A stretch of 64,000 bases of DNA. Origin: Escherichia coli (GTDB lineage: Bacteria > Pseudomonadota > Gammaproteobacteria > Enterobacterales > Enterobacteriaceae). Positions within the stretch are counted from its first letter, which is position 1; each line of letters opens with the position of its first letter. The stretch is taken from assembly GCF_003019035.1 (NCBI RefSeq), contig NZ_CP027447.1. One strand, 5' to 3'. This document shows, one piece after another, positions 1 through 64,000 of this stretch. The translations under genes and the position numbers were made by a program. The notes below the pieces were generated by a model. The model saw only the letters and a list, made by a program, of their open reading frames with translations. It was not told where the DNA came from and did no database searches.

Positions 1-922
1 TCACCGTAACCATTGAACTGAACGGTACATTGGCGGCGGCATCCATCATTGCTTTACAGGCAGCCATCGACAGATTGAGGAAGAAGTGATCGTTACCGGT
101 GATAAATGCCACGACGCGCTGGATATGTTCCTGTGGAAGAGAGCAGGCCAGCAATGCCGGGAGCAGGCGCTTAATCAGCAAACCGGTAGCGGCAGCATTG
201 CGGTTATGAACTTCATCCCCCATATGCAGCGCCTGCGCCATTAATGGCTTGAGTTCCAGCTCGCCGTGTTGTGCGATTGCTGCTTTCATTGCCGGCGCCA
301 GTTCATCGCGCATCCAGGCCAGACGATTGAGAACTTCATCGTTATTGGCGCCAAAACGGAGAACCTTACCCAGACCTTCATTGAAATTGCTAAAAGTACG
401 ATGGCCGTTGGTTTTGTTTTCTACCACCCATAACGGCATCGACGGGCTGATGATGCCTGCCATTGGGCCAACCGCGTGATAATGATGACAAGGGGCAAGG
501 TCGATTTCGCCTGCGTTTATTTGGTTTTCAGCGTCTTGCTGGCTGGTGGCCCAACCTTCGTACAGCATGGCACCAATAATCGCCCCTTTTACCGGACCAC
601 ACATCTCTTCCCAGGCAATCGGCGGGCCAGAGTGCAAAATACGTTTTTGTTCAGCCATTGCTGGAATGGCCTCTTTAGCGAGCATGACATCCACCAGCAC
701 GGGCTGTGCTTCGAGATAACGTGTCATGGCGATTTGGTTGGCATTTTCTACCAGGGGATGACGTAGCAACGATGCCAGATCCAATCCAGCGTCAATATCG
801 CCTTGTGCTGGTGGCTGCCAGTTGAGTGCAATTGCGCTTCCCCCGGCATGTTGAATATTGTCAGCAAAACTGTGTAGTCCCGCGTTCACGACCTTCAAAG
901 GCTGATTAAATAAGGTATTCAT
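1..922 (-). CDS. DUF1116-family protein (YlbE/YahG-like), partial; 3-prime end lies beyond the window start
   Basis: Minus-strand ATG at 920-922 overlaps the FdrA-like stop (ATGA); manual translation runs to the window edge (MNTLFNQPLKVVNAGLHSFADNIQHAGG...). Not in the ORF track because no in-window stop. Family call from memory of the yahEFG/fdrA-ylbEF gene order. Confidence 0.55.
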   Translation of the reverse strand, partial: MNTLFNQPLKVVNAGLHSFADNIQHAGGSAIALNWQPPAQGDIDAGLDLASLLRHPLVENANQIAMTRYLEAQPVLVDVMLAKEAIPAMAEQKRILHSGPPIAWEEMCGPVKGAIIGAMLYEGWATSQQDAENQINAGEIDLAPCHHYHAVGPMAGIISPSMPLWVVENKTNGHRTFSNFNEGLGKVLRFGANNDEVLNRLAWMRDELAPAMKAAIAQHGELELKPLMAQALHMGDEVHNRNAAATGLLIKRLLPALLACSLPQEHIQRVVAFITGNDHFFLNLSMAACKAMMDAAANVPFSSMVTV

Positions 923-2478
923 GCGTTTAGCCCCTTTTTCTGCAACTGAGTCTGTGCAACGGTGCTGGCCCATAACGCCGCCTGTGCATTGCTGCTGGCG
1001 ATGATGACCCCTGCATTTTGTAGTGCGCTTATCTGCTGACTGCGTATTTGCGGATCAGCTTCCGTTCCGCAAACGTGCGCAATCAGCAACGGTGCGTTAT
1101 TCATGTCGATGTGTGAAAGTTGGTCCAGTAATTCGCTGGCAGGCGTCGTGGAAGCGCCATAACCAAGTACCAGGTCGAATAACACGACGGCAGTGTGTGA
1201 GTCGTTGAGTTCGTTGAGCAGACGTTGATTGCGCAGAGTCGGGTCGATCATTGGATGCGGTTTGCCACGGGTGAAATCATCGTCGCCCATATCGATCAAC
1301 GTGTGATCTTCGCTTTGCCAGATATTTGCCAGAGCACGATTACCCGCAACTGGCGTATTGGAGGCTGCGCTGAATCCCTTTTGTTGGCAGATAAGTTGCG
1401 CTTCGTAGCAGAAGGTTCCTCCGGCGAAAACACCGCGTATCGCCTGGCGATGGGCTGGCAGGCGCTGGCAGGCGTTTTGTAACATTGTGAGATCGTCGCA
1501 GGAAATTTCGGTCTCGATAGTCGGAATTGGTTGATCATTCAGTAACGCCACGGCGATATTTGCGGCGCTGGCAAGTGTGGTGGCGGCAGTGATATTGGGA
1601 CGTGCCAGATCATGCGGATTCGCACCGAGGAAATTCACCACCACGGGTTTTCCACAAGCCTCGGCACGCTCCAGAATAGTCCGGGCAACGATCGGTGAAG
1701 GCGGTTTTGAAATAAGCACAATCACGCGAGTTTCATCGTCTTGCGCCAGCGCATCTAAAGCGAAGAGCATCGATATTCCACCAATCTCTTCACTGAGATC
1801 ATGTCCGCCTGTTCCCAACGCCTGAGAAATACCCGCTCCGAGCTGGTCGATTCGGCAAGTCACTTCCTGTAGCCCGGTGCCTGACGCGCCAATAACACCA
1901 ATTGCTCCGCGTTTCACCACATTAGCGAAGCCTAACGGAATGCCGTTAACAATGGCGGTTCCACAGTCAGGTCCCATTACGATGCGCTGACGTTCTCGGG
2001 CAAGCGTTTTGATGGATTTTTCCTGCACGATACTGACGTTATCGCTGAACATCATCACGTTCATTCCGAGGTTTAACGCTTTAATTGCTTCGGCGGCGGC
2101 GTAGTCTCCCGGTACAGAAATGAGTGCCAGGTTGGCTTCGGGCTCGGCTTCCAGTGCCATTTCCAGGCTGACCTTTTCCGGTGATTTAATGCCACTATCC
2201 GTTTCATCATCGGGTTTGCTGGTCAGACGTTGCTGGGCCAGTACCAGTGCTTCATTGCAAATATCTTCTTCACCCATGACTGCAATCACTAAATCATTGG
2301 GACTGGCGTTGATTTCGTTACCCAGACCCGCATCGCGCAATTGTTCGAGATTATTGGGCGTTCCCATGACGACCGAGGCCTGTTGAATACCGGGCAACTT
2401 GCTGATTTGTGCGGAAATCTGCATCAGAGAAACTGAGTCCTGATAAAGATTACTGAAAACTTTATATTTAACTTTCAT
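919..2478 (-). CDS. FdrA/YahF-like protein (succinyl-CoA synthetase alpha-like CoA-binding family), 519 aa
   Basis: ORF track 519 aa; Gly-rich CoA-binding motifs (GVIGASGTG, MGPDCGT); length and neighbours match FdrA/YahF paralogs. Confidence 0.8.
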   Translation of the reverse strand: MKVKYKVFSNLYQDSVSLMQISAQISKLPGIQQASVVMGTPNNLEQLRDAGLGNEINASPNDLVIAVMGEEDICNEALVLAQQRLTSKPDDETDSGIKSPEKVSLEMALEAEPEANLALISVPGDYAAAEAIKALNLGMNVMMFSDNVSIVQEKSIKTLARERQRIVMGPDCGTAIVNGIPLGFANVVKRGAIGVIGASGTGLQEVTCRIDQLGAGISQALGTGGHDLSEEIGGISMLFALDALAQDDETRVIVLISKPPSPIVARTILERAEACGKPVVVNFLGANPHDLARPNITAATTLASAANIAVALLNDQPIPTIETEISCDDLTMLQNACQRLPAHRQAIRGVFAGGTFCYEAQLICQQKGFSAASNTPVAGNRALANIWQSEDHTLIDMGDDDFTRGKPHPMIDPTLRNQRLLNELNDSHTAVVLFDLVLGYGASTTPASELLDQLSHIDMNNAPLLIAHVCGTEADPQIRSQQISALQNAGVIIASSNAQAALWASTVAQTQLQKKGLNA

Positions 2479-2572
2479 GCTGTTACGCCTGTTTCATTCC
2501 GCCCGATAGCAAAATTCGGGCAAAGTATCCCCGTGTAGCCCCATAAACGGGCTACGGGAGAAAAGGTTGAAA

Positions 2573-3433
2573 TCAATTCATGGTGTTCAGGGTTCGAAAG
2601 CCATGCAGCATTCCTGCAAGGCAATCTACTCCTGACGTTGCGCCAAATTGCATGACCTGTTCTGCACAGGATGCGATTGTCATTGCCGATGCGCTCCCAA
2701 CCAGTTGTGCGAGTAACTGGCAAATCGGTTCTGAAAAATGTCCCTGAAGCGCACGCTCCAGATAATGACGACTGATATCCGTGGTGTTGTGCGCATGTTG
2801 ATCAATTGCCTGCTGCAACCGGTATTGATGATCGGCAAGTGGTGCAGGGAGTTGCCATAACCAGAGCGCTGCCAGATAGCCCAACAAATAGTCATCTCCA
2901 TCGGGCGTTAAGCCTTTACCAAAGCCGATCAGTTGTGGCACCTGGCGTTCCAGCGCATCTGGATGCTCCATAATCGCTAATCCCTGGTGCGTGAGACTAT
3001 CCGGCAGGTGCAATGTGCTTTGAACGTTATGTTCCAGACAAAATAAAAGCCGTTGCGATGCCATCGTTGGGTAGTGCTGGAAAACCAAAGGGAATGCCTC
3101 AAGTGTCAGCATTCCCCCCACAAATGGCGACTGCCAGAGCGTTGCGTTATCGAGCGCCACACAAAATCGAGGTGTCCGCAGTAAGCCTGGGGTTAACTGA
3201 ATGGGATCTGAATGGGCAATCTCTCTTCGCCAGTCCCAACATTCAGGTAGCCAGACTCTGGCAGCATCAGGGAGATTCAGATACGTTTGCGCACACAACA
3301 GAGTGATGAATGTTCCCGCGTCTGAATACAGATTTACCGCATGTTTAAAAGCGCTATGCAGACGTAAATCTTGCGTTTCATTCTGCGGGAAAATATATCC
3401 CAACGACGATGCGCAAAGCGTAACCTGTACCAT
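2573..3433 (-). CDS. DUF2877-like protein (YahE/YlbF-like), 286 aa
   Basis: ORF track 286 aa; sits immediately upstream of the FdrA-like gene as yahE does before yahF; GLTPDGDD motif. Family assignment from memory, unverified. Confidence 0.5.
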   Translation of the reverse strand: MVQVTLCASSLGYIFPQNETQDLRLHSAFKHAVNLYSDAGTFITLLCAQTYLNLPDAARVWLPECWDWRREIAHSDPIQLTPGLLRTPRFCVALDNATLWQSPFVGGMLTLEAFPLVFQHYPTMASQRLLFCLEHNVQSTLHLPDSLTHQGLAIMEHPDALERQVPQLIGFGKGLTPDGDDYLLGYLAALWLWQLPAPLADHQYRLQQAIDQHAHNTTDISRHYLERALQGHFSEPICQLLAQLVGSASAMTIASCAEQVMQFGATSGVDCLAGMLHGFRTLNTMN

Positions 3434-3438
3434 CGGCG

Positions 3439-4107
3439 TTAGCCTTCCAGACCTGCAATAATGGCTTTGGAATCAGTAACCCAACCGAAAATGGCACCTT
3501 GTGCTTTGATCATCTCGAGGGCGTATTTCTGGAATTCCGGGAAATAGGAGCCGACACAATCTTCCGGGATAATGCATTCATAGCCACGATCATTTGCTTC
3601 GCGCACGGTGGTGGTTACGCAAACTTCGGTTGTAACACCACAAACTATCAGCGTCTTGATACCGTGGTTTTGCAAAATCAGATGTAAGTCGGTTTGATAA
3701 AACGCGCCTTTGCCAGGCTTATCAATCACCGGTTCGCCTGCCACCGGGTACAGTTCAGGAATGATGTCATGACCTGCTTCACCTCTGACCAGAATGCGTC
3801 CCATCGGTCCTGGTTCACCAATAAAGGTTTTTCCGCCGCGCGTCAGTTTGGCTGGCGGGCAGTCGCTTAAGTCTGCACGATGGCCTTCACGAGTATGAAT
3901 AACCATAATTCCTTTTTGACGTGCGGCTGCCAGCACCTCTGTACATGGTGCGATAGCCGTGCGTACCAGTGAAACATCATTGCCCAGTGCCTCACCGAAG
4001 CCCCCTGCTTCGACAAAGTCACGCTGCATGTCGATCATGACCAGTGCAGTTGTGCGCGGATCAAAAGGTAATTCAAAGGGTTGAGCCTGAAAAATGGATT
4101 GCGTCAT
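3439..4107 (-). CDS. Isochorismatase-family cysteine hydrolase, 222 aa
   Basis: ORF track 222 aa; N-terminal LVMIDMQRDF motif typical of the isochorismatase/CSHase fold; 5-nt gap to the next gene suggests an operon. Confidence 0.75.
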   Translation of the reverse strand: MTQSIFQAQPFELPFDPRTTALVMIDMQRDFVEAGGFGEALGNDVSLVRTAIAPCTEVLAAARQKGIMVIHTREGHRADLSDCPPAKLTRGGKTFIGEPGPMGRILVRGEAGHDIIPELYPVAGEPVIDKPGKGAFYQTDLHLILQNHGIKTLIVCGVTTEVCVTTTVREANDRGYECIIPEDCVGSYFPEFQKYALEMIKAQGAIFGWVTDSKAIIAGLEG

Positions 4108-4363
4108 GGTAAATCTCCTGTCTGATGTTTAAACGATCCAGTTGTTCTGAGAACGAGTATTCAGGAGAAAAGCGGCACAAAACAGGAAAAAAGTTTGCCG
4201 CACAGCAACGAAATTTTTGCATTCAGCAGGTGGTGTGATGACGAATGTGAAGGGAGTCAAAGAGTGGCATACAGCAACAAATTTTTTGATGCTGTATGGT
4301 TTTGAGATTAAAAAAATCGTTGAAATTGTGTGAGCTTAATCATCAGATTTAGCGACTATGGCG

Positions 4364-5173
4364 TTACTTTTTAACACCATACTGTGTAAACCATTCCAAC
4401 ATTCGCTGCCAGCCGTCTTTCGCAGACTCGGCATGATAGCTCGGACGATAATCGGCGTTGAACGCATGCCCTGCATCCGGGTAGACGATAATCTCTGCTT
4501 TCGCGTTTGCTGCCCGCAGCGCCTGGCGCATCGTTTCCACGCTCTCTTGCGGAATGCTGTTATCCTGGCCGCCATATAAGCCGAGAACCGGCGCGTTAAG
4601 ATCGGTTGCGATATCAACAGGTTGTTTCGGTGAATTCAGCGACTTATCGCCCGTCAGTTTGCCGTACCACGCCACTGCGGCTTTTAGCTGTGGATTATGC
4701 GCGGCATACAGCCAGGTGATACGTCCACCCCAGCAGAATCCGGTGATCATTAAACGATGAACATCGCCGCCGTTGCGGGAAGCCCAACTGGCGACATGAT
4801 CGAGATCGGCCAGCACCTGCGAGTCAGGCACTTTTGCTACCAGACCGCTAAGCAACGTGGGGATATCGGCAAAATCATTCGGATCGCCTTCGCGGAAGTA
4901 AAGTTCAGGTGCGATAGCCAGATACCCCTCCAGCGCCAGACGGCGACAAATATCGCGGATATGTTCATGCACGCCAAAAATTTCCTGCACTACAATGACC
5001 ACTGGCAGTGGGCCATCGCTTTGCTTTGGTCTGGCATGGTAAGCAGGCATGTTATCCCCTTGTGAAGGGATAGAGGTGAAGCCCGCCACAATCGCGTCGT
5101 CCGGAGTCTGAACGATGGTCGAAGCGAGAGGCGATGCAGCAGGTGCAAATCCAGATTGTTGTGTTGTTGCCAT
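4364..5173 (-). CDS. ysgA: Dienelactone hydrolase family protein
   Basis: ORF track 291 aa begins at an upstream GTG; the internal Met (MATTQQSG...) follows an RBS (GGAGAA) and gives about 269 aa; GFCWGG nucleophile motif. Confidence 0.75.
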   Translation of the reverse strand: MATTQQSGFAPAASPLASTIVQTPDDAIVAGFTSIPSQGDNMPAYHARPKQSDGPLPVVIVVQEIFGVHEHIRDICRRLALEGYLAIAPELYFREGDPNDFADIPTLLSGLVAKVPDSQVLADLDHVASWASRNGGDVHRLMITGFCWGGRITWLYAAHNPQLKAAVAWYGKLTGDKSLNSPKQPVDIATDLNAPVLGLYGGQDNSIPQESVETMRQALRAANAKAEIIVYPDAGHAFNADYRPSYHAESAKDGWQRMLEWFTQYGVKK

Positions 5174-5291
5174 GGTATTCTCCGTACCCTTATAAAAATG
5201 TTGCGCAATGTTAACTATAGTCAGCATGCAACAAATCACATTGCCTGAATCGGCTCATCTTTTATGCAGTCCTGCAGAATGAAGAGTGATT

Positions 5292-5361
5292 TATGTGATT
5301 TGCATCACTTTTGGCGGGTAAATTTATGCAACGCATTTTCGTCATGGTGATGAGTATCACG
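5292..5361 (+). promoter_or_regulatory. udp promoter region with two CRP-like sites (TGTGA-N6-TCAC)
   Basis: tgtgatttgcatcact near 5294-5309 and gtgatgagtatcac near 5347-5360, upstream of udp; udp is a known CRP/CytR-regulated gene. Confidence 0.5.
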
Positions 5362-5434
5362 AAAAAATGTTAAACCCTTCGGTAAAGTGTCTTTTTGCTT
5401 CTTCTGACTAAACCGATTCACAGAGGAGTTGTAT

Positions 5435-6199
5435 ATGTCCAAGTCTGATGTTTTTCATCTCGGCCTCACTAAAAACGATTTACAAGGGGCTACGCTTGCC
5501 ATCGTCCCTGGCGACCCGGATCGTGTGGAAAAGATCGCCGCGCTGATGGATAAGCCGGTTAAGCTGGCATCTCACCGCGAATTCACCACCTGGCGTGCAG
5601 AGCTGGATGGTAAACCTGTTATCGTCTGCTCTACCGGTATCGGCGGCCCGTCTACCTCTATTGCTGTTGAAGAGCTGGCACAGCTGGGCATTCGCACCTT
5701 CCTGCGTATCGGTACAACGGGCGCTATTCAGCCGCATATTAATGTGGGTGATGTCCTGGTTACCACGGCGTCTGTTCGTCTGGATGGCGCGAGCCTGCAC
5801 TTCGCACCGCTGGAATTCCCGGCTGTCGCTGATTTCGAATGTACGACTGCGCTGGTTGAAGCTGCGAAATCCATTGGCGCGACGACTCACGTTGGTGTGA
5901 CGGCTTCTTCTGATACCTTCTACCCGGGTCAGGAACGTTACGATACTTACTCTGGTCGCGTAGTCCGTCACTTTAAAGGTTCTATGGAAGAGTGGCAGGC
6001 GATGGGCGTAATGAACTATGAAATGGAATCTGCAACCCTGCTGACCATGTGTGCAAGTCAGGGCCTGCGTGCCGGTATGGTAGCGGGGGTTATCGTTAAC
6101 CGCACCCAGCAAGAGATCCCGAATGCTGAGACGATGAAACAAACCGAAAGCCATGCGGTGAAAATCGTGGTGGAAGCGGCGCGTCGTCTGCTGAAATAA
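5435..6199 (+). CDS. udp: Uridine phosphorylase
   Basis: Protein [35 protein letters not shown]... matches E. coli Udp from memory; RBS GAGGAG upstream; ORF track start (5429) is an upstream TTG. Confidence 0.95.
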
Positions 6200-6203
6200 A
6201 AAA

Positions 6204-6225
6204 CGCTCCCCAACGTCGGGGAGCG
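6204..6225. terminator. GC-rich stem-loop between convergent udp and tctA; putative bidirectional terminator
   Basis: cgctcccc/ggggagcg inverted repeat with an A-run on the plus side (U-run for the minus-strand transcript). Confidence 0.55.
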
Positions 6226-6232
6226 ATATCAG

Positions 6233-7723
6233 TTATTGACGCCGTAAACGCATTATTTTGCGGATTATTGGCGTCAGTAGCGTAAAGGCTGCCAGAGTCA
6301 GCAATGCCAGAGTGATCGGTCGGGTATACAGAAAGTCGAGTGACCCACCAGAAAGCGACAGCGCACGGCGAAAATTACTTTCCGCCATTGGCCCCATAAT
6401 CAATGCCAGCACTACGGGTGACGCCGGATACCCCCCTTTTTGCATGAAATAGCCCACCACGCCTGCAATCAGCATAATGCCAACATCAAAAAGGCTATTG
6501 TTCAACGCATAAGTCCCGACCACACAAAGTGCGAGGATCATCGGTGTGAGAATATTGCCGGGAATTTTCACCACATTACCGATGACTTTCAAAGAGAGCA
6601 GTCCAAGAACTAGTAGCATGAAGTAACAGAAGATCATGCCGACAAACAGTGTATAAACCATATCGCCGTGGTCGGTAAACATCAGCGGGCCTGGTTGCAT
6701 TCCCTGTAACGTTAACGCGCCCAGCATGATGGCAGTTACCGCATCGCCAGGGATCCCCAGCGTCAGCATAGGTAACAATGCGCCACCGGTGCAGCCATTC
6801 GCGCCTGCCTCACAGGAGGCCACAGCTTTAATTTCACCCTTACCAAAGTTTTCTGGTGTCTTACTGAAACGACGAGTTTCGTTATAGGCAACAAAAGCTG
6901 CAATATCCGCCCCCGCACCGGGGATCATGCCGATAAAAACCCCTAATCCTGATGAGCGCAAAATGGTTAATGCAATGCGGCGTAGTGTCTGCCAGGGCAG
7001 TAACAGACTGCCGATAGCCACCTTCGCCCCCTGACGAATTTGCTGGTTTTGCTCCATAGAGCGGAATGCTTCTGAAGCAGCAAATAAACCAATCATCACC
7101 GGGATAAATGGCACATTCATCAGCTCCACAAATCCACCTGTAAACCGTGGAAAACCGCCCATTGGATCAAGGCCTATCGTTGCGATCAGCAATCCGCCAA
7201 CCCCGGCAATCAGCCCTTTAATCAGTGACTCACCGGAAATACTGGCAATAATGCTCAGTCCGAAGGTTGCCAGGGCGAAGGACTCCGAGGCACTAAATTT
7301 CAGCGCCCAACTGGCAAGTACCGGAGAGAGAAACATCAGCACGATAATGCTGAGCGTTCCGCCACTAAAGGAAGAGAACGTGGCGGCACTCAATGCCAGC
7401 CCTGCTTTTCCCTGTTTCGTCAGCTCATAACCATCAATAGCGGTGGCTGCGGCGGCAGGCGTTCCGGGAATTTTGAGCAAAATTGCGGTGATAGAACCAC
7501 CGTAGACGCCACCAAAAAAGACGCCGCAAATCATCAACAAGCCAGAAACAGGCTCCATGCCGTAGGTGAAAGGCAGCAAAATCGCCACACCCATGGTCGC
7601 TGTCAGACCAGGCAAAGCGCCAATCACAATACCCAGCATCACCCCAAAAGTGGCAAACAGCAGCGCCTGAGGATTATTGAGTAATGTCGAAAAACCCTGA
7701 GTTAAAAGTTCACTTTCAAACAT
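6233..7723 (-). CDS. Tripartite tricarboxylate transporter large permease, TctA family, 496 aa
   Basis: ORF track 496 aa; highly hydrophobic, Gly/Ala-rich polytopic membrane protein of TctA size and composition. Confidence 0.8.
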   Translation of the reverse strand: MFESELLTQGFSTLLNNPQALLFATFGVMLGIVIGALPGLTATMGVAILLPFTYGMEPVSGLLMICGVFFGGVYGGSITAILLKIPGTPAAAATAIDGYELTKQGKAGLALSAATFSSFSGGTLSIIVLMFLSPVLASWALKFSASESFALATFGLSIIASISGESLIKGLIAGVGGLLIATIGLDPMGGFPRFTGGFVELMNVPFIPVMIGLFAASEAFRSMEQNQQIRQGAKVAIGSLLLPWQTLRRIALTILRSSGLGVFIGMIPGAGADIAAFVAYNETRRFSKTPENFGKGEIKAVASCEAGANGCTGGALLPMLTLGIPGDAVTAIMLGALTLQGMQPGPLMFTDHGDMVYTLFVGMIFCYFMLLVLGLLSLKVIGNVVKIPGNILTPMILALCVVGTYALNNSLFDVGIMLIAGVVGYFMQKGGYPASPVVLALIMGPMAESNFRRALSLSGGSLDFLYTRPITLALLTLAAFTLLTPIIRKIMRLRRQ

Positions 7724-7735
7724 TGCTGGCCCCTG

Positions 7736-8242
7736 TTATTCGAAAAATGTGCCGACAGGCAATGGCACCTGTAACGCTTCGACAAACAGCAACCAGAGGA
7801 TTGCCGTTAACAGCAGCGCAATACCCGGTGTGAGTACCCATCGCCTGTAGCCCATCAACGTCATAATGACGATGAGGAAAACAGGAGTAGTAATGAGATA
7901 ACCGCAGTAGCCCATCGTCACAATATAAAACGCGGTTGCCGCAATTCCTGTTGCCGTTTTCCTGAATGCCGGTTTTTCCTGTGCGTTGGCGCAAGAGGCT
8001 GGTTTTGCCTGCAAAAGATCGCGTATCACCAGCAAGACAGCGAGCACAATCAGGGCACAGGCATAGAAGGTAGGGAAGGCACTTGCACCGGGATCCGTTT
8101 CAATGGCAGTTGCTGGAAAATCAGCGGCATTAATCATCACCGCGCCAGCAACCACACAAAGTAACAGCGCCACCACCATCGTTGATGAAAGGCGCTTGCG
8201 GTGCGGTACGGCGAGTTGAGCAACAGACTGTTTTGTGTTCAT
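7736..8242 (-). CDS. Tripartite tricarboxylate transporter small permease, TctB family, about 168 aa
   Basis: Small hydrophobic protein between the TctC-like and TctA-like genes; start taken at the ATG one codon inside the track start (TTG). Confidence 0.65.
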   Translation of the reverse strand: MNTKQSVAQLAVPHRKRLSSTMVVALLLCVVAGAVMINAADFPATAIETDPGASAFPTFYACALIVLAVLLVIRDLLQAKPASCANAQEKPAFRKTATGIAATAFYIVTMGYCGYLITTPVFLIVIMTLMGYRRWVLTPGIALLLTAILWLLFVEALQVPLPVGTFFE

Positions 8243-8258
8243 CAACCGTACCTCAGGT

Positions 8259-9233
8259 TTATTTTTTCAGGCCCAGGCGAGTCAGCAACTCGTCAAAGTA
8301 CTTTTCCTGTTCGCTGATTTGGGTCTGGAAGCTGGCAGCGTCAAGCCATGCATAGTTGAGATTCAACTTTTGCAGTGCATCCTGGAATGCAGGCTCTTCA
8401 GCCGTCTCTTTTGCTGCCTTTGCCAGAACATCCACCACATCCTGCGGCGTTTTTTGCGACACAATCAGGCCGCGCCAGGTGCCGATGGAGAGATCAACGC
8501 CTTTCTCTTTTAACGTCGGGACGTCAGGCATGGTTTTCATTCGCTCATCCGCCATCACTACCAGTGTCTTCAGCTTGCCGCCTTTCACATGGTTGATAAC
8601 TTCACCTGGGCTTACGGAAACCGCTTCAATATGCCCGCCTAACAGACCTGTAATGGCAGGAGCTGCGCCGTCATACGGGACATGGGAAAACTTTGCGCTC
8701 GTTTTGTCTTCCAGTGCAGCTGCCGCCAGATGCCAGATAGCTCCGGTGCCTGAGTTACCAATGCGTACTTTTCCGGGATTCGCTTTGGCGTAAGTCATAA
8801 ATTCTTCATAGCTATTCCACGGCGCATCGGCACGGACGGTGATAGCCGCCGGATCCGCATTCAGACGGGCAATGGGTTTAAAGTCGCTGGTTTTAAAACG
8901 CACCATTCCGAGGCTGGGAAGGGTGGTCAGTTCAACCGTGCCTAAACCAATTTTGTAACCGTTAGGGCGGGCAGCGGCGATTTCACTCAGGCCGATAGCG
9001 CCGCCACCGCCAGGTTTATTGATAACTCCGATGCTGACGGGCAAATGGTTTTTGGCGGCATCAGCAAAGGCACGGGCCACCAGGTCCGTACCGCCTCCGG
9101 CAGCGTAGGGAACGATTAGCTCGATCTGTTTGGTTGGGTAGGAGGCAGCCTGTACAGGCGCAGTGCTGAGGGCAGCGCCTGCAATAAGTACTATCGCAGC
9201 TATTTTTTTCGGTAAGGTAAGATGTTTTATCAT
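8259..9233 (-). CDS. Periplasmic substrate-binding protein, TctC/Bug family, 324 aa
   Basis: Signal peptide (MIKHLTLPKKIAAIVLIAGAALSTAPVQAAS); size and position upstream of tctB/tctA; RBS AAGGA. Confidence 0.8.
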   Translation of the reverse strand: MIKHLTLPKKIAAIVLIAGAALSTAPVQAASYPTKQIELIVPYAAGGGTDLVARAFADAAKNHLPVSIGVINKPGGGGAIGLSEIAAARPNGYKIGLGTVELTTLPSLGMVRFKTSDFKPIARLNADPAAITVRADAPWNSYEEFMTYAKANPGKVRIGNSGTGAIWHLAAAALEDKTSAKFSHVPYDGAAPAITGLLGGHIEAVSVSPGEVINHVKGGKLKTLVVMADERMKTMPDVPTLKEKGVDLSIGTWRGLIVSQKTPQDVVDVLAKAAKETAEEPAFQDALQKLNLNYAWLDAASFQTQISEQEKYFDELLTRLGLKK

Positions 9234-9256
9234 AGTTTTATATCCTTATTTATCAG

Positions 9257-9886
9257 TTATTTGCTATTTAAATTATTCCATGCATTCATAAACAGCACTG
9301 CATTTTCATAGACCTGCTCTGGCGTCATGCCGGGGCGATATAGCGCAGAACCGAGGCCAAAACCGTTTGCGCCGTGGCTCAGATAACGCGCCATTGTTTC
9401 CGGTGTGATACCGCCAACCGGTAACATCGGAACGGATTGCGGAATAACCGCACGCCAGGCTTTGGTGACTTCTGGCGTAATTTGTTCGGCCGGGAACAGC
9501 TTGATGGCATTGGCGCCATGTTCAATGGCAGCAAAAGCTTCGGTGGGCGTAGCGACGCCTGGCGCGCAATACATACCCAGCGCACGGGCGCGACGGATCA
9601 CCGCAGTATCGCAATGCGGCATCACGATAATCTGGCCCCCAGCCTCTTTAACCGCAACCACCTGCTCTACCGAAAGCACAGTTCCGGCTCCGACCAGGCA
9701 GTCCTTAGGCAGGGCGTCGCGCAGTAAACTGATACTTTGCAACGCCTCCGGCGAGTTCATAGGAATCTCAATCAGGCGGAATCCGGCGGCGTACAGTTTT
9801 TCACCGATGGCGACAATCTCATCCGGTTTCACGCCGCGTAAAATGGCGACTAACCCGGTTTTTTGCAAAAGCGTCTTAAATGGCAT
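9257..9886 (-). CDS. 2-dehydro-3-deoxy-6-phosphogalactonate aldolase-like (DgoA/KDPGal aldolase family), about 209 aa
   Basis: Core LVAILRG...EIPMNSP...GAGTVL...GVATPTEAF...FPA...VGGI resembles E. coli DgoA from memory; start set at MPFKTLL (ATG 9884-9886, RBS AGGGAA), overlapping the kinase stop by 11 nt. Confidence 0.8.
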   Translation of the reverse strand: MPFKTLLQKTGLVAILRGVKPDEIVAIGEKLYAAGFRLIEIPMNSPEALQSISLLRDALPKDCLVGAGTVLSVEQVVAVKEAGGQIIVMPHCDTAVIRRARALGMYCAPGVATPTEAFAAIEHGANAIKLFPAEQITPEVTKAWRAVIPQSVPMLPVGGITPETMARYLSHGANGFGLGSALYRPGMTPEQVYENAVLFMNAWNNLNSK

Positions 9887-10880
9887 GGGTATATTCCCTG
9901 GCGTTGGTGGACAGTAACCCGGCAGCGTGGGCGATTCGCCATAATCCCTGTTCAGTGGCATTAGGAATGGCGTGTATCTGTCTGTCGGGAAAAACGTGGC
10001 TGAATGCTTGTGAATAGCGGCTGTTCAGATTTGCGCTACCGATTAAGGCGATCGGTGTTGTGGCGGGTAAATCACGTAGCAAACTGGATGCCAGACCACA
10101 TAATTCATGGCCTATCAGTAATCCGGAAAGGTAATCCCCCTGCGAGGACGACGTAAGATTACTGGTCAGCAGGCGCGAACGGGTCGAAAACAGCGTCGAT
10201 AATAATCCGGTCTGATGATGCTCTTGTGCTGCTGTCAGCCCGTGGGTGAAGGCATCCCAGTGCGGTTCATCTCCAGGATGCATGGTGGCACCGAGAATCG
10301 AATGGCGGGATAAAACATCAAATAACTCGCCCGTCATAAAGGTTCGGAAATCGGTAATGGTGTTGTTTTCAACTACTGCCCATTTCGCATGTGTGCCGGG
10401 TAAGCCTATCAGCACTGGCATACCCTGATGGATCGCGTTTTGCAGGGCCGGTTCCATCGAGATAGCACCGAAGATTTGTGTCTCTTCGCCACGCATCACT
10501 TCGGGCATTTCACCTTCTTTAATCACGCCAGGAATGATGTGCAGCATTGTCTGCTGCTGGTGGATAACAGGCGTCAACTGCTTCGCCAGACCCTCGAGAG
10601 TGACCGGGCAAGGTAAATAAGCTGCTGGTTGCCACCCTTGCGCACTGCCGAGCATGCCGCAAGCCAGTACCGGGCATGGGGTTTGTGCCAGCCAGTCGCC
10701 GCAGACACGTAAAAACGTATCGTGGAAAGCGTCCTCACGTGTTGCTGCCTGGGAGGGTAATTTCATGATCCCCCAGGGGAATTCACGTTTTTCTTGTGGA
10801 TTTGGTGATTCGCCAAAACGCCATGCCCGAAGCGATGACGTTCCCCAGTCCAGGGCAATAAATGAGGGTGCTCCCGGCAT
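9876..10880 (-). CDS. 2-dehydro-3-deoxygalactonokinase-like (DgoK family), 334 aa
   Basis: N-terminal IALDWGTSSLRAW and internal VMRGEETQIFG / GTHAKW motifs parallel E. coli DgoK; RBS AAGGAAA. Confidence 0.8.
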   Translation of the reverse strand: MPGAPSFIALDWGTSSLRAWRFGESPNPQEKREFPWGIMKLPSQAATREDAFHDTFLRVCGDWLAQTPCPVLACGMLGSAQGWQPAAYLPCPVTLEGLAKQLTPVIHQQQTMLHIIPGVIKEGEMPEVMRGEETQIFGAISMEPALQNAIHQGMPVLIGLPGTHAKWAVVENNTITDFRTFMTGELFDVLSRHSILGATMHPGDEPHWDAFTHGLTAAQEHHQTGLLSTLFSTRSRLLTSNLTSSSQGDYLSGLLIGHELCGLASSLLRDLPATTPIALIGSANLNSRYSQAFSHVFPDRQIHAIPNATEQGLWRIAHAAGLLSTNAREYTHAI

Positions 10881-10903
10881 TAGTCGTTTCCTTTAATCAT
10901 GGT

Positions 10904-11671
10904 TTATTTATCTTTGCGGACGTGCTTACCCCAGCCCAGTTCAGCGGATATCTCTTCTGCACAGGATTTGACGTAAGGTGCCAGTTCTTCCAGACGCGCC
11001 AGCGACATATACGTGGTGGTACTGGCGACAGAAATAGCCGCCACAATTTCATCCCGGGCGTTGTAAACCGGCGCTGCAACGCAACGGATAGTCGGCTCGT
11101 TCTCTTCCAGATCAAAAGCAAAACCACTGGCGGCATAACGACGCATGTTCTGAATAAATGCGCCCAGTTTTGTTTCATCACCACAGGTCTTAAACAGCGT
11201 GCGCCACTCTTCTTCTGTTCGGTTGAGGATCAATGCCTTGCCGATGCCGGTGATTGCCAGTGGCATGCGATGGCCTGGGCGTGAGCGCATTTCCAGCCCG
11301 CGCTGACTGTTGATCTTCTCCAGATACAGCACTTCGTCGCCTTCAACGATCCCCAGATGCACGGTGTCCAGGGTGTAACGGGCAAGGCGTTGCAAAACGG
11401 GCTGGGCAATTTCGTACAGCGAGGTGCTTTCCAGTGCTCTGGCACCGAATTCGATCAGTTTGGCACCCAGTTGGTAGCCCTGCGTTGGGACATGGCGCAG
11501 GTAGCGTTGTTCCACCAGAACGGTGACTAAACGATGGGTTGTGCTCCGGGTCGTGCCGGTGAACTCGCCGATACTTTTTAGGTCATGGCAGCCGTTATAA
11601 ACAGCATTAAGAACCGCCAGTCCACGTAATAACGTTTGTGCGCCTGCGGTGGTTGAAGAGGTTTCTGCCAT
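10904..11671 (-). CDS. IclR-family transcriptional regulator, about 255 aa
   Basis: N-terminal HTH region (LLRGLAVLNAV...) and C-terminal effector domain typical of IclR; start set at MAETSS (RBS AGGAGA) rather than the longer track ORF. Confidence 0.8.
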   Translation of the reverse strand: MAETSSTTAGAQTLLRGLAVLNAVYNGCHDLKSIGEFTGTTRSTTHRLVTVLVEQRYLRHVPTQGYQLGAKLIEFGARALESTSLYEIAQPVLQRLARYTLDTVHLGIVEGDEVLYLEKINSQRGLEMRSRPGHRMPLAITGIGKALILNRTEEEWRTLFKTCGDETKLGAFIQNMRRYAASGFAFDLEENEPTIRCVAAPVYNARDEIVAAISVASTTTYMSLARLEELAPYVKSCAEEISAELGWGKHVRKDK

Positions 11672-11887
11672 ACGTTTCTCCTGATGATATTGCTGAAGTG
11701 TTCCACATAATGACGTGGGGAAAAGGTGATATATCCCACAATATAAACTCCATCTCATATTGTGGGATAAAATAATGAAAATTAACGATCGTTTTGCGTA
11801 GCGCCTCGCAGGAAACTTCTTTCAAACTGGACGTTTGTACAGCACAATTCTATTTTGTGCGGGTAAGTTGTTGCGTCAGGAGGCGTT

Positions 11888-13315
11888 GTGGATTTCTCAA
11901 TCATGGTTTACGCAGTTATTGCATTGGTGGGTGTGGCAATTGGCTGGCTGTTTGCCAGTTATCAACATGCGCAGCAAAAAGCCGAGCAATTAGCTGAACG
12001 TGAAGAGATGGTCGCGGAGTTAAGCGCGGCAAAACAACAAATTACCCAAAGCGAGCACTGGCGCGCAGAGTGTGAATTGCTCAATAACGAAGTGCGCAGC
12101 CTGCAAAGTATTAACACCTCGCTGGAGGCCGATCTGCGTGAAGTGACCACGCGGATGGAAGCCGCACAGCAACACGCTGACGATAAAATTCGCCAGATGA
12201 TCAACAGCGAACAGCGCCTCAGTGAGCAATTTGAAAACCTTGCCAACCGTATTTTTGAACACAGTAATCGTCGGGTTGATGAGCAAAATCGCCAGAGTCT
12301 GAACAGTCTTTTGTCGCCGTTGCGTGAACAACTGGATGGTTTCCGCCGTCAGGTCCAGGACAGCTTTGGTAAAGAAGCCCAAGAACGTCATACCCTGACT
12401 CACGAAATCCGCAACCTCCAGCAACTCAACGCCCAGATGGCCCAGGAAGCGATCAACCTGACGCGTGCGCTGAAAGGCGACAATAAAACCCAGGGCAACT
12501 GGGGCGAGGTAGTATTGACGCGGGTGCTGGAGGCTTCCGGTCTGCGTGAAGGGTATGAATATGAAACCCAGGTCAGCATCGAAAATGACGCCCGCTCGCG
12601 GATGCAGCCGGATGTCATCGTGCGGTTGCCGCAGGGAAAAGATGTGGTGATCGACGCCAAAATGACGCTGGTCGCCTATGAACGCTATTTCAACGCCGAA
12701 GATGACTACTCCCGCGAAAGCGCGCTACAGGAACATATCGCGTCGGTACGTAACCATATCCGTTTGCTGGGACGCAAAGATTATCAACAGCTGCCGGGGC
12801 TGCGAACTCTGGATTACGTGCTGATGTTTATTCCCGTTGAACCCGCTTTTTTACTGGCGCTTGACCGTCAGCCGGAGCTGATCACCGAAGCGTTGAAAAA
12901 CAATATCATGCTGGTTAGCCCGACTACGCTGCTGGTGGCGCTGCGCACTATCGCCAACCTGTGGCGTTATGAGCATCAAAGCCGCAACGCCCAGCAAATC
13001 GCCGATCGTGCCAGCAAGCTGTACGACAAGATGCGTTTGTTTGTCGATGACATGTCCGCGATTGGTCAAAGTCTCGACAAAGCGCAGGATAACTATCGCC
13101 AGGCAATGAAAAAACTCTCTTCAGGTCGCGGAAATGTGCTGGCGCAGGCAGAAGCGTTTCGCGGTTTAGGGGTAGAAATTAAACGCGAGATTAATCCGGA
13201 TTTGGCTGAACAGGCGGTGAGCCAGGATGAAGAGTATCGACTTCGGTCGGTTCCGGAGCAGCCGAATGATGAAGCTTATCAACGCGATGATGAATATAAT
13301 CAGCAGTCGCGCTAG
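11888..13315 (+). CDS. rmuC: DNA recombination protein RmuC
   Basis: 475 aa, GTG start; N-terminal TM segment followed by long coiled-coil region; matches E. coli RmuC from memory. Confidence 0.9.
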   Translation: MDFSIMVYAVIALVGVAIGWLFASYQHAQQKAEQLAEREEMVAELSAAKQQITQSEHWRAECELLNNEVRSLQSINTSLEADLREVTTRMEAAQQHADDKIRQMINSEQRLSEQFENLANRIFEHSNRRVDEQNRQSLNSLLSPLREQLDGFRRQVQDSFGKEAQERHTLTHEIRNLQQLNAQMAQEAINLTRALKGDNKTQGNWGEVVLTRVLEASGLREGYEYETQVSIENDARSRMQPDVIVRLPQGKDVVIDAKMTLVAYERYFNAEDDYSRESALQEHIASVRNHIRLLGRKDYQQLPGLRTLDYVLMFIPVEPAFLLALDRQPELITEALKNNIMLVSPTTLLVALRTIANLWRYEHQSRNAQQIADRASKLYDKMRLFVDDMSAIGQSLDKAQDNYRQAMKKLSSGRGNVLAQAEAFRGLGVEIKREINPDLAEQAVSQDEEYRLRSVPEQPNDEAYQRDDEYNQQSR

Positions 13316-13409
13316 CCCATTGGGGGTAGTTAAGCCGGGTAGAAATCTAGGGCATCGACGCCCAATCTGTTACACTTCTGGAACAATTTTTTGATGAGCA
13401 GGCATTGAG

Positions 13410-14165
13410 ATGGTGGATAAGTCACAAGAAACGACGCACTTTGGTTTTCAGACCGTCGCGAAGGAACAAAAAGCGGATATGGTCGCCCACGTTTTCCATT
13501 CCGTGGCATCAAAATACGATGTCATGAATGATTTGATGTCATTCGGTATTCATCGTTTGTGGAAGCGATTCACGATTGATTGCAGCGGCGTACGCCGTGG
13601 GCAGACCGTGCTGGATCTGGCTGGTGGCACCGGCGACCTGACAGCGAAATTCTCTCGCCTGGTCGGAGAAACTGGCAAAGTGGTCCTTGCTGATATCAAT
13701 GAATCCATGCTCAAAATGGGCCGCGAGAAGCTGCGTAATATCGGTGTGATTGGCAACGTTGAGTATGTTCAGGCGAACGCTGAGGCGCTGCCGTTCCCGG
13801 ATAACACCTTTGATTGCATCACCATTTCGTTTGGTCTGCGTAACGTCACCGACAAAGATAAAGCACTGCGTTCAATGTATCGCGTGCTGAAACCCGGCGG
13901 CCGCCTGCTGGTGCTTGAGTTCTCGAAGCCAATTATCGAGCCGCTGAGCAAAGCCTATGATGCATACTCCTTCCATGTGCTGCCGCGTATTGGCTCACTG
14001 GTCGCGAACGACGCCGACAGCTACCGTTATCTGGCAGAATCCATCCGTATGCATCCCGATCAGGATACCCTGAAAGCCATGATGCAGGATGCCGGATTCG
14101 AAAGTGTCGACTACTACAATCTGACGGCAGGGGTTGTGGCGTTGCATCGTGGTTATAAGTTCTGA
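13410..14165 (+). CDS. ubiE: Ubiquinone/menaquinone C-methyltransferase UbiE
   Basis: 251 aa; SAM-binding motif [10 protein letters not shown]; matches UbiE. Confidence 0.95.
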
Positions 14166-14178
14166 CAGGAGACCGGAA

Positions 14179-16421
<2,243 letters not shown>

Positions 16422-16499
16422 TTTTTTCATCGCTCAAGGCGGGCTGTGTAACGTATAATGCGGCCTTGTTTAATCATCATCTACCACAGAGGAACATGT

Positions 16500-16769
16500 A
16501 TGGGTGGTATCAGTATTTGGCAGTTATTGATTATTGCCGTCATCGTTGTACTGCTTTTTGGCACCAAAAAGCTCGGCTCCATCGGTTCCGATCTTGGTGC
16601 GTCGATCAAAGGCTTTAAAAAAGCAATGAGCGATGATGAACCAAAGCAGGATAAAACCAGTCAGGATGCTGATTTTACTGCGAAAACTATCGCCGATAAG
16701 CAGGCGGATACGAATCAGGAACAGGCTAAAACAGAAGACGCGAAGCGCCACGATAAAGAGCAGGTGTAA
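16500..16769 (+). CDS. tatA: Twin-arginine translocase subunit TatA
   Basis: 89 aa from [27 protein letters not shown]; the track ORF has a spurious N-terminal extension. Confidence 0.95.
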
Positions 16770-16772
16770 TCC

Positions 16773-17288
16773 GTGTTTGATATCGGTTTTAGCGAACTGC
16801 TATTGGTGTTCATCATCGGCCTCGTCGTTCTGGGGCCGCAACGACTGCCTGTGGCGGTAAAAACGGTAGCGGGCTGGATTCGCGCGTTGCGTTCACTGGC
16901 GACAACGGTGCAGAACGAACTGACCCAGGAGTTAAAACTCCAGGAGTTTCAGGACAGTCTGAAAAAGGTTGAAAAGGCGAGCCTCACTAACCTGACGCCC
17001 GAACTGAAAGCGTCGATGGATGAACTACGCCAGGCCGCGGAGTCGATGAAGCGTTCCTACGTTGCAAACGATCCTGAAAAGGCGAGCGATGAAGCGCACA
17101 CCATCCATAACCCGGTGGTGAAAGACAATGAAGCTGCGCATGAAGGCGTAACGCCTGCCGCTGCACAAACGCAGGCCAGTTCGCCGGAACAGAAGCCAGA
17201 AACCACGCCAGAGCCGGTGGTAAAACCTGCTGCGGACGCTGAACCGAAAACCGCTGCACCTTCCCCTTCGTCGAGTGATAAACCGTAA
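16773..17288 (+). CDS. tatB: Twin-arginine translocase subunit TatB
   Basis: 171 aa, GTG start; [25 protein letters not shown]. Confidence 0.9.
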
Positions 17289-17290
17289 AC

Positions 17291-18067
17291 ATGTCTGTAG
17301 AAGATACTCAACCGCTTATCACGCATCTGATTGAGCTGCGTAAGCGTCTGCTGAACTGCATTATCGCGGTGATCGTGATATTCCTGTGTCTGGTCTATTT
17401 CGCCAATGACATCTATCACCTGGTATCCGCGCCATTGATCAAGCAGTTGCCGCAAGGTTCAACGATGATCGCCACCGACGTGGCCTCGCCGTTCTTTACG
17501 CCGATCAAGCTGACCTTTATGGTGTCGCTGATTCTGTCAGCGCCGGTGATTCTCTATCAGGTGTGGGCGTTTATCGCCCCAGCGCTGTATAAGCATGAAC
17601 GTCGCCTGGTGGTGCCGCTGCTGGTTTCCAGCTCTCTGCTTTTTTATATCGGCATGGCGTTCGCCTACTTTGTGGTCTTTCCGCTGGCATTTGGCTTCCT
17701 TGCCAATACCGCGCCGGAAGGGGTACAGGTATCCACCGACATCGCCAGCTATTTAAGCTTCGTTATGGCGTTGTTTATGGCGTTTGGTGTCTCCTTTGAA
17801 GTGCCTGTGGCAATTGTGCTGCTGTGCTGGATGGGGATTACCTCGCCAGAAGACTTACGCAAAAAACGCCCGTATGTGCTGGTTGGTGCATTCGTTGTCG
17901 GGATGTTGCTGACGCCGCCGGATGTCTTCTCGCAAACGCTGCTGGCGATCCCGATGTACTGCCTGTTTGAAATCGGTGTCTTCTTCTCTCGCTTTTACGT
18001 TGGTAAGGGTCGAAACCGGGAAGAGGAAAACGACGCTGAAGCAGAAAGCGAAAAAACTGAAGAATAA
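17291..18067 (+). CDS. tatC: Twin-arginine translocase subunit TatC
   Basis: 258 aa polytopic membrane protein; matches TatC. Confidence 0.95.
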
Positions 18068-18108
18068 ATTCAACCGCCCGTCAGGGCGGTTGTCATATGG
18101 AGTACAGG

Positions 18109-19421
<1,313 letters not shown>

Positions 19422-19542
19422 TTACGCTAAGTTAATTATATTCCCCGGTTTGCGTTATACCGTCAGAGTTCACGCTAATTTAACAAATTTACAGCATCGC
19501 AAAGATGAACGCCGTATAATGGGCGCAGATTAAGAGGCTACA

Positions 19543-21036
19543 ATGGACGCCATGAAATATAACGATTTACGCGACTTCTTGACGCTGCTTGAACAGCAGG
19601 GTGAGCTAAAACGTATCACGCTCCCGGTGGATCCGCATCTGGAAATCACTGAAATTGCTGACCGCACTTTGCGTGCCGGTGGGCCTGCGCTGTTGTTCGA
19701 AAACCCTAAAGGCTACTCAATGCCGGTGCTGTGCAACCTGTTCGGTACGCCAAAGCGCGTGGCGATGGGCATGGGGCAGGAAGATGTTTCGGCGCTGCGT
19801 GAAGTTGGTAAATTATTGGCGTTTCTGAAAGAGCCGGAGCCGCCAAAAGGTTTCCGCGACCTGTTTGATAAACTGCCGCAGTTTAAGCAAGTATTGAACA
19901 TGCCGACAAAGCGGCTGCGTGGTGCGCCTTGCCAACAAAAAATCGTCTCTGGCGATGACGTCGATCTCAATCGCATTCCCATTATGACCTGCTGGCCGGA
20001 AGATGCCGCGCCGCTGATTACCTGGGGGCTGACCGTGACGCGCGGCCCGCATAAAGAGCGGCAGAATCTGGGCATTTATCGCCAGCAGCTGATTGGTAAA
20101 AACAAACTGATTATGCGCTGGCTGTCGCATCGCGGCGGCGCGCTGGATTATCAGGAGTGGTGTGTGGCGCATCCGGGCGAACGTTTCCCGGTTTCTGTGG
20201 CGCTGGGTGCCGATCCCGCCACGATTCTCGGTGCAGTCACCCCCGTTCCGGATACGCTTTCAGAGTATGCGTTTGCCGGATTGCTACGCGGCACCAAAAC
20301 CGAAGTAGTAAAGTGTATTTCCAATGATCTCGAAGTGCCCGCCAGTGCGGAGATTGTGCTGGAAGGGTATATCGAACAAGGCGAAACTGCGCCGGAAGGG
20401 CCGTATGGCGACCACACCGGTTACTATAACGAAGTCGATAGTTTCCCGGTATTTACCGTGACGCATATTACCCAGCGTGAAGATGCGATTTATCATTCCA
20501 CCTATACCGGGCGTCCGCCGGATGAACCTGCGGTGCTGGGTGTCGCACTGAACGAAGTGTTTGTGCCGATTCTGCAAAAACAGTTCCCGGAAATTGTCGA
20601 TTTTTACCTGCCGCCGGAAGGCTGCTCTTATCGCCTGGCGGTAGTGACGATCAAAAAACAGTACGCCGGACACGCGAAGCGCGTCATGATGGGCGTCTGG
20701 TCGTTCTTACGCCAGTTTATGTACACTAAATTTGTGATCGTTTGCGATGATGACGTCAACGCACGCGACTGGAACGATGTGATTTGGGCGATTACCACCC
20801 GTATGGACCCGGCGCGGGACACGGTGTTGGTCGAAAATACGCCTATTGATTATCTGGATTTTGCCTCGCCTGTGTCCGGGCTGGGTTCAAAAATGGGGCT
20901 GGATGCCACGAATAAATGGCCAGGGGAAACCCAGCGTGAATGGGGACGTCCCATCAAAAAAGATCCGGATGTTGTCGCGCATATTGACGCCATCTGGGAT
21001 GAACTGGCTATTTTTAACAACGGTAAAAGCGCCTGA
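19543..21036 (+). CDS. ubiD: 3-octaprenyl-4-hydroxybenzoate decarboxylase UbiD
   Basis: 497 aa; [25 protein letters not shown]...; TATAAT -10 box at about 19515-19520. Confidence 0.95.
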
Positions 21037-21081
21037 TGCGCGTTTGTTTTGCCCTATTTATCGATCCGACAGAGAAAGCGC

Positions 21082-21783
21082 ATGACAACCTTAAGCTGTA
21101 AAGTGACCTCGGTAGAAGCTATCACGGATACCGTATACCGTGTCCGAATCGTACCAGACGCGACCTTTTCTTTTCGTGCTGGTCAGTATTTGATGGTAGT
21201 GATGGATGAGCGTGACAAACGTCCGTTCTCAATGGCTTCGACGCCAGATGAAAAAGGGTTCATCGAGCTGCATATTGGCGCTTCTGAAATCAACCTTTAC
21301 GCGAAAGCAGTCATGGACCGCATTCTTAAAGATCATCAAATCGTGGTCGATATTCCGCACGGTGAGGCATGGCTGCGCGATGATGAAGAACGTCCGATGA
21401 TTTTGATTGCGGGTGGCACCGGGTTCTCTTATGCGCGCTCGATTTTGCTGACGGCGCTGGCGCGTAACCCAAACCGTGATATCACCATTTACTGGGGCGG
21501 GCGTGAAGAGCAGCATCTTTATGATCTCTCCGAGCTTGAGGCGCTTTCGTTGAAGCATCCTGGTCTGCAAGTGGTGCCGGTGGTTGAACAACCGGAAGCG
21601 GGCTGGCGTGGGCGTACTGGCACCGTGTTAACGGCGGTATTGCAGGATCATGGTACGCTGGCAGAGCATGATATCTATATTGCCGGACGTTTTGAGATGG
21701 CGAAAATTGCCCGTGACCTGTTTTGCAGCGAGCGTAATGCGCGGGAAGATCGCCTGTTTGGCGATGCGTTTGCATTTATCTGA
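21082..21783 (+). CDS. fre: NAD(P)H-flavin reductase Fre
   Basis: Start at [16 protein letters not shown] (233 aa); the track ORF has an N-terminal extension. Confidence 0.9.
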
Positions 21784-21794
21784 GATATAAAAAA

Positions 21795-21813
21795 CCCGCC
21801 CCTGACAGGCGGG
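21795..21813. terminator. Stem-loop downstream of fre (cccgcc/ggcggg); putative terminator
   Basis: Inverted repeat directly after the fre stop; the A-run upstream gives a U-tract on the minus strand. Confidence 0.4.
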
Positions 21814-21854
21814 AAGAACGGCAACTAAAACTTTATACAGTGGCATTTAGATCT

Positions 21855-21970
21855 ATGTCGCATCCGGCAATCGGTGCACGATGCCTGATGCGACGCTGGC
21901 GCTTCTTATCAGACCCACATGGGTGCAGGATCGGTAGACCGGATAAGGCGTTCACGCCGCATCCGGCAAG
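21855..21970. repeat. REP/BIME cluster between fre and fadA
   Basis: Several REP-like palindromic units (gcatccggca..., gccggataaggcgttcacgccgcatccggca). Confidence 0.6.
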
Positions 21971-21973
21971 TGG

Positions 21974-23146
<1,173 letters not shown>

Positions 23147-25336
23147 TTAAGCCGTTTTCAGGTCGCCAACCGGACGGGCTGGCTCAACCGGGGGATAGTA
23201 CGGTTCGTTATGACGCGCTTTATTACGCAGACCTTCCGGCACTTCATACAGCGGGCCGAGGTGCTGATATTGTTGTGCCATATCGAGGTATTTTGCGCTA
23301 CCGAGGGTGTCCAGCCAGCGGAACGCGCCGCCGTGGAACGGAGGGAACCCCAGTCCGTAGACCAGCGCCATATCCGCTTCTGCTGGAGTGGCGATAATGC
23401 CTTCTTCCAGACAGCGCACCACTTCGTTGACCATCGGGATCATCATGCGGGCGATAATCTCTTCTTCGCTGAAATCGCGCTTCGGCTGGCTCACTTCTGC
23501 CAGCAGGTCGTCAACGACGGCATCTTCTTCTTTCTTCGGCTTGCCTTTACTGTCTTCTTTATAACGCCAGAAACCGAGGCCGTTCTTCTGACCAAAACGG
23601 TTGGCATCAAACAGCGCATCGATGGCATCGCGGTAATCTTTCTGCATCCGCTGCGGGAAGCCTGCTGCCATCACCGCCTGAGCGTGATGCGCGGTATCAA
23701 TCCCCACAACGTCCAGCAGATATGCCGGCCCCATCGGCCAGCCAAACTGTTTTTCCATCACTTTGTCGATCTTGCGGAAATCCGCGCCGTCGCGCAGCAA
23801 CTGGCTGAAACCGGCGAAATAGGGGAACAGTACACGGTTGACGAAGAAGCCGGGGCAGTCGTTAACCACAATCGGCGTTTTGCCCATCTTGCTCGCCCAG
23901 GCGACGACTTTCGCGATGGTTTCGTCGGAGCTTTTCTCGCCGCGAATAATTTCTACTAACGGCATTCGGTGGACCGGGTTAAAGAAGTGCATCCCGCAGA
24001 AGTTTTCCGGACGTTCCAGCGCGTTGGCCAGTTCGCTGATAGGAATGGTTGAAGTGTTAGACGCCAGTACGGTATCCGGGCGTACTTTTTGTTCGGTTTC
24101 TGCCAGTACGGCTTTTTTCACTTTCGGGTTTTCAACAACCGCTTCTACCACAACATCCACGCGGTCAAACCCGGCGTAGTCGAGCGTTGGGTGAATTGTG
24201 GAGATCACGCCAGCCAGTTTCAGACCATCGATCTTGCCGCGCTCAAGCTGCTTGTTCAGCAGTTTCGCGGCTTCGGTCATGCCGAGGGTTAACGACTTGT
24301 CGTTGATATCTTTCATGACAACCGGCACGCCTTTCCACGCAGACTGGTAAGCGATGCCGCCGCCCATAATGCCTGCGCCCAGCACAGCGGCCTGTTTCGG
24401 GGTTTCAACATCTTTGGTGAGTTTCTTCGCTTTACCTTTTACATATTGATCGTTAAGGAAAATGCCGACCAATGCGCGGGCTTCGTTGGTATGCGCCAGC
24501 GGGACAAAACTTTTGTTTTCCAGGTTTAAGGCTTCTTCACGACCAAAACGGGCCGCAGCTTCAATGGTTTTTACTGCGGTGATGGGGGCCGGATAATGTT
24601 TCCCCGCCGTTTGCGCGACCATCCCTTTAGCGATGGTGAAGCTCATGGTGGCTTCAATCTTGCTCAGTTTTAGCGGTTCCAGCTTCGGCTGACGTTTTGC
24701 TTTCCAGTCGAGGTCGCCGTTAATGGCCTGACGTAAAATCGCCTTCGCGCCTTCAACCAGTTTTTCTGCTTTGACTACGCCATCCACCAGACCGATTTTC
24801 AGCGCCTGATCCGCGCCGACATCTTTACCGGCGGCAATGATTTCCAGCGCACTGTCAGCGCCCAGCATACGTGGCATACGTACAGAACCGCCAAAGCCCG
24901 GCATGATGCCCAGTTTGGTTTCCGGCAGACCGATGCGCAGATCCGGCGTCGCCAGACGATAATCGGTCGCCAGCACGCATTCGCAGCCACCGCCCAGCGC
25001 ATAGCCGTTGACGGCAGCAATGGTCGGCACCGGCAGATCTTCCAGGCGATTAAACACGCTATTGGCAAAGTGCAGCCACTGACTTAACTGTTCTTCAGGA
25101 ACGAGGAACAGGGACAAAAATTCGGTGATATCAGCACCGACGATAAAGGCTGCTTTGTTCGAACGCAGCAGCAGCCCTTTTAGATCTGATTGCTGTTCCA
25201 GCACGCCGATGGCCTCGCCGAGGCTGGCGACGGTGGCAGTGTCGAGTTTATTAACTGAACCTGGGGCATCAAATACCAGTTCGGCAATGCCATCTTCCAG
25301 CCAGTCAAGGTACAGGGTGTCGCCTTTGTAAAGCAT
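23147..25336 (-). CDS. fadB: Fatty acid oxidation complex alpha subunit FadB
   Basis: Start at [27 protein letters not shown] (729 aa); the track ORF (771 aa) is an upstream extension. Confidence 0.95.
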
Positions 25337-25361
25337 GTCAGTCTCCTGAATCCGCAAGGTG

Positions 25362-25378
25362 ATCTGGTCGTACCAGAT
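25362..25378. promoter_or_regulatory. FadR operator in the fadBA promoter
   Basis: atctggtcgtaccagat palindrome about 25 bp upstream of the fadB start; matches the known FadR site (ATCTGGTACGACCAGAT on the coding strand). Confidence 0.7.
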
Positions 25379-25525
25379 GTATCGAAGTGTGTATTTTGTG
25401 TTAAAAATATGCAAATAAAAGATTAAAGAAATGCCGATCTGATCACGCTCGGCAGAAATCACGCTCTGGATGAACGATGTGCTAAGATGCGGAGACTTAA
25501 GGTCAAAAAAACAGAAGGGTAAAAA

Positions 25526-26857
25526 ATGGAATCACTGGCCTCGCTCTATAAAAATCATATAGCTACCTTACAGGAACGGACTCGCGATGCGCTGGCGCGC
25601 TTCAAGCTGGATGCGTTACTTATTCACTCCGGCGAACTGTTCAACGTTTTTCTCGACGATCATCCCTATCCGTTTAAAGTGAACCCGCAATTCAAAGCGT
25701 GGGTGCCGGTAACTCAGGTGCCAAACTGCTGGTTGCTGGTGGATGGCGTGAACAAGCCGAAACTGTGGTTTTATCTGCCGGTTGATTACTGGCACAACGT
25801 CGAACCGCTGCCGAACTCCTTCTGGACTGAAGATGTGGAAGTGATCGCGCTGCCGAAAGCCGATGGCATTGGTAGCCTGCTGCCTGCTGCGCGCGGCAAT
25901 ATCGGTTATATCGGTCCGGTGCCGGAACGTGCGCTGCAACTGGGTATTGAGGCCAGCAACATCAACCCGAAAGGGGTGATCGACTACCTGCATTACTACC
26001 GCTCCTTCAAAACCGAGTACGAACTGGCCTGTATGCGTGAAGCGCAGAAAATGGCGGTCAACGGTCATCGTGCGGCAGAAGAAGCGTTCCGTTCTGGCAT
26101 GAGCGAGTTCGATATCAATATTGCCTATCTGACCGCGACCGGTCATCGTGATACTGACGTACCTTACAGCAACATTGTGGCGCTTAACGAACACGCTGCG
26201 GTGTTGCATTACACCAAACTGGACCACCAGGCACCGGAAGAGATGCGCAGCTTCCTGCTGGATGCCGGGGCCGAATATAACGGCTATGCGGCTGACCTGA
26301 CCCGTACCTGGTCGGCAAAAAGCGACAACGACTACGCACAGCTGGTGAAAGACGTAAATGATGAACAACTGGCGCTGATCGCCACCATGAAAGCAGGCGT
26401 CAGCTATGTGGATTACCACATCCAGTTCCATCAGCGCATCGCCAAATTGCTGCGTAAACATCAAATCATCACCGATATGAGTGAAGAAGCGATGGTCGAA
26501 AACGATCTCACCGGACCGTTTATGCCGCACGGTATCGGTCATCCACTGGGCCTGCAGGTGCATGACGTAGCTGGCTTTATGCAAGATGATAGCGGTACGC
26601 ACCTCGCGGCACCGGCAAAATATCCGTACCTGCGCTGCACCCGTATTCTCCAGCCGGGCATGGTGTTAACCATCGAACCGGGTATCTACTTCATCGAATC
26701 GCTGCTGGCACCGTGGCGTGACGGGCAGTTCAGCAAACACTTCAACTGGCAGAAAATTGAAGCACTGAAACCGTTCGGCGGCATTCGTATCGAAGACAAC
26801 GTGGTGATCCACGAAAACAACGTGGAAAACATGACCCGGGAGCTGAAACTGGCGTGA
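25526..26857 (+). CDS. pepQ: Xaa-Pro dipeptidase PepQ
   Basis: 443 aa; M24 metallopeptidase fold; matches PepQ. Confidence 0.95.
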
Positions 26858-27471
26858 TGGAAAGCTGGTTAATTCCTGCGGCACCGGTCACGGTCGTTGA
26901 AGAGATCAAAAAGAGCCGCTTCATAACGATGTTAGCGCATACCGATGGCGTTGAGGCGGCGAAAGCGTTTGTTGAATCGGTACGGGCAGAACACCCCGAT
27001 GCCCGCCACCATTGCGTGGCGTGGGTGGCGGGTGCGCCGGATGATTCTCAACAGCTCGGTTTCTCTGACGACGGGGAACCGGCGGGAACGGCCGGTAAAC
27101 CGATGCTCGCCCAACTAATGGGCAGCGGCGTCGGGGAAATTACCGCTGTGGTGGTGCGCTACTACGGCGGCATATTGCTTGGTACCGGTGGGTTAGTGAA
27201 AGCGTATGGCGGCGGCGTGAATCAGGCGCTGCGCCAGCTAACGACCCAACGCAAGACGCCATTAACCGAATATACTTTGCAATGTGAATATAGTCAGTTA
27301 ACCGGCATTGAAGCGTTGCTGGGGCAGTGTGACGGCAAAATTATCAACAGTGATTATCAGGCATTCGTTCTGCTGCGGGTGGCGCTTCCGGCGGCGAAAG
27401 TGGCTGAATTTTCGGTAAAGCTGGCGGATTTTAGCCGTGGTTCATTGCAATTGTTAGCGATTGAAGAATAA
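26857..27471 (+). CDS. yigZ: IMPACT-family protein YigZ
   Basis: ATG overlaps the pepQ TGA (GTGATGG); about 204 aa, [22 protein letters not shown]. Confidence 0.85.
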   Translation: MESWLIPAAPVTVVEEIKKSRFITMLAHTDGVEAAKAFVESVRAEHPDARHHCVAWVAGAPDDSQQLGFSDDGEPAGTAGKPMLAQLMGSGVGEITAVVVRYYGGILLGTGGLVKAYGGGVNQALRQLTTQRKTPLTEYTLQCEYSQLTGIEALLGQCDGKIINSDYQAFVLLRVALPAAKVAEFSVKLADFSRGSLQLLAIEE

Positions 27472-27509
27472 TCCCCACTTCGTTTTGCAGAACTAAGGAA
27501 GCGGCAGAG

Positions 27510-28961
27510 ATGCATTTTCGCGCCATTACCCGAATCGTTGGACTACTGGTCATCTTATTTTCAGGGACCATGATTATCCCTGGGCTGGTAGCACTCATCT
27601 ACCGGGATGGAGCGGGCCGCGCTTTTACCCAGACCTTTTTTGTCGCCCTCGCCATTGGCTCTATGCTGTGGTGGCCGAACCGCAAAGAGAAGGGCGAACT
27701 GAAATCCCGTGAGGGGTTTCTGATAGTGGTGCTGTTCTGGACCGTGCTGGGTAGCGTCGGTGCGCTCCCTTTTATCTTCTCGGAAAGCCCGAACCTCACG
27801 ATTACCGATGCGTTTTTTGAATCTTTCTCTGGCCTGACCACCACGGGAGCCACTACGCTGGTGGGGCTGGATTCGCTCCCTCATGCCATCCTCTTTTATC
27901 GCCAGATGCTGCAATGGTTTGGCGGGATGGGGATCATCGTGTTGGCGGTTGCGATACTGCCTATCCTCGGCGTGGGTGGGATGCAGCTCTATCGCGCAGA
28001 AATGCCCGGCCCGCTGAAAGATAACAAAATGCGCCCGCGAATTGCGGAAACGGCGAAAACCCTGTGGTTGATTTATGTCTTGCTGACCGTCGCCTGTGCG
28101 CTGGCGTTGTGGTTTGCCGGAATGGATGCCTTTGATGCCATCGGCCATAGCTTTGCGACTATCGCTATTGGCGGCTTCTCGACACATGATGCCAGTATCG
28201 GTTATTTCGACAGCCCGACTATTAACACTATCATTGCTATCTTCCTGCTGATCTCCGGCTGTAACTACGGTCTGCACTTTTCGCTGTTAAGTGGGCGTAG
28301 TCTGAAGGTTTATTGGCGCGATCCGGAATTTCGCATGTTTATCGGCGTACAGTTTACGCTGGTGGTTATTTGTACCCTCGTGCTGTGGTTTCATAATGTC
28401 TATAGTTCGGCGCTGATGACAATTAACCAGGCGTTTTTCCAGGTGGTGTCGATGGCGACAACCGCCGGGTTTACGACTGACAGCATTGCCCGCTGGCCGC
28501 TCTTTTTGCCGGTACTGCTCTTATGTTCAGCTTTTATCGGCGGTTGTGCCGGGTCAACGGGCGGTGGCCTGAAAGTGATCCGCATCCTGCTGCTGTTTAA
28601 GCAGGGGAACCGTGAGCTGAAACGACTGGTGCATCCGAACGCCGTCTATAGCATTAAGCTGGGGAATCGCGCACTGCCGGAACGTATCCTCGAAGCCGTG
28701 TGGGGATTTTTCTCCGCCTATGCATTGGTGTTTATTGTCAGTATGCTGGCGATTATCGCCACGGGCGTGGATGACTTTTCTGCCTTTGCCTCGGTTGTTG
28801 CAACATTGAATAACCTGGGGCCAGGGCTTGGCGTGGTTGCTGATAACTTTACCAGCATGAACCCGGTGGCTAAATGGATCCTGATTGCCAACATGCTGTT
28901 TGGTCGTCTTGAGGTCTTTACATTGCTGGTGCTCTTTACCCCGACTTTCTGGCGTGAATGA
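27510..28961 (+). CDS. trkH: Trk-system potassium uptake protein TrkH
   Basis: 483 aa polytopic membrane protein; matches TrkH. Confidence 0.95.
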   Translation: MHFRAITRIVGLLVILFSGTMIIPGLVALIYRDGAGRAFTQTFFVALAIGSMLWWPNRKEKGELKSREGFLIVVLFWTVLGSVGALPFIFSESPNLTITDAFFESFSGLTTTGATTLVGLDSLPHAILFYRQMLQWFGGMGIIVLAVAILPILGVGGMQLYRAEMPGPLKDNKMRPRIAETAKTLWLIYVLLTVACALALWFAGMDAFDAIGHSFATIAIGGFSTHDASIGYFDSPTINTIIAIFLLISGCNYGLHFSLLSGRSLKVYWRDPEFRMFIGVQFTLVVICTLVLWFHNVYSSALMTINQAFFQVVSMATTAGFTTDSIARWPLFLPVLLLCSAFIGGCAGSTGGGLKVIRILLLFKQGNRELKRLVHPNAVYSIKLGNRALPERILEAVWGFFSAYALVFIVSMLAIIATGVDDFSAFASVVATLNNLGPGLGVVADNFTSMNPVAKWILIANMLFGRLEVFTLLVLFTPTFWRE

Positions 28962-28972
28962 TGGAGTAATAC

Positions 28973-29518
28973 GTGAAAACATTAATTCTTTTCTCAACAA
29001 GGGACGGACAAACGCGCGAGATTGCCTCCTACCTGGCTTCGGAACTGAAAGAACTGGGGATCCAGGCGGATGTCGCCAATGTGCACCGCATTGAAGAACC
29101 ACAGTGGGAAAACTACGACCGTGTGGTCATTGGTGCTTCTATTCGCTATGGTCACTACCACTCTGCGTTCCAGGAATTTGTCAAAAAGCATGCGACGCGG
29201 CTGAATTCGATGCCGAGCGCCTTTTACTCCGTAAACCTTGTGGCGCGTAAACCGGAGAAGCGTACTCCACAGACCAACAGCTACGCGCGGAAGTTTCTGA
29301 TGAGTTCACAATGGCGTCCCGATCGCTGCGCGGTCATTGCCGGGGCGCTGCGTTATCCACGTTACCGCTGGTACGACCGTTTTATGATCAAGCTGATTAT
29401 GAAGATGTCAGGCGGTGAAACGGATACGCGCAAAGAAGTTGTCTATACCGATTGGGAGCAGGTGGCGAATTTCGCCCGAGAAATCGCCCATTTAACCGAC
29501 AAACCGACGCTGAAATAA
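28973..29518 (+). CDS. hemG: Protoporphyrinogen oxidase HemG (flavodoxin-like)
   Basis: 181 aa, GTG start; [25 protein letters not shown]. Confidence 0.9.
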
Positions 29519-29567
29519 GCATAAAGAATAAAAAATGCGCGGTCAGAAAATTATTTTAAATTTCCTC

Positions 29568-29595
29568 TTGTCAGGCCGGAATAACTCCCTATAAT
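29568..29595 (+). promoter_or_regulatory. rRNA operon promoter P1 (-35 TTGTCA, -10 TATAAT, GC-rich discriminator)
   Basis: cttgtcaggccggaataactccctataatgcgccacc with 16-bp spacing; AT-rich UP-element-like region upstream (29521-29565). Confidence 0.7.
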
Positions 29596-29685
29596 GCGCC
29601 ACCACTGACACGGAACAACGGCAAACACGCCGCCGGGTCAGCGGGGTTCTCCTGAGAATCTCAACAGAGAAAAGCAAAAAAATGC

Positions 29686-29713
29686 TTGACTCTGTAGCGG
29701 GAAAGCGTATTAT
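29686..29713 (+). promoter_or_regulatory. rRNA operon promoter P2 (-35 TTGACT, -10 TATTAT)
   Basis: aaaaaaatgcttgactctgtagcgggaaagcgtattatgcacacc. Confidence 0.7.
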
Positions 29714-29750
29714 GCACACCGCGCGCCGCTGAGAAAAAGCGAAGCGGCAC

Positions 29751-29763
29751 TGCTCTTTAACAA
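29751..29763 (+). promoter_or_regulatory. boxA antitermination element in the rRNA leader
   Basis: tgctctttaacaa matches the rrn boxA consensus. Confidence 0.6.
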
Positions 29764-29894
29764 TTTATCAGACAATCTGTGTGGGCACTCGAAGATACGG
29801 ATTCTTAACGTCGCAAGACGAAAAATGAATACCAAGTCTCAAGAGTGAACACGTAATTCATTACGAAGTTTAATTCTTTGAGCATCAAACTTTT

Positions 29895-31436
<1,542 letters not shown>

Positions 31437-31504
31437 CCTTAAAGAACTGTGCTTTGCAGTGCTCACACAGATTGTCTGATGAAAATGAGCAGTAAAACCT
31501 CTAC

Positions 31505-31581
<77 letters not shown>

Positions 31582-31623
31582 AATTTGCATCGCAAATTTG
31601 AAGAGGTTTTAACTACATGTTAT

Positions 31624-31699
31624 GGGGCTATAGCTCAGCTGGGAGAGCGCCTGCTTTGCACGCAGGAGGTCTGCGGTTCGATCCCGCATAGCTCCACCA
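31624..31699 (+). tRNA. alaT: tRNA-Ala (anticodon UGC)
   Basis: ggggctatagctcagctgggagagcgcctgctttgcacgcaggaggtctgcggttcgatcccgcatagctccacca; G3:U70 identity pair present. Confidence 0.95.
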
Positions 31700-31872
31700 T
31701 CTCTGTAGTGATTAAATAAAAAATACTTCAGAGTGTACCTGCAAAGGTTCACTGCGAAGTTTTGCTCTTTAAAAATCTGGATCAAGCTGAAAATTGAAAC
31801 ACTGAACAACGAAAGTTGTTCGTGAGTCTCTCAAATTTTCGCAATCAGAAGTGAAACATCTTCGGGTTGTGA

Positions 31873-34776
<2,904 letters not shown>

Positions 34777-34867
34777 ACAACGCCGAAGATGTTTTGGCGG
34801 AAGAGAGAAGATTTTCAGCCTGATACAGATTAAATCAGAACGCAGAAGCGGTCTGATAAACAGAATT

Positions 34868-34987
34868 TGCCTGGCGGCCTTAGCGCGGTGGTCCCACCTG
34901 ACCCCATGCCGAACTCAGAAGTGAAACGCCGTAGCGCCGATGGTAGTGTGGGGTCTCCCCATGCGAGAGTAGGGAACTGCCAGGCAT
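34868..34987 (+). rRNA. rrfA: 5S ribosomal RNA
   Basis: tgcctggcggcc...gggaactgccaggcat; 120 nt. Confidence 0.95.
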
Positions 34988-35001
34988 CAGATTAAGCAGA
35001 A

Positions 35002-35026
35002 GGCCATCCGTCAGGATGGCCTTTTT
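35002..35026 (+). terminator. rRNA operon rho-independent terminator
   Basis: ggccatcc-gtca-ggatggcc hairpin followed by TTTTT. Confidence 0.7.
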
Positions 35027-35087
35027 GCGCTGGTGCAGAAAAAGGCCGGCTGCGACGCTGGCTGCGTCTGATCCAGCCTACTCTTGC

Positions 35088-35615
35088 TTATCCGTCCTGA
35101 TTTTGCATCCACTCCACCACAAAATCAGCCAGCCCCTCAACATCATTAATATCCAGTAACGCGACATCAAGATTAAGCGGCACATCACTGGCTACAGCAA
35201 TAACATGTCTGTCTATCACTAATTCTTCCGGTCGATGTCCGGCTCCATCGCGAAACAGCACAATCTTTGCGATCTCTTCATGCTTAAACCCTTCGACCAG
35301 AATCAAATCCAGCTTTGAGGTATCCATTCGACTTGCGAGAAAATGTAGATCCAGCTCTTCTTCGTCTGGTGTTTCCGTCATCAAGGCCCATCGCTGCTGG
35401 CTGGCAACGATGGTTTGCGCCGCGCCAGCCTTGCGCAGCTCATAGCTATCTTTGCCCGGTTTATCAACATCCATATCATGGTGCGTATGCTTAATCAGCC
35501 CCGGACGGATCCCTCTGGCGCATAATGCCGGGATCAATTTTTTCAGCAGCGTTGTTTTTCCGGTGCCACTCCATGCAGCAAAGGCGAGTAACGGTATCAT
35601 CGTTTTTCCTGCCAT
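35088..35615 (-). CDS. mobB: Molybdopterin-guanine dinucleotide biosynthesis adapter MobB
   Basis: 175 aa; P-loop GTGKTT; matches MobB. Confidence 0.9.
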
Positions 35616-36181
35616 CGGGCAAGCTCCTCTGGCGTATTCACGTTTATAAATGCCTCTTTACGATCGCTGAAATCAACCGCATGACCGCCAGCCAGACGCA
35701 TAAATGCCATAACCCGGCGTTCTCCTGCTTGCAGATATTCTTGTAATAAAGGCTCAATTGCGCGGTTTACCAGAGCAATAGTCGGGTGATCGCGTTCACC
35801 GTCGTGGACCCACACGACAGGCGCATCTTTGCGCTGATGATTAAGCCGGGAGGCTAAATCATGGGGAATGTAAGGCGTATCGCACGGGCAAAACAAAAAC
35901 CACTCACCCGCTTCCTGCTGCATTACTGAAAGCATTCCTGCCAGAGGGCCTGGGTAATCCGCCAGTGAATCTTCAATCACTTTCAGACCGCTTGCCTGAT
36001 AGATTTCCTGATGACGATTAGCATTAACCACGACGTGAGAGAGCTGCGTCATAAGCGCGTCAGCGACATGTTGCCATAATGGTTTGCCGTTTAATTCAAG
36101 CAATCCTTTATCTACGCCGCCCATTCGTCTGGCTTTACCGCCCGCCAGCACAACGCCTGTTATCGTCGTCATCAGATTCAC
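35597..36181 (-). CDS. mobA: Molybdenum cofactor guanylyltransferase MobA
   Basis: 194 aa; [13 protein letters not shown] motif; 19-nt overlap with mobB. Confidence 0.9.
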
Positions 36182-36250
36182 CGATATCGCCTCTTTTATT
36201 GTGGGATTGACCCTGCTAACGTGTCTGTCTCAAGAGTAAGGAGCATTACT

Positions 36251-36520
36251 ATGAAATGTAAACGTCTGAATGAAGTTATTGAACTCCTCCAGCCAGCCTG
36301 GCAAAAAGAGCCAGACCTTAACCTGCTGCAATTTTTGCAGAAACTGGCGAAAGAGTCAGGTTTTGACGGCGAACTGGCGGATTTGACGGATGACATTCTG
36401 ATCTATCACCTGAAAATGCGTGATTCCGCGAAAGATGCGGTGATCCCGGGTTTGCAGAAAGATTATGAAGAAGATTTCAAAACGGCGCTATTACGCGCAC
36501 GTGGCGTAATTAAAGAGTAA
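36251..36520 (+). CDS. yihD: Small conserved protein YihD
   Basis: Start at [17 protein letters not shown] (89 aa) with RBS TAAGGAG; the track ORF has an extension. Confidence 0.85.
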
Positions 36521-36596
36521 AAGCTTGTAAGCGGTGCCACCAAAATCATCATGAAATGATATCCTTCATCATTCGTAATGTTTTCCGGATGATGGG

Positions 36597-37583
36597 ATGA
36601 ACAACAGCGCTTTTACTTTCCAGACACTACACCCGGATACCATCATGGATGCTCTGTTTGAGCAAGGGATCCGGGTGGATTCCGGTCTTACCCCGCTTAA
36701 CAGCTATGAAAACCGTGTCTATCAATTTCAGGATGAAGATCGTCGACGTTTTGTCGTCAAATTTTATCGTCCTGAACGTTGGACACCCGATCAAATCCTC
36801 GAAGAACATCAATTTGCGTTGCAGTTGGTAAATGATGAAGTTCCGGTCGCAGCACCTGTGGCCTTTAACGGTCAGACTTTATTGAATCATCAGGGATTTT
36901 ATTTCGCTGTTTTTCCAAGCGTCGGTGGTCGCCAGTTCGAAGCTGATAATATCGATCAGATGGAAGCGGTTGGGCGTTATTTAGGGCGTATGCACCAGAC
37001 GGGGCGCAAACAGCTTTTTATCCATCGCCCGACCATCGGTCTGAATGAATATCTCATTGAGCCTCGCAAGCTGTTTGAGGACGCTACACTGATACCTTCC
37101 GGGTTGAAAGCGGCATTTCTGAAAGCGACAGATGAGCTGATCGCCGCCGTTACAGCACACTGGCGGGAAGATTTCACCGTTCTGCGGCTACATGGAGACT
37201 GCCACGCTGGGAATATTCTCTGGCGCGATGGTCCAATGTTTGTTGATCTGGATGATGCACGTAATGGTCCGGCTATTCAGGATTTGTGGATGTTGCTCAA
37301 TGGCGATAAAGCCGAGCAGCGGATGCAACTGGAAACTATTATTGAAGCTTATGAAGAATTTAGCGAGTTCGACACTGCTGAAATCGGACTGATTGAACCT
37401 TTACGCGCCATGCGTTTGGTTTATTATCTTGCCTGGCTAATGCGGCGTTGGGCTGATCCCGCGTTCCCGAAAAATTTCCCGTGGTTAACCGGGGAAGATT
37501 ACTGGCTGCGACAGACGGCGACTTTTATAGAACAGGCAAAAGTTCTACAAGAACCCCCTTTGCAATTAACACCTATGTATTAA
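36597..37583 (+). CDS. srkA: Stress response Ser/Thr kinase SrkA (RdoA/YihE)
   Basis: 328 aa; kinase motif HGDCHAGNILW and DLDDA; matches YihE. Confidence 0.9.
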   Translation: MNNSAFTFQTLHPDTIMDALFEQGIRVDSGLTPLNSYENRVYQFQDEDRRRFVVKFYRPERWTPDQILEEHQFALQLVNDEVPVAAPVAFNGQTLLNHQGFYFAVFPSVGGRQFEADNIDQMEAVGRYLGRMHQTGRKQLFIHRPTIGLNEYLIEPRKLFEDATLIPSGLKAAFLKATDELIAAVTAHWREDFTVLRLHGDCHAGNILWRDGPMFVDLDDARNGPAIQDLWMLLNGDKAEQRMQLETIIEAYEEFSEFDTAEIGLIEPLRAMRLVYYLAWLMRRWADPAFPKNFPWLTGEDYWLRQTATFIEQAKVLQEPPLQLTPMY

Positions 37584-37599
37584 TCGGAGAGAGTAGATC

Positions 37600-38226
37600 A
37601 TGAAAAAGATTTGGCTGGCGCTGGCTGGTTTAGTTTTAGCGTTTAGCGCATCGGCGGCGCAGTATGAAGATGGTAAACAGTACACTACCCTGGAAAAACC
37701 GGTAGCTGGCGCGCCGCAAGTGCTGGAGTTTTTCTCTTTCTTCTGCCCGCACTGCTATCAGTTTGAAGAAGTTCTGCATATTTCTGATAACGTGAAGAAA
37801 AAACTGCCGGAAGGCGTGAAGATGACTAAATACCACGTCAACTTCATGGGTGGTGACCTGGGCAAAGATCTGACTCAGGCATGGGCAGTGGCGATGGCAC
37901 TGGGCGTGGAAGACAAAGTCACTGTTCCGCTGTTTGAAGGCGTACAGAAAACCCAGACCATTCGTTCAGCATCTGATATCCGCGATGTATTTATCAACGC
38001 AGGTATTAAAGGTGAAGAGTACGACGCGGCGTGGAACAGCTTCGTGGTGAAATCCCTGGTCGCTCAGCAGGAAAAAGCTGCAGCTGACGTGCAATTGCGT
38101 GGCGTTCCGGCGATGTTTGTTAACGGTAAATATCAGCTGAATCCGCAGGGTATGGATACCAGCAATATGGATGTTTTTGTTCAGCAGTATGCTGATACTG
38201 TGAAATATCTGTCCGAGAAAAAATAA
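37600..38226 (+). CDS. dsbA: Periplasmic thiol:disulfide oxidoreductase DsbA
   Basis: 208 aa; signal peptide and CPHC active site. Confidence 0.95.
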
Positions 38227-38244
38227 TTCAATGTAAATTACATA

Positions 38245-38274
38245 AAGCCCGTGAATATTCACGGGCTTTTTTTA
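38245..38274 (+). terminator. dsbA rho-independent terminator
   Basis: aagcccgtgaatattcacgggctt hairpin followed by a T-run. Confidence 0.8.
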
Positions 38275-38380
38275 TTATTTAATAAATATAAATACATTCT
38301 GATAATGCGTCCTGCCGCTGGACATTATTTCAGCATAAGCGGATATTTAAAGTTTTGCTGTTTTATCAGGGAATATTTAT

Positions 38381-39811
38381 ATGATACGTAAGTCAGCTAC
38401 AGGTGTTATTGTTGCGTTAGCCGTAATCTGGGGTGGTGGCACATGGTACACAGGTACGCAAATTCAGCCTGGTGTCGAAAAGTTTATTAAAGATTTTAAC
38501 GATGCTAAAAAGAAAGGTGAACATGCCTACGATATGACGTTAAGTTATAAAAACTTTGACAAAGGCTTTTTTAATTCTCATTTTCAAATGCAAATAACAT
38601 TTGATAACGGTGCACCCGATCTCAATATCAAGCCAGGCCAGAAAGTTTCATTTGATGTGGATGTTGAGCACGGTCCGTTGCCCATCACAATGTTAATGCG
38701 TGGTAATGTCATCCCCGCACTGGCAGCGGCAAAAGTGAACTTAGTGAATAATGAACTGACACAACCGCTATTTATCGCCGCAAAAAATAAATCGCCCGTG
38801 GAAGCGACATTGCGATTCGCGTTTGGTGGCTCATTCTCCACGACATTAGATGTTGCCCCTGCAAAATATGGAAAGTTTTCTTTTGGTGAGGGCCAGTTTA
38901 CTTTTAATGGTGATGGTAGTTCATTGTCTAACCTGGATAGTGAAGGCAAAGTCGAAGATATTGTTCTGCAATTTTCACCAATGAACAAAGTAACGGCGAA
39001 AAGTTTTACCTTTGATTCTCTGACACGATTAGAAGAAAAGAAATTTCCGGTTGGTGAAAGCGAGTCGAAATTTAATCAGGTTAATATTATCAACCAGGGG
39101 GAAGTCGTTGCCCAAATCGATGCTTTCGTTGCAAAAACCAGGCTGGATCGCGTTAAAGACAAAGATTATATCAATGTCAATCTGACCTACGAACTTGATA
39201 AGTTAATAAAAGGGAATCAGCAACTCGGTAGTGGTGAGTGGTCATTGATTGCTGAATCTATTGATCCGTCAGCGGTGCGCCAATTTATCATCCAGTATAA
39301 CATTGCGATGCAGAAGCACCTTGCTGCACACCCTGAGTTAGCAAACGATGAAGTTGCTCTGCAAGAAGTGAATGCTGCATTGTTCAAAGAGTATTTACCG
39401 TTATTACAAAAAAGTGAGCCGACCATTAAACAACCGGTAAGATGGAAGAACGCACTCGGCGAACTAAATGCCAATCTGGATATCAGTATTGCCGACCCAG
39501 CCAAATCTTCATCATCCACAAACAAAGATATTAAATCGCTCAATTTTGATGTGAAGTTACCGCTTAATGTCGTCACAGAAACCGCAAAACAGCTTAATTT
39601 ATCTGAAGGGATGGATGCTGAAAAAGCGCAAAAGCAGGCTGATAAACAAATCAGCGGGATGATGACATTAGGTCAGATGTTGCAGTTAATCACGATTGAC
39701 AACAATACCGCCTCGCTGCAACTGCGTTATACACCGGGTAAAGTTGTTTTTAACGGACAGGAGATGAGCGAAGAAGAATTTATGTCTCGTGCCGGACGTT
39801 TTGTTCATTAA
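38381..39811 (+). CDS. yihF: DUF945-family protein YihF
   Basis: 476 aa; N-terminal TM/signal anchor; matches YihF from memory. Confidence 0.85.
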   Translation: MIRKSATGVIVALAVIWGGGTWYTGTQIQPGVEKFIKDFNDAKKKGEHAYDMTLSYKNFDKGFFNSHFQMQITFDNGAPDLNIKPGQKVSFDVDVEHGPLPITMLMRGNVIPALAAAKVNLVNNELTQPLFIAAKNKSPVEATLRFAFGGSFSTTLDVAPAKYGKFSFGEGQFTFNGDGSSLSNLDSEGKVEDIVLQFSPMNKVTAKSFTFDSLTRLEEKKFPVGESESKFNQVNIINQGEVVAQIDAFVAKTRLDRVKDKDYINVNLTYELDKLIKGNQQLGSGEWSLIAESIDPSAVRQFIIQYNIAMQKHLAAHPELANDEVALQEVNAALFKEYLPLLQKSEPTIKQPVRWKNALGELNANLDISIADPAKSSSSTNKDIKSLNFDVKLPLNVVTETAKQLNLSEGMDAEKAQKQADKQISGMMTLGQMLQLITIDNNTASLQLRYTPGKVVFNGQEMSEEEFMSRAGRFVH

Positions 39812-39814
39812 AAT

Positions 39815-39850
39815 ACTCACTCGCCTCTGCTCATTCAGAGGCGAGTAAAA
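39815..39850. terminator. Stem-loop between convergent yihF and yihG; putative bidirectional terminator
   Basis: ctcgcctctg ... cagaggcgag inverted repeat. Confidence 0.55.
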
Positions 39851-39851
39851 C

Positions 39852-40784
39852 TTACTTTTCCTGCCGCTGTGATGACATCAACGATGTCAGAAGCCGGTCT
39901 TTTTCCTGCCACAATGAGTTCAGCCATTGCTGAAAATGGCGCTTAAAGCTTTTGTCATTGATGTAGTCGCCATGTAACTCATCGGCAATAGGCTGTAAAT
40001 CCACATGTACGACAATCCGCGTCAGTTTACCGCTTAACATATCGAAGAACGGCTGACGGTTATTGTCCGGATAACACAGCGTAACATTAAGCAGTTTATC
40101 GAATTGTTTACCCAGTACATTTAGCGCCATCGCAATGCCTGCCGCCTTTGGTGGCAACAAGTTTTGAAAAGTGGAGTGGGTTTGCTGATGTTTTTCTTGC
40201 GTGAAACGGGAGCCTTCAACGAAATTGACAATGGTGGTGGGATGCAGGCGAAACTTTTCACAAGAACGCCGAGTGGTTTCAACATCTTTACCACGTCGCT
40301 CCGGATGACGTAATAAATAAGCGCGGGAATAACGCTTCATAAACGGCATATCCAGCGCCCAGCACGCCAGGCCAAGAAATGGCACCCAGGCCAGCTGCTG
40401 CTTGAGGAAATATTTATTCATCGGAATGTGCTTACGAAACAGCACGCACAGTACGACAATATCTGCCCAACTACGGTGGTTACAAATAAGCAGATACCAG
40501 TTCTTCTTACTTAACCCTTCCAGCCCGTGAACTTCCCATTGCAGGTGTGGGTTCAGATGCAGTAATACCGCCAGACCTTCACACCAGCAATACATCATAA
40601 AATCACAAAAACGCGAAACCTTTCGCCAAATGACTGGCACAGGTAGCAATAGTTTTACAATCCCGGCAATGATGATCGGGACGGAACAAAAAATAGTGAC
40701 CAAAATGGTCAATACGATACTCAGCAAAAGGGTTATCGCAGCGAGTATTCTCGTCATAATGAATTTATTCAAAAGGTTAGCCAT
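39852..40784 (-). CDS. yihG: Acyltransferase (1-acyl-sn-glycerol-3-phosphate acyltransferase family) YihG
   Basis: Start at [20 protein letters not shown] (about 310 aa); HxxxxD acyltransferase motif (NHRSWAD). Confidence 0.8.
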
Positions 40785-41015
40785 AGACAGTGCGCTAAAG
40801 AAGCGCAAGGCGCAGATTTTAGCAGAAAACGACCCAAATAACGGATGATCCTTAAGGAGAAAAATAATTCATATCTATCCACATTAGAAAAAATCCCATT
40901 ATCTCAATTATTAGGGATGGCTTTATTTTTAACTGCATGAAAAACAAAGATAAACATCATGCTGTAAAAAGCATGATAATAAATTAAAAGTGATGTAAAT
41001 AATTTATGCACAAAG

Positions 41016-41024
41016 TTATCCACA
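41016..41024. promoter_or_regulatory. DnaA box (TTATCCACA) in the polA promoter region
   Basis: Exact 9-mer consensus about 125 bp upstream of the polA start; polA is known to carry a DnaA box. Confidence 0.4.
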
Positions 41025-41147
41025 TGACGATTTGCGAGCGATCCAGAAGATCTACAAAAGATTTTCACGAAAAGCGGTGAAAAACTCATGTTTTCATCCT
41101 GTCTGTGGCATCCTTTACCCATAATCTGATAAACAGGCACGGACATT

Positions 41148-43934
41148 ATGGTTCAGATCCCCCAAAATCCACTTATCCTTGTAGATGGTTCATCTTATCT
41201 TTATCGCGCATATCACGCGTTTCCCCCGCTGACTAACAGCGCAGGCGAGCCGACTGGTGCGATGTATGGTGTCCTCAACATGCTGCGCAGTCTGATCATG
41301 CAATATAAACCGACGCATGCAGCGGTGGTCTTTGACGCCAAGGGAAAAACCTTTCGTGATGAACTGTTTGAACATTACAAATCACATCGCCCGCCAATGC
41401 CGGACGATCTGCGAGCACAAATCGAACCTCTGCACGCGATGGTTAAAGCGATGGGACTGCCGCTGCTGGCGGTTTCTGGCGTAGAAGCGGACGACGTTAT
41501 TGGTACTCTGGCGCGCGAAGCCGAAAAAGCCGGGCGTCCGGTGCTGATCAGCACTGGCGATAAAGATATGGCGCAGCTGGTGACACCAAATATCACGCTT
41601 ATCAACACCATGACGAATACCATCCTCGGACCGGAAGAGGTGGTGAATAAGTACGGCGTGCCGCCAGAACTGATCATCGATTTCCTGGCGCTGATGGGTG
41701 ACTCCTCTGATAACATTCCTGGCGTACCGGGCGTCGGTGAAAAAACCGCGCAGGCATTGCTGCAAGGTCTTGGCGGGCTGGATACGCTGTATGCCGAGCC
41801 AGAAAAAATTGCTGGGTTGAGCTTCCGTGGCGCGAAAACAATGGCAGCGAAGCTCGAGCAAAACAAAGAAGTTGCTTATCTCTCATACCAGCTGGCGACG
41901 ATTAAAACCGACGTTGAACTGGAGCTGACCTGTGAACAACTGGAAGTGCAGCCACCGGCGGCGGAAGAGTTGTTAGGGCTGTTCAAAAAGTATGAGTTCA
42001 AACGCTGGACTGCTGATGTCGAAGCGGGCAAATGGCTACAGGCTAAAGGGGTGAAACCCGCAGCCAGGCCGCAGGAAACCAGTGTTGCAGACGAAGCGCC
42101 AGAAGTGACGGCAACGGTGATTTCTTATGACAACTACGTCACCATCCTTGATGAAGAAACACTGAAAGAGTGGATTGCGAAGCTGGAAAAAGCGCCGGTA
42201 TTTGCATTTGATACCGAAACCGACAGCCTTGATAACATCTCTGCTAACCTGGTCGGGCTTTCTTTTGCTATCGAGCCAGGCGTAGCGGCATATATTCCGG
42301 TTGCTCATGATTATCTTGATGCGCCCGATCAAATCTCTCGCGAGCGTGCACTCGAGTTGCTAAAACCGCTGCTGGAAGATGAAAAGGCGCTGAAGGTCGG
42401 GCAAAACCTGAAATACGATCGCGGTATTCTGGCGAACTACGGCATTGAACTACGTGGGATTGCGTTTGATACCATGCTGGAGTCCTACATTCTCAATAGC
42501 GTTGCCGGGCGTCACGATATGGACAGCCTCGCGGAACGTTGGTTGAAGCACAAAACCATCACTTTTGAAGAGATTGCGGGTAAAGGCAAAAATCAACTGA
42601 CCTTTAACCAGATTGCCCTCGAAGAAGCCGGACGTTACGCCGCCGAAGATGCAGATGTCACCTTGCAGTTGCATCTGAAAATGTGGCCGGATCTGCAAAA
42701 ACACAAAGGGCCGTTGAACGTCTTCGAGAATATCGAAATGCCGCTGGTGCCGGTGCTTTCACGCATTGAACGTAACGGTGTGAAGATCGATCCGAAAGTG
42801 CTGCACAATCACTCTGAAGAGCTCACCTTGCGTCTGGCTGAGCTGGAAAAGAAAGCGCATGAAATTGCAGGTGAAGAATTTAACCTTTCTTCCACCAAGC
42901 AGTTACAAACCATTCTGTTTGAAAAACAGGGCATTAAACCGCTGAAGAAAACGCCGGGTGGCGCGCCGTCAACGTCGGAAGAGGTACTGGAAGAACTGGC
43001 GCTGGACTATCCGTTGCCAAAAGTGATTCTGGAGTATCGTGGTCTGGCGAAGCTGAAATCGACCTACACCGACAAGCTGCCGTTGATGATCAACCCGAAA
43101 ACCGGGCGTGTACATACCTCTTATCACCAGGCAGTAACCGCAACGGGACGTTTATCGTCAACCGATCCTAACCTGCAAAACATTCCGGTGCGTAATGAAG
43201 AAGGTCGTCGTATCCGCCAGGCGTTTATTGCGCCAGAGGATTATGTGATTGTCTCGGCGGACTACTCGCAGATTGAACTGCGCATTATGGCGCATCTCTC
43301 GCGTGACAAAGGCTTGCTGACCGCATTCGCGGAAGGAAAAGATATCCACCGGGCTACGGCGGCAGAAGTGTTTGGTTTACCACTGGAAACCGTAACCAGC
43401 GAGCAACGCCGTAGCGCGAAAGCGATCAACTTTGGTCTGATTTATGGCATGAGTGCTTTCGGCCTGGCGCGGCAATTGAACATTCCACGTAAAGAAGCGC
43501 AGAAGTACATGGACCTTTACTTCGAACGCTACCCTGGCGTGCTGGAGTATATGGAACGCACCCGTGCTCAGGCGAAAGAGCAGGGCTACGTTGAAACGCT
43601 GGACGGACGCCGTCTGTATCTGCCGGATATCAAATCCAGCAATGGTGCTCGTCGTGCAGCGGCTGAACGTGCAGCCATTAACGCGCCAATGCAGGGAACC
43701 GCCGCCGACATTATCAAACGGGCGATGATTGCCGTTGATGCGTGGCTACAGGCTGAGCAACCGCGTGTACGTATGATCATGCAGGTACACGATGAACTGG
43801 TATTTGAAGTTCATAAAGATGATGTCGATGCCGTCGCGAAGCAGATTCATCAACTGATGGAAAACTGTACCCGTCTGGATGTGCCGTTGCTGGTGGAAGT
43901 GGGGAGTGGCGAAAACTGGGATCAGGCGCACTAA
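41148..43934 (+). CDS. polA: DNA polymerase I
   Basis: 928 aa; 5-prime nuclease, 3-prime-5-prime exonuclease and polymerase domains; matches E. coli Pol I. Confidence 0.97.
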
Positions 43935-44081
43935 GATTCGCCTGAACATGCCCTTTTTTCGTAAGTAAGCAACATAAGCTGTCACGTTTTGTGATGGCTA
44001 TTAGAAATTCCTATGCAACAACTGAAAAAAAATTACAAAAAATGCTTTCTGAACTGAACAAAAAAGAGTAAAGTTAGTCGC

Positions 44082-44190
44082 GTAGGGTACAGAGGTAAGA
44101 TGTTCTATCTTTCAGACCTTTTACTTCACGTAATCGGATTTGGCTGAATATTTTAGCCGCCCCAGTCAGTAATGACTGGGGCGTTTTTTA
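44082..44190 (+). ncRNA. spf: Spot 42 small RNA
   Basis: gtagggtacagaggtaagatgttctatctttcagacc...gccgccccagtcagtaatgactggggcgtttttta matches Spot 42 (109 nt) with its intrinsic terminator. Confidence 0.85.
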
Positions 44191-44210
44191 TTGGGCGAAA
44201 GAAAAGATCC

Positions 44211-44296
44211 GTAATGCCTGATGCGCCATGTTTATCAGGCCAACGGTAGAAGTGTAATCTATTGAATTTACTGGCCGGATACGCCACATCCGGCAC
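44211..44296. repeat. REP-like palindromic units between spf and engB
   Basis: gcctgatgcgccatgtttatcaggcc and ggccggatacgccacatccggc. Confidence 0.5.
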
Positions 44297-44315
44297 AAGC
44301 ATTAAGGCAAGAAAA

Positions 44316-44948
44316 TTATTCGCCGTCCTGCGTTTCTTCTACAGGCTGCATCTCGCTAAACCAGGTATCCAGTTTCTGCCGCAGCTTGTCCACGCCTTGT
44401 TTCTTCAGTGAAGAGAAGGTTTCAACCTGCACATCACCGTTAAACGCCAGCACCGCTTCACGCACCATATTCAATTGCGCTTTACGTGCGCCGCTTGCCA
44501 GTTTGTCCGCTTTGGTCAGCAGCACCAGCACGGCGATATTGCTGTCTACCGCCCACTCAATCATCTGCTGATCCAAATCTTTCAGCGGATGGCGAATATC
44601 CATTAGCACCACCAGACCTTGCAGGCTCTGACGTTTTTCGAGGTACTCGCCGAGCGCGCGCTGCCATTTGCGCTTCATCTCTTCCGGGACTTCCGCATAA
44701 CCGTACCCAGGCAAGTCAACCAGACGCTTGCCGTCAGCCACTTCAAACAGGTTGATAAGCTGGGTGCGCCCTGGGGTTTTTGAGGTCCGCGCCAGGCTTT
44801 TCTGGTTAGTCAGCGTGTTCAGCGCGCTGGATTTACCTGCGTTGGAACGGCCTGCAAAAGCCACTTCAATTCCGGTATCGGAAGGTAGGTGGCGAATATC
44901 AGGCGCACTCATCACAAAATGCGTCTGTTGATAATTCAAATTAGTCAA
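44316..44948 (-). CDS. engB: Ribosome biogenesis GTPase EngB (YihA/YsxC)
   Basis: 210 aa; G1 motif GRSNAGKSS; non-ATG (TTG) start as read from the sequence. Confidence 0.9.
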
Positions 44949-45218
44949 AGCGGTCGTCTCCGTCAGTCAAAGCTTTGCGGCGATTATACCTGAACCATAA
45001 TAAAAGGCGGATTTTTCGGCGTGAGCGTTGTAAGTAAAAGCCATACGCTTTGTGAGACATTGCCGATAGTCTTTATGCGAAATAGCAGAGAAAATTCTGC
45101 GATGCATGTCAAATAAGCTATATAAATCAGTTAATTGCTTTTATATAAAACTCTGAAAATGTGCAAATACTGATGGCGGTTGATTGTTTGTTTAAAGCAA
45201 AGGCGTAAAGTAGCACCC

Positions 45219-45462
45219 ATAGAGCGAGGACGCTAACAGGAACAATGACTCAGGATGAGGGTCAGGAGCGCCAGGAGGCGAAGACAGAGGATTGTCAGGA
45301 AGACAAACGTCCGGAGACGTAATTAAACGGAAATGGAATCAACACGGATTGTTCCGGCTAATGGAAAAACAGGGTGTGTTGGCGGCCTGCAAGGATTGTA
45401 AGACCCGTTAAGGGTTATGAGTCAGGAAAAAAGGCGACAGAGTAATCTGTCGCCTTTTTTCT
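45219..45462 (+). ncRNA. csrC: CsrC small RNA (CsrA-sequestering)
   Basis: Non-coding stretch with many GGA motifs (caggatgagg, caggaggcg, caggaag, ...) ending in a ggcgacagagtaatctgtcgcc hairpin plus T-run; position between engB and yihI matches csrC. Confidence 0.65.
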
Positions 45463-45529
45463 TTGCTTGCTTTCTGTTAGATTCCGCCGCAAATCTATAC
45501 TGAATAAAACGGCTAAAAGACGAACCATT

Positions 45530-46039
45530 ATGAAACCATCATCTTCAAACTCACGCAGCAAAGGTCATGCAAAAGCGCGTCGAAAAACACGCGAGGAGCT
45601 GGATCAGGAAGCTCGTGACCGTAAGCGTCAGAAAAAACGTCGTGGTCATGCGCCGGGCAGCCGCGCAGCGGGCGGTAACACCTCGTCAGGCAGCAAAGGC
45701 CAGAACGCACCAAAAGATCCACGTATTGGCAGTAAAACCCCTATTCCATTGGGCGTGACTGAAAAAGTCACCAAACAGCACAAACCGAAGAGTGAGAAAC
45801 CTATGCTTTCACCGCAGGCGGAGTTGGAATTACTGGAAACGGATGAGCGTCTGGATGCGCTGCTGGAACGTCTGGAAGCAGGCGAAACCCTGAGCGCCGA
45901 AGAGCAATCCTGGGTGGATGCTAAACTGGATCGTATTGATGAGTTGATGCAGAAACTCGGCCTCTCTTATGACGATGACGAAGAAGAGGAAGAAGACGAG
46001 AAGCAAGAAGACATGATGCGTCTGCTGCGGGGCAACTAA
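45530..46039 (+). CDS. yihI: Der GTPase-activating protein YihI
   Basis: Start at [19 protein letters not shown] (169 aa); basic N-terminus, acidic C-terminus. Confidence 0.85.
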
Positions 46040-46227
46040 CGGATTGCCGCCGTGGGCCTTCCCGTTCTGCTGATAACCCTTCCGGTTATATGTTATCTGG
46101 TGTGGTTATTCGTTAAACTACAGCGGTTGTCGCGGCGACAAAAGTGGCTGCGCAACCGGCTGATGACCCGAAACGGGCATCCGCCGGTACGCCGTAGCCG
46201 CCAGAGACGCCATCGGAAGGAGTGAGC

Positions 46228-47601
46228 ATGTCTGTACAGCAAATCGACTGGGATCTGGCCCTGATCCAGAAATATAACTATTCCGGGCCACGATACACCT
46301 CGTACCCGACCGCGCTGGAGTTTTCAGAAGACTTCGGCGAACAGGCGTTTTTACAAGCCGTGGCGCGCTATCCTGAGCGTCCATTATCTCTCTACGTACA
46401 TATTCCGTTCTGCCATAAGCTTTGTTACTTCTGCGGTTGCAATAAGATAGTTACTCGCCAGCAGCACAAGGCCGATCAGTATCTGGACGCGCTGGAGCAA
46501 GAAATCGTCCATCGTGCACCGCTTTTTGCCGGGCGCAAGGTGAGCCAGCTGCACTGGGGCGGTGGTACGCCGACGTATCTGAACAAAGCGCAAATCAGCC
46601 GTCTGATGAAGCTGCTGCGCGAAAACTTCCAGTTCAATGCCGATGCGGAGATTTCGATCGAAGTCGATCCGCGCGAAATCGAACTGGATGTACTCGATCA
46701 TTTACGCGCCGAGGGCTTTAATCGCCTGAGCATGGGCGTGCAGGACTTCAACAAAGAAGTGCAACGTCTGGTTAACCGCGAGCAGGATGAAGAGTTCATC
46801 TTTGCACTGCTTAACCATGCGCGTGAGATTGGCTTTACCTCCACCAACATCGACCTGATTTACGGTCTGCCGAAACAGACGCCGGAAAGTTTTGCCTTTA
46901 CCCTGAAACGTGTGGCGGAGCTGAACCCCGATCGTCTGAGCGTCTTTAACTACGCGCATCTGCCAACTATTTTTGCCGCCCAACGCAAAATCAAAGATGC
47001 TGACTTGCCGAGTCCGCAACAAAAACTCGATATCTTGCAGGAAACCATCGCCTTCCTGACACAATCGGGCTATCAGTTTATCGGTATGGATCACTTTGCT
47101 CGCCCTGATGACGAGCTGGCAGTGGCCCAGCGCGAAGGCGTGTTGCATCGTAACTTCCAGGGCTATACCACTCAGGGCGATACCGATTTGCTGGGGATGG
47201 GCGTTTCCGCCATCAGCATGATTGGCGACTGCTACGCGCAGAACCAGAAAGAGTTGAAGCAGTACTATCAGCAAGTGGATGAACAAGGCAATGCGCTGTG
47301 GCGTGGTATTGCGCTAACGCGTGATGACTGTATTCGCCGCGATGTGATTAAGTCGCTCATCTGCAACTTCCGTCTGGATTACGCTCCCATTGAGCAACAG
47401 TGGGATTTGCACTTCGCTGATTACTTTGCGGAAGATCTCAAGCTGCTCGCCCCGTTAGCAAAAGATGGGCTGGTGGATGTGGATGAGAAGGGGATTCAAG
47501 TGACGGCGAAAGGTCGCTTGCTGATCCGCAACATTTGCATGTGCTTTGATACCTATCTGCGCCAGAAAGCGCGGATGCAGCAGTTCTCACGGGTGATTTA
47601 A
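46228..47601 (+). CDS. hemN: Oxygen-independent coproporphyrinogen III oxidase HemN (radical SAM)
   Basis: Start at MSVQQIDWDLALIQKYNYSGPRYTSYPT (457 aa, RBS GGAAGGA); CxxxCxxC radical-SAM motif (CHKLCYFC). Confidence 0.95.
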   Translation: MSVQQIDWDLALIQKYNYSGPRYTSYPTALEFSEDFGEQAFLQAVARYPERPLSLYVHIPFCHKLCYFCGCNKIVTRQQHKADQYLDALEQEIVHRAPLFAGRKVSQLHWGGGTPTYLNKAQISRLMKLLRENFQFNADAEISIEVDPREIELDVLDHLRAEGFNRLSMGVQDFNKEVQRLVNREQDEEFIFALLNHAREIGFTSTNIDLIYGLPKQTPESFAFTLKRVAELNPDRLSVFNYAHLPTIFAAQRKIKDADLPSPQQKLDILQETIAFLTQSGYQFIGMDHFARPDDELAVAQREGVLHRNFQGYTTQGDTDLLGMGVSAISMIGDCYAQNQKELKQYYQQVDEQGNALWRGIALTRDDCIRRDVIKSLICNFRLDYAPIEQQWDLHFADYFAEDLKLLAPLAKDGLVDVDEKGIQVTAKGRLLIRNICMCFDTYLRQKARMQQFSRVI

Positions 47602-47667
47602 ATAGTGAATGGCGCTTCGTTTACAAAGTAGAAAACGAAAGCGCCATCAATGTGCTGAGAACAAGAT

Positions 47668-48888
<1,221 letters not shown>

Positions 48889-48917
48889 CAACAGCGCCTG
48901 ACGGCGCTGTGTCTGGC

Positions 48918-48977
<60 letters not shown>

Positions 48978-49000
48978 AAACCTGTTGAAAATATTGCTTT

Positions 49001-49040
49001 TGCAGGCCGGATAAGGCGTTCACGCCGCATCCGGCATGAA
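49001..49040. repeat. REP element downstream of the IS
   Basis: gcaggccggataaggcgttcacgccgcatccggcatg. Confidence 0.5.
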
Positions 49041-49069
49041 CAAAGAGCACTTCATCAGCAATCTGAAAC

Positions 49070-49180
49070 TCAACTAAACAGCCCAATCATCGCGGCACAC
49101 AGCACGGCAGCAACGGCAGTTTGTGGTGTGTGGCTGTCAACTGCGCCACTCGATACCAGATTAATTATTGATTCCAGCAT
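49070..49180 (-). CDS. yshB: Small membrane protein YshB-like, 36 aa
   Basis: Manual translation: MLESIINLVSSGAVDSHTPQTAVAAVLCAAMIGLFS with RBS GGAGAG; below the ORF-track size cut-off; identity to YshB recalled from memory. Confidence 0.5.
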   Translation of the reverse strand: MLESIINLVSSGAVDSHTPQTAVAAVLCAAMIGLFS

Positions 49181-49291
49181 AATGACTCTCCCCGTTTTCC
49201 GGGCAAGATCATACTGAACTTATCGGAACAGTAAAGCGCAAAATACCAGCAATTTGCGCTCAATAATCAATCTTTACTCACAAGCCGTGAA

Positions 49292-50701
49292 TCACTCCAT
49301 CCCTAGCTCTTTTAACTTACGCGTCAGGGTGTTACGCCCCCAGCCAAGTAAGCGCGCAGCTTCCTGTTTATGCCCCTGCGTATGTCGCAACGCGGTCGTC
49401 AGTAACGTCCGCTCCAACTCTGGTTGCGCTTCAGACAGCAAGTTTTGATGACCGGAACGTAGCGCCCGATCTGCCCACTGTGCTAACAGCGTTGCCCAAC
49501 TGTCCGGCTGCATTTGTGAAGTGCTTTCCGGTACGGTTGATTCAAACAGTTCACCGGGCAAATCCTGAATCAACACTTCCTGCCCGGCGGCCATCACCGT
49601 TAGCCAGCGACAGGTGTTTTCCAGCTGACGCACGTTCCCCGGCCACGCCAGGCGCGTCAGCGCGGCTTCGGTTTCCGGATGCAGCAACTTCGCTTCTACG
49701 CCCAGTTCGCGCGCGGCAACCTGTAAAAAATGGCGTGCCAGACGGGGAATATCTTCCCGACGCTCACGCAATGGCGGCAGATGAACGCGGATAACGTTCA
49801 GGCGGTGGAACAGATCCTCGCGGAACTTGCCTTCCTGCACGCGCAGTTCCAGGTTCTGGTGAGTAGCAGCGATAATACGCACATCCACTTTCACCGGCGC
49901 ATAGCCGCCAACGCGGTAAAACTGACCGTCTGCCAGTACGCGCAGCAAACGGGTCTGCACATCCAGCGGCATATCGCCAATTTCATCGAGGAATAATGTG
50001 CCACCATCGGCCTGTTCAAAACGCCCCTGACGAATGGTATTCGCGCCGGTAAACGCGCCTTTCTCGTGACCAAACAGTTCTGATTCGATCAAATCCTTCG
50101 GAATAGCCGCCATATTCAGCGCGATAAATGGCGCTTTGGCTCGCGGACTGTGGCGATGCAGGGCATGAGCGACCAGTTCTTTACCGGTGCCGGATTCGCC
50201 GTTAATCAGCACGCTAATAGAAGAACGCGAAAGCCGACCGATAATACGGAACACGTCCTGCATGGCTGGCGCTTCGCCGATGATATCGGTCGTTGGGCCG
50301 TTAAGCTGAACATTACGCGGCTGCTGCTGTTCCTGATAATGGCTGATGGCGCGCTCAACCAGCGCCACGGCTTCGTCGATATCAAACGGTTTGGGCAGAT
50401 AATCAAACGCCCCTTGTTGATAGGCGCTGACGGCAGCATCCAGATCGGAATGTGCGGTCATAATGATGACCGGAAGCATCGGATGGCGCTGTTTAATCTG
50501 CTTGAGCAGCGCCAGCCCGTCCATTCCCGGCATACGGATATCTGAAAGCAGCACATCCGGCGTTTTGCTCGCCAGCGCCTCCAGTACTTCCGCGCCGTTC
50601 TCAAATGTCGTACAGGTTAAACCCGCTCCAGCGAGCGCACGTTCAAGCACCCAACGGATGGAACTATCGTCATCGACTACCCAGACTATCCCTCGTTGCA
50701 T
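49292..50701 (-). CDS. glnG: Nitrogen regulation response regulator NtrC (sigma-54 activator)
   Basis: Start at [23 protein letters not shown] (469 aa); AAA+ GESGTGKE and GAFTGA motifs; track ORF has an extension. Confidence 0.95.
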
Positions 50702-50712
50702 AAACGTCACCT

Positions 50713-51762
50713 TTATTTCCTGATAGGCAGGTAAACCGAGAACTCGGTATGACCTGGCCAACTGGTAAATTCAATTTTGCCTGAATGCTGATCAATCAAA
50801 TTACGGGCGATGGATAAGCCAAGCCCGGTGCCACCTTCGCGGCCGCTGACCATCGGGTAAAACAGCGTATCCTGCAAATGAGGCGGAATACCTGGCCCGT
50901 TATCTTCCACATCAATTCGCGCCGCCAGCCGATAACGCTCGCCGTGTAAGGTCAGTTGAAACGCGGTGCGGGTACGCAGAATGATTTCACCACCCTCCGG
51001 CCCCAGCGCCTGTAGCGCATTGCGCACAATATTCAGCAAGACCTGTTCAATTTGATCCGGGTCGTGCGCCAGTTCCGGCAGGCTGGGGTCGTAATCCCGA
51101 ATCAACCGCACGTTGCTCGGCAGTTCCATCGACACCAGCGTCACCACGCGTTCAGCCACTTTGTGAATACTTTCGGTAATACGCGTACCGGGCAGCTGCG
51201 GCCCCAACAGACGGTCGACCAGATTTCGCAGCCGGTCCGCCTGTTCGATAATCACTTTGGTATATTCGAGTAGTGACGGGTCAGGTAATGCTTTGCTGAG
51301 CAGCTGCGCCGCGCCACGTAAACCGCCAAGCGGATTTTTAATCTCATGTGCCAGGCCGCGCACTAAATCACGGGCAGCAACCTGCTGGGCGTGCTGTAGC
51401 TGTTCCTGACTTAAGCGGCGCTGGTTATCCATCGGTGCCATCTCCAGCAGGATCATGCCGTCCGGCATACGCTGAGCCGTCACAGAAAGGATATGCGAGC
51501 GCCCGTCGATGACCAGCGTCACTTCGTTATCGGTAAAGCCTTGCCCCGCCTCCAGACTTTCTTGCATCAGCTCGATATTTAATGAGAAGTAGCTCAACAG
51601 TTCCGGTAACGGCGTACCAAACAATTTGCGGGAGCTTTGGGCGAGCAGTTGTTGCGCGGCGGGGTTGGCGTAATGGATCGCCAGATTGTCATCAATTAAC
51701 AAAATACTGTTAATCAGCGAGTTGAGGATCTGCCCAGCATCGGGCTGCGTGCCTGTTGCCAT
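50713..51762 (-). CDS. glnL: Nitrogen regulation sensor histidine kinase NtrB
   Basis: 349 aa; H-box HEIKNPL; RBS AGGAGA. Confidence 0.95.
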
Positions 51763-51850
51763 AAAGCAGTCTCCTGAACAGGTTGCACCATTTTAGTGCA
51801 TTATAGCTTTTTACGGATAAAAAGCGCGAAGCATCAGAGAATTGACGGAG

Positions 51851-51875
51851 AAAAAAGCCCATGCAGAGATGGGCT
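51851..51875 (-). terminator. glnA rho-independent terminator
   Basis: On the minus strand: agcccatctctgcatgggct hairpin followed by TTTTTT. Confidence 0.6.
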
Positions 51876-51935
51876 GAAAGTTTCCACGGCAACTAAATCC
51901 CAGCGTTGTTGCGCCGGGTAGTACAACTTCAACTA
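51851..51935 (-). ncRNA. Candidate 3-prime-UTR-derived sRNA of glnA (GlnZ-like); position-based only
   Basis: About 60 nt of 3-prime UTR plus the intrinsic terminator downstream of the glnA stop; glnA 3-prime-UTR sRNAs are described in enterobacteria. Confidence 0.3.
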
Positions 51936-53345
51936 TTAGACGCTGTAGTACAGCTCAAACTCTACCGGATGCGGAGTCATACGCACACGGTCATCTTCTT
52001 CGCGACGCAGAGCGATGTACGCATCGATCGCTTCATCAGTGAACACGCCACCGGCTTTCAGGAACTCGCGGTCCAGATCCAGTTCGTTCAGTGCTTCTTC
52101 CAGAGAACCAGCAACCTGTGGGATCTCTTTCGCTTCTTCCGGCGGCAGGTCATACAGGTTTTTGTCCATGGCTTCGCCCGGATGGATCTTGTTCTTGATA
52201 CCGTCAAGACCGGCCATCAGCAGGGCAGCAAAACACAGGTACGGGTTAGCCGCCGGGTCCGGGAAACGTACTTCGATACGACGTGCTTTCGGAGAAGAAA
52301 CCACCGGAATACGGATAGACGCAGAACGGTTACGCGCAGAGTAAGCCAGCATTACCGGTGCTTCGTAGCCCGGGACCAGACGCTTGTAAGAGTTGGTGGT
52401 CGGGTTTGCCAGGGCATTAATCGCTTTCGCGTGTTTGATTACGCCGCCAATATAGTACAGCGCCTGCTCAGACAGACCTGCGTATTTGTCGCCAGCAAAC
52501 AGGTTAACGCCGTTTTTAGACAGCGACATGTGGCAGTGCATACCGGAACCGTTATCACCGAACATCGGTTTTGGCATAAAGGTCGCAGTTTTACCGAAGC
52601 GGTGCGCTACGTTGTGCACAACATATTTGTAGATCTGAATTTCGTCAGCTTTTTTGGTCATGGTATTGAAGCGGGTAGCCACTTCGTTCTGACCAGCAGT
52701 CGCTACTTCGTGGTGATGGGCTTCAACCACCAGACCCATCTGTTCCATCACCAGACACATTTCAGAACGAATATCCTGAGCCGAGTCTACCGGTGGAACC
52801 GGGAAGTAACCGCCTTTCACTGCCGGACGGTGACCTTTGTTACCACCTTCGTATTGGGTGGAGGAGTTCCATGCGCCTTCGATATCGTCGATAGCAACGT
52901 GGGAACCGGAGATAGATGATCCGAAACGGATGTCATCGAACAGGAAGAATTCAGGTTCTGGCCCGAACAGTACGGTGTCGGCAATGCCAGTGGAACGCAG
53001 GTAATCTTCGGCGCGCTTCGCAATGGAGCGCGGGTCACGGTCATAGCCTTGCAGGGTGCCAGGTTCAAGGATGTCGCAACGGATAATCAGGGTGGAGTCG
53101 GCGAAGAACGGGTCAATCACTGCGGTGGATGCGTCTGGCATCAGCACCATGTCGGATTCATTAATGCCTTTCCAGCCGCCAATCGAGGAGCCGTCAAACA
53201 TTTTGCCTTCTTCGAAGAATTCGGCATTCACCTGATGAGCAGGGATAGTGACGTGCTGTTCTTTACCTTTGGTATCGGTGAAGCGCAAATCAACAAACTT
53301 CACTTCGTGCTCGTTCAGCATCGTCAGTACGTGTTCAGCGGACAT
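51936..53345 (-). CDS. glnA: Glutamine synthetase GlnA
   Basis: 469 aa; [31 protein letters not shown]...; adenylylation-site region present. Confidence 0.97.
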
Positions 53346-53424
53346 ACTTTAACTCTCCTGGATTGGTCATGGTCGTCGTGGTAACGAAATCTGCAATTAT
53401 TTTGGCCGTGTCGCCGTAAAAAAG

Positions 53425-53446
53425 ATAAAGCGAAAACTGTGCCAAC
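53425..53446 (-). promoter_or_regulatory. Sigma-54 promoter glnAp2 (TGGCAC-N5-TCGCT)
   Basis: Minus-strand reading ttggcacagttttcgct, with correct -24/-12 spacing, upstream of glnA. Confidence 0.6.
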
Positions 53447-53489
53447 TTTTAAATTGCCCCTAAAAGGCGTTATCATGCTTAACATCGTG

Positions 53490-53570
53490 CAAAAGGGCTG
53501 CACCATGATGTGAATGTTGCACCAATATAGTGCTTCAATGGAAACATTAAGCACCATATTGGTGCAATGA
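53490..53570. promoter_or_regulatory. NtrC binding sites (enhancer) upstream of glnA
   Basis: Perfect palindrome gcaccatattggtgca (53551-53566) plus tgcacca-type half-sites at 53500-53530. Confidence 0.55.
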
Positions 53571-53717
53571 CCTTTGGATAACCCTTTTTATGCTCCGTGA
53601 AAGCGATCACAAAGGGACTCTGCAATACTTGTTTGCGGAGGATGTTTGTGATCCTGTTTTGTAGTGCGATTAATCCGTGTACAATAACGCGCTATTTCTA
53701 ATGCCTGAGGCAAAGTT

Positions 53718-55541
53718 GTGATCGAAAAATTGCGTAATATCGCCATCATCGCGCACGTAGACCATGGTAAAACCACCCTGGTAGACAAGCTGCTCCAACA
53801 ATCCGGTACGTTCGACTCTCGTGCCGAAACCCAAGAGCGCGTGATGGACTCCAACGATTTGGAGAAAGAGCGTGGGATTACCATCCTCGCGAAAAACACC
53901 GCTATCAAATGGAATGATTACCGTATCAACATCGTTGATACCCCGGGGCACGCCGACTTCGGTGGTGAAGTTGAACGTGTAATGTCCATGGTAGACTCAG
54001 TGCTGCTGGTGGTTGACGCATTTGACGGCCCGATGCCGCAAACGCGCTTCGTAACCAAAAAAGCGTTTGCTTACGGCCTGAAGCCGATTGTTGTTATCAA
54101 CAAAGTTGACCGCCCTGGCGCGCGTCCTGATTGGGTTGTGGATCAGGTATTCGATCTGTTCGTTAACCTCGACGCGACCGACGAGCAGCTGGACTTCCCG
54201 ATCGTTTACGCTTCTGCGCTGAATGGTATCGCGGGTCTGGACCACGAAGATATGGCGGAAGACATGACCCCGCTGTATCAGGCGATTGTTGACCACGTTC
54301 CTGCGCCGGACGTTGACCTTGACGGTCCGTTCCAGATGCAGATTTCTCAGCTCGATTACAACAGCTATGTTGGCGTTATCGGCATTGGCCGCATCAAGCG
54401 CGGTAAAGTGAAGCCGAACCAACAGGTTACTATCATCGATAGCGAAGGCAAAACCCGCAACGCGAAAGTCGGTAAAGTGCTGGGCCACCTCGGTCTGGAA
54501 CGTATCGAAACCGATCTGGCGGAAGCTGGCGATATCGTGGCGATCACGGGTCTTGGCGAACTGAACATTTCTGACACCGTTTGCGACACGCAAAACGTTG
54601 AAGCGCTGCCGGCACTCTCCGTTGATGAGCCGACCGTTTCTATGTTCTTCTGCGTTAACACCTCGCCGTTCTGCGGTAAAGAAGGTAAGTTCGTAACGTC
54701 TCGTCAGATCCTGGATCGTCTGAACAAAGAACTGGTACACAACGTTGCGCTGCGCGTAGAAGAAACCGAAGACGCCGATGCGTTCCGCGTTTCTGGTCGT
54801 GGCGAACTGCACCTGTCTGTTCTGATCGAAAACATGCGTCGTGAAGGTTTCGAACTGGCGGTATCCCGTCCGAAAGTTATCTTCCGTGAAATCGACGGTC
54901 GTAAACAAGAGCCGTATGAAAACGTGACTCTGGACGTTGAAGAACAGCATCAGGGTTCTGTGATGCAGGCACTGGGCGAACGTAAAGGCGACCTGAAGAA
55001 CATGAATCCAGACGGTAAAGGCCGCGTACGTCTCGACTACGTGATCCCAAGCCGTGGTCTGATTGGCTTCCGTTCTGAGTTCATGACCATGACCTCTGGT
55101 ACGGGTCTGTTGTACTCCACCTTCAGCCACTATGACGACGTACGTCCGGGTGAAGTGGGTCAGCGTCAGAACGGCGTACTGATCTCTAACGGTCAGGGTA
55201 AAGCGGTAGCGTTCGCGCTGTTCGGTCTGCAGGACCGTGGTAAGCTGTTCCTCGGTCACGGTGCAGAAGTTTACGAAGGTCAGATTATCGGTATTCATAG
55301 CCGCTCTAACGACCTGACTGTAAACTGCCTGACCGGTAAGAAACTGACCAACATGCGTGCTTCCGGTACTGACGAAGCCGTTGTTCTGGTTCCACCTATC
55401 CGCATGACTCTGGAACAAGCTCTGGAGTTCATCGATGATGACGAACTGGTAGAAGTGACTCCGACCTCTATCCGTATTCGTAAACGTCACCTGACGGAAA
55501 ACGATCGTCGTCGCGCCAACCGCGCACCGAAAGACGATTAA
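53718..55541 (+). CDS. typA: Ribosome-associated translational GTPase TypA/BipA
   Basis: 607 aa, GTG start; G-domain AHVDHGKTT and DTPGH motifs. Confidence 0.95.
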
Positions 55542-55562
55542 TTTCGTTTTTTAGTTATAAAA

Positions 55563-55591
55563 AACCTGCCATCGCTGGCAGGTTTTTTTTT
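55563..55591 (+). terminator. typA rho-independent terminator
   Basis: aacctgccatcgctggcaggtt hairpin followed by a 9-T run. Confidence 0.8.
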
Positions 55592-55757
55592 ACCTGTCGT
55601 GAGCGCACACCAATGCGAGTATCTCCCTTATAAGTCTGTGATTACGTCAATAGAGAGCTTTGTCACAATTATCTGCAAAGTCATACACCGTTAATTGCTT
55701 TCTTTTTTGGCGTAAGCGTAAGATGCTTCATCTGGTTTAAACCAAAAGGATTAAACA

Positions 55758-56468
55758 ATGGCGGAGAATCAATCCACCGTAGAAAATGCAAAAGAGAAAC
55801 TGGATCGGTGGTTGAAAGATGGCATCACCACGCCGGGTGGAAAACTCCCTTCAGAAAGAGAGCTGGGAGAACTGCTGGGCATTAAACGTATGACGCTGCG
55901 CCAGGCGTTGTTGAACCTCGAGGCAGAATCCAAAATCTTCCGTAAGGATCGTAAAGGGTGGTTCGTGACCCAGCCGCGATTTAATTACAGTCCAGAGCTG
56001 TCGGCGAGCTTTCAGCGGGCTGCAATTGAGCAAGGGCGGGAACCTTCCTGGGGGTTTACCGAGAAAAGCCGTACCAGAGATATTCCCGAGACGCTCGTGC
56101 CACTGATTACAGTGACACCATCCACTGAACTCTATCGCATCACCGGCTGGGGAGCGCTGGAAGGACATAAAGTTTTCTATCACGAAACATATATTAATCC
56201 TGAAGTTGCCCCGGGTTTTATTGAACAACTTGAAAACCACTCATTTTCTGCAGTCTGGGAAAAGTGCTACCAAAAAGAGACGGTAGTAAAAAAATTGATT
56301 TTCAAACCCGTCAGAATGCCGGGCGATATCAGCAAGTATCTTGGCGGTTCTGCGGGTATGCCAGCGATCTTAATTGAAAAGCATCGCGCCGACCAGCAGG
56401 GCAATATTGTCCAGATAGATATTGAATATTGGCGATTTGAGGCCGTAGACCTCATCATTAATCTGTAG
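55758..56468 (+). CDS. yihL: GntR/UTRA-family transcriptional regulator YihL
   Basis: 236 aa; HTH region LPSERELGELLGIKRMTLRQAL. Confidence 0.8.
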   Translation: MAENQSTVENAKEKLDRWLKDGITTPGGKLPSERELGELLGIKRMTLRQALLNLEAESKIFRKDRKGWFVTQPRFNYSPELSASFQRAAIEQGREPSWGFTEKSRTRDIPETLVPLITVTPSTELYRITGWGALEGHKVFYHETYINPEVAPGFIEQLENHSFSAVWEKCYQKETVVKKLIFKPVRMPGDISKYLGGSAGMPAILIEKHRADQQGNIVQIDIEYWRFEAVDLIINL

Positions 56469-56475
56469 GTGTTTT

Positions 56476-57456
56476 ATGGTGACAATAAATAACGCAAGAA
56501 AGATTCTACAACGTGTCGACACTCTTCCTCTTTATTTACATGCTTATGCCTTTCATTTAAATATGCGACTGGAAAGAGTGTTGCCTGCTGATTTACTTGA
56601 TATCGCAAGTGAAAATAATCTACGTGGCGTCAAAATCCATGTTCTGGATGGAGAGCGTTTTTCTCTTGGTAATATGGACGATAAAGAACTCTCTGCCTTT
56701 GGGGATAAAGCCCGCCGTCTGAACCTTGATATTCATATTGAAACCAGCGCCTCAGATAAAAAATCTATTGACGAAGCCGTCGCCATCGCGTTGAAAACTG
56801 GGGCATCCTCCGTACGTTTTTATCCGCGTTATGAAGGTAATTTGCGCGATGTATTATCGATTATCGCTAACGACATTGCCTATGTACGAGAAACGTATCA
56901 GGACAGCGGCCTGACTTTTACGATCGAACAGCATGAAGATTTAAAAAGCCATGAGCTGGTGTCGCTGGTCAAAGAAAGTGAGATGGAATCTCTTTCCTTA
57001 CTGTTTGATTTTGCGAACATGATCAATGCAAATGAGCATCCCATCGACGCTTTAAAAACGATGGCACCGCATATTACCCAGGTCCATATCAAAGATGCCT
57101 TGATCGTTAAAGAAGAGGGTGGCCTGGGTCATAAAGCCTGTATTTCAGGTCAGGGTGATATGCCGTTCAAAGCGTTATTAACGCACCTTATCTGCCTGGG
57201 TGATGATGAGCCGCAGGTGACGGCATATGGCCTGGAAGAAGAGGTTGATTACTATGCGCCGGCGTTCCGCTTTGAAGACGAAGATGATAATCCGTGGATC
57301 CCTTATCGCCAGATGAGTGAAACACCATTGCCAGAAAATCATTTACTGGATGCGCGGTTACGTAAAGAAAAAGAAGATGCAATTAATCAGATAAATCATG
57401 TGCGTAACGTACTACAACAAATCAAACAAGAGGCAAACCATCTTCTGAACCACTAA
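56476..57456 (+). CDS. yihM: Sugar phosphate isomerase/epimerase-like (xylose isomerase-like TIM barrel) YihM
   Basis: 326 aa; gene order yihL-yihM-yihN as in E. coli. Confidence 0.8.
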   Translation: MVTINNARKILQRVDTLPLYLHAYAFHLNMRLERVLPADLLDIASENNLRGVKIHVLDGERFSLGNMDDKELSAFGDKARRLNLDIHIETSASDKKSIDEAVAIALKTGASSVRFYPRYEGNLRDVLSIIANDIAYVRETYQDSGLTFTIEQHEDLKSHELVSLVKESEMESLSLLFDFANMINANEHPIDALKTMAPHITQVHIKDALIVKEEGGLGHKACISGQGDMPFKALLTHLICLGDDEPQVTAYGLEEEVDYYAPAFRFEDEDDNPWIPYRQMSETPLPENHLLDARLRKEKEDAINQINHVRNVLQQIKQEANHLLNH

Positions 57457-57557
57457 TAAGTTTTAACTCATACGCTGTTAATAAAACCATTCCATATGAA
57501 TGGTCGGTATCTTATTGCCTTTAAAACAGTGATTTTAAAAATCGCTTAGGGGATGTT

Positions 57558-58823
57558 ATGCTCACGAAAAAGAAATGGGCGTTATTTAGTCTATTAACAC
57601 TGTGTGGCGGTACAATTTATAAATTACCGTCGCTGAAAGATGCGTTTTATATCCCGATGCAGGAATATTTCCATTTGACCAATGGTCAAATTGGTAATGC
57701 TATGTCGGTAAACTCATTTGTCACGACAGTGGGCTTTTTTCTGTCTATTTATTTTGCCGATAAACTACCGCGCAGATACACCATGTCATTCTCACTCATT
57801 GCGACAGGATTACTGGGTGTTTATTTGACGACAATGCCGGGGTATTGGGGCATCCTCTTTGTCTGGGCGCTATTTGGCGTTACTTGCGACATGATGAACT
57901 GGCCGGTCTTGCTCAAGTCGGTAAGTCGATTGGGCAATAGCGAACAACAAGGTCGGTTGTTTGGCTTCTTCGAAACAGGGCGTGGCATTGTCGATACCGT
58001 GGTGGCATTTTCTGCGTTGGCAGTATTTACCTGGTTTGGCAGTGGCTTATTGGGTTTTAAAGCAGGCATCTGGTTCTATTCCCTTATTGTGATTGCCGTA
58101 GGCATTATCATTTTCTTTGTTCTGAATGACAAAGAAGAGGCACCGTCCGTTGAGGTGAAAAAAGAAGACGGAGCATCGAAAAACACCAGTATGACCTCGG
58201 TGCTGAAAGACAAAACTATCTGGCTTATCGCTTTCAACGTCTTCTTCGTTTACGCGGTTTACTGTGGCCTGACATTCTTCATTCCATTCTTGAAAAACAT
58301 CTATCTATTGCCTGTTGCGCTGGTGGGGGCTTACGGCATCATTAACCAATACTGTCTGAAAATGATTGGTGGACCGATTGGTGGCATGATTTCAGATAAG
58401 ATCCTGAAATCGCCGAGTAAATATCTATGCTACACCTTTATCATCAGTACCGCTGCGCTCGTACTGTTGATTATGCTGCCGCACGAAAGTATGCCGGTCT
58501 ATTTAGGGATGGCATGTACGCTGGGCTTTGGCGCGATAGTCTTTACACAGCGAGCCGTATTTTTTGCACCTATCGGCGAAGCAAAAATTGCTGAAAATAA
58601 AACAGGCGCGGCGATGGCGTTGGGTAGCTTTATTGGTTACGCCCCGGCGATGTTCTGCTTCAGTCTGTATGGCTACATTCTGGATTTAAATCCGGGGATT
58701 ATTGGCTACAAAATCGTGTTTGGCATTATGGCCTGCTTCGCATTCTGTGGTGCGGTGGTTTCCGTAATGCTGGTTAAGCGTATTAGCCAACGTAAGAAAG
58801 AGATGCTGGCGGCTGAAGCTTAA
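57558..58823 (+). CDS. yihN: MFS transporter YihN
   Basis: 421 aa; about 12 predicted TM segments. Confidence 0.85.
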   Translation: MLTKKKWALFSLLTLCGGTIYKLPSLKDAFYIPMQEYFHLTNGQIGNAMSVNSFVTTVGFFLSIYFADKLPRRYTMSFSLIATGLLGVYLTTMPGYWGILFVWALFGVTCDMMNWPVLLKSVSRLGNSEQQGRLFGFFETGRGIVDTVVAFSALAVFTWFGSGLLGFKAGIWFYSLIVIAVGIIIFFVLNDKEEAPSVEVKKEDGASKNTSMTSVLKDKTIWLIAFNVFFVYAVYCGLTFFIPFLKNIYLLPVALVGAYGIINQYCLKMIGGPIGGMISDKILKSPSKYLCYTFIISTAALVLLIMLPHESMPVYLGMACTLGFGAIVFTQRAVFFAPIGEAKIAENKTGAAMALGSFIGYAPAMFCFSLYGYILDLNPGIIGYKIVFGIMACFAFCGAVVSVMLVKRISQRKKEMLAAEA

Positions 58824-58827
58824 TTAA

Positions 58828-58907
58828 TGGCCGGATGTGGCTTAATCCGGCCAACGAAAACCGTATCAACCGTAGGCCGGATAAGGCGTTTTCGCCGCAT
58901 CCGGCAG
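58828..58907. repeat. REP elements between yihN and ompL
   Basis: ggccggatgtggcttaatccggcc and gtaggccggataaggcgttttcgccgcatccggca. Confidence 0.5.
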
Positions 58908-58914
58908 TTTTACA

Positions 58915-59607
58915 TCAGAAGAAATACTTCGTCCCGATACGAATCTGGTTTTGCTCGCGGTGGTACGGCTCTACGTTGCGATCTAACCAGCGCAATTCAA
59001 TATAGGGCAACCAGTGCTCATTAATGCGATAACGGAAGGTGTTAGTGATTTCCCAGTGATGCTTCGTACCATTGCTGCTATTGAAATCATTAATGTTATA
59101 AAAATAATGCGGTTCAAAGGTATATGAGAACTTATCGGTAATAATAAAGTTCCAGTAGTTGCCAATCTCGTAGCTGTCATTATTATCCAGATCACCGTTC
59201 AAATCGGTTGAGCTATAGTTATTATGGTTAAAACGATTACGTACCGTCAGGTTAAACCATGGAGTAAATTTGTAGTTAACATCCAGATAAACAGCACCAC
59301 CCGAACCGATACTCTTATCATTAATTAAGCCACCGGGCTGGATGGTTAATTTATCGGTTGGTTTGAATAACGGATACCAACCTTCGATTTCGTTATATCC
59401 ATGTTTGAGTTCATCTTCTCGCTGAAAGGTGTAGGTATTGGTTAACATAATACCCGCGCCCATATCGAAGTTATAACCCACACGTAGCATAACCTCGCCC
59501 TGATCGGAGGCGAGATTATATGCCTCCCTGTTTTCGACGTATGCGCCAGCAAATACCGAGGCAGAGGTCAGAGAGGATAATAGAATTATTGCATTAATCT
59601 TTTTCAT
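58915..59607 (-). CDS. ompL: Outer membrane porin OmpL
   Basis: Start at MKKINAIILLSSLTSASVFA (signal peptide; 230 aa); C-terminal aromatic residue (..TKYFF) typical of beta-barrels. Confidence 0.8.
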   Translation of the reverse strand: MKKINAIILLSSLTSASVFAGAYVENREAYNLASDQGEVMLRVGYNFDMGAGIMLTNTYTFQREDELKHGYNEIEGWYPLFKPTDKLTIQPGGLINDKSIGSGGAVYLDVNYKFTPWFNLTVRNRFNHNNYSSTDLNGDLDNNDSYEIGNYWNFIITDKFSYTFEPHYFYNINDFNSSNGTKHHWEITNTFRYRINEHWLPYIELRWLDRNVEPYHREQNQIRIGTKYFF

Positions 59608-59673
59608 AATAAGTCCATTTTTAAGCGTAGGGAGGCCGCCACCCACCAGGATGGAAATAGCGGCTATTGACAT

Positions 59674-61077
59674 TTATAACGTTACGGAAGCCGTTTTTTC
59701 TTCTGTCGCCATCTCTTTATTTTTGCGTTGGTTAATTTCCTCAATAATCAGTGCAAACCGTTTTTCATTGAGTGTGTAAAAGAATCCCATCGTCAATGCA
59801 GCAATAATTGCCAGTGCACAAGGCCAGATAAAAATGAGCTGACGCAAACCCTGTAATGTCGCATCACTTTGCGCGATGTTGGGAACATAACCTATTTGCG
59901 TCAGCATAATGCCTGGCAAGAAGCCAGCAAGTGCGGCAGAAATTTTACGAAAGAAGGTATAACCGGTATAAACAGAACCTTCGGCACGAATACCGGTTTT
60001 CCATTCACCGTAATCTACGGTATCTGGCACCAGTGCCCAGTTCAGGCTGTTTACAAAGGCCGTGCCAAAAAAGGCGACACAAGAGAACATGACGAAAGTG
60101 AAAGAGTTATTTCCCCAGAAATAATTCAGGATATCACCAACCGCCCACAGCACCATGCCAGCTAAATAAACCTGTTTTTTACCAAAATATTTTACAGTTA
60201 ATGGCACCAGTAATACGCCGACGAGGATGCATCCCATACTGAAGAATCCCATCCACGACAATAAATTAATATCATTTAGCACATACTGGGTGTAATAGAC
60301 CTGAATCGCCAGTTTGATATTAAATGCCGCCAGAGTACACAGGTTAGCAATGCACAATACCAGCAAAGGTGGATTATGAAATATCGCGCAAAATGATTTG
60401 AGAATACTGGCCTTATGTCCGGTTGGCGTGGTGTCCACATAATGCTCTTTGACGCCTCTGTAGCACAGCATCATAAAAATAAAGCCGCCAATGGAGAACA
60501 TCAGTGCCGCACAGGCATAACCGACGGTTGAGTCAGAAAAAAGCGACTGCAACGGAATAAACGCCACGGTACAAATCAATAGCCCTATGGTTGCACCACC
60601 CTGGCGGTAAGCCGCGAGCTGCGCGCGCTCATTGGGGTTTTTGGTAATGGCCGGGATCATCGCACCATACGAGCAGTTCATCAGACTGTATGAAAGTCCA
60701 AACATCATAAACAGTGCGGTGGCAATCGTCGTTTTAACCGGCAAACTAAAGGTGGTGGCGATAAACTGGAGCGTTGCAATTAACGCCGCCGGAACCGCTG
60801 CATATAAAATAAAGGGACGAAATTTGCCTTTAGGCCCAATATTTTTCCGCGAGTCGAGTAAAAATCCGGTGAGCATATCGGTAAATGCGGTAAAAAACTT
60901 CGCCACCAGAAAGATAATCCCGCCATAGTAAGCAGGCATCCCTAATTCATCGGTATAAAATTTGAGGAGATACAGAGTACCGATGCAGAGCATTAAATTC
61001 GAACCGACGTCGCCCATACCATAGGCGATTTTTTCCCGCAGATTCAGTCTTAATGTCAGTGGATTATGGTCAGACAT
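59674..61077 (-). CDS. yihO: GPH-family sugar:cation symporter YihO (putative sulfoquinovose importer)
   Basis: Start at MSDHNPLTLRLNL with RBS AAGGAG (467 aa); paralog of the adjacent yihP. Confidence 0.85.
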   Translation of the reverse strand: MSDHNPLTLRLNLREKIAYGMGDVGSNLMLCIGTLYLLKFYTDELGMPAYYGGIIFLVAKFFTAFTDMLTGFLLDSRKNIGPKGKFRPFILYAAVPAALIATLQFIATTFSLPVKTTIATALFMMFGLSYSLMNCSYGAMIPAITKNPNERAQLAAYRQGGATIGLLICTVAFIPLQSLFSDSTVGYACAALMFSIGGFIFMMLCYRGVKEHYVDTTPTGHKASILKSFCAIFHNPPLLVLCIANLCTLAAFNIKLAIQVYYTQYVLNDINLLSWMGFFSMGCILVGVLLVPLTVKYFGKKQVYLAGMVLWAVGDILNYFWGNNSFTFVMFSCVAFFGTAFVNSLNWALVPDTVDYGEWKTGIRAEGSVYTGYTFFRKISAALAGFLPGIMLTQIGYVPNIAQSDATLQGLRQLIFIWPCALAIIAALTMGFFYTLNEKRFALIIEEINQRKNKEMATEEKTASVTL

Positions 61078-61119
61078 AATCACTCCTTATAACGCCCCGC
61101 AGGGCGTTGTTTATTATAA

Positions 61120-62505
61120 TTACGCCGTGCGTTTACGGGCTTCTATCTCTTCAACAATGCGGACGTACATCTTCTCGTTCAGACTGTAGAAGCAACCCAT
61201 TGCCACGATGGTGACTACTGCCAGTGCGCTTGGGTAGATGAAGATCAGTTGGCGCAACCCTTCGATAGTGTGGTCAGCCTGGGCGACGTTTGGCACATAG
61301 CCGATTTGCGTCAGCATCCAGCCTGGGAAGAAACCTGCCAGCGCCTGAGATACTTTGCGAAAGAAGGTGAAACCGGTGTAGACCGTACCTTCCGAACGCA
61401 CACCGGTGCGCCACTCGCCGTACTCGACGGTGTCGGAAACCAGCGCCCAGTTCAGGCTGTTAACAAACGCCGAACCAAAGAACGCCAGGCAGGAGAAAGC
61501 CACAAAGCTGACCGAGCCGCTGCCGAAGAAATAGTTGAGCAGATCGCCCAGCACCCAGATCAGCAGGCCGCCGATATAGACCTTCTTCTTACCAAAACGT
61601 CTGACCGCACCAGGCATCAGGAACACACCGATGAAAATACAGCCCATGCTGAAAAATCCCATATATGACAACAGGATGGGATCGTTAAGCACGTACTGGG
61701 TGTAATAGACCTGAATGGCGAGCTTGACGTTAAATGCCCCTAAAGTGCAGAGGTTGGCAATGCACAGAATGAACAGCGGGCGGTTACCGGCAATCGCACG
61801 GAAAGATTGCAACAAGCCAGGCTTTTGCGCCGGATTGGTAGGTTGGGTTTCGACATAACGCTCTTTCACGCCCGAGTAGCAGATCCACATAAACAGCAGG
61901 CCGAACAGTGAAAACAGCGTGGCGGCGAAGATATAGCCAAGTTGCTGATTACCTTCGATAAGATTCATAACCGGCACGAATCCCACCGTACACAGCAGCA
62001 GGCCTAATGTAGCGCCACCCTGACGCCATGCTGCCAGCGATGCACGTTCGTTGGGGTTTTTAGTAATAGCGGGGACCATCGCGCCATACGAGCAGTTCAT
62101 CATGCTGAAAAACAGTCCGTAAAGCATAAACAGGATGGTGGCCATCACCGTTTTACCGGTGACATCGAACGGCGTACCGATAAAGTTGGCGATCGCCAGC
62201 AGGGTGACCGGGAATGACGCATACAGAATAAAAGGACGGAACTTGCCTTTTGGGCCGATCTTGCGTCGGGAATCCAGCATGATGCCTGTTCCCATATCGG
62301 TAAACGCAGTAAAGAATTTTGAAATCAAAAAGATAATGCCGCCATAGGTGCCAGGCAGCCCCAGAACGTCGGTATAAAACTTCAACAGATAAAGCGTACC
62401 AATATCCAGCAGGATGTTAGAGGCCAGGTCGCCAATACCGTAAGAGAGTTTCTCTTTAAAGGGCAGGCGTAAAGTTGCTGGATCTTCCGTTGTGATGTGA
62501 CTCAT
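61120..62505 (-). CDS. yihP: GPH-family sugar:cation symporter YihP
   Basis: Start at MSHITTEDPATLRL with RBS GGGAGAA (461 aa); the track ORF has an 11-aa extension. Confidence 0.85.
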   Translation of the reverse strand: MSHITTEDPATLRLPFKEKLSYGIGDLASNILLDIGTLYLLKFYTDVLGLPGTYGGIIFLISKFFTAFTDMGTGIMLDSRRKIGPKGKFRPFILYASFPVTLLAIANFIGTPFDVTGKTVMATILFMLYGLFFSMMNCSYGAMVPAITKNPNERASLAAWRQGGATLGLLLCTVGFVPVMNLIEGNQQLGYIFAATLFSLFGLLFMWICYSGVKERYVETQPTNPAQKPGLLQSFRAIAGNRPLFILCIANLCTLGAFNVKLAIQVYYTQYVLNDPILLSYMGFFSMGCIFIGVFLMPGAVRRFGKKKVYIGGLLIWVLGDLLNYFFGSGSVSFVAFSCLAFFGSAFVNSLNWALVSDTVEYGEWRTGVRSEGTVYTGFTFFRKVSQALAGFFPGWMLTQIGYVPNVAQADHTIEGLRQLIFIYPSALAVVTIVAMGCFYSLNEKMYVRIVEEIEARKRTA

Positions 62506-62550
62506 CGTTGTTCTCCCTTTGCCCGTGAGTTTCCCCACGGGCGGATGTGA

Positions 62551-64000
62551 TTAGATGCTTTTTAACGACGCGAACAGTGCCGCCCATTCGCTATCGGCGC
62601 GATAAAAGACCGGCGGTTTACCGATGGGCGCATTAACGGTAACTTCCCCGCCCCGGAACGCTTCACCCGTCCAGGCATGGACCCAGTTATCCTCCGGCAG
62701 ATAGAGCGTCCAGTCGCTACGGCCTTCTTCATGCACCGGAGCGACCAGAATGTCGCGGCCTAACAGGTACTGATATTTCAGGGTGTAGGTCTGCGCGTCG
62801 TCTTCGTAATGCAGGAACAGCGGGCGCATAACCGGCAGGCCGGACTTCGCATTCAGCGCGACGGCCTCTTTCAGGTAAGGTTTCAGGGTGGTGAAGACGG
62901 TGGTCATACGGGCAAAATGGGCGATAGTTTCCGCGTCGCTATCAAACTGCCAGTTGTCGCCAGGACGGTTACCTTCGTGGGTGCGCATCATCGGCGTGAA
63001 GGCGCTGAAATCGCACCAGCGCAGCAGCAGCTCTTTGCTGCGCTTCATCTCAAACAGGGTGGTATAACCGCCAATGTCACTGTGATGCAGGCCATGTCCG
63101 GTCATTGCCAGCGACAGCGCCGCCGGAACAACCGACGCCAGGCCATCGTCCAGACTCCAGTCCACGTTCTGGTCGCCCGCCCACATCATGGTGGAATATT
63201 TCTGGCTACCAGTAGAACCGGCGCGCATAAAGAAGAGGAGCTCGCCGAGCTTGCCTGTTTCTTCAAGGGCTTCGTAGTTACACTTCGCCCACAGTGCGGG
63301 CCAGGCGTTATGCATTATTTCGGCACTGACGCCGTTGTGCAGATACGTATCGGTCGGCAAGTATTCGCCAAAATCTGCCATCCAGCCGCCGCAGCCCAAT
63401 TCGATCATGTTTTTCTTGATGACTTCTTTGAACCAGGAATAGGCTTCAGGATTGGTCAAATCGACAACGCCGCCATAAAACTCACCAAACTCCACCAGAT
63501 AGTCACCGCCAGAGGCATCTTTTGCCAGATAGCCGTGTGAAGCCGCCTCGGCGCAGAGGTCCTTATCGCTGGCAACATACGGGTTGATGTAGGCGAGGAA
63601 CTGCACGCCTTCTTTGTTCCACTGTTTAATACGCGAATCCAGTTGCGGATAGTTTTCGCTGTTCCACTTCCAGTTCCACATCACACGTTTACCAAACGAG
63701 GTCATACGGATCCCGGACCAGTCCTGCGCCCAGATGCCGTTGACCTTCACGCCTGCGTTACGCATGGTGTCCAGTTTCTTCTGGCACACTTCAGTCCCGC
63801 CCTGAATGCCGAGCGTTACCCCGTCATAAATCCAGTCGGGCAGTTCTGGCTGGCGTCCCAGCAGGGCAGTTAATTTTTCCAGCAGGGAGATGTATGTATC
63901 AGCACATTCAAAACGCAGCGTTGCTTTGTCTTCCCACAGCGCCAGTTCATGGTATTCCGGGGCGCTAAAGTCGAAGTTCATGTAGCAACTGTTATCAACA
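62551..64000 (-). CDS. yihQ: Sulfoquinovosidase YihQ (glycoside hydrolase family 31), partial; N-terminus lies beyond the window end
   Basis: The track ORF (476 aa) is the C-terminal part; the reading frame continues open to position 64000; GH31-like region (WxDF/GEY motifs). Confidence 0.85.
   Translation of the reverse strand, partial: VDNSCYMNFDFSAPEYHELALWEDKATLRFECADTYISLLEKLTALLGRQPELPDWIYDGVTLGIQGGTEVCQKKLDTMRNAGVKVNGIWAQDWSGIRMTSFGKRVMWNWKWNSENYPQLDSRIKQWNKEGVQFLAYINPYVASDKDLCAEAASHGYLAKDASGGDYLVEFGEFYGGVVDLTNPEAYSWFKEVIKKNMIELGCGGWMADFGEYLPTDTYLHNGVSAEIMHNAWPALWAKCNYEALEETGKLGELLFFMRAGSTGSQKYSTMMWAGDQNVDWSLDDGLASVVPAALSLAMTGHGLHHSDIGGYTTLFEMKRSKELLLRWCDFSAFTPMMRTHEGNRPGDNWQFDSDAETIAHFARMTTVFTTLKPYLKEAVALNAKSGLPVMRPLFLHYEDDAQTYTLKYQYLLGRDILVAPVHEEGRSDWTLYLPEDNWVHAWTGEAFRGGEVTVNAPIGKPPVFYRADSEWAALFASLKSI

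What the first reader, a model, noticed from the sequence alone, without database searches (positions are those of the whole stretch)
1..4107. yahEFG-like triad (DUF2877, FdrA-like, DUF1116) led by an isochorismatase-family hydrolase, upstream of ysgA
Four minus-strand genes form one apparent operon (5-nt gap, 94-nt gap, then a start/stop overlap). The DUF2877 - FdrA-like - DUF1116 order reproduces the E. coli yahE-yahF-yahG and fdrA-ylbE-ylbF arrangements. To my recollection the fdrA/ylbE/ylbF set has been proposed to encode an oxamate carbamoyltransferase in anaerobic allantoin degradation, so a paralogous triad paired with an amidohydrolase-type enzyme could be a carbamoyl- or acyl-transfer module acting on a different nitrogen compound. 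The operon continues beyond the window start, so its full content (for example a carbamate kinase) cannot be seen.
Basis: partly seen in the sequence, partly recalled or inferred. Interest (0 to 1): 0.5.

Follow-up and report, generated by a model that had tools for sequence, protein, structure and literature searches.

The report
Triuret-type ureide breakdown cassette in E. coli
The window holds the first half of a mobile eight-gene E. coli cassette, uncharacterised so far, that most likely breaks down triuret (a nitrogen-rich oxidation product of uric acid) through carbamoyl phosphate, giving ammonia and ATP.

Summary
Four intact minus-strand genes lie at the stated coordinates with the stated spacings. 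They encode a cysteine hydrolase, an AllH-family protein (formerly DUF2877), an FdrA/AllF-like protein and an AllG-family protein (formerly DUF1116). The source is E. coli. The genes are the right half of an 8.54-kb insert between metE and ysgA. Left of the window the insert continues with carbamate kinase, a stand-alone allophanate-hydrolase C-domain protein (identical to PDB 5C5Z), an NCS1 permease and a LysR regulator. The insert is in 1497 of 5426 complete E. coli genomes (including B/BL21 and C, not K-12) and on 82 conjugative plasmids. The triad is a third paralogue, 26-49% identical to both AllFGH (oxamate carbamoyltransferase, shown in 2024) and YahEFG. The hydrolase is sister to the characterised triuret hydrolase TrtA and keeps all six TrtA-specific residues. 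Across 47 related loci with full flanks, 43 pair this triad clade with a TrtA/BiuH-family hydrolase, TrtA-signature wherever scored, and one with cyanuric acid hydrolase. Both enzymes make 1-carboxybiuret. I infer that the triad splits carboxybiuret with phosphate into carbamoyl phosphate, which carbamate kinase converts to ATP. No experiment exists. This is a new variant of a known kind, directly testable in BL21 versus K-12.

The parts
3439..4107 (-). First gene of the cassette: an isochorismatase-like cysteine hydrolase of TrtA (triuret hydrolase) type, 222 aa.
   Evidence: Best solved relative is 6XIX, Herbaspirillum TrtA, at 270 bits and 58.7% identity. BiuH 6AZO gives 237 bits and 53.5%; RutB gives 105 bits. 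The D/K/C triad and all six TrtA-versus-BiuH discriminating residues are TrtA-type. It is sister to the TrtA clade: 97/100 NJ bootstraps unite the two to the exclusion of BiuH. The NCBIfam BiuH equivalog score is 279.8, below the cut-off of 370.
2573..3433 (-). AllH-family subunit (formerly DUF2877), 286 aa.
   Evidence: Pfam PF11392, E 5.4e-27, residues 168-278. Identity is 33% to K-12 AllH (C-terminal part only) and 26% to YahE.
2479..2572 (-). 94-nt gap inside the operon that folds into two hairpins.
   Evidence: RNA minimum free energy -32.9 kcal/mol, z-score -2.56 against shuffles. Its function was not tested.
919..2478 (-). AllF/FdrA-like subunit (succinyl-CoA-synthetase-alpha-like), 519 aa.
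   Evidence: NCBIfam NF004760 scores 496.5 against a cut-off of 433. Identity is 40% to AllF and 42% to YahF. Orthologues carry the Pfam domains HMA_AllF_N, CoA_binding and Ligase_CoA.
1..922 (-). The first 307 codons of the AllG-family subunit (formerly DUF1116). The full gene encodes 474 aa and continues left of the window.
   Evidence: Pfam PF06545, E 5e-99, on the full protein from L001 14498-15922. Identity is 49% to AllG and 46% to YahG. It forms its own clade in the family tree.
4108..4365 (-). Leader and promoter region, and the right end of the 8.54-kb insert. It holds a 31-nt perfect palindrome (4268-4298) and a related copy (4201-4230), which are candidate LysR operator sites.
   Evidence: Homology with K-12 resumes at L001 19366, which is window 4366. 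The palindrome is read directly from the sequence. A similar element lies upstream of the Edwardsiella orthologue. No Rfam match reached a family's gathering score.

Best explanation
The four genes are the front half of a self-contained eight-gene catabolic cassette. Its order is TrtA-type hydrolase, AllH-like, AllF-like, AllG-like, carbamate kinase, stand-alone AH_C protein, NCS1 permease, LysR regulator. Proposed mechanism, with the basis for each step: (1) The permease imports a small planar ureide, most likely triuret, a product of uric acid oxidation (inferred). (2) The hydrolase removes one terminal amide and gives NH3 plus 1-carboxybiuret (inferred from the TrtA signature). (3) The H-F-G complex works like AllFGH on oxalurate. 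It transfers the terminal carbamoyl group of this carboxylated N-acylurea to phosphate, giving carbamoyl phosphate plus allophanate (inferred from paralogy and from conserved gene neighbourhoods). (4) Carbamate kinase makes ATP plus carbamate, which decays to NH3 and CO2 (family assignment shown; role inferred). (5) The remaining allophanate or N-carboxy compound is finished by a second round of step 3, or with the help of the AH_C protein (weakest step). The LysR protein, related to PunR and AllS, switches the operon on. The net result is nitrogen and one or more ATP from a ureide, without urease or allophanate hydrolase.
For: Anatomy and intact ORFs. The same gene set recurs in Silvimonas, Caballeronia, Dyella, Vibrio and Psychrobacter with unrelated flanks (the LysR gene was not seen in Psychrobacter), in identical order in the first three, and on 82 conjugative plasmids. 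It therefore behaves as one functional unit. The hydrolase shares all six TrtA-specific residues (PMC7948467), as do 18/18 orthologues. It groups with TrtA in 97/100 bootstraps. A scan of about 100,000 species genomes with the AllG clade returned 80 loci. Of the 47 with at least 6 kb on both sides, 43 carry a TrtA/BiuH-family hydrolase and one carries AtzD. Of 59 hydrolases scored across the 80 loci, 55 have the TrtA signature or its neutral A134S form. The only BiuH-signature genes are three extra genes in Nitrospira loci. In a Klebsiella michiganensis plasmid contig, H-F-G-CK-LysR is nearly the same (AllG 79%, LysR 66% identical), but the hydrolase is replaced by a bona fide cyanuric acid amidohydrolase (538 bits against a cut-off of 360). 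A full allophanate hydrolase lies about 7 kb away. TrtA and AtzD both produce 1-carboxybiuret (PMC7948467). In sister loci a barbiturase-like enzyme sits next to AllF-AllG. By established chemistry its product, ureidomalonate, is isosteric with carboxybiuret. AllFGH is an experimentally shown carbamoyl-phosphate-forming enzyme whose genes share an operon with a catabolic carbamate kinase (PMC11326118). AllF-AllG fusions show that the subunits act together. Comammox Nitrospira clusters that carry this triad lack the carboxybiuret decarboxylase trtB (PMC12625717).
Against: There are no biochemical or genetic data for this cassette. The hydrolase is only 59% identical to TrtA and sits in a separate sister clade (82% bootstrap), so its specificity may differ. 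1-Carboxybiuret decarboxylates spontaneously, so biuret could be the real substrate of the triad. The cassette has no evident enzyme for allophanate: AH_C lacks the amidase domain, and the position aligned with the AH 'GAH' motif reads 'GTL'. Three of the 47 loci have neither a hydrolase nor AtzD. The barbiturase contexts show that the clade is not uniform in substrate. Triuret is poorly soluble and its abundance in the gut or urine is uncertain. My gene calls in the 80 loci are simple ORF-plus-BLAST calls.
Confidence: 0.5

Rival explanations
1. Same pathway theme, different carbamoyl donor. Carboxybiuret first loses CO2, either spontaneously or through the AH_C protein acting as a decarboxylase. 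The triad then phosphorolyses biuret to carbamoyl phosphate plus urea, or acts only on allophanate to give carbamoyl phosphate plus carbamate.
For: Carboxybiuret is unstable in vitro (PMC7948467). From memory, the AH C-domain has been proposed to be a decarboxylase of N-carboxycarbamate (Fan et al. 2013, not held in the library). AH_C is conserved in the cassette. Full allophanate hydrolase lies next to F-G-CK in L060, L065 and L077.
Against: The biuret route leaves urea, which is useless to urease-negative E. coli. The allophanate-only route needs a BiuH or AtzEG/AtzH step that the cassette lacks. Oxalurate, the known substrate of the family, carries a carboxylate; carboxybiuret has one and biuret does not.
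Confidence: 0.22
2. A second oxamate carbamoyltransferase. The cassette would be a back-up or alternative oxalurate branch for purine and allantoin breakdown, with the hydrolase feeding oxalurate from an amide precursor.
For: All three subunits belong to the AllF, AllG and AllH families. The LysR regulator's best NCBIfam hits are PunR and AllS. Recent PGAP annotation names the AllH-like protein 'oxamate carbamoyltransferase subunit AllH family protein'.
Against: Identity to AllFGH is only 33-49%, no closer than to YahEFG, and the clade is separate. No allantoin genes are nearby. The clade's constant partner is a TrtA-signature hydrolase or AtzD, not AllD or AllC. Whether the strain of this window also carries allFGHK was not checked.
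Confidence: 0.12
3. Scavenging of pyrimidine nitrogen, as suggested for 'GR29' in strain BEN2908. A CodB-like permease would import cytosine or uracil, and a RutB-like hydrolase would release carbamate.
For: PMC12928451 reports 32% identity of the hydrolase to RutB and 26.5% of the permease to CodB. The best NCBIfam hit for the permease is cytosine permease.
Against: The hydrolase scores 270 bits against TrtA and 105 against RutB, with 33% identity to RutB. The RutB equivalog score is 112 against a cut-off of 378. The cassette has no RutA-type ring-opening monooxygenase. The permease scores 147 against the CodB cut-off of 326.
Confidence: 0.06

Closest known systems
AllFGH oxamate (oxamic) carbamoyltransferase with AllK carbamate kinase, E. 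coli K-12 (PMC11326118)
   Same: The same three protein families in adjacent genes, followed by a carbamate kinase. The presumed chemistry is the same: phosphorolysis of an N-carbamoyl amide to carbamoyl phosphate, then ATP formation.
   Different: Identity is only 33-49% and the clade is separate. The gene order is H-F-G-K rather than F-G-H-K. A roughly 40-residue segment sits at the N-terminus of G rather than the C-terminus of F. The genomic partners are a TrtA-type hydrolase, AH_C and an NCS1 permease, not the allantoin genes.
YahEFG-YahI-YahJ cluster, E. coli K-12 (uncharacterised)
   Same: The same H-F-G gene order, followed by a carbamate kinase and accompanied by an amidohydrolase and a LysR regulator. 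The island kinase is 49% identical to YahI and the island LysR is 34% identical to YahB.
   Different: The accompanying hydrolase is of a different superfamily: YahJ is a metal-dependent amidohydrolase, whereas the island enzyme is a cysteine hydrolase. There is no AH_C and no NCS1 permease. The clade is different.
Triuret pathway TrtA-TrtB-BiuH-AtzF of Herbaspirillum, and cyanuric acid pathways (PMC7948467)
   Same: The first enzyme has the TrtA signature. 1-Carboxybiuret and allophanate are expected intermediates. An allophanate-hydrolase-derived domain is present.
   Different: The cassette has no TrtB, BiuH, AtzEG/H or amidase domain of AtzF. An AllFGH-type complex plus carbamate kinase take their place, so the route would be phosphorolytic and conserve energy rather than purely hydrolytic.
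biuH/trtA-allFGHK gene clusters in comammox Nitrospira and ammonia-oxidising archaea (PMC12625717)
   Same: The same co-location of cysteine hydrolases with the triad and a kinase. The Nitrospira AllG proteins (62-64% identical) were recovered in my scan, with a stand-alone AH_C after the TrtA-like gene.
   Different: Those authors read the triad as an oxalurate pathway that merely lies next to the triuret genes. The Nitrospira clusters also carry BiuH and an ABC transporter.

Membership tests
AllFGH-type three-subunit carbamoyltransferase (family level) | An AllF subunit of the FdrA family | tested here: met
   NF004760 scores 496.5 bits against a cut-off of 433. Orthologues show the Pfam domains HMA_AllF_N, CoA_binding and Ligase_CoA.
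AllFGH-type three-subunit carbamoyltransferase (family level) | AllG (PF06545) and AllH (PF11392) subunits encoded next to AllF | tested here: met
   PF06545 at E 5e-99 and PF11392 at E 5.4e-27. The genes are adjacent, separated by a 94-nt gap and a 4-nt overlap.
AllFGH-type three-subunit carbamoyltransferase (family level) | Shares an operon with a catabolic carbamate kinase | tested here: met
   The arcC-type gene overlaps the end of the AllG-like gene. TIGR00746 scores 366.2 against a cut-off of 358.25.
Oxamate carbamoyltransferase proper (orthologue of E. coli AllFGH, oxalurate-specific) | Orthology to b0518-b0520 and an allantoin gene context | tested here: not met
   Identity is 40%, 49% and 33% for F, G and H, no closer than to YahEFG. 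The clade is separate. There are no all genes in the insert.
Oxamate carbamoyltransferase proper (orthologue of E. coli AllFGH, oxalurate-specific) | Carbamoyl phosphate + oxamate <-> oxalurate activity | not testable with these tools
   This needs the purified complex.
Triuret hydrolase TrtA | Asp-Lys-Cys catalytic triad plus the conserved Phe29, Lys132 and Gln202 | tested here: met
   All are present in the island enzyme and in 18/18 orthologues.
Triuret hydrolase TrtA | The six residues that separate TrtA from BiuH (F35, N41, A134, E160, Y187, I205) | tested here: met
   All six are TrtA-type; BiuH has Y, Y, S, D, T, V. Of the 59 triad-linked hydrolases scored, 43 share the exact signature and 12 more differ from it only by the neutral A134S change.
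Triuret hydrolase TrtA | Placement inside the clade of the characterised enzyme | tested here: inconclusive
   It is a sister clade: island-type plus TrtA are monophyletic in 97/100 replicates, but the island-type forms its own group (82/100) at 57-59% identity.
Triuret hydrolase TrtA | Hydrolysis of triuret to carboxybiuret | not testable with these tools
   This needs an enzyme assay.
Biuret hydrolase BiuH | NCBIfam equivalog score and the BiuH signature residues | tested here: not met
   NF050097 scores 279.8 against a cut-off of 370. The signature is TrtA-type, not BiuH-type.
Allophanate hydrolase (AtzF/DUR1,2 AH) | An amidase-signature N-domain fused to the AH_C domain | tested here: not met
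   The 129-aa protein matches only profile positions 440-562 of 563, and only PF21986. There is no amidase gene in the insert.
Rut pyrimidine pathway | A RutB equivalog together with a RutA monooxygenase | tested here: not met
   TIGR03614 scores 111.9 against a cut-off of 377.95. There is no RutA homologue in the insert.

The most novel reading that the evidence does not exclude
A third, energy-conserving route for mineralising triuret and cyanuric acid. In it, 1-carboxybiuret is not decarboxylated or hydrolysed but phosphorolysed by an AllFGH-type complex, so each carbamoyl unit yields ATP through carbamate kinase. In E. coli this would allow urease-negative gut, urinary and avian strains, and carriers of IncF plasmids, to feed on triuret made when uric acid meets peroxynitrite in inflamed tissue.
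Probability: 0.35. Interest if true: 0.75.

Novelty: new variant of a known kind. Interest (0 to 1): 0.6.

Why it matters
The enzyme type behind AllFGH was identified only in 2024, and only one substrate, oxalurate, is known. At 50% clustering, 3518 representatives match the AllG subunit at E up to 0.001. A tree of 92 of the best of them shows dozens of deep clades. This cassette gives a second, well-defined clade with a strong substrate prediction. It would explain how organisms that lack TrtB, BiuH, AtzEG or AtzF handle carboxybiuret. It offers a simple test, because BL21 carries the cassette and K-12 does not. It would also assign a role to a solved structure of unknown function (5C5Z). The cassette's presence in 28% of complete E. 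coli genomes and on conjugative plasmids suggests it is under selection in host-associated niches where oxidised purine products occur.

Tried and rejected
- An Rfam scan of the whole insert looked for a riboswitch. Only two chance-level hits appeared, both far below their gathering scores.
- The consensus promoter and terminator scan found no more sites than in shuffled sequence.
- Three papers were not held in the library and could not be read: the c4763 crystal-structure paper, the cyanuric acid/biuret paper by Aukema et al., and any paper on the AH C-domain mechanism. Statements about them rest on memory and are marked as such.
- Context look-ups for the AllF-AllG fusion representatives P0123 and P0128 returned only short contigs with no informative neighbours.
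- Unsupervised clustering of neighbouring ORFs was dominated by antisense ORFs of conserved genes. It added only transporters and regulators.
- An exact search for the E. coli palindrome found it in no other genus. A looser search found a related element only in Edwardsiella.
- The DUF1116 mentions in two papers (PMC7439467, PMC6306219) concern K-12 ylbE or an unidentified DUF1116 ORF in strain J53, not this island.
- I considered a recent duplication of allFGH or yahEFG and rejected it, because identities to both are equally low.
- I did not test whether this strain encodes BiuH or an allophanate hydrolase elsewhere in its genome.


Full report
**What is in the window.** They are a 222-aa hydrolase (3439-4107), a 286-aa protein (2573-3433), a 519-aa FdrA-like protein (919-2478) and an open frame of 307 codons that runs off the window start (1-922). 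They are separated by 5 nt, 94 nt and a 4-nt ATGA overlap. Pfam places the 286-aa protein in AllH (PF11392, formerly DUF2877; E 5e-27). It places the full-length fourth protein in AllG (PF06545, formerly DUF1116; E 5e-99). NCBIfam places the 519-aa protein in the FdrA subfamily above its curated cut-off (496.5 against 433).

**Where it comes from and what lies beyond the window edge.**
- The sequence is E. coli, 100% identical to strain SCU-301.
- In that genome the operon continues to the left with four more genes. These are a carbamate kinase (TIGR00746 366 bits against a cut-off of 358), a 129-aa protein made only of the allophanate-hydrolase C-terminal domain (PF21986, E 2e-41), an NCS1-family permease, and a LysR regulator whose best family hits are PunR and AllS.
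- Compared with K-12, homology stops at the end of metE and resumes at the 3' end of ysgA. The eight genes therefore form an 8.54-kb insert that replaces about 50 bp of K-12 intergenic sequence. The insert ends at window position 4365.
- The insert is present in 1497 of 5426 complete E. coli genomes, including B/BL21 and C.
- At about 95% identity it is also on 82 conjugative plasmids, for example an IncFIA/FIB/FIC plasmid.

**What is already known.**
- AllFGH (fdrA-ylbE-ylbF) was shown experimentally in 2024 to be oxamic transcarbamylase. Its genes share an operon with a catabolic carbamate kinase (PMC11326118).
- The island was listed as 'GR29 metE..ysgA' in a 2026 comparative paper, which guessed at pyrimidine nitrogen scavenging without experiments (PMC12928451).
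- The AH_C protein is 100% identical to PDB entry 5C5Z. To my recollection this is c4763 of strain CFT073. The structure paper is cited in PMC7558591 but is not held in the library.
- A 2025 metagenome study noticed biuH and trtA genes next to allFGHK in nitrifiers. It read the latter as an adjacent oxalurate pathway (PMC12625717).
- I found no functional study of the cassette.

**The triad is a third paralogue.**
- The island proteins are 40%, 49% and 33% identical to AllF, AllG and AllH. They are 42%, 46% and 26% identical to YahF, YahG and YahE. That is about as far as those two sets are from each other.
- 3518 cluster representatives (50% identity clustering) match AllG at E up to 0.001. 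In a neighbour-joining tree of 92 of the best-scoring representatives, the three E. coli copies fall in three separate clades among dozens.
- The gene order H-F-G-kinase is that of yahEFG-yahI, not of allFGHK.
- Many proteins of about 1000 aa are AllF-AllG fusions, which fits the two acting as one enzyme.

**The hydrolase is of the triuret-hydrolase type.**
- Its best solved relative is Herbaspirillum TrtA (6XIX; 270 bits, 58.7% identity). Biuret hydrolase follows (237 bits, 53.5%), then RutB (105 bits, 33%).
- The TrtA paper names six positions that separate TrtA from BiuH and shows that most TrtA-to-BiuH swaps destroy activity on triuret (PMC7948467).
- The island enzyme has the TrtA residue at all six, as do 18 of 18 orthologues from distant genera.
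- Rooted on RutB, the island-type enzymes plus TrtA form a group in 97 of 100 bootstrap trees, to the exclusion of BiuH. The island type is nevertheless its own sister clade (82/100).
- It misses the BiuH equivalog cut-off (279.8 against 370).

**The cassette is a conserved unit.** Orthologues of the hydrolase are 79-88% identical across Enterobacterales, Burkholderiales, Neisseriales, Xanthomonadales, Vibrionales, Pasteurellales and Moraxellaceae. Five sampled genomes carry the same genes: in identical order in Silvimonas, Caballeronia and Dyella, rearranged in Vibrio, and without a visible LysR gene in Psychrobacter. The flanks are unrelated in all five.

**Which enzymes accompany this triad clade.** I scanned one genome for each of about 100,000 species with an alignment of the AllG clade. 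This returned 80 loci with 99% down to 58% identity.
- With my own ORF and BLAST annotation, 47 loci have at least 6 kb on both sides. Of these, 43 carry a TrtA/BiuH-family hydrolase, one carries a cyanuric acid hydrolase, 43 a carbamate kinase and 33 an AH_C domain.
- 59 hydrolases were scored across the 80 loci. 55 show the TrtA signature, 12 of them with the A134S change that the TrtA paper found harmless. One is a truncated ORF and three are BiuH-type.
- The BiuH signature appears only as an extra gene in those three Nitrospira loci.
- The most telling case is a Klebsiella michiganensis plasmid contig. Its H-F-G-kinase-LysR genes are close to the E. coli ones (AllG 79%, LysR 66%). The hydrolase and NCS1 permease are replaced by a cyanuric acid amidohydrolase (538 bits against a cut-off of 360) and an NCS2 permease. 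A complete allophanate hydrolase lies about 7 kb away, beyond two IS elements.
- A marine alphaproteobacterial locus also pairs the triad with a cyanuric acid hydrolase.
- Defluviicoccus MAG loci and one metagenome contig pair AllF-AllG with a barbiturase-like enzyme.

**Inference on mechanism.** TrtA and cyanuric acid hydrolase are unrelated enzymes with one product in common, 1-carboxybiuret (PMC7948467). By established chemistry, barbiturase gives ureidomalonate, the carbon analogue of carboxybiuret. Both compounds are N-carbamoyl amides ending in a carboxylate, one atom longer than oxalurate, the known AllFGH substrate. The simplest reading runs as follows.
1. This triad clade phosphorolyses 1-carboxybiuret to carbamoyl phosphate plus allophanate.
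2. The kinase turns carbamoyl phosphate into ATP and carbamate.
3. Allophanate is finished by allophanate hydrolase where one is present. In the E. coli cassette it would be finished by a second round of the same reaction or with the help of the AH_C protein.

This also fits the published remark that the comammox clusters carrying the triad lack the carboxybiuret decarboxylase trtB. Only the family assignments and the gene associations are shown. Every catalytic step is inferred.

**Weak points.**
- The AH_C role is unclear. It lacks the amidase domain, and the position aligned with 'GAH' in allophanate hydrolases reads 'GTL', as in gamma-glutamylcyclotransferase-like proteins.
- Carboxybiuret decays on its own, so biuret or allophanate could be the true carbamoyl donor.
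- Three full-length loci have a full allophanate hydrolase, two of them also a permease, but no hydrolase of this family or AtzD nearby.
- The hydrolase clade is distinct from the characterised TrtA.
- No riboswitch or clear promoter was found. A 31-nt palindrome upstream of the hydrolase is a candidate LysR site.

**Verdict.** The locus is annotated in public genomes and has been mentioned in passing in the literature, but it has not been characterised. I rate it a new variant of a known kind: an AllFGH-type carbamoyltransferase module wired to a triuret-type hydrolase. It comes with a specific substrate prediction that can be tested cheaply in BL21 versus K-12.

Noticed in passing
L001 10933-19121 (the window's strain) and L093 (plasmid pEC5931-1): The complete eight-gene cassette is also carried, at about 95% identity, on 82 conjugative plasmids (78 E. 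coli, 4 Klebsiella). One is an IncFIA/FIB/FIC plasmid where the cassette lies near bacteriocin-immunity and iron-transport genes.
   Followed up: partly
window 4268-4298 and 4201-4230: A 31-nt perfect palindrome (CATACAGCATCAAAAAATTTGTTGCTGTATG, read on the minus strand) and a related second copy lie upstream of the hydrolase start. A similar CAGC..AAAAATTTTG..GCTG element lies upstream of the Edwardsiella orthologue. These are candidate LysR operator sites.
   Followed up: partly
window 2479-2572: The 94-nt gap between the AllH-like and AllF-like genes folds into two hairpins (-32.9 kcal/mol, z -2.6). This may be a processing or stabilising element inside the operon.
   Followed up: partly
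window about 6233-11700: A second accessory block lies between udp and rmuC. It holds a TctA/TctB/Bug-type tripartite tricarboxylate transporter, genes annotated 2-dehydro-3-deoxygalactonokinase and 2-dehydro-3-deoxy-6-phosphogalactonate aldolase, and an IclR regulator. In K-12, udp is followed directly by rmuC.
   Followed up: no
window 796-907 (residues 6-42 of the AllG-like protein): This N-terminal segment matches the C-terminal tail (profile positions 508-544 of 555) of the FdrA/AllF model. K-12 AllG lacks roughly the first 55 residues found in the island AllG-like protein and in YahG. The boundary between the F and G genes has therefore shifted between paralogues. Elsewhere F and G are fused into proteins of about 1000 aa.
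   Followed up: partly
L019 (Klebsiella michiganensis DSM 25444 plasmid contig) 4618-20480: An operon of cyanuric acid amidohydrolase, xanthine-permease-like transporter, AllH, AllF, AllG, carbamate kinase and LysR. It is followed by IS5 and IS6 transposases, a truncated lipoamide-dehydrogenase-like gene and a full allophanate hydrolase. It looks like an IS-assembled s-triazine catabolic region that uses the triad in place of BiuH or AtzEG.
   Followed up: partly
L061 (Nitrospira MAG) 6412-19077: A comammox Nitrospira cluster with the order GntR, AllH, AllF, AllG, carbamate kinase, ABC permeases, BiuH, ABC ATPase, TrtA-like hydrolase and a stand-alone AH_C protein (59% identical to the E. coli one). 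The small AH_C protein therefore also travels with TrtA-type genes outside the Proteobacteria.
   Followed up: partly

What the first reader, a model, noticed from the sequence alone, without database searches (positions are those of the whole stretch)
2479..2572. 94-nt intercistronic gap with a stem-loop between the DUF2877-like and FdrA-like genes
The other junctions in this operon are 5 nt or overlapping, but this gap is 94 nt and contains an imperfect inverted repeat (gtagccc - cataaac - gggctac, about 2534-2555). It could be an RNA processing or stability element, or a site for differential expression of the downstream FdrA-like and DUF1116 genes.
Basis: seen in the sequence. Interest (0 to 1): 0.25.

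Follow-up and report, generated by a model that had tools for sequence, protein, structure and literature searches.

The report
Conserved two-hairpin spacer before fdrA-like gene
The 94-base gap between two genes of an accessory E. coli nitrogen-catabolism operon holds two RNA hairpins set at a fixed distance before the next gene's start; relatives as distant as Serratia keep them through compensating mutations, so this is probably an undescribed piece of mRNA-level control, of modest interest.

Summary
The gap (2479-2572, minus strand) holds a perfect 7-bp hairpin (HP1, 2535-2555).

The window is an accessory E. coli island (cysteine hydrolase, AllH-like, spacer, FdrA-like, AllG-like). In about 45 distinct lineages of this operon, a 73-145-nt spacer with at least two stem-loops is almost always present.

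In Enterobacterales, a covariance model finds the element once per locus. Hits have E-values of 1e-24 to 3e-7 and occur only at this junction.
- 87% of cells pair, against 36-44% in slid controls.
- 13 of 20 pairs show compensatory changes.
- HP2 ends 20 nt before the AUG in 17 of 21 sequences.

Four-fold degenerate sites in the flanking genes are saturated, yet the spacer stays alignable among the closer relatives.

It is not a terminator, sigma-70 promoter, dispersed repeat, small ORF or Rfam family. The paralogous junctions in K-12 (yahE-yahF, allFGHK) have no spacer.

My best reading is a cis-acting structured mRNA element that sets expression of the fdrA-like cistron and the genes after it, either by processing and stability or as a translational operator. 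The function is untested. It is a new member of a known kind.

The parts
3439..4107 (-). First gene of the operon: cysteine hydrolase / isochorismatase-family protein (222 aa).
   Evidence: ORF. RefSeq annotation of the identical locus. An isochorismatase homologue lies upstream in 68 of 71 spacer-bearing loci that have enough flank.
2573..3433 (-). AllH-like (DUF2877, PF11392) gene, 286 aa. Its stop codon TGA is at 2573-2575.
2479..2572 (-). 94-nt untranslated intercistronic spacer. This is the finding.
   Evidence: The covariance-model hit at window 2476-2572 (-) scores 85 bits, E = 4e-23, and is the only hit in the 64-kb window.
2529..2561 (-). HP1. The inner stem-loop GUAGCCC-GUUUAUG-GGGCUAC is at 2535-2555. 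Four outer pairs (U12-G44, C13-G43, U14-G42, C15-G41 in spacer numbering) lie across a small internal loop.
   Evidence: Fold. 82.7% of cells pair; 9 of 12 pairs show compensatory changes in 21 sequences.
2524..2528 (-). 5-nt linker between HP1 and HP2 (AUACU here; AUCGC or AUGCU in relatives).
   Evidence: Its length is 5 nt in all 21 type-A sequences.
2499..2523 (-). HP2: UUGCCCGA-AUUUUGCUA-UCGGGCGG. The core GCCCGA/UCGGGC is at 2501-2521.
   Evidence: Fold. 93.5% of cells pair and 4 of 8 pairs show compensatory changes. Two C-G pairs are invariant. The loop is 9 nt in 17 of 21 sequences.
2479..2498 (-). Unpaired A-rich tail AAUGAAACAGGCGUAACAGC. It carries the Shine-Dalgarno-like AGG at 2488-2490.
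   Evidence: Conserved ACAGG and AUAAC motifs. The HP2-to-AUG distance is 20 nt in 17 of 21 sequences, range 19-22.
919..2478 (-). FdrA/AllF-like gene (519 aa). It overlaps the AllG-like (DUF1116) gene by 4 nt at 919-922.
   Evidence: The N-terminus aligns from residue 1 in nearly all orthologues.

Best explanation
The spacer is a functional, sense-strand structured segment of the operon mRNA. Its layout is HP1, a 5-nt linker, HP2, then a 20-nt unpaired ribosome-binding tail. It acts in cis to set the expression of the fdrA-like cistron, and of the allG-like and arcC genes behind it, independently of the two upstream cistrons.

The mechanism I commit to is segmental mRNA processing and stabilisation. 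An endonuclease (RNase E in Enterobacterales) cuts the single-stranded stretch at or next to the linker. HP1 is then left as a 3' cap on the hydrolase-allH segment. HP2 is left as a 5' cap 20 nt ahead of the fdrA AUG. The two halves then decay at different rates, and fdrA is translated from its own open Shine-Dalgarno site rather than by coupling.

Shown here: the structure, its conservation and covariation, its fixed geometry relative to the AUG, and the absence of promoter, terminator, repeat and coding signals.

Inferred: co-transcription, the cleavage, and the effect on stability.

I put about 0.8 on the spacer being a functional RNA structure of some kind. The confidence given for this explanation is for the specific processing and stability mechanism.
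For: Spacer distribution:
- A spacer of 73-145 nt is present at this junction in nearly all of about 45 distinct lineages. These include Escherichia, Citrobacter, Salmonella, Buttiauxella, Edwardsiella, Serratia, Limnobaculum, Caballeronia and metagenomes.
- 41 of 43 unique spacers have at least 2 stem-loops of at least 5 bp.

Covariance models:
- The type-A models hit once per locus, only at this junction, with E from 1e-24 to 3e-7.

Covariation:
- 87.0% of cells pair, against 36-44% for slid partners.
- 13 of 20 pairs and 69 cells carry double changes.
- The covariation score is 0.462 against 0.246 +/- 0.018 for shuffles (0 of 500 reach it).
- An independent Burkholderiales-type set has HP1 95% paired with 4 compensatory pairs.

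Sequence conservation:
- Four-fold degenerate sites of the flanking genes are saturated (identity 0.22-0.47).
- Spacer identity is 0.53-0.68 for all but the two most distant E. coli comparisons, against 0.47-0.48 for shuffled sequences.

Geometry:
- The linker is always 5 nt and the HP2-to-AUG distance is 19-22 nt.
- The HP1 loop varies from 3 to 21 nt, and the stop-to-HP1 distance also varies. This is RNA-like behaviour, not that of a fixed dimeric DNA site.

Strand:
- Internal G.U pairs outnumber A.C pairs 14 to 7, and 8 to 2 in HP2.

Signals that are absent:
- There is no U-tract terminator or sigma-70 promoter in the window.
- No promoter-like site is shared by 29 lineages within 260 nt upstream of the AUG.

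The paralogous junctions yahE-yahF (11-nt overlap) and allFGHK (9-10 nt) have no spacer, so the spacer is a specific acquired feature.
Against: - There are no transcript-end, half-life or RNase data of any kind, so cleavage is pure inference.
- Primary sequence is conserved in the linker, in two invariant C-G pairs of HP2, and between the Shine-Dalgarno site and the AUG. That is more than a generic stabiliser hairpin needs, and it fits a specific binding partner better.
- Thermodynamic excess is only modest. Three of 21 lineages have z above 0.
- Whole-spacer MFE does not favour sense over antisense: the mean difference is +0.46 kcal/mol and sense is the more stable strand in 15 of 29.
- Some E. 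coli lineages carry G33C, which breaks one apical HP1 pair.
- One relative (L087) has no spacer at all.
- The alignments used for counting were fitted by the model, so they lean towards the structure.
Confidence: 0.37

Rival explanations
1. Translational operator for a trans-acting factor. A protein (possibly a subunit of the AllF/G/H-like enzyme or a pathway regulator) or a small RNA recognises HP2, the linker and the conserved tail. By doing so it blocks or aids 30S binding at the fdrA-like start, tuning subunit ratios or responding to substrate.
For: - The geometry is fixed: HP2 ends 20 nt before the AUG, the linker is 5 nt, and the HP2 loop is 9 nt in 17 of 21 sequences.
- There are invariant stem pairs and conserved unpaired motifs (CGG, UCGCU, ACAGG, AUAAC).
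- The Burkholderiales-type spacer has 28 invariant columns, including a UAACGAU loop 10 nt before the AUG.
- From my own knowledge, the layout of two hairpins, a linker and a ribosome-binding site resembles the thrS operator.
Against: - No candidate binder has been identified.
- Both hairpin loops vary in sequence.
- The Shine-Dalgarno site is not sequestered in type A.
- There is no Rfam match.
Confidence: 0.25
2. Passive structural insulator or standby platform. The hairpins fold the untranslated spacer locally, so it cannot pair with the ribosome-binding site. They may also keep Rho from loading. This gives efficient, uncoupled initiation at fdrA without any cleavage or binding partner.
For: - The Shine-Dalgarno site and AUG lie in a conserved unpaired A-rich tail directly 3' of HP2.
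- Native spacers give slightly higher predicted ribosome-binding-site accessibility than shuffled cores in 11 of 15 lineages.
Against: - The accessibility gain is not significant (mean z +0.35).
- A passive role does not explain the conserved primary sequence or the fixed linker length.
- Paralogous operons manage with overlapping genes.
Confidence: 0.15
3. No dedicated function. The hairpins are incidental or relic palindromes in a spacer retained only because it carries the fdrA ribosome-binding site.
For: - z-scores are modest and 3 of 21 are positive.
- An apical HP1 pair is broken in some E. coli.
- L087 lacks the spacer.
Against: - Compensatory changes occur in 13 of 20 pairs.
- Pairing is 87% against about 40% in slid controls.
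- The spacer is conserved where synonymous sites are saturated.
- It is present in about 45 lineages.
Confidence: 0.1
4. DNA-level element. The palindromes are operator sites for a transcription factor, for example the LysR-type regulator of the island, controlling an internal promoter for fdrA.
For: - HP2 is a 21-bp dyad with a fixed 9-bp centre in most sequences.
- An LTTR gene belongs to the island.
- Whole-spacer MFE does not discriminate the strands.
Against: - No sigma-70-like promoter was found in the window or shared among 29 lineages.
- Only 20 nt separate HP2 from the AUG, which leaves no room for a -10 element, a leader and a Shine-Dalgarno site.
- HP1 arm spacing varies from 3 to 21 nt.
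- G.U pairs are tolerated in HP2, 8 against 2 A.C.
Confidence: 0.05
5. Internal attenuator or intrinsic terminator causing polarity between allH and fdrA.
For: GC-rich hairpins lie between cistrons. A short UUU follows HP1 after 5-6 nt.
Against: - No hairpin is followed directly by a U-run. The terminator scan finds nothing in the gap.
- No conserved alternative (antiterminator) pairing was seen across lineages.
Confidence: 0.03

Closest known systems
Intercistronic or 5'-leader mRNA stabiliser hairpins (ompA 5' UTR hp1-ss1-hp2-ss2; pap, puf and malEFG intercistronic stem-loops). Comparison from my own knowledge.
   Same: Stable stem-loops in an untranslated stretch of a polycistronic mRNA. 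They are separated by short single-stranded segments, and the last hairpin lies just upstream of an open ribosome-binding site. The expected effect is differential expression of operon segments.
   Different: No transcript ends or half-lives are known here. The element is single-copy, unlike the REP elements of malEFG. Its linker, stems and tail carry conserved primary sequence across genera, which is unusual for a pure stabiliser.
thrS-type translational operators (two hairpins plus a linker upstream of the Shine-Dalgarno site, bound by the encoded protein). Comparison from my own knowledge.
   Same: The layout is two hairpins, a single-stranded linker and a ribosome-binding site. The distance to the start codon is fixed, and stem and linker nucleotides are conserved.
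   Different: The loops are not conserved and no tRNA-like feature is present. No binding protein is known. The element sits inside an operon rather than at its 5' end.
Paralogous DUF2877-FdrA junctions in E. coli K-12 (yahE-yahF; allF-allG-allH-allK).
   Same: The same three protein families plus a carbamate kinase. AllFGH has been shown to be oxamate carbamoyltransferase (PMC11326118).
   Different: yahE and yahF overlap by 11 nt, and the allFGHK junctions are 9-10 nt gaps or a 4-nt overlap. There is no spacer and no hairpins. In allFGHK the gene order is also different.
Tandem-hairpin riboswitches (guanidine-II / mini-ykkC) and lambda nut boxA-boxB sites. Comparison from my own knowledge.
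   Same: Two small hairpins joined by a linker (guanidine-II). A CGCU-rich single strand next to a GCCC...GGGC hairpin (nut).
   Different: - There are no ACGR loops; the loops here are GUUUAUG and AAUUUUGCUA, and they vary.
- The boxA consensus GCUCUUUAACAA matches 5 of 12 positions.
- The HP2 loop is 9 nt, not a GNRA-like pentaloop.
- There are no Rfam hits.

Membership tests
Intrinsic (Rho-independent) terminator / attenuator | GC-rich hairpin followed immediately by a U-run | tested here: not met
   The terminator scan finds no site in 2479-2572 on either strand. After HP1 comes ACGGGGAUACUUUG, and after HP2 comes AAUGAAAC.
REP/BIME and other dispersed extragenic palindromes | Many copies dispersed in the genome | tested here: not met
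   The 94-nt sequence occurs at a median of 1 place per genome. The maximum is 3 (1501 chromosomal and 124 plasmid places in all), always at this junction.
Any curated Rfam 15 family (riboswitches, leaders, sRNAs) | Covariance-model score at or above the family's gathering threshold | tested here: not met
   There are no hits at gathering score in 20 loci. Within the gap, only noise appears at E >= 1 (snoRNA, miRNA and CRISPR models far below threshold).
Guanidine-II (mini-ykkC) tandem-hairpin riboswitch | Two hairpins, each capped by a conserved ACGR tetraloop | tested here: not met
   The loops are 7 and 9 nt here (3-21 and 4-11 nt across relatives), variable in sequence, with no ACGR.
Intercistronic mRNA processing / stabiliser element | Stable stem-loop(s) on the sense strand of an untranslated intercistronic region, conserved as structure | tested here: met
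   Fold z = -2.56. 87% of cells pair and 13 of 20 pairs are compensatory. At least 2 stem-loops occur in 41 of 43 spacers.
Intercistronic mRNA processing / stabiliser element | Transcript 5'/3' ends at the hairpins and different half-lives of the flanking segments | not testable with these tools
   No transcriptome or end-mapping data are available for island-positive strains.
Translational operator / protein- or sRNA-bound leader | Structured element at a fixed distance from the Shine-Dalgarno site and AUG, with conserved recognition nucleotides | tested here: met
   HP2-to-AUG distance is 20 nt in 17 of 21 sequences. The linker is always 5 nt. C-G pairs are invariant, and the ACAGG and AUAAC motifs are conserved.
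Translational operator / protein- or sRNA-bound leader | Demonstrated binding partner and regulatory response | not testable with these tools
Transcription-factor operator with internal promoter | Dyad with fixed half-site spacing next to a promoter | tested here: not met
   HP1 arm spacing varies from 3 to 21 nt. HP2 spacing is fixed in 17 of 21 sequences. No promoter-like site was found in the window or shared among 29 lineages.
Small protein-coding gene or read-through extension | Conserved ORF or conserved reading-frame relation across the spacer | tested here: not met
   A 16-codon ORF exists only in Escherichia. Spacer lengths of 89, 90, 94, 96, 97, 100, 108... give no constant frame.

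The most novel reading that the evidence does not exclude
The spacer is a previously undescribed translational operator. HP2, the invariant 5-nt-spaced linker and the conserved tail would be bound by a component of the AllF/G/H-like carbamoyltransferase, or by a dedicated RNA-binding regulator or sRNA. This would autoregulate the ratio of the AllH-like subunit to the FdrA/AllG-like subunits, or gate the ATP-yielding half of the pathway. That would make it a new cis-regulatory RNA class spanning Enterobacterales, possibly with a counterpart in Burkholderiales.
Probability: 0.18. Interest if true: 0.6.

Novelty: new member of a known kind. Interest (0 to 1): 0.4.

Why it matters
AllFGH-type enzymes were identified as oxamate carbamoyltransferase only in 2024 (PMC11326118). 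The paralogous operon studied here is uncharacterised. It is an accessory island in about 28% of complete E. coli genomes and is also carried on ColV-type virulence plasmids.

A structured spacer that has been kept while synonymous sites saturated shows that selection acts on how the fdrA-like half of the operon is expressed relative to the allH-like half. It gives a concrete, mutable handle for studying subunit balancing or conditional expression in this enzyme family: two hairpins, a 5-nt linker and a 20-nt tail. It also adds a candidate motif that Rfam lacks.

If it proves to be only a stabiliser hairpin pair, it is an ordinary though well-conserved example of a known mechanism.

Tried and rejected
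1. Rfam. I searched at E <= 10 on the window region, the gap alone and a Caballeronia spacer, and at gathering threshold on 20 loci. Only noise came back.
2. Terminator and sigma-70 promoter scans of 2000-4600 found nothing in the gap. My own relaxed scan (8 of 12 matches) of the 260 nt upstream of the AUG in 29 lineages found no shared site. The one good match, in Edwardsiella, would start transcription inside the coding region.
3. Sigma-54. TTGCCCGAATTTTGCT resembles TGGCACG-N4-TTGC but lacks the essential GG, and the -12 GC is not conserved in relatives. I rejected it by eye.
4. Dispersed repeat or MITE. The element is single-copy.
5. Small ORF. It is Escherichia-only.
6. Stop-codon read-through or frameshift fusion. 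There is no constant frame relation.
7. boxA/boxB nut-like site and guanidine-II riboswitch. The consensus features are not met (by eye).
8. fourU or anti-Shine-Dalgarno thermometer. In E. coli the 5' CCUUUUCUCC pairs with the tail in the MFE, but that outer helix is absent in Citrobacter, Buttiauxella and others.
9. Alternative 2:3 pairing (attenuator). A 7-nt complement between the HP1 3' arm and the HP2 5' arm exists in Serratia only.
10. Ribosome-binding-site accessibility test of the insulator idea. The mean z is +0.35, which is inconclusive.
11. Sense versus antisense MFE to assign the strand. There is no difference. The G.U:A.C count of 51:10 shrinks to 14:7 once terminal U.G columns are removed.
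12. One family across classes. The type-A model R2 does not detect Burkholderiales-type spacers. The type-B model R3 hits type-A spacers only at noise level (E 0.5-9), although 4 such hits fall exactly on the junction. Homology between the two types is therefore not shown.
13. MAFFT Q-INS-i structural alignment was unavailable in the sandbox.
14. Literature. No paper found mentions this spacer.

Full report
**What is in the window**

The finding lies on the minus strand of an E. coli accessory island. The first 6 kb of the window are 100% identical to strain SCU-301. Only 1497 of 5426 complete E. coli genomes carry at least 80% of it.

RefSeq annotation of the identical locus gives the following order, all on one strand between ysgA/udp and metE:
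- cysteine hydrolase (isochorismatase family)
- DUF2877 / 'AllH family'
- FdrA
- DUF1116 / 'YlbE family'
- carbamate kinase
- an allophanate-hydrolase-related protein
- a cytosine permease
- a LysR-type regulator

In window coordinates the genes are:
- hydrolase gene, 3439-4107
- AllH-like gene, 2573-3433
- FdrA-like gene, 919-2478
- AllG-like gene, overlapping FdrA-like at 919-922

[quoted passage not shown] The island itself is discussed only as a putative pyrimidine or nitrogen region, 'GR 29' of strain BEN2908 (PMC12928451).

**Checking the observation**

The gap is exactly 2479-2572, 94 nt. The ORF listing reports the longest ORFs, so no upstream start can close it. Both flanking proteins are full length compared with YahE (287 aa) and YahF (515 aa).

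On the transcript the gap reads UUUCAACCUUUUCUCCCGUAGCCCGUUUAUGGGGCUACACGGGGAUACUUUGCCCGAAUUUUGCUAUCGGGCGGAAUGAAACAGGCGUAACAGC.

A 20-nt A-rich tail carrying an AGG Shine-Dalgarno site leads to the AUG.

The RNA folds at -32.9 kcal/mol with z = -2.56; 2 of 200 shuffles fold as well.

**Simple explanations that were excluded**

- No Rfam family matches.
- There is no hairpin-plus-U-run and no sigma-70-like promoter in the gap.
- The sequence is single-copy per genome, so it is not a REP-type repeat.
- A 16-codon ORF starting in the HP1 loop exists only in Escherichia.
- Spacer lengths in relatives give no constant reading-frame relation, which excludes read-through or frameshift fusion.
- The K-12 paralogues have no spacer. 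yahE and yahF overlap by 11 nt, and the allFGHK junctions are 9-10 nt gaps or a 4-nt overlap.

**Conservation in related operons**

Orthologous operons came from three sources:
- a scan of one genome per species
- eight exact-protein look-ups spanning 62% down to 40% AllH identity
- a protein-based scan of metagenome contigs, which is unbiased with respect to the RNA

In 82 loci with both genes (43 unique spacers, about 45 lineages), the AllH-to-FdrA spacer is 73-145 nt almost without exception. These include Citrobacter, Salmonella, Buttiauxella, Edwardsiella, Serratia, Limnobaculum and Caballeronia. A 36%-identical plasmid paralogue from Klebsiella, Citrobacter and Enterobacter also has one.

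There are two exceptions. L087 has about 35 nt and no hairpin. In L086 the AllH frame runs through a spacer of about 120 nt.

An isochorismatase gene precedes AllH in 68 of 71 loci with enough flank. 41 of 43 unique spacers contain at least two stem-loops of at least 5 bp.

Folding z-scores are negative in 18 of 21 lineages, with a mean of -1.5. The thermodynamic excess is therefore real but modest.

**Structure and covariation**

Among Enterobacterales ('type A') the spacers align by sequence. The layout is HP1, then CGGGAUCGC-UUU, then HP2 (GCCYGA...UCRGGC), then an A-rich tail with ACAGG and AUAAC, then the AUG.

- A covariance model built from 11 sequences (R1) and a second built from its hits (R2) find the element once per locus, only at this junction.
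- Scores run from 89 to 34 bits (E from 2e-24 to 3e-7), reaching Serratia and Limnobaculum. Nothing else is found in the 64-kb window or in the K-12 paralogous loci.
- On the 21 distinct sequences, 87.0% of cells form standard pairs. With the 3' partners slid by 1-3 columns the figure is 36-44%.
- 13 of 20 pairs and 69 cells carry changes on both sides.
- The covariation score is 0.462, against 0.246 +/- 0.018 for shuffles (0 of 500 reach it) (the earlier 18-sequence alignment is).

The alignment was fitted by the model, which favours the structure. However, the slid controls keep that bias and still fall far short.

A second, independent group ('type B': Caballeronia plus soil and bog metagenomes) aligns by MAFFT alone at 74% column identity.
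- Its HP1 has an invariant UGGC/GCCA outer stem. It is 95% paired, with four compensatory pairs.
- A further small hairpin with an invariant UAACGAU loop sits 10 nt before the AUG.
- Its HP2 is not supported (61% paired).

Neither model detects the other type significantly. The two types share position and architecture, but common ancestry is not shown.

**Selection and geometry**

Between E. coli and its relatives, four-fold degenerate sites of the flanking genes are saturated (identity 0.22-0.47). Spacer identity is 0.53-0.68 for all but the two most distant E. coli comparisons, against 0.47-0.48 +/- 0.03 for shuffled spacers. The signal is lost by Serratia at the plain-sequence level.

The geometry is strikingly fixed on the 3' side:
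- the HP1-HP2 linker is 5 nt in all 21 type-A sequences
- the HP2 loop is 9 nt in 17 of 21
- HP2 ends 20 nt before the AUG in 17 of 21 (range 19-22)

In contrast, the HP1 loop ranges from 3 to 21 nt, and the distance from the AllH stop to HP1 varies. The element therefore belongs to the fdrA-like start rather than to the allH-like end.

Variable arm spacing, G.U tolerance (internal pairs G.U:A.C = 14:7, and 8:2 in HP2), the lack of any shared promoter and the lack of room for one all argue for RNA rather than a DNA operator. Whole-spacer MFE does not distinguish the strands, so the strand assignment rests mainly on context.

**Mechanism**

Sequence alone cannot decide the mechanism. I commit to segmental processing and stabilisation at about 0.37. 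Two hairpins separated by a short single strand, followed by an open ribosome-binding site, is the classical arrangement. It leaves a 3'-capped upstream segment and a 5'-capped downstream segment after endonucleolytic cleavage, and it makes translation of fdrA independent of allH.

The main rival, at about 0.25, is a translational operator for a protein or sRNA. It is favoured by the conserved primary sequence in the linker, in the stem pairs and between the Shine-Dalgarno site and the AUG, and by the exact spacing.

The remaining rivals:
- A passive insulator or standby role (0.15) has only a non-significant accessibility signal (mean z +0.35).
- Incidental structure (0.10) is hard to square with the covariation.
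- A DNA operator (0.05) lacks its defining features.
- An attenuator (0.03) also lacks its defining features.

As context only: AlphaFold-based modelling in PMC11326118 treats AllF and AllG as dimers and AllH as a monomer. This would give a reason for unequal expression, but it is a prediction for the paralogous enzyme.

**Verdict**

The element is a new member of a known kind, namely structured intercistronic or leader mRNA elements, and it is absent from Rfam. Interest is moderate (0.4).

Noticed in passing
window 1-4363 (island) and loci L001, L016: The whole operon is an accessory island between metE and ysgA/udp. It is present in about 28% of complete E. coli genomes. A copy with 95.8% amino-acid identity sits on at least 80 mostly conjugative plasmids; the one inspected is the IncF ColV plasmid APEC p1ColV5155. 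At least two Klebsiella pneumoniae plasmids carry it as well.
   Followed up: partly
L015 5001-9915 (Klebsiella plasmid pHS08204) and L089/L090: A paralogous DUF2877-fdrA-DUF1116-arcC cluster (36% identity) lies next to a ring-opening amidohydrolase and an NCS2 symporter on plasmids of Klebsiella, Citrobacter, Enterobacter, Raoultella and Leclercia. It also has a 95-nt DUF2877-fdrA spacer with hairpins and a GAAUGAACAGGUA tail. The type-A model does not detect it.
   Followed up: partly
window 919-3433 versus loci L004-L097: Across the same loci, the first 200 residues of the FdrA-like protein are far more conserved (about 60-83% amino-acid identity outside E. coli) than the AllH-like protein (35-63%).
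   Followed up: no
L087 3340-3420; L086 2300-2450: One bog-metagenome relative (L087) has no structured spacer; only about 35 nt separate the genes. In another relative (L086) the AllH frame reads through a spacer of about 120 nt that still contains a GAAUGAAACAGG motif. This could be a lost stop codon or an assembly error.
   Followed up: partly
window 2494-2544 (-), spacer nt 29-79: A 16-codon ORF (MGLHGDTLPEFCYRAE) starts at the AUG in the HP1 loop. It stays open, with four substitutions, in a divergent E. coli (L004). It is absent from Citrobacter, Salmonella and all other genera.
   Followed up: yes
window 4197-4209 (-) and 4108-4363: A terminator-like hairpin with a T-run lies just downstream of ysgA. 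The operon therefore probably has its own promoter in the roughly 90 nt before the hydrolase gene, but no sigma-70 consensus was found there. A weak Mu-gpT-DE Rfam match at 4105-4166 (E = 0.26, 19.8 bits against a 49-bit threshold) is noise.
   Followed up: no
L007 1-1702; L008 and L010 1-2057: In Salmonella the operon is flanked by integrase/transposase (rve) genes. In Buttiauxella and a related metagenome contig it sits in the same rmuC-udp-ysgA neighbourhood as in E. coli. This suggests both vertical retention and mobility.
   Followed up: no
L009 3930-3958 (Edwardsiella tarda): The conserved AUAAC motif between the Shine-Dalgarno site and the AUG reads UAUAAU here. Together with the HP2 3' arm it forms a 9-of-12 sigma-70 match (TTTAGG-16-TATAAT) ending 3 nt before the AUG. 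A transcription start from it would fall inside the coding region, so this is probably a coincidence.
   Followed up: partly

What the first reader, a model, noticed from the sequence alone, without database searches (positions are those of the whole stretch)
6233..11671. Accessory 5.5-kb operon between udp and rmuC: IclR regulator, DgoK-like kinase, DgoA-like aldolase and a TctCBA transporter
In the K-12 gene order as I remember it, udp is followed directly by rmuC. Here six co-directional, tightly packed minus-strand genes sit between them, with kinase and aldolase overlapping by 11 nt. The kinase and aldolase resemble the D-galactonate pathway enzymes DgoK and DgoA, but there is no dehydratase (DgoD) and no MFS permease (DgoT). 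Instead there is a three-component TctC/TctB/TctA transporter, a family that is rare in E. coli. This suggests direct uptake of an already 2-keto-3-deoxy sugar acid (KDGal- or KDG-like) followed by phosphorylation and aldol cleavage to pyruvate plus a triose phosphate. The substrate and physiological role are unknown to me. No integrase, tRNA or direct repeats flank the segment.
Basis: partly seen in the sequence, partly recalled or inferred. Interest (0 to 1): 0.6.

Follow-up and report, generated by a model that had tools for sequence, protein, structure and literature searches.

The report
Accessory sugar-acid uptake and breakdown operon
About a quarter of E. coli strains, including CFT073, ST131 and E. 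coli B but not K-12, carry six extra genes between udp and rmuC that most likely import a six-carbon keto-deoxy sugar acid and split it into pyruvate and glyceraldehyde-3-phosphate; the true substrate has not been tested.

Summary
Window 6233-11671 holds six intact, co-directional minus-strand genes: an IclR regulator, a DGOK-family kinase, a KDPGal-type aldolase, and TctC, TctB and TctA. They lie between udp and rmuC.

K-12 has udp next to rmuC. The block is present at this site in 1452 of 5426 complete E. coli genomes. It has no tRNA, integrase or flanking repeats, and its GC content is the same as its surroundings.

The cassette is orthologous as a unit to cassettes in Phytobacter (same udp-adjacent site), Brenneria, Enterobacter, Rhodoferax and Azospirillum. 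None of the loci whose binding protein is at least 45% identical has a DgoD-like dehydratase within 10 kb. A kinase and aldolase accompany the transporter in most of them.

Candidate pocket residues of the binding protein are nearly invariant across very different gene contexts, including Firmicute loci with KdgK/Eda, KduI or KdgT. It is not proven.

The main rival is D-galactonate uptake that relies on the core DgoD. I found no experimental paper on the E. coli locus.

Most proteobacterial versions also carry an ortholog of the Sphingomonas DEH reductase A1-R. This fits poorly with the KDPGal-type aldolase and remains unexplained.

The parts
6194..11791 (.). Strain-specific segment (5.6 kb) that replaces about 50 bp of the K-12-type udp-rmuC spacer
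   Evidence: Filled and empty sites were compared by eye. It is present in 1452 of 5426 complete E. coli genomes at this site. GC is 0.521 against 0.51 for the window.
6204..6225 (-). GC-rich hairpin plus T-run: terminator of the operon, also placed to terminate udp from the other side
   Evidence: Terminator scan found 9 pairs, 7 of them GC, followed by TTTTTTATTT. It replaces the K-12 udp terminator.
6233..7723 (-). TctA-type large membrane subunit (496 aa)
   Evidence: PF01970 E 1e-151, full length. It is 90% identical to the Phytobacter protein and 71% to the Rhodoferax protein. pN/pS is 0.01.
7736..8242 (-). TctB-type small membrane subunit (168 aa)
   Evidence: PF07331 E 4e-21; RefSeq coordinates.
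8259..9233 (-). TctC/Bug periplasmic solute-binding protein (324 aa) with an N-terminal signal peptide ending VQA/AS
   Evidence: PF03401 E 2e-54. The nearest structures are 4X9T (Polaromonas, ligand unknown, E 3e-99) and 25HK (Vibrio alginate TTT-C, E 1e-63). Candidate pocket positions are nearly invariant in homologs of at least 45% identity.
9257..9886 (-). Class I aldolase of the KDPGal (DgoA) type (209 aa)
   Evidence: NF006600 scores 321 bits against a cut-off of 207. It is 46% identical to core DgoA. It aligns to 2V81. The Schiff-base Lys, the catalytic Glu and Val at the Eda-T161/DgoA-V154 position are conserved.
9876..10880 (-). DGOK-family (2-keto-3-deoxy-galactonokinase-like) kinase (334 aa); overlaps the aldolase start by 11 nt
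   Evidence: PF05035 E 6e-89. It is 35% identical to core DgoK. It hits structures 3R1X and 3T69.
10904..11671 (-). IclR-family regulator (255 aa), first gene of the operon
   Evidence: Best NCBIfam hits are BhcR, KdgR and PcaR, all below their equivalog cut-offs. PDB hits are 1MKM IclR and 1YSP KdgR. It is 49% identical to the regulator of the Rhodoferax cassette.
11732..11769 (.). Perfect 13-nt inverted repeat TATCCCACAATAT-N12-ATATTGTGGGATA upstream of iclR: candidate operator (inferred)
   Evidence: the repeat finder. The 11-mer occurs only here at 0 mismatches in the 64-kb window. A related TCCCACA palindrome lies upstream of the Brenneria regulator. Binding was not tested.
11725..11740 (-). 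TGTGGGATATATCACC: a CRP-like half-palindrome overlapping one operator arm (inferred from the sequence only)
   Evidence: Read and compared with the textbook CRP consensus TGTGA-N6-TCACA. Not tested.

Best explanation
The block is a self-contained, IclR-controlled catabolic operon for an acidic six-carbon sugar derivative. The periplasmic TctC protein captures the ligand and hands it to the TctB/TctA membrane pair for ion-gradient-driven uptake. The DGOK-family kinase then phosphorylates it at C6. The DgoA-type class I aldolase cleaves the product into pyruvate and D-glyceraldehyde-3-phosphate. The IclR protein is transcribed first in the operon. It probably represses transcription at the inverted repeat upstream of its own gene until the ligand or its phosphate appears. 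The most likely ligand is a 2-keto-3-deoxy-hexonate taken up as such. KDGal is favoured because the kinase and aldolase are of the galactonate type, and the C4 epimer KDG may also be bound. On this reading the cell needs no dehydratase and does not depend on induction of the core dgo operon. Shown: gene content, family membership, conservation, distribution and purifying selection. Inferred: ligand identity, direction of regulation and operator.
For: Family tests are. The aldolase has the catalytic Lys and Glu and the Val that marks DgoA rather than Eda. This Val is found in every aldolase paired with a DGOK kinase, whereas Thr is found in the Bacillales aldolases paired with PfkB kinases. The cassette is orthologous gene for gene to cassettes in Phytobacter, Brenneria, Enterobacter, Rhodoferax and Azospirillum. 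A tblastn search with E. coli DgoD found no homolog within about 10 kb in any locus whose binding protein is at least 45% identical. The only hit was Vibrio sonorensis at 41% identity, where the binding protein differs at several otherwise invariant candidate pocket positions. Candidate pocket positions are nearly invariant across loci carrying DGOK plus Val-aldolase, PfkB KdgK-like kinase plus Thr-aldolase, KduI, or an orphan TctC next to the KDG permease KdgT. Because the pocket is the same in Firmicute loci with KdgK/Eda, KduI or KdgT, a shared 2-keto-3-deoxy-hexonate-like ligand fits better than D-galactonate. The regulator's nearest named relatives include KdgR. All six genes are intact with pN/pS of 0.01-0.47 in four diverged strains.
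Against: There is no binding, transport or enzyme data for any member of this clade, and the closest structure (4X9T) has no ligand (PMC5812351). The candidate pocket positions were transferred from a docking-based study of a 40%-identical protein (PMC13390454), so they are approximate. E. coli has a core DgoD, so the lack of a dehydratase in the island does not by itself exclude D-galactonate. About 10 proteobacterial versions carry an SMP-30-type lactonase-like gene, a family that has been proposed as a galactonolactonase in dgo loci (PMC5507952); this would imply an unlinked dehydratase in those genomes. Sixteen or seventeen carry an ortholog of the DEH reductase A1-R, which points to an aldehyde precursor and, by stereochemistry, to KDG rather than KDGal. 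An environmental source of free KDGal is not obvious.
Confidence: 0.5

Rival explanations
1. The transporter is a high-affinity D-galactonate uptake system. The imported D-galactonate is dehydrated by the core DgoD, which D-galactonate induces through DgoR. The island's kinase and aldolase simply duplicate DgoK and DgoA.
For: A similar IclR-dgoK-TTT cluster in Salinivirga was predicted to import D-galactonate (PMC5507952). The kinase and aldolase are galactonate-pathway types. About 10 proteobacterial cassettes carry an SMP-30 lactonase-like gene, and most carry an SDR. Together these could be galactose dehydrogenase plus galactonolactonase of a De Ley-Doudoroff cluster whose dehydratase lies elsewhere. 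E. coli has a core dgoD.
Against: No dehydratase is linked in any of the roughly 25 loci whose binding protein is at least 56% identical, across alpha-, beta- and gamma-proteobacteria. This is unusual for dgo clusters. The same pocket is kept in Firmicute loci with KDG-type enzymes, KduI or KdgT, where D-galactonate makes no sense. The one dehydratase-linked relative has a different pocket. The SDR is 55-71% identical to a characterised DEH reductase, not to a known galactose dehydrogenase. A second kinase, aldolase and regulator would be redundant in E. coli.
Confidence: 0.25
2. The transporter imports a 4-deoxy-5-keto-uronate released from lyase-degraded polysaccharides: DEH from alginate, or DKI from pectin or glycosaminoglycans. 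The E. coli version has lost the dedicated reductase and relies on host enzymes.
For: Sixteen or seventeen related proteobacterial cassettes include an A1-R ortholog; A1-R is the DEH reductase of PDB 3AFM and 4TKL. Enterobacter has an Fe-ADH, and Bacillales have a 2-hydroxyacid dehydrogenase, in the equivalent place. The Vibrio sp. C42 relative (25HK) binds unsaturated alginate products (PMC13390454). Lachnospiraceae loci carry KduI.
Against: E. coli, Phytobacter and Brenneria cassettes have no reductase. Stereochemistry worked out by hand shows that DEH gives KDG (4S,5R) and DKI gives L-KDGal (4S,5S). Neither matches a KDPGal-type (4R) aldolase. The Vibrio protein differs in the NSGTGAIWH loop.
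Confidence: 0.1
3. It is a citrate or other tricarboxylate transporter like Salmonella TctCBA, and the adjacent sugar-acid genes are unrelated to it.
For: The family name and the Pfam membership.
Against: The six genes are packed with 12-23 nt gaps or an overlap, and they are conserved as a unit across phyla. There is no TctD/TctE two-component system in the block. TTT binding proteins are known to bind many non-tricarboxylate acids (PMC5812351).
Confidence: 0.03

Closest known systems
E. coli dgoRKADT (D-galactonate operon)
   Same: It has a kinase of the DGOK family and a class I aldolase with the same catalytic Lys and Glu and the same Val at the stereo-determining position. The end products are pyruvate plus glyceraldehyde-3-phosphate.
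   Different: Identity is only 35% (kinase) and 46% (aldolase). The island has no DgoD dehydratase. It has a TTT transporter instead of the MFS permease DgoT, and an IclR-type instead of a GntR-type regulator.
Salmonella TctCBA citrate transporter and the Bug/TctC family
   Same: The three-component architecture is the same: TctC binding protein, TctB and TctA.
   Different: There is no TctDE two-component regulator. The transporter is embedded in a sugar-acid kinase/aldolase operon. The binding protein's best structural match in the family is an orphan (4X9T), with E 3e-99 against E 9e-48 for BugD.
Vibrio sp. C42 alginate-locus TTT (TTT-C, PDB 25HK; PMC13390454)
   Same: It is the second-closest solved binding protein (E 1e-63). 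It is also linked to a keto-deoxy sugar-acid kinase/aldolase route. Many contact residues are shared: G48, T49, D50, P128, T252, R254.
   Different: The NSGTGAIWH loop is replaced by STAAPNFY. That locus has alginate lyases, DehR, KdgK and Eda. Its reported ligand is unsaturated oligosaccharides.
Predicted GalR(IclR)-dgoK-TTT D-galactonate locus of Salinivirga fredricksonii HL-109 (PMC5507952)
   Same: It has the same kinds of genes, and a TTT transporter is linked to dgoK under an IclR regulator.
   Different: It is a prediction only. I could not test orthology to the E. coli proteins. Its proposed ligand is D-galactonate, not KDGal.
KdgR/KdgT/KdgK/Eda system for 2-keto-3-deoxygluconate
   Same: The logic is the same: take up a ready-made keto-deoxy acid, phosphorylate it and cleave it, under an IclR-family repressor. 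Relatives of the binding protein sit next to KdgT, KdgK-like and Eda-like genes in Firmicutes.
   Different: The transporter family, kinase fold and predicted aldolase stereochemistry all differ. The regulator scores below the KdgR cut-off (129 against 275 bits).
Sphingomonas sp. A1 DEH reductase A1-R pathway
   Same: Orthologs of A1-R (55-71% identity) are part of most proteobacterial versions of the cassette.
   Different: The E. coli cassette has no such gene.

Membership tests
Tripartite tricarboxylate transporter (TTT) | TctA-type large permease | tested here: met
   PF01970 E 1e-151 over residues 21-439
Tripartite tricarboxylate transporter (TTT) | TctB-type small membrane subunit encoded next to TctA | tested here: met
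   PF07331 E 4e-21; 12 nt from tctA
Tripartite tricarboxylate transporter (TTT) | TctC/Bug periplasmic binding protein with an export signal | tested here: met
   PF03401 E 2e-54. The N-terminus is hydrophobic and ends in VQA/AS, read from the translation.
Tripartite tricarboxylate transporter (TTT) | Binding-protein-dependent secondary uptake of a carboxylate | not testable with these tools
   Needs transport assays
DGOK (2-keto-3-deoxy-galactonokinase) family | Full-length match to the family profile | tested here: met
   PF05035 E 6e-89, positions 1-281 of 281. The DWGTS motif aligns with the Klebsiella kinase 3R1X.
DGOK (2-keto-3-deoxy-galactonokinase) family | ATP-dependent phosphorylation of KDGal | not testable with these tools
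   No NCBIfam model reached E <= 0.001 for this protein. It is 35% identical to E. coli DgoK.
KDPGal aldolase (DgoA subfamily of class I KDPG/KHG aldolases) | Score above the curated subfamily cut-off | tested here: met
   NF006600 scores 321 bits against a cut-off of 207. The Eda models are all below their cut-offs.
KDPGal aldolase (DgoA subfamily of class I KDPG/KHG aldolases) | Schiff-base Lys, catalytic Glu, and Val (not Thr) at the position equivalent to Eda T161 / DgoA V154 | tested here: met
   Alignment. The role of this residue is from my recollection of Walters et al. 2008 and was not re-checked.
KDPGal aldolase (DgoA subfamily of class I KDPG/KHG aldolases) | Cleavage of KDPGal but not KDPG | not testable with these tools
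   Needs enzyme assays
IclR family regulators | N-terminal HTH plus C-terminal IclR effector domain | tested here: met
   Full-length matches to IclR-family models (E 6e-42 to 7e-21) and to the 1MKM and 1YSP structures. Orthologs carry PF09339 plus PF01614.
KdgR / BhcR / IclR / AllR equivalogs | Score above the curated equivalog cut-off | tested here: not met
   BhcR 144 bits against a cut-off of 350, KdgR 129 against 275, IclR 96 against 380, AllR 75 against 406
De Ley-Doudoroff dgo operon (dgoRKADT type) | Linked D-galactonate dehydratase DgoD | tested here: not met
   tblastn with E. coli DgoD found no hit in the window or in related cassettes, except Vibrio sonorensis L048
De Ley-Doudoroff dgo operon (dgoRKADT type) | MFS permease DgoT and GntR-type DgoR | tested here: not met
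   No DgoT or DgoR homolog in the block; gene list
Integrase-mediated genomic island | Adjacent tRNA, integrase gene, flanking direct repeats, deviating composition | tested here: not met
   No tRNA, no junction-spanning repeats, no integrase among the ORFs, GC 0.521 against 0.51

The most novel reading that the evidence does not exclude
The cassette defines a widespread, previously uncharacterised class of TTT transporters dedicated to free 2-keto-3-deoxy-hexonates (KDGal and KDG). These are metabolic intermediates usually thought of as intracellular. If so, ExPEC-type and B-lineage E. coli could scavenge keto-deoxy sugar acids leaked by other gut or environmental microbes without inducing the galactonate or hexuronate regulons. 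In the proteobacterial versions the A1-R-type reductase would link the same transporter to an unrecognised route from an aldehyde precursor.
Probability: 0.35. Interest if true: 0.6.

Novelty: new member of a known kind. Interest (0 to 1): 0.45.

Why it matters
TTT transporters are poorly understood and few have a known ligand, so a tractable E. coli example would be useful. The operon is already present in CFT073, ST131, APEC strains and the laboratory E. coli B lineage, and it is absent from K-12, which gives a ready-made gain/loss pair. The operon is a variable metabolic trait enriched in well-known extraintestinal pathogenic lineages, so its substrate could bear on niche use in the gut or urinary tract. 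The comparative data also expose a conserved cassette in many Proteobacteria and Firmicutes whose chemistry is not settled: a DEH-reductase ortholog is paired with a KDPGal-type aldolase.

Tried and rejected
**Literature.** They found no study of the E. coli locus. The only trace was a tctA entry in an EPEC RNA-seq table (PMC4464170). The BL21 model paper and the B-versus-K-12 omics paper do not mention the locus. Two papers I wanted (Geddes & Oresnik 2012; Bouvier 2019) are not held. The GapMind paper has no relevant text.

**Dehydratase candidates.** I checked ORFs of 380-400 and 590-600 aa next to related cassettes as possible DgoD or IlvD-type dehydratases. By eye they looked like binding proteins, a TPP enzyme, a fucose-isomerase-like protein or spurious high-GC ORFs; I did not run family searches on them.

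**DKI hypothesis.** I first thought reduction of pectin-derived DKI could give D-KDGal. Working through the stereochemistry shows it gives L-KDGal, so I dropped the idea.

**A1-R context.** I looked for the genomic context of Sphingomonas A1-R itself. No contig is held. The closest homolog (83% identical) stands alone, while a 72%-identical one lies in the cassette.

**Operator.** The operator motif is not conserved verbatim in other genera.

**Promoter.** The consensus promoter scan found nothing convincing upstream of iclR on the minus strand.

Full report
**What is there.**
The ORF list and the RefSeq annotation of a genome identical to the window, E. coli SCU-301, agree on six minus-strand genes between udp (5435-6199, +) and rmuC (11888-13315, +):
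- IclR regulator, 10904-11671
- kinase, 9876-10880
- aldolase, 9257-9886
- TctC, 8259-9233
- TctB, 7736-8242
- TctA, 6233-7723

The kinase stop and the aldolase start overlap by 11 nt. The other gaps are 12-23 nt, so this is one transcription unit with the regulator first. A strong hairpin plus T-run at 6204-6225 follows tctA.

**Family tests.**
- TctA: PF01970, E 1e-151.
- TctB: PF07331, E 4e-21.
- TctC: PF03401, E 2e-54.
- Kinase: PF05035 (DGOK), E 6e-89.
- Aldolase: 321 bits on NF006600 (KDPGal aldolase), above the cut-off of 207, and below the cut-off on every Eda model.
- Regulator: matches only IclR-family models, none above an equivalog cut-off. Its nearest structures are an IclR protein and the KdgR effector domain.

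**Accessory status and history.**
- K-12 MG1655 and ATCC 8739 have udp next to rmuC.
- The filled and empty sites differ over window 6194-11791, which replaces about 50 bp including the udp terminator.
- The block is present, at this site, in 1452 of 5426 complete E. coli genomes. Carriers include CFT073, O25b:H4-ST131, APEC O2 strains and a derivative of E. coli B.
- There is no tRNA, no Rfam element, no junction-spanning repeat and no integrase. GC equals that of the surroundings.
- Phytobacter massiliensis has the same cassette next to udp, with 55-90% protein identity.
- Strain HS-02 carries a decayed remnant of the kinase-regulator end.
- The polymorphism is therefore old, and at least some absences are losses.
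- In four diverged strains all six genes are intact with pN/pS of 0.01-0.47, so the operon is under purifying selection.

**Comparison with the core pathway.**
The island aldolase is 46% identical to core DgoA, and the kinase is 35% identical to core DgoK. The aldolase keeps the Schiff-base lysine, the catalytic glutamate and a valine at the position where Eda has Thr161 and DgoA has Val154. That this residue marks KDPGal rather than KDPG stereochemistry is from my memory of Walters et al. 2008. The block contains no DgoD, DgoT or DgoR homolog.

**Relatives elsewhere.**
I searched with the binding protein. I read gene neighbourhoods from Pfam-annotated contigs. I also analysed up to 10 kb on either side of the binding-protein gene in 78 loci from a scan of one genome per species.
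- Loci whose binding protein is at least 56% identical come from alpha-, beta- and gamma-proteobacteria. Nearly all carry IclR, DGOK, aldolase and TctCBA in the same order.
- A tblastn search with E. coli DgoD found no homolog within about 10 kb in any locus of at least 45% identity.
- The only DgoD hit was in Vibrio sonorensis, at 41% binding-protein identity.
- Larger neighbouring ORFs that might have been dehydratases did not look like dehydratases on inspection; I ran no family searches on them.

In Bacillales the same transporter (62-67% identical binding protein) sits with a PfkB KdgK-like kinase, a Thr-type aldolase and a GhrB-like 2-hydroxyacid dehydrogenase. In Lachnospiraceae it sits with a PfkB kinase, KduI and one aldolase of each type. 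In Paenibacillus an orphan TctC lies between a sensor-like AraC protein and the KDG permease KdgT.

**The binding pocket.**
I took the residues reported to contact ligand in the Vibrio TTT-C study (PMC13390454) and added the neighbouring conserved loops. These candidate pocket positions are almost invariant in every locus of at least 45% identity, whatever the gene context. They are T49, D50, R54, E101, N125, the NSGTGAIWH loop, H201, S208, E211, T252, W253 and R254. They differ in the Vibrio alginate protein and in the dehydratase-linked Vibrio sonorensis protein. These positions come from a docking-based study of a 40%-identical protein, so they are approximate.

The simplest reading is one ligand class for the whole clade. 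That class must be compatible with KdgK/Eda, KduI and KdgT on one side and with DgoK/DgoA-type enzymes on the other, with no dehydratase. This describes a 2-keto-3-deoxy-hexonate; KDG and KDGal are C4 epimers.

**The argument for E. coli in particular.**
By my recollection of the DgoR literature, the core dgo operon is induced by D-galactonate, not by KDGal. A cell that imports KDGal would therefore need its own kinase, aldolase and regulator, and that is exactly what the island supplies.

**What speaks against it.**
- No member of the clade has a known ligand. The closest structure, 4X9T, is apo (PMC5812351).
- Leyn et al. predicted D-galactonate for a similar IclR-dgoK-TTT cluster (PMC5507952). 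They also proposed an SMP-30-family (COG3386) lactonase as the galactonolactonase in Halomonas dgo loci.
- About 10 proteobacterial cassettes carry an SMP-30/regucalcin-like gene. This would imply an unlinked dehydratase in those genomes.
- E. coli has a core DgoD, so D-galactonate uptake remains a live rival.

**An unexplained finding.**
Sixteen or seventeen of the proteobacterial cassettes include an SDR that is 55-71% identical over its full length to Sphingomonas A1-R and A1-R'. These are the characterised reductases that convert the alginate product DEH to KDG. This SDR family is small, and I found it in the cassette again when I started from the SDR side.

Working the stereochemistry by hand:
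- DEH gives KDG (4S,5R).
- The pectin or glycosaminoglycan product DKI would give L-KDGal (4S,5S).
- D-KDGal (4R,5R) cannot arise from lyase products.

A DEH-reductase ortholog paired with a Val-type (KDPGal-like) aldolase therefore does not fit any known route. Either the reductase has another substrate in these cassettes, or the single-residue rule for aldolase stereochemistry fails here, or the cassette serves two substrates. E. coli, Phytobacter and Brenneria lack the reductase. Enterobacter has an Fe-ADH and a second DGOK gene instead.

**Regulation (inferred only).**
- A perfect 13-nt inverted repeat with a 12-nt spacer lies 61-98 nt upstream of the iclR start. At 0 mismatches its 11-mer core occurs only here in the window.
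- It overlaps a CRP-like TGTGG-N6-TCACC.
- A related TCCCACA palindrome lies upstream of the Brenneria regulator, but the motif is not conserved verbatim in other genera.

**Literature and verdict.**
The locus is real, intact, conserved and annotated by homology only. I file it as a new, uncharacterised member of a known kind: a TTT-linked sugar-acid catabolic operon. The best-supported mechanism is direct uptake and cleavage of a 2-keto-3-deoxy-hexonate. D-galactonate is the main rival. Interest is moderate. The substrate question is directly testable in standard strains, and the reductase/aldolase conflict in the wider family may hide new chemistry.

Noticed in passing
window 1-4107 and upstream in NZ_CP051751.1 (L096 1331-9518): A second accessory block lies between metE and ysgA. 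It has eight genes: a LysR regulator, a cytosine-permease-like transporter, an allophanate-hydrolase-related protein, carbamate kinase, DUF1116, FdrA, DUF2877 and a cysteine hydrolase. It is absent from K-12, ATCC 8739 and HS-02, where metE abuts ysgA. It looks like an uncharacterised nitrogen-heterocycle or carbamate pathway.
   Followed up: no
L090 about 5000-6420 (E. coli HS-02, NZ_CP172818.1): A decayed remnant of the kinase-IclR end of the island lies at the same site. It is about 80% identical and full of stop codons, and udp is truncated. This shows loss by decay in at least one lineage.
   Followed up: partly
window 6233-11671, compared with L091, L092 and L093: Synonymous divergence among four strains is very uneven. 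It is 0.06-0.09 in tctA, tctC and the aldolase, but 0.005-0.007 in the kinase and iclR. This suggests a recombination mosaic inside the island.
   Followed up: no
L003 6512-7288, L095 9001-9777 and 15 other loci: Orthologs of the Sphingomonas DEH reductase A1-R (55-71% identity) are an integral part of the proteobacterial IclR-DGOK-aldolase-TctCBA cassette. The aldolase there is the Val (KDPGal-like) type. DEH reduction gives KDG, so the pairing is stereochemically unexplained.
   Followed up: partly
L035, L038, L039 (Paenibacillus), around 7300-12000: An orphan TctC (46-48% identical) sits between a 778-aa membrane sensor-like AraC-type protein and the KDG permease KdgT, with no TctA or TctB. 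The binding protein may act there as a sensor partner rather than a transport component.
   Followed up: no
L005 5079-7258 (Enterobacter hormaechei): The Enterobacter version of the cassette has a divergent pair upstream, an Fe-dependent alcohol dehydrogenase plus a second DGOK-family kinase. A second IclR gene lies downstream.
   Followed up: no
window 6194-6199: Because the island junction falls at the end of udp, island-carrying strains encode a Udp with one extra C-terminal residue (…RRLLK) compared with the K-12-type …RRLL.
   Followed up: no

What the first reader, a model, noticed from the sequence alone, without database searches (positions are those of the whole stretch)
9876..9961. 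Kinase and aldolase coding regions overlap; aldolase start ambiguous
The longest aldolase ORF (234 aa) would overlap the kinase by 86 nt. An internal ATG at 9884-9886 with an RBS gives a 209-aa protein that aligns with DgoA-sized aldolases and an 11-nt overlap, as in known dgoK-dgoA pairs. The shorter start is more plausible, but translational coupling means the true start should be tested.
Basis: seen in the sequence. Interest (0 to 1): 0.2.

Follow-up and report, generated by a model that had tools for sequence, protein, structure and literature searches.

The report
Ordinary kinase–aldolase gene overlap; short start
Two neighbouring sugar-acid genes in an E. coli accessory operon overlap by 11 bases, and the longer 86-base overlap is only a by-product of reading the longest open frame, so this is an ordinary, already correctly annotated gene junction.

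Summary
On the minus strand a DgoK-like kinase (9876-10880) ends inside the longest aldolase ORF (9257-9961), giving an 86-nt overlap. An internal ATG at 9886-9884 gives a 209-aa protein and an 11-nt overlap.

All computable evidence favours the short start:
- RefSeq/PGAP calls it in all 10 E. coli genomes inspected.
- E. coli DgoA (PDB 2v81), the NCBIfam DgoA model and 120 homologues all begin at or just before M26. None matches the 25-residue extension.
- In orthologous loci (Buttiauxella, metagenomic Enterobacterales) the extension frame is closed by a stop, or by the kinase stop directly abutting the ATG.
- E. coli polymorphisms in the 75-nt extension are 5 synonymous/2 nonsynonymous in the kinase frame but 1/6 in the extension frame.
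- Only the short ATG has an SD-like AGGGAA, 7 nt upstream, and it is conserved across orthologues.
- Stop-free off-frame runs of this length are ordinary in this gene.

One correction: the K-12 dgoK-dgoA overlap is 17 nt, not 11.

Translational coupling is plausible but untested. The gene pair belongs to an uncharacterised IclR–kinase–aldolase–TctCBA operon between udp and rmuC, present in about 27% of complete E. coli genomes. Nothing at the junction is novel.

The parts
9876..10880 (-). DgoK-like 2-dehydro-3-deoxygalactonokinase CDS, 334 aa, stop TAA at 9878-9876
   Evidence: ORF. Pfam PF05035 DGOK scores 298 bits against a cutoff of 25. PDB 3r1x 2-oxo-3-deoxygalactonate kinase, E=2e-37. PGAP CDS WP_096987059.1. 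35% identical to K-12 DgoK.
9257..9886 (-). DgoA-like 2-dehydro-3-deoxy-6-phosphogalactonate aldolase CDS, 209 aa, true start ATG at 9886-9884
   Evidence: PGAP CDS WP_096987060.1, 630 nt. NCBIfam NF006600 scores 321 bits against a cutoff of 207, starting at residue 28 of the long form. PDB 2v81, E=5e-50. 46% identical to K-12 DgoA without gaps. Homologue N-termini align at M26.
9876..9886 (-). Real 11-nt overlap ATGCCATTTAA (aldolase start, kinase stop)
   Evidence: Sequence. The same 11-nt architecture is found in Buttiauxella L003 and in L010/L011.
9887..9961 (-). 75-nt apparent N-terminal extension of the aldolase ORF. It codes only for the kinase C-terminus and is not aldolase coding sequence.
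   Evidence: No homologue covers it. The frame has a stop in Buttiauxella/L010 and is absent in L004/L005. E. coli SNPs are 1 syn/6 nonsyn in this frame against 5/2 in the kinase frame. There is no SD before ATG 9961 (dG +0.4 against -5.1 kcal/mol).
9894..9899 (-). SD-like AGGGAA, 7 nt upstream of the aldolase ATG, inside the kinase coding sequence
   Evidence: Anti-SD duplex of -5.1 kcal/mol. The purine-rich RGGGRAA motif is kept at the same distance in all enterobacterial orthologues although the kinase residues encoded there differ (ARE/TGK/TGE/TRE). It is invariant in 10 E. coli alleles.
10904..11671 (-). IclR-family regulator, first gene of the operon (255 aa by PGAP; longest ORF runs to 11758)
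   Evidence: Pfam IclR_C/HTH_IclR. PGAP CDS. AGGAG lies before ATG 11671.
6233..9233 (-). TctC (8259-9233), TctB (7736-8242) and TctA (6233-7723): tripartite tricarboxylate-type transporter genes downstream in the same operon
   Evidence: Pfam TctC. PGAP annotation. Pfam TctB/TctA in orthologous loci. The closest solved SBP, 4x9t, has no known ligand.

Best explanation
The aldolase is translated from the ATG at 9886-9884, giving a 209-aa KDPGal-type class I aldolase. Its start codon lies 8 nt upstream of the kinase stop codon, so the two genes overlap by 11 nt. The 25 extra codons of the longest ORF are an accidentally open +1 frame over the 3' end of the kinase gene and are not translated as aldolase. 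The aldolase ribosome-binding site (AGGGAA) is embedded in the last codons of the kinase gene. The likely consequence (inferred, not shown) is that ribosomes finishing the kinase terminate a few bases past the aldolase ATG and can re-initiate there, which would help keep the two enzymes of the pathway in step. The pair sits in one tightly packed operon: IclR regulator, kinase, aldolase, TctC, TctB, TctA. The gaps are 23 nt, -11 nt and 23 nt.
For: Annotation: PGAP calls the 630-nt CDS with the 11-nt overlap in SCU-301 (100% identical to the window) and in nine other inspected E. coli genomes. The 209-aa form heads a cluster of 1200 member sequences on at least 1000 contigs, against 21 members for the cluster holding the 234-aa form.

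Homology: solved E. coli DgoA residue 6 aligns to residue 34 of the long form without gaps, so DgoA M1 corresponds to about residue 29. NCBIfam NF006600 begins at residue 28. None of the 120 best homologues covers more than about 91% of the long form. The closest orthologues start exactly at M26.

Orthologous loci: Buttiauxella L003 and L010/L011 have the same 11-nt overlap, but the extension frame has a stop 16 codons upstream and no alternative start. In L004/L005 the kinase TGA directly abuts the ATG. K-12 dgoA has a stop 5 codons upstream.

Selection: 7 polymorphic sites in the 75 nt among 10 E. coli alleles are 5 syn/2 nonsyn in the kinase frame and 1 syn/6 nonsyn in the extension frame.

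Initiation signals: the SD duplex is -5.1 kcal/mol at 7-nt spacing for the short ATG, against +0.4 for the long ATG. The G-rich motif is conserved across orthologues.

Chance: stop-free off-frame runs of 49-62 codons occur elsewhere in the same gene.
Against: There is no direct experimental evidence (N-terminal peptide or ribosome profiling) for this accessory operon, and no paper on it was found. The SD is weak (-5.1 kcal/mol, against -8.5 for K-12 dgoA). The upstream ATG and the open frame are retained in all 10 E. coli alleles examined, so low-level initiation there cannot be formally excluded. A few GenBank submissions annotate the 234-aa form (e.g. CAR05470.1, AKK35430.1). The SNP sample is small (7 sites).
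Confidence: 0.9

Rival explanations
1. The aldolase starts at the upstream ATG (9961-9959) and is a 234-aa protein with a 25-residue N-terminal extension that overlaps the kinase by 86 nt.
For: It is the longest ORF. The ATG and the open frame are present in all 10 E. coli alleles examined. Some GenBank records annotate it this way.
Against: There is no SD. The extension has no homologue. The frame is interrupted by a stop in the orthologues. The frame evolves as non-coding (1 syn/6 nonsyn). Conservation of the ATG is explained by the kinase codons xAT-GCx.
Confidence: 0.03
2. Both starts are used: the 209-aa form is the major product, and a minor 234-aa isoform arises from leaky initiation at ATG 9961.
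For: The frame is open and the ATG is present in E. coli. Nothing computational can exclude rare initiation.
Against: There is no SD and no selection on the extension frame. Any such product would be non-functional noise rather than an evolved isoform.
Confidence: 0.05
3. The aldolase starts further downstream, for example at the TTG six codons after ATG 9886.
For: An in-frame TTG exists. K-12 DgoA is three residues shorter at the N-terminus.
Against: There is no SD before the TTG. All orthologues keep an ATG at alignment column 26 or 27, and the residues after it are moderately conserved. PGAP does not call it.
Confidence: 0.02

Closest known systems
E. coli K-12 dgoK-dgoA junction in the dgoRKADT D-galactonate operon
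   Same: The enzyme families are the same (PF05035 kinase followed by a KDPGal-type PF01081 aldolase) and in the same order. There is a short out-of-frame overlap with the aldolase SD inside the kinase 3' end. The aldolase keeps the DgoA positions E37, V154, A11/I12 and the active-site Lys.
   Different: The overlap is 11 nt here and 17 nt in K-12. The proteins are only 46% (aldolase) and 35% (kinase) identical, and the kinase is 42 aa longer. The operon has an IclR regulator rather than GntR-type DgoR, no DgoD dehydratase, and TctCBA instead of the MFS DgoT.
Orthologous IclR-kinase-aldolase-TctCBA island between rmuC/ubiE and udp in Buttiauxella warmboldiae and metagenomic Enterobacterales
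   Same: Gene order and chromosomal position are identical. The 11-nt overlap ATGCAATTTAA is the same in L003/L010/L011, and the G-rich SD-like motif is conserved.
   Different: The aldolase is 66-69% identical. In L004/L005 the kinase is 7 residues shorter and its TGA abuts the ATG, so there is no overlap. The extension frame is closed by stops.
dgo clusters of Collimonas and Pseudomonas (IclR, DgoK, DgoA, DgoD, MFS)
   Same: These hold the closest non-enterobacterial aldolases (about 60% identity), the long (329-335 aa) kinase type, and an IclR regulator.
   Different: Kinase and aldolase are separated by 19-27 nt and do not overlap. A dehydratase and an MFS transporter are present and there is no TctCBA.

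Membership tests
KDPGal aldolase (DgoA; NCBIfam NF006600 / Pfam PF01081) | Scores above the curated family cut-offs | tested here: met
   NF006600 scores 321.3 bits against a cutoff of 207. PF01081 scores 106.8 against 27.8.
KDPGal aldolase (DgoA; NCBIfam NF006600 / Pfam PF01081) | Active-site Schiff-base lysine and proton-shuttle glutamate (DgoA K126, E37) | tested here: met
   The gapless alignment puts K129 and E40 (209-aa numbering) at these positions. Both columns are invariant in 31 homologues. The role of E37 is taken from PMC4915726. The number K126 for the lysine comes from my own knowledge.
KDPGal aldolase (DgoA; NCBIfam NF006600 / Pfam PF01081) | KDPGal-type stereoselectivity residues (beta7 V154 rather than Thr; beta1 A11-I12) | tested here: met
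   V157 and A14-I15 align to DgoA V154 and A11-I12. These are the determinants described in PMC4915726.
KDPGal aldolase (DgoA; NCBIfam NF006600 / Pfam PF01081) | Cleaves 2-keto-3-deoxy-6-phosphogalactonate | not testable with these tools
   Needs an enzyme assay.
2-keto-3-deoxygalactonate kinase (DgoK, PF05035) | Full-length match to the family profile and to solved members | tested here: met
   PF05035 scores 298 bits over profile positions 1-281. PDB 3r1x and 3t69 give E of about 1e-37. No NCBIfam model matched.
Canonical dgoRKADT D-galactonate operon | GntR-type DgoR, DgoD dehydratase and MFS DgoT alongside K and A | tested here: not met
   The island has IclR and TctCBA and no dehydratase. 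The K-12 dgo operon is a separate locus. This is a paralogous cluster, not the dgo operon.
Overlapping, translationally coupled gene pair | Same strand, with the downstream start codon at or before the upstream stop, and an SD inside the upstream gene | tested here: met
   ATG at 9886 and TAA at 9878-9876. AGGGAA lies 7 nt upstream.
Overlapping, translationally coupled gene pair | Downstream translation depends on translation of the upstream gene | not testable with these tools
   Needs a premature-stop or reporter experiment. No sequestering RNA structure is predicted (z = 0.38).

The most novel reading that the evidence does not exclude
The junction itself is ordinary. The most novel reading left open concerns the operon it belongs to. 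An IclR-regulated kinase and aldolase are coupled to a TctCBA (TTT-family) transporter, with no dehydratase. This would be an uncharacterised route that imports an already dehydrated 2-keto-3-deoxy sugar acid (for example 2-keto-3-deoxygalactonate) and feeds it straight into pyruvate plus glyceraldehyde-3-phosphate. About 27% of complete E. coli genomes carry it, and it has decayed independently in some lineages. That would also be an unusual monocarboxylate sugar-acid substrate for a TTT transporter.
Probability: 0.4. Interest if true: 0.3.

Novelty: already known. Interest (0 to 1): 0.05.

Why it matters
It matters little. Short out-of-frame overlaps between consecutive operon genes, and longest-ORF over-extensions, are routine in bacteria, and the current RefSeq annotation already uses the short start. 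The practical value is limited to three points. The handful of GenBank records with a 234-aa aldolase are mis-started. The overlap region is constrained by the kinase frame plus an embedded SD. Anyone expressing this aldolase should clone from ATG 9886. The surrounding accessory operon is uncharacterised and could repay a substrate screen, but that is a separate question from this finding.

Tried and rejected
- **Literature:** Four full-text searches for the island (dgoK/dgoA with TctC or tripartite tricarboxylate, E. coli) found no paper on this operon or its start sites.
- **RNA structure at the junction:** A 120-nt fold has z = 0.38 against shuffles. There is no evidence of a structure that masks the SD/AUG.
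- **Internal promoter or terminator between kinase and aldolase:** Consensus hits are at the chance level, and none lies at the junction.
- **Programmed frameshift or kinase-aldolase fusion:** No slippery motif lies before the kinase stop. The 303-539-aa fusion-like proteins in the database are single-contig frameshift variants, namely loss of one C in CCC or of an ACAG repeat unit just upstream of the overlap, read through the open extension frame. They were treated as mutations or assembly errors.
- **Whether the premature TAG seen in CE10 is common:** At most 144 of 1453 carriers differ in the 57 nt around it, and two such alleles (Nissle, N96) are intact. The TAG is therefore a minority allele.
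- **TctC ligand from solved structures:** The closest structure, 4x9t, is an apo protein of unknown ligand.

Full report
**What is in the sequence.** On the minus strand the window carries a 334-aa ORF at 9876-10880 and, overlapping it, a 234-aa ORF at 9257-9961. Reading the sequence confirms the kinase stop TAA at 9878-9876 and an in-frame ATG at 9886-9884, which is codon 26 of the long ORF. From that ATG the overlap is 11 nt (ATGCCATTTAA). AGGGAA at 9899-9894 lies 7 nt upstream of it.

**Identity of the genes.** The upstream protein is a full-length PF05035 2-keto-3-deoxygalactonokinase (298 bits). It matches the solved kinases 3r1x and 3t69 at E of about 1e-37. The downstream protein scores 321 bits on NCBIfam NF006600, the 2-dehydro-3-deoxy-6-phosphogalactonate aldolase model, against a cutoff of 207. 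It matches solved E. coli DgoA (2v81) at E=5e-50.
- The gapless alignment with K-12 DgoA is 46% identical.
- It places K129, E40, V157 and A14-I15 (209-aa numbering) on the DgoA active-site lysine, E37, V154 and A11-I12.
- PMC4915726 describes these as the proton-shuttle and KDPGal-versus-KDPG stereoselectivity positions.
- The protein is therefore a KDPGal-type aldolase by sequence.

**Origin and context.** The window is E. coli and is 100% identical to strain SCU-301. The two genes lie in a packed operon between udp and rmuC: IclR regulator, kinase, aldolase, TctC, TctB, TctA. The region is found in 1453-1456 of 5426 complete E. coli genomes. It is a paralogue of the canonical dgoRKADT operon, not the operon itself, which lies elsewhere.

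**Which start? Annotation.** PGAP calls the 630-nt CDS with the 11-nt overlap in SCU-301, CE10, Nissle 1917, N96, an ST131 strain, R32_14_1F, SCAID URN1, MDR_56, T7Express and O84:H7 Trh52. In the 15-billion-protein collection the 209-aa form belongs to a cluster of 1200 members, and one allele alone is seen on at least 1000 contigs. The 234-aa form occurs in a cluster of 21, from a few submitter-annotated GenBank records such as CAR05470.1 and AKK35430.1.

**Which start? Homology.**
- DgoA residue 6 aligns to residue 34 of the long form, so DgoA M1 corresponds to about residue 29.
- The NCBIfam model starts at residue 28.
- None of the best 120 homologues covers more than about 91% of the long query.
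- In a 31-sequence alignment the closest orthologues begin exactly at M26, and no sequence reaches back more than 8 residues before it.

**Which start? Orthologous DNA.** The same island, in the same chromosomal position, was recovered from Buttiauxella warmboldiae (L003) and from metagenomic Enterobacterales (L004, L005, L010, L011).
- In L003, L010 and L011 the 11-nt overlap is conserved. The aldolase frame upstream has a stop 16 codons before the ATG and no alternative start codon.
- In L004 and L005 the kinase is 7 residues shorter and its TGA directly abuts the aldolase ATG.
- In K-12 dgoA there is a stop 5 codons upstream.
- In Collimonas and Pseudomonas the genes are separated by 19-27 nt.
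- The upstream ATG persists even in Buttiauxella, but it is followed there by a stop after 10 codons. It is explained by the conserved kinase codons xAT-GCx (N/Y/H-Ala).

**Which start? Selection.** Among 10 E. coli alleles, the 75-nt extension has 7 polymorphic sites. In the kinase frame 5 are synonymous and 2 are not. In the extension frame 1 is synonymous and 6 are not. The sample is small, but the direction is what is expected if only the kinase frame is read.

**Which start? Initiation signals.** Pairing with the 16S 3' end gives -5.1 kcal/mol for the short ATG at 7-nt spacing, and +0.4 (nothing) for the long ATG. The G-rich motif (AGGGAA/GGGAAA/GGGGAA) is kept at the same distance in all enterobacterial orthologues, although the kinase residues it encodes vary.

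**Which start? Chance.** In this operon the +1 frame has 5.5% stops, giving P of about 0.24 for 25 open codons. Open runs of 38, 49 and 62 codons occur elsewhere in the same frame of the kinase gene. The long ORF needs no special explanation.

**Mechanism.** What is shown is that the aldolase start codon and its SD-like element lie inside the last 24 nt of the kinase gene, and that the kinase stop lies 8 nt past the aldolase ATG. What is inferred is that terminating ribosomes can re-initiate at the nearby ATG, coupling the two enzymes' synthesis. I found no RNA structure that would enforce coupling by masking the start (z = 0.38). I found no internal promoter or terminator at the junction. Coupling is plausible, as for many such overlaps, but it is untested.

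The phrase 'as in known dgoK-dgoA pairs' is only loosely right. K-12 dgoK-dgoA overlap by 17 nt. The 11-nt form is specific to this island and its Buttiauxella-like orthologues.

**Comparison and novelty.** This is an ordinary short gene overlap with a longest-ORF artefact, and it is already resolved correctly in RefSeq. The only open biology is the operon as a whole. It lacks a dehydratase and the MFS transporter of dgo clusters and has a TTT transporter instead. The closest solved binding protein (4x9t) has no known ligand. No paper on the operon was found. A role in direct uptake of a 2-keto-3-deoxy sugar acid is a reasonable but untested inference.

**Verdict.** The novelty class is 'already known' and the interest is 0.05.

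Noticed in passing
window 9741 (equivalent position in L002, E. coli CE10): In strain CE10 the aldolase carries TTG>TAG (codon 49 of the 209-aa form), and PGAP marks it as a pseudogene. At most 144 of 1453 island carriers differ in the surrounding 57 nt, and two such alleles are intact, so the TAG is a minority allele. The window's copy is intact.
   Followed up: partly
window ~10770-10774 (equivalent in L018, E. coli B / T7Express): The E. coli B lineage carries the island, but its kinase is frameshifted (G5>G4 run at kinase nt ~107-111) and PGAP marks it as a pseudogene. This is a natural test case for kinase-aldolase coupling.
   Followed up: partly
window 10904-11758 (-): The IclR regulator shows the same longest-ORF problem. 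The longest ORF is 284 aa from ATG 11758, which has no SD. PGAP aa from ATG 11671, which is preceded by AGGAG.
   Followed up: partly
window 6233-11671 (-): The accessory operon IclR-DgoK-like-DgoA-like-TctCBA lies between udp and rmuC, with no dehydratase, in about 27% of complete E. coli genomes. It sits at the same site in Buttiauxella and other Enterobacterales. The nearest non-enterobacterial relatives (Collimonas, Pseudomonas, about 60% identity) have DgoD and an MFS transporter instead. The substrate is unknown and no literature was found.
   Followed up: partly
window 9892 and 9875: The window allele is unusual at two sites. It has kinase Y329 (TAT), where the 9 other E. coli alleles examined have Cys (TGT). 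It has aldolase K4 (AAG), shared only with CE10, where the 8 other E. coli alleles and the orthologues have Asn.
   Followed up: no
window ~9965-9985 (kinase 3' end, cccgacagacagata): Rare database proteins of 303-539 aa are kinase-aldolase read-through fusions. They are created by loss of one C in CCC, or of one ACAG repeat unit, which shifts the kinase into the open extension frame. Each is a single-contig variant and is probably a mutation or an assembly error.
   Followed up: partly
P0002: This 208-aa metagenomic aldolase on a 763-nt contig is Pseudomonas-like in its N-terminal half and identical to E. coli in its C-terminal half. It is probably a chimeric assembly.
   Followed up: no

Follow-up and report, generated by a model that had tools for sequence, protein, structure and literature searches.

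The yshB locus and its neighbors

The window analyzed in this study is a stretch of 64,000 nucleotides from one Escherichia coli contig (NZ_CP027447.1). Downstream of glnG, its minus strand contains a 36-codon open reading frame (ORF) that runs from an ATG at 49180 to a TGA ending at 49070 and is translated into MLESIINLVSSGAVDSHTPQTAVAAVLCAAMIGLFS (Table 1). The original prediction, made from the nucleotide sequence without database searches, had proposed a minus-strand ORF of this length with a GGAGAG ribosome-binding site, and its coordinates, ribosome-binding site and translation were all found to be as claimed. The GGAGAG core occupies 49191..49186 of the minus strand, 5 nt 5' of the ATG. 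The ORF starts 111 nt past the glnG stop codon (49292..49294) on the same strand, and 95 nt separate its own stop codon from the right end of an insertion sequence (48974), which makes it, as had also been proposed, the gene nearest to that end.

Table 1. Features of the yshB locus, with positions counted from the first nucleotide of the window.
Feature	Position	Strand	Evidence
IS621 (IS110 family), complete, 1279 nt with one CT core counted	47696..48974	+	Empty-site comparison
Intact REP hairpin downstream of yshB	49005..49041	-	Fold of 48975..49072, z = -4.0
yshB coding sequence, 36 codons plus TGA stop	49070..49180	-	ORF and translation, NF033841 score, identity to K-12 b4686, conserved frame
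Shine-Dalgarno sequence GGGGAGAG, 5 nt before ATG	49186..49193	-	Read directly; Shine-Dalgarno-like run in 71/71 loci
Predicted sigma-70 promoter of yshB, TTTACT-16 nt-TATGAT	49208..49235	-	Promoter scan and conservation
Hairpin after glnG, 9-pair stem GAGCGCAAA/UUUGCGCUU	49234..49261	-	RNA fold of 49181..49292
glnG (ntrC), conserved upstream neighbor	49292..50701	-	C-terminus directly upstream in 71/71 loci

The ORF scored 72.1 bits (E = 2.4e-20) with NCBIfam NF033841 ("YshB family small membrane protein"), more than twice the 34 bits required by this equivalog model, and the match spanned residues 1-36 of the protein and positions 1-40 of the 40 in the profile. Its translation is identical at 36 of 36 residues to that of b4686 of E. 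coli K-12 MG1655 (YP_002791260.1; NC_000913.3 4053647..4053757), the YshB protein that RefSeq lists as WP_000893994.1. When the locus was compared by megablast with 5,426 complete E. coli genomes, the feature was annotated by RefSeq as yshB, between glnG and hemN, and the gene together with its promoter (171 nt) was found in exactly one copy in 5,425 of them, always with at least 95% identity. The sequence, the location between glnG and hemN, the distance of 111 nt to glnG, the promoter and the Shine-Dalgarno sequence are the same as in K-12; the gene shows no differences, whereas in the window IS621 has entered the second REP, 95 nt downstream. Thus, what had been called a YshB-like small membrane protein is yshB itself, an already catalogued gene that belongs to the core genome of E. 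coli and related Enterobacterales and whose discovery PMC9731577 attributes to Hemm et al. (2008). The earlier description of the ORF as unlisted holds for the size-limited ORF track from which it was made but not for public annotation, in which RefSeq names the gene. The K-12 record for b4686 still reads "uncharacterized protein YshB." PF28018:YshB appears in the precomputed annotations of homologues; a local Pfam profile search returned no match for the ORF, either because the family is newer than the local copy or because the match was lost to filters that act on very short queries.

The bounds of IS621 were established by comparison with the empty site of strain ECCNB12-2 and the occupied site of strain KOr019, in which the same transposase is annotated as IS621. 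The CT cores lie at 47694-47695 and 48973-48974, and the flanks of the element together reconstitute ATCAGGCCTAC, the natural IS621 target inside REP elements (PMC11208160). The element sits in the second of the REPs between yshB and hemN and leaves yshB, its promoter and the first REP untouched; the junction of this insertion was found in about 11 of the 5,426 complete genomes. The transposase (47888..48868) matched the IS110 RNA-guided transposase model NF033542 with 252 bits as well as PF01548 and PF02371 (DEDD plus Tnp_20). In addition to this transposase and the REP target with its CT core, the element possesses, at its left end, the structured non-coding stretch of about 190 nt that is typical of IS621. 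This region (47696..47887, plus strand, 192 nt) has a strong predicted fold (-63.5 kcal/mol, z = -3.6) made up of a 5' stem-loop and two larger internal-loop domains, contains AUCGGGCCU, which matches the specificity of the target-binding loop of the bridge RNA (PMC11208160), and matched no family in Rfam 15.

When the right end of IS621 (48955..48974) is joined to 47696..47706, the sequence TTGCAG-17 nt-TATTAT, a good sigma-70 promoter, is formed. It exists solely in the circular element; the -35 of the integrated element faces a poor -10 in the flank. A circle-junction promoter has been described for IS110 elements (PMC11208160). An outward hybrid promoter reading from this end antisense into yshB was considered and rejected: the TTGCAG -35 at 48955..48960 lacks an acceptable -10, and no such promoter was returned by the scan. 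A GC-rich hairpin, ACAGCGCC-GTCA-GGCGCTGT, just past the transposase stop codon (48891..48910) scored as a terminator on the minus strand, and yshB read-through beyond the REP would probably stop there. A 102-residue, GTG-initiated ORF on the plus strand (48909..49217), antisense to yshB, was also set aside as a chimeric chance ORF, since it starts inside IS621 and crosses the REP.

Conservation of the reading frame and its flanks

An ORF of the size of yshB is by itself no better than chance, given that 59 ORFs of at least 20 residues overlap the 4.5 kb around it; what places it above chance are its conservation and its family-model score. Just 15 hits were obtained when 1.84 billion representative proteins were searched exhaustively with phmmer, a low number that is attributed to the poor representation of small ORFs in predicted proteomes. 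Several of these hits were mis-called, frameshifted or extended, yet clearly divergent full-length relatives were among them, most shared the motif HTPQTA-x2-A-x2-CA, and on every one of their contigs the small ORF came about 100 nt after glnA-glnL-glnG. The motif was turned into a degenerate DNA pattern, which was scanned over one genome per species (100,044 species) and yielded 76 matches, 74 of which were YshB homologues; the other two, in an Atopobiaceae MAG and a Fibrimonadaceae MAG, were set aside as chance hits. The homologues were found in Escherichia, Salmonella, Citrobacter, Enterobacter, Klebsiella, Kosakonia, Leclercia, Pluralibacter, Mangrovibacter, Siccibacter, Franconibacter, Trabulsiella, Shimwellia, Phytobacter and Pseudenterobacter and, outside the Enterobacteriaceae, in a few Erwiniaceae and Pectobacteriaceae (Izhakiella, Erwinia sp., Brenneria and Affinibrenneria), so that the frame is kept across about 20 genera.

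With start codons anchored on M[LF][EDG][ST], the homologues were 36 (53 loci), 40 (20 loci) or 35 residues long (1 locus), and all the differences were multiples of 3 nt. The window protein, with its 36 residues and an HTPQTA motif that opens the hydrophobic segment, falls within this family range of 35-40 residues. The 36-residue class comprises Escherichia, Salmonella, Citrobacter, Klebsiella and most Enterobacter, and the 40-residue class, with four added residues (consensus like AGVE) in the N-terminal helix-break region, comprises Kosakonia, Mangrovibacter, Franconibacter, Siccibacter, Brenneria and Affinibrenneria (examples of the length classes are loci L010, L018, L024, L035, L044, L071, L083 and others). 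YshB of Salmonella enterica subsp. diarizonae (L070) differs from the window protein at 2 of 36 residues (M31L and I32V). The position of the stop is fixed while its codon varies (TGA in 26, TAG in 25 and TAA in 23).

Among 73 distinct DNA sequences, the mean entropy at the three codon positions was 0.53/0.22/1.24 bits. As 13 codons were forced to be conserved by the scan pattern, the analysis was repeated on the other 23, for which the entropy was 0.69/0.33/1.15, mean pS 0.51, mean pN 0.20 and pN/pS 0.40. The yshB frame was open in all 73 sequences, compared with 18 and 6 for the other two sense frames. An antisense frame over the same span was open in 56 of the 73 homologues, which is probably a by-product of codon composition. 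As judged from these substitution patterns, the yshB frame is under purifying selection at the protein level. Conservation of the frame across the Enterobacteriaceae, which the original prediction had named as a check on its claim, was therefore borne out.

In 71 of the 71 homologous loci with enough upstream DNA, the ORF is immediately preceded on its own strand by the sequence that encodes the C-terminus of GlnG, at a median gap of 110 nt. In one lineage (L005-L007, homologue P0014), an SBP_bac_5 gene and about 700 nt of extra DNA separate yshB from hemN; the glnG-yshB linkage is kept there, which indicates that the conserved linkage is with glnG and not with hemN. The upstream alignment peaks in conservation exactly at CTTTACTG and GTATGATC (consensus CTTTACTG...GTATGATC). 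TTTACT-16-TATGAT was the sole promoter-like site within 48850..49400, where 0.3 would be expected by chance; TTTAC-N15-19-TAYNAT was found in 69 of the 71 homologous loci, and in all 71 a purine-rich, Shine-Dalgarno-like run occurs no more than 20 nt from the start. That yshB has its own promoter has also been reported (PMC9731577). Given this conserved promoter of the sigma-70 type, the region is not simply the 3' UTR of glnG, and the earlier placement of the ORF in such a UTR is right by geometry but not by function.

The stem of the hairpin after glnG is likewise conserved in the upstream alignment (gcgcAAA...TTTTGcgC), and the hairpin is probably the terminator of glnALG. At its 3' end the hairpin adjoins the -35 hexamer of yshB and overlaps it by 2 nt, and both are conserved across genera (loci L010-L085). 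A junction as compact as this could either couple the transcription units of glnG and yshB or insulate them from each other. On the other side of the gene, the first REP hairpin is likely to be the 3' end or a stabilizer of the yshB transcript. It partially matched naRNA4, a REP-derived Rfam family, with 38.2 bits, below the gathering score of 59.5, and this sub-threshold match was the only one obtained in the Rfam search of the yshB region. As would be expected of a REP, E. coli genomes contained about 180,000 matches to this sequence 3' of yshB. Farther upstream, K-12 annotates the sRNA GlnZ in the 3' UTR of glnA, just upstream of glnL (locus L086, 4429..4622), and its equivalent should lie at about 51,850-52,100 of the window.

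The YshB protein and its proposed role

No Lys or Arg occurs in the protein, which has two acidic residues and a single His. Its Kyte-Doolittle mean is 2.37 over residues 21-35, in agreement with the hydrophobic C-terminal half that had been noticed earlier, and the hydrophobic part is short, spanning 15-19 residues. AlphaFold modeling from 32 diverse family members gave a structure that consists of a short N-terminal helix (residues 2-13), a break (14-16) and a C-terminal hydrophobic helix of 19 residues (17-35); its confidence is moderate (mean pLDDT 73.8, highest at residues 21-30; pTM 0.35). The second helix opens with H17-T-P-Q-T-A22 and includes A25, C28 and A29. H17, T18, P19, Q20, T21, A22, A25, C28 and A29 are invariant in the 32 members, although this invariance is partly forced, as the scan pattern by which most of the homologues were found required the HTPQTA...A..CA residues.

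Native YshB has been detected intact by top-down mass spectrometry, while bottom-up proteomics misses it because it contains no tryptic sites (PMC12529367). Its abundance is given as above 11,000 copies per cell in stationary phase, a figure credited in PMC7549839 and PMC10502375 to the synthesis rates that Li et al. (2014) derived from ribosome profiling. Plasmid-expressed, His-tagged YshB escaped detection in one study. Tagged YshB is cut by the intramembrane protease RseP both in vivo and in vitro, and YshB was a class I RseP substrate in four assay formats, including one with purified enzyme; it was also cut by unidentified periplasmic proteases (PMC10470546). It should be noted that the constructs in the RseP assays were N-terminally tagged and that the authors warn that tags may alter topology (PMC10470546). 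The sequence and the cleavage by RseP are consistent with YshB being an inner-membrane peptide with a C-terminal membrane helix; insertion into the inner membrane is predicted from the hydropathy of residues 21-35 and from the modeled helix at 17-35, and the RseP cleavage lends it indirect support. Given that the protein has no positive charges, its topology is not readable by the positive-inside rule; RseP substrates are generally type II (PMC10470546), from which the orientation of YshB is probably N-in/C-out.

In size class, in the possession of a single hydrophobic helix and in expression under stress or in stationary phase, YshB resembles the small inner-membrane modulators MgrB, AcrZ, MgtS and CydX, which act on PhoQ, AcrB, MgtA and cytochrome bd, respectively. 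Several modulators of this type are also RseP substrates, like YshB. MgrB, AcrZ, MgtS and CydX have no sequence relationship to YshB, however, and YshB differs from them in the lack of any basic residue and in its family-specific HTPQTA...LCA motif.

The explanation that best accounts for the observations as a whole, and that we regard as very probable, is that yshB is a core gene that produces, from its own promoter, a 36-residue protein, which may act as a membrane modulator. The gene is transcribed from the predicted sigma-70-type promoter situated between the probable glnG terminator hairpin and the coding sequence, its mRNA is translated from the strong Shine-Dalgarno site, and the transcript is most likely ended or stabilized by the downstream REP hairpin. 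In the inner membrane, YshB would then use the conserved side of its helix to bind and modulate a larger membrane protein, and its abundance would be held down by RseP. The modulator mechanism is proposed by analogy to MgrB, AcrZ and MgtS.

Two further readings seem unlikely. The first is that the invariant His17 and Cys28 form a site that binds a ligand, a metal or a partner: they are 11 residues, or about three helical turns, apart and would thus lie on one face of the predicted transmembrane helix. The second is that YshB is functionally tied to the nitrogen-regulation locus. The absolute linkage to glnG across genera suggests that such a tie could exist, and, as the glnG hairpin abuts the -35 of yshB, read-through from glnALG might modulate yshB.

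Alternative explanations and implications

Alternatively, the region could be a non-coding 3' UTR of glnG, or a small RNA derived from it, in which the ORF is incidental. The location 111 nt after glnG on the same strand, with synteny in 71 of 71 loci, fits such an RNA, and analogous sRNAs are known in GlnZ after glnA and in NrsZ, which in Pseudomonas follows ntrBC, at the corresponding position (PMC9731577). The codon pattern largely refutes it, however: substitutions show 3-base periodicity with a pN/pS of about 0.4, length differences are all multiples of 3, and the position of the stop is fixed. The conserved Shine-Dalgarno sequence and the separate promoter, the native protein seen by mass spectrometry (PMC12529367) and the finding that yshB is not induced by nitrogen limitation (PMC9731577) all argue in the same direction. 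An incidental ORF in a glnG-derived RNA is therefore very unlikely, while yshB may have a dual role, as RNA plus protein.

Typical type I toxins contain Lys or Arg. YshB, being small and hydrophobic, could nevertheless be a peptide in the style of Hok, Ibs or Ldr that damages the membrane and is held in check by an antisense RNA, and it is a class I RseP substrate alongside the toxins HokB and HokE (PMC10470546). In contrast to type I toxins, which are multi-copy and patchy in distribution, yshB is single-copy at a fixed position in 5,425 of the 5,426 genomes, and its product has no Lys or Arg. The scan of 48850..49400 predicted no antisense promoter. Furthermore, the high copy number in stationary phase was reported without toxicity (PMC7549839). 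Taken together, we give a toxin of this kind scant probability. That yshB is a chance ORF behind a fortuitous purine-rich run, as the 59 ORFs of at least 20 residues in 4.5 kb and the antisense frame open in 56 of 73 homologues might suggest, is refuted by the maintenance of its frame across about 20 genera under purifying selection and by a score above the cut-off of a curated family model, and with the protein detected experimentally (PMC12529367) it is hardly conceivable.

We know of no phenotype of yshB in E. coli. The orthologue of Salmonella is found at the same locus, and it was there that a role was demonstrated: YshB promotes intracellular replication and virulence of Salmonella (Bomjan et al., 2019, J Bacteriol 201:e00314-19, as cited in PMC10470546 and PMC9731577).

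As a discovery, the result is minor, given that the catalogue entry for yshB goes back to Hemm et al. (2008) and that RefSeq annotates the gene in practically all of its E. coli genomes. It does demonstrate that a size-limited ORF track overlooks real genes below its threshold and that yshB could be recognized correctly from the raw sequence. For the study of YshB itself, the HTPQTA...C motif and the strict linkage to glnG provide modest leads.

What the first reader, a model, noticed from the sequence alone, without database searches (positions are those of the whole stretch)
51851..51935. Possible glnA 3-prime-UTR sRNA (GlnZ-like)
The glnA stop is followed on the minus strand by about 60 nt and a strong intrinsic terminator. 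3-prime-UTR-derived sRNAs from glnA have been reported in E. coli and Salmonella, and this segment would be the corresponding locus. I cannot confirm seed-region conservation by eye.
Basis: partly seen in the sequence, partly recalled or inferred. Interest (0 to 1): 0.3.

Follow-up and report, generated by a model that had tools for sequence, protein, structure and literature searches.

The report
Known GlnZ sRNA, short O157 type

Summary
glnA (51936..53345, minus strand) is followed by 60 nt, a 7-bp hairpin and six U's. The resulting 3'UTR is 51935..51851, exactly 85 nt.

- The window is E. coli.
- The segment is 84/85 identical to the O157:H7 glnA 3'UTR. That RNA is the published 85-nt "O157-type"/Class I GlnZ, also called EsrF. 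It has been detected by Northern blot and RACE and shown to repress glnP, sucA and aceE.
- The published seed UUGCCGUGGAAA is present exactly at 51892..51881, next to the terminator.
- The seed pairs in silico with the sucA, glnP and aceE leaders at the positions of the published compensatory mutations.
- The single difference from O157 (51902, C to U) turns a G-C pair into G.U in the upstream hairpin, outside the seed.
- A cross-species pattern scan found the seed-terminator module after glnA in 110 of 120 hits, across Enterobacterales.

The most likely mechanism: NtrC/sigma-54 drives glnA transcription under nitrogen limitation. The 3'UTR is released by RNase E with Hfq. The seed then represses sucA, glnP and aceE.

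The rival EsrF model proposes its own promoter, induction by high ammonium and activation of flhB. It is published but two later studies contradict it.

One side observation: Rfam's Ysr49 family is the Yersinia GlnZ ortholog.

Novelty: already known. Interest: low.

The parts
51851..51935 (-). Complete glnA 3'UTR, the full-length 85-nt GlnZ (O157 type / Class I; synonym EsrF)
   Evidence: It runs from the first base after the glnA stop to the end of the terminator U-run. It is 84/85 identical to O157:H7 F1273. The published 3'UTR length is 85 nt. RACE mapped EsrF as exactly 85 nt, starting at the T next to the stop codon.
51881..51892 (-). Seed UUGCCGUGGAAA (3'UTR nt 44-55)
   Evidence: It matches the published seed exactly. 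The UU and the preceding G were not constrained by my search pattern, yet they are conserved in 108/108 and 105/108 cross-species glnA 3'UTRs. Mean unpaired probability is 0.61, the highest of any internal segment.
51885..51897 (-). Extended pairing stretch for aceE (nt 39-51, UUUAGUUGCCGUG)
   Evidence: It forms 13 contiguous pairs with aceE -104..-92, one of them G.U. G46 pairs with C-99 and U41 with A-94. These match the published G12C/C-99G compensatory pair and the U41G effect.
51851..51875 (-). Rho-independent terminator and presumed Hfq-binding 3' end: hairpin 51875..51856 and a six-U run 51856..51851 (the first U is also the last stem base)
   Evidence: Terminator scan and fold. It is identical in the K-12, O111-type and O157 forms. 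A hairpin and U-run are present in the cross-species loci.
51899..51918 (-). Upstream hairpin 1 (CCCGGCG-CAACAA-CGCUGGG, nt 18-37)
   Evidence: The same stem, with other loops, occurs in Enterobacter asburiae, E. cloacae and Pseudenterobacter (L035, L036, L125). Its function is unknown; it may act as a stabilising or processing barrier (inference).
51902..51902 (-). The only difference from O157:H7 GlnZ: nt 34 is U instead of C (G-C becomes G.U in hairpin 1)
   Evidence: Only 31 of 5426 genomes share the exact 85-nt sequence. L036 and L125 carry the same G.U.
51895..51900 (-). Two overlapping RNase E-like motifs (GG|AUU, GA|UUU) just 5' of the seed; the predicted 5' end of a short form of about 47-48 nt
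   Evidence: Motif scan for RN|WUU. By analogy, Salmonella GlnZ2 (about 50 nt) is made by RNase E and is sufficient for sucA repression. 'Processed species' were seen in O157. The cleavage position itself is inferred, not shown.
51957..51961 (-). RNase E-like motif AG|UUU inside the glnA coding end, 23 nt before the 3'UTR starts
   Evidence: Motif scan. In K-12, two RNase E sites flank the glnA stop, and the upstream one is conserved in Salmonella. The correspondence to this motif is inferred.
51936..53345 (-). glnA coding sequence (glutamine synthetase), the parental mRNA
   Evidence: ORF of 469 aa. It is annotated as glnA in matching E. coli genomes.
53429..53444 (-). Sigma-54 type promoter of glnA (TGGCACAGTTTTCGCT; glnAp2)
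   Evidence: Read directly from the sequence. The assignment rests on established knowledge of glnAp2. NtrC-dependent induction of GlnZ comes from the literature.
53518..53566 (-). Two NtrC-type palindromes upstream of glnAp2 (TGCACCAATATGGTGCT at 53566..53550; GCACTATATTGGTGCA at 53533..53518)
   Evidence: Read directly from the sequence. The assignment uses the known NtrC consensus and was not tested here.

Best explanation
This is glnZ of the short (O157-type, Class I) form: an Hfq-dependent small RNA consisting of the 85-nt 3'UTR of the glnA mRNA.

Proposed mechanism:
1. Under nitrogen limitation, NtrC and sigma-54 drive glnA transcription. Transcription mostly stops at the hairpin and U-run at 51875..51851.
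2. The 3'UTR is released from the mRNA by RNase E with the help of Hfq. This gives the 85-nt form and probably a 47-48-nt form that starts just 5' of the seed.
3. The single-stranded seed UUGCCGUGGAAA, next to the terminator, pairs with the leaders of sucA, glnP and aceE and lowers their expression. That holds back 2-oxoglutarate consumption and glutamine import while glutamine synthetase is being made.

Shown here: location, sequence identity, seed, terminator, complementarity to the targets, and cross-species conservation.
Taken from the literature on the near-identical O157 RNA: expression, induction by low nitrogen, and repression of glnP, sucA and aceE through the seed, with a compensatory mutant tested for glnP.
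Shown in the literature only for the K-12 and Salmonella forms, and inferred for this allele: the requirement for RNase E and Hfq in processing, the exact cleavage sites, and the role of hairpin 1.
For: Identity:
- The window is E. coli.
- The 85-nt 3'UTR is 84/85 identical to O157:H7, and the one change lies outside the seed and terminator.
- Its length and layout equal the published O157-type 85-nt 3'UTR and Class I.
- The published seed matches exactly.

Predicted seed duplexes:
- sucA -43..-34.
- glnP -21..-12, just upstream of the SD.
- aceE -104..-92, with G46:C-99 and U41:A-94.
- These sites agree with the published mutational data.

Target conservation: 60-nt stretches around the three sites are 100% identical in 4476, 5385 and 5370 of about 5420 E. 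coli genomes, including O157.

Published experiments:
- O157 GlnZ/EsrF is induced by low nitrogen.
- It represses glnP, sucA and aceE via its seed.
- It is functional when swapped into K-12.
- In K-12 and Salmonella, RNase E and Hfq are required for processing, and release from the mRNA is needed for regulation.

Other support:
- MG1655 RefSeq annotates ncRNA glnZ (b4836) at the same locus.
- Of 120 cross-species pattern hits, 110 lie 9-231 nt after glnA, 4 are cut at a locus edge and 6 are chance hits without a hairpin.
- A sigma-54 promoter and NtrC-type sites lie upstream of glnA in the window.
Against: - No expression data exist for this strain, and the window is a somewhat divergent E. 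coli lineage: about 97% identical to most genomes over 20 kb.
- No canonical RNase E motif lies at the mapped 5' end of the 85-nt form, nt 1.
- One study reports that form to be TEX-resistant and independent of the glnA promoter.
- Seed-duplex energies are only weakly better than shuffled controls: 31/300, 44/300 and 7/300 shuffles did as well. The pairing argument therefore rests on agreement with published mutants, not on energy statistics.
- Rfam has no family named GlnZ, and the window does not reach any gathering score at this site.
- The target genes are not in the window, so I used K-12 target sequences.
Confidence: 0.93

Rival explanations
1. EsrF model (Jia et al. 2021). The 85-nt RNA is a primary transcript from its own promoter inside the end of glnA. 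NtrC represses it, so it rises at high ammonium. It acts through GGGAUUUAG (nt 35-43) to activate flhB, and with it motility and virulence.
For: - The published O157 data include RACE, TEX resistance, unchanged levels in a glnA-promoter deletion, NtrC EMSA and footprinting, and RNA-RNA EMSA with flhB.
- The motif GGGAUUUAG is present in the window at nt 35-43.
- No canonical RNase E motif lies at nt 1.
Against: - Two independent studies found O157 GlnZ/EsrF induced by low nitrogen, not high, and state that they disagree with Jia et al..
- With glnA placed under PBAD, GlnZ appears only on induction and needs RNase E. This was shown for K-12 and Salmonella.
- The sigma-70 consensus scan finds no promoter-like site upstream of 51935 on the minus strand. 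The 50 nt upstream contain only poor -10 candidates, judged by reading the sequence.
- The footprinted motif CACGGATGAAGCGATCGA reads CACTGATGAAGCGATCGA in the window.
- An flhB target is not excluded by the GlnZ model, so only the biogenesis and regulation parts truly compete.
Confidence: 0.1
2. The segment is only the glnA terminator and spacer. It acts in cis, stabilising glnA mRNA and limiting read-through into glnLG, and has no trans-acting role in this strain.
For: - Deleting the terminator slightly lowers GlnA in K-12, so a cis role does exist.
- The fold energy of the segment is not unusual.
Against: - A purely cis role does not explain a 13-nt single-stranded sequence that is invariant across more than 100 Enterobacterales species while the rest of the 3'UTR varies freely in length (9-231 nt) and sequence.
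- The near-identical O157 RNA regulates targets in trans with a compensatory mutant.
- Changing the 3'UTR type does not alter GlnA or NtrC levels.
Confidence: 0.03

Closest known systems
GlnZ, O157 type (Miyakoshi et al. 2022, eLife, PMC9731577), also Class I GlnZ (Walling et al. 2022) and EsrF (Jia et al. 2021, PMC8092317) of E. coli O157:H7
   Same: - Same locus, strand and length (85 nt).
- 84/85 identical.
- Identical seed, linker and terminator.
- Same upstream hairpin.
   Different: One base differs: nt 34 is U instead of C, which makes a G.U pair in hairpin 1. This allele is found in only 31 of 5426 complete genomes. That base lies inside the 18-nt flhB-pairing stretch predicted by Jia et al., but outside their 9-nt core motif.
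GlnZ of E. coli K-12 (b4836, 194 nt; Class III)
   Same: Same locus, the same seed with its UUUAG flank, an identical terminator, and the same validated targets.
   Different: In K-12 the seed sits 9 nt after the stop codon, and a REP-containing insertion separates it from the terminator. In the window the seed sits directly before the terminator, preceded by 43 nt that include hairpin 1. The two RNAs do not align end to end.
Salmonella enterica GlnZ1/GlnZ2 (Class II)
   Same: The seed lies directly upstream of the terminator. A short RNase E-generated form of about 50 nt is sufficient for sucA repression.
   Different: The 3'UTR is 185 nt. An extra G next to the seed removes aceE regulation and adds deoD. 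The window has U at that position (U41).
Rfam RF02766 Ysr49 (Yersinia sRNA 49)
   Same: In Y. pestis, Ysr49 starts at the first base after the glnA stop, contains UUGCCGUGGAAA, and ends at the terminator. The window aligns to its seed and terminator part.
   Different: The window scores 32.3 bits against a gathering score of 95. The 5' 80 nt of the model are Yersinia-specific. Yersinia species with short 3'UTRs also miss the threshold.

Membership tests
GlnZ (glnA 3'UTR-derived, Hfq-dependent sRNA of Enterobacterales) | Lies in the 3'UTR of glnA, on the same strand, upstream of glnLG | tested here: met
   glnA is 51936..53345 (-), the 3'UTR is 51935..51851 (-), and glnL is 50713..51762 (-).
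GlnZ (glnA 3'UTR-derived, Hfq-dependent sRNA of Enterobacterales) | Conserved seed 5'-UUGCCGUGGAAA-3' | tested here: met
   Exact match at 51892..51881 (-).
GlnZ (glnA 3'UTR-derived, Hfq-dependent sRNA of Enterobacterales) | Conserved Rho-independent terminator with a U tail at the 3' end | tested here: met
   Hairpin 51875..51856 and a six-U run 51856..51851. It is identical to the K-12, O111-type and O157 terminators.
GlnZ (glnA 3'UTR-derived, Hfq-dependent sRNA of Enterobacterales) | Seed is complementary to the validated sites in sucA, glnP and (in E. coli) aceE | tested here: met
   Duplexes at sucA -43..-34, glnP -21..-12 and aceE -104..-92 use the residues hit by published mutations. 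I used K-12 target sequences. The sites are almost invariant across E. coli. Energy statistics against shuffles are weak.
GlnZ (glnA 3'UTR-derived, Hfq-dependent sRNA of Enterobacterales) | Accumulates as a discrete small RNA, induced by nitrogen limitation through NtrC | not testable with these tools
   Shown for O157, O111, K-12 and Salmonella in the literature. In the window, only the sigma-54 promoter and NtrC-type sites could be read.
GlnZ (glnA 3'UTR-derived, Hfq-dependent sRNA of Enterobacterales) | Released from glnA mRNA by RNase E; binds Hfq and depends on it | not testable with these tools
   The literature covers K-12 and Salmonella, and Hfq dependence of EsrF in O157. Here I found only RNase E-like motifs at -23 and at nt 38/39.
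O157-type / Class I subtype of GlnZ | 85-nt 3'UTR; seed directly upstream of the terminator; few nucleotides and no large insertion between stop codon and seed | tested here: met
   The 3'UTR is 85 nt, with 43 nt between stop and seed and 5 nt between seed and terminator stem. It lacks the K-12 REP insertion and the O111 insertion. It is 84/85 identical to O157:H7.
Rfam RF02766 Ysr49 | Score at or above the family's gathering threshold (95 bits) | tested here: not met
   The window scores 32.3 bits, E = 7.8e-5 on 201 nt. It is homologous in the seed and terminator part but is not a member by Rfam's criterion. Y. pestis scores 159.7 bits.

The most novel reading that the evidence does not exclude
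The most novel reading not excluded has three parts:
- In the short-type allele, the conserved hairpin 1 followed by AUUUAG acts as a processing checkpoint that sets the ratio of the 85-nt form to a 47-48-nt form starting at nt 38/39.
- The two forms differ in target range. Cleavage at nt 38/39 would remove the GGGAUUUAG stretch proposed for flhB and would leave no unpaired flank 5' of the extended aceE pairing.
- The rare U34 (G.U) allele of this lineage shifts that ratio.

A side point is that Rfam's Ysr49 and GlnZ are one family, and I found no paper in the searched library that says so.
Probability: 0.15. Interest if true: 0.2.

Novelty: already known. Interest (0 to 1): 0.08.

Why it matters
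GlnZ links nitrogen assimilation to the TCA cycle. The mRNA that makes glutamine synthetase also releases an RNA that throttles 2-oxoglutarate dehydrogenase, pyruvate dehydrogenase and glutamine import. This window adds nothing new to that picture. It is one more instance of the commonest E. coli allele type, roughly half of complete genomes, with a single neutral-looking base change.

Three points have practical value:
- PGAP-annotated RefSeq genomes leave this RNA unannotated, and Rfam has no family named GlnZ that catches it. Scans will therefore keep flagging it as a possible novelty.
- The Rfam family Ysr49 should be recognised as the Yersinia GlnZ ortholog.
- The conflict over how the O157-type RNA is made (own promoter or processing) remains a small, testable question.

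Tried and rejected
- **Rfam at gathering thresholds** found nothing at the site. The permissive scan gave only a sub-threshold Ysr49 hit plus noise such as anti-hemB, Trp leader and suhB.
- **Single-sequence folding** gave z = -1.7, which is not informative.
- **Duplex prediction with the full 85-nt RNA** was meaningless: the long artificial duplexes were no better than shuffles, with 113/300, 84/300 and 36/300 shuffles doing as well. Restricting to nt 36-60 recovered the published sites, but with weak shuffle statistics.
- **The sigma-70 promoter scan** found no candidate for the proposed EsrF promoter. The scan is crude and cannot exclude a weak promoter.
- **Ysr49 in two Yersinia species with short 3'UTRs** gave no hit at gathering. 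Y. pestis was the right test.
- **A small protein** was considered and rejected. The 60-aa TTG ORF at 51710..51892 (-) runs through the terminator and the glnL promoter into glnL out of frame. The plus-strand ORFs at 51796..51921 and 51906..52919 are antisense to the UTR and glnA, and nothing supports them.
- **My cross-species pattern fixed the 5' arm of the terminator** (GCCCAT), so it cannot be used to argue covariation in that stem.
- **E. coli allele frequencies** (about 51% short, 18% O111 type, 29% K-12 type) are estimates from evenly spaced rows of the ranking, not exact counts.

Full report
**What is in the sequence**

On the minus strand, an ORF of 469 aa at 51936..53345 is glutamine synthetase, glnA. 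It is annotated as glnA in matching E. coli genomes. The next gene on the same strand is glnL/ntrB at 50713..51762.

After the glnA TAA stop the sequence reads, 5' to 3':

UAGUUGAAGUUGUACUA / CCCGGCG-CAACAA-CGCUGGG / AUUUAG / UUGCCGUGGAAA / CUUUC / AGCCCAU-CUCUGC-AUGGGCU / UUUUU

- The terminator scan reports the final hairpin at 51875..51856. Six U's follow (51856..51851), the first of which is also the last stem base.
- It also reports an upstream hairpin at 51918..51899.
- The finding's coordinates, 51851..51935, are therefore exactly the 85-nt 3'UTR.
- The description 'about 60 nt and then a terminator' is accurate.
- On its own the sequence is not remarkable. The fold z-score is -1.7, and terminator-like sites number 2 against 0.9 expected.

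**Organism and allele**

A 241-nt query across the region matches 5425 of 5426 complete E. coli genomes, so the window is E. coli. Over 20 kb it is only about 97.2% identical to most E. coli genomes, with a best match of 98.8%, so it comes from a somewhat divergent lineage.

The glnA-glnL spacer exists in three length forms:
- a short form, as in the window;
- a form 145 nt longer;
- the K-12 form, with a REP-containing insertion and the seed next to the stop codon.

The 85-nt query matches 3853 genomes. Evenly spaced rows of the ranking suggest roughly 51% short type, 18% long (O111) type and 29% K-12 type. These are estimates.

Against O157:H7 strain F1273 the window differs at one base. UTR nt 34 (window 51902) is U instead of C, which changes a G-C pair in hairpin 1 to G.U. 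Only 31 genomes share the exact 85-nt sequence.

**Comparison with the literature**

- Miyakoshi et al. (PMC9731577) classify E. coli glnA 3'UTRs into K-12 (197 nt), O157 (85 nt) and O111 (230 nt) types. By Northern blot they detected GlnZ RNAs of matching size, plus processed species, in O157 and O111, induced on glutamine as nitrogen source.
- They give the conserved seed as 5'-UUGCCGUGGAAA-3'. This 12-mer is present exactly once in the window, at 51892..51881 on the minus strand, which is UTR nt 44-55.
- Walling et al. [quoted passage not shown]
- They show that EsrF is induced by nitrogen deprivation. They also show that it represses glnP, sucA and aceE through its seed, with a compensatory mutant tested for glnP.
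- Jia et al. (PMC8092317) mapped EsrF by RACE as exactly 85 nt, starting at the T adjacent to the glnA stop codon. That is the window's 51935.
- The RefSeq record of MG1655 annotates ncRNA glnZ (b4836) directly after glnA. The PGAP-annotated genomes list nothing under the match.

**Target pairing**

The target genes are outside the window, so I used the MG1655 leaders. With UTR nt 36-60 as the pairing region, the best duplexes were:
- sucA -43..-34, pairing with U44-A53;
- glnP -21..-12, just upstream of the SD;
- aceE -104..-92, pairing with U39-G51 (13 pairs, one of them G.U).

In the aceE duplex, G46 pairs with C-99 and U41 with A-94. These correspond to the published K-12 G12C/C-99G compensatory pair and to the published O157 U41G mutation that weakens aceE control. 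In sucA, the central G49 corresponds to K-12 G15, whose mutation abolishes SucA repression.

The energies beat shuffled controls only weakly: 31/300, 44/300 and 7/300 shuffles did as well. The argument therefore rests on positional agreement with the genetics.

The 60-nt stretches around the three sites are 100% identical in 4476, 5385 and 5370 of about 5420 E. coli genomes, including O157:H7.

**Conservation beyond E. coli**

A plain pattern scan of one genome per species used GCCGTGGAAAYTT, a gap of 1-4 bases, then GCCCAT.
- In 110 of them the match lies 9-231 nt downstream of a glnA C-terminus on the same strand.
- Four more are complete modules cut at the locus edge.
- Six have no hairpin and come from unrelated phyla, so they look like chance hits.

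The hosts span Enterobacteriaceae, Erwiniaceae, Yersiniaceae, Pectobacteriaceae and Hafniaceae.

Positions not fixed by the pattern are also conserved. The UU completing the seed is present in 108/108, the preceding G in 105/108, and a U-rich run lies before that. The stretch between stop codon and seed varies freely and often contains an unrelated G+C-rich hairpin.

The window's hairpin 1 recurs with different loops in Enterobacter asburiae, E. cloacae and Pseudenterobacter. Two of these carry the same G.U as the window's rare base.

**How it most likely works**

- *Read from the window.* A sigma-54 type promoter (TGGCACAGTTTTCGCT, 53444..53429) lies upstream of glnA, with NtrC-type palindromes further upstream.
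- *From the literature.* NtrC-dependent induction under nitrogen limitation. GlnZ is produced from the glnA mRNA and needs RNase E and Hfq. Release from the mRNA is required for SucA repression. The last two points were shown for the K-12 and Salmonella forms.
- *Inferred for this allele.* RNase E-like RN|WUU motifs lie 23 nt before the UTR (51961..51957) and at nt 38/39 (51900..51895), immediately 5' of the seed. Cleavage at nt 38/39 would give a 47-48-nt form analogous to Salmonella GlnZ2, which is about 50 nt and sufficient for sucA repression. No canonical motif lies at nt 1, so how the 85-nt 5' end arises is not settled.
- *Outcome (literature).* Less 2-oxoglutarate dehydrogenase E1, less pyruvate dehydrogenase E1 and less glutamine permease while glutamine synthetase is induced.

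**Rivals**

The EsrF model proposes the RNA's own promoter in the end of glnA, repression by NtrC, induction by high ammonium, and activation of flhB through GGGAUUUAG.
- That motif is present in the window at nt 35-43.
- Two later studies found the opposite regulation and say so.
- The consensus scan finds no promoter-like site upstream of 51935.
- An flhB interaction could coexist with the GlnZ mechanism.

A purely cis role, as terminator and mRNA stabiliser, exists. It cannot explain an invariant single-stranded 13-mer across more than 100 species.

**Family membership and verdict**

All sequence-testable defining features of GlnZ, and of its O157-type/Class I subtype, are met. Expression, Hfq binding and RNase E processing could not be tested here.

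By Rfam's criterion the window is not a member of Ysr49: it scores 32.3 bits against a gathering score of 95. In Y. pestis, however, Ysr49 scores 159.7 bits, begins at the first base after the glnA stop, and contains the GlnZ seed and terminator. Ysr49 is therefore the Yersinia GlnZ ortholog. No listed paper in the searched library contains both names.

Noticed in passing
L101 3863-3986 (+), Yersinia pestis; window 51851..51955 (-): Rfam family RF02766 (Ysr49) is the Yersinia glnA 3'UTR RNA. It starts at the first base after the glnA stop, and it contains the GlnZ seed UUGCCGUGGAAA and the terminator (159.7 bits). Rfam has no family named GlnZ, and no listed paper in the library contains both names.
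   Followed up: yes
window 44000..64000: This 20-kb stretch is only about 97.2% identical to most complete E. coli genomes. The best match is 98.8%, to strain KOr019 from river water. The window seems to come from a divergent E. coli lineage.
   Followed up: partly
window 51784..51805 (-): Between the GlnZ terminator and glnL there is a perfect TATAAT (51805..51800). It overlaps an NtrC-type palindrome, TGCACTAAAATGGTGCA (51800..51784). From memory, this looks like the NtrC-repressed glnL promoter. The consensus promoter scan did not report it, probably because the -35 is poor.
   Followed up: no
window 53529..53636 (+): An Rfam ES222 sRNA hit (133 bits) lies on the strand opposite glnA, over the NtrC-site region upstream of the glnA promoter.
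   Followed up: no
L002 (E. coli ST865) 366-595, compared with window 51851..51935: In my alignment the O111-type 3'UTR is 145 nt longer than the short type. It also has GGAAATTTC where the window has GGAAACTTTC. The paper describes a 98-nt insertion flanked by AGGUUCAAA repeats. About 38 further nt after the second repeat are not explained by that description.
   Followed up: partly
L003 (E. coli AMSHJX01) 384-742: In this genome the match begins only at the glnL promoter. A frameshifted, truncated clsB pseudogene abuts it, so glnA and GlnZ appear to be missing or rearranged at this junction. Many genes in the record are flagged as frameshifted, so assembly quality may be the cause.
   Followed up: no
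L035, L036, L125 (Enterobacter asburiae, E. cloacae, Pseudenterobacter timonensis), glnA 3'UTRs: The window's upstream hairpin stem (CCCGGCG...CGCYGGG) recurs in these genera with different loops. Two of them have the same G.U pair as the window's rare base at 51902. This suggests the hairpin is an older, tolerated structural element of the roughly 40-nt Class I form.
   Followed up: partly
window 14533..14784, 44072..44190, 45219..45472, 55526..55594 (+): Other known sRNA genes reach their Rfam gathering scores in the window: Erse, Spot 42, CsrC and STnc370. There is also an rRNA operon at 29895..34985.
   Followed up: no
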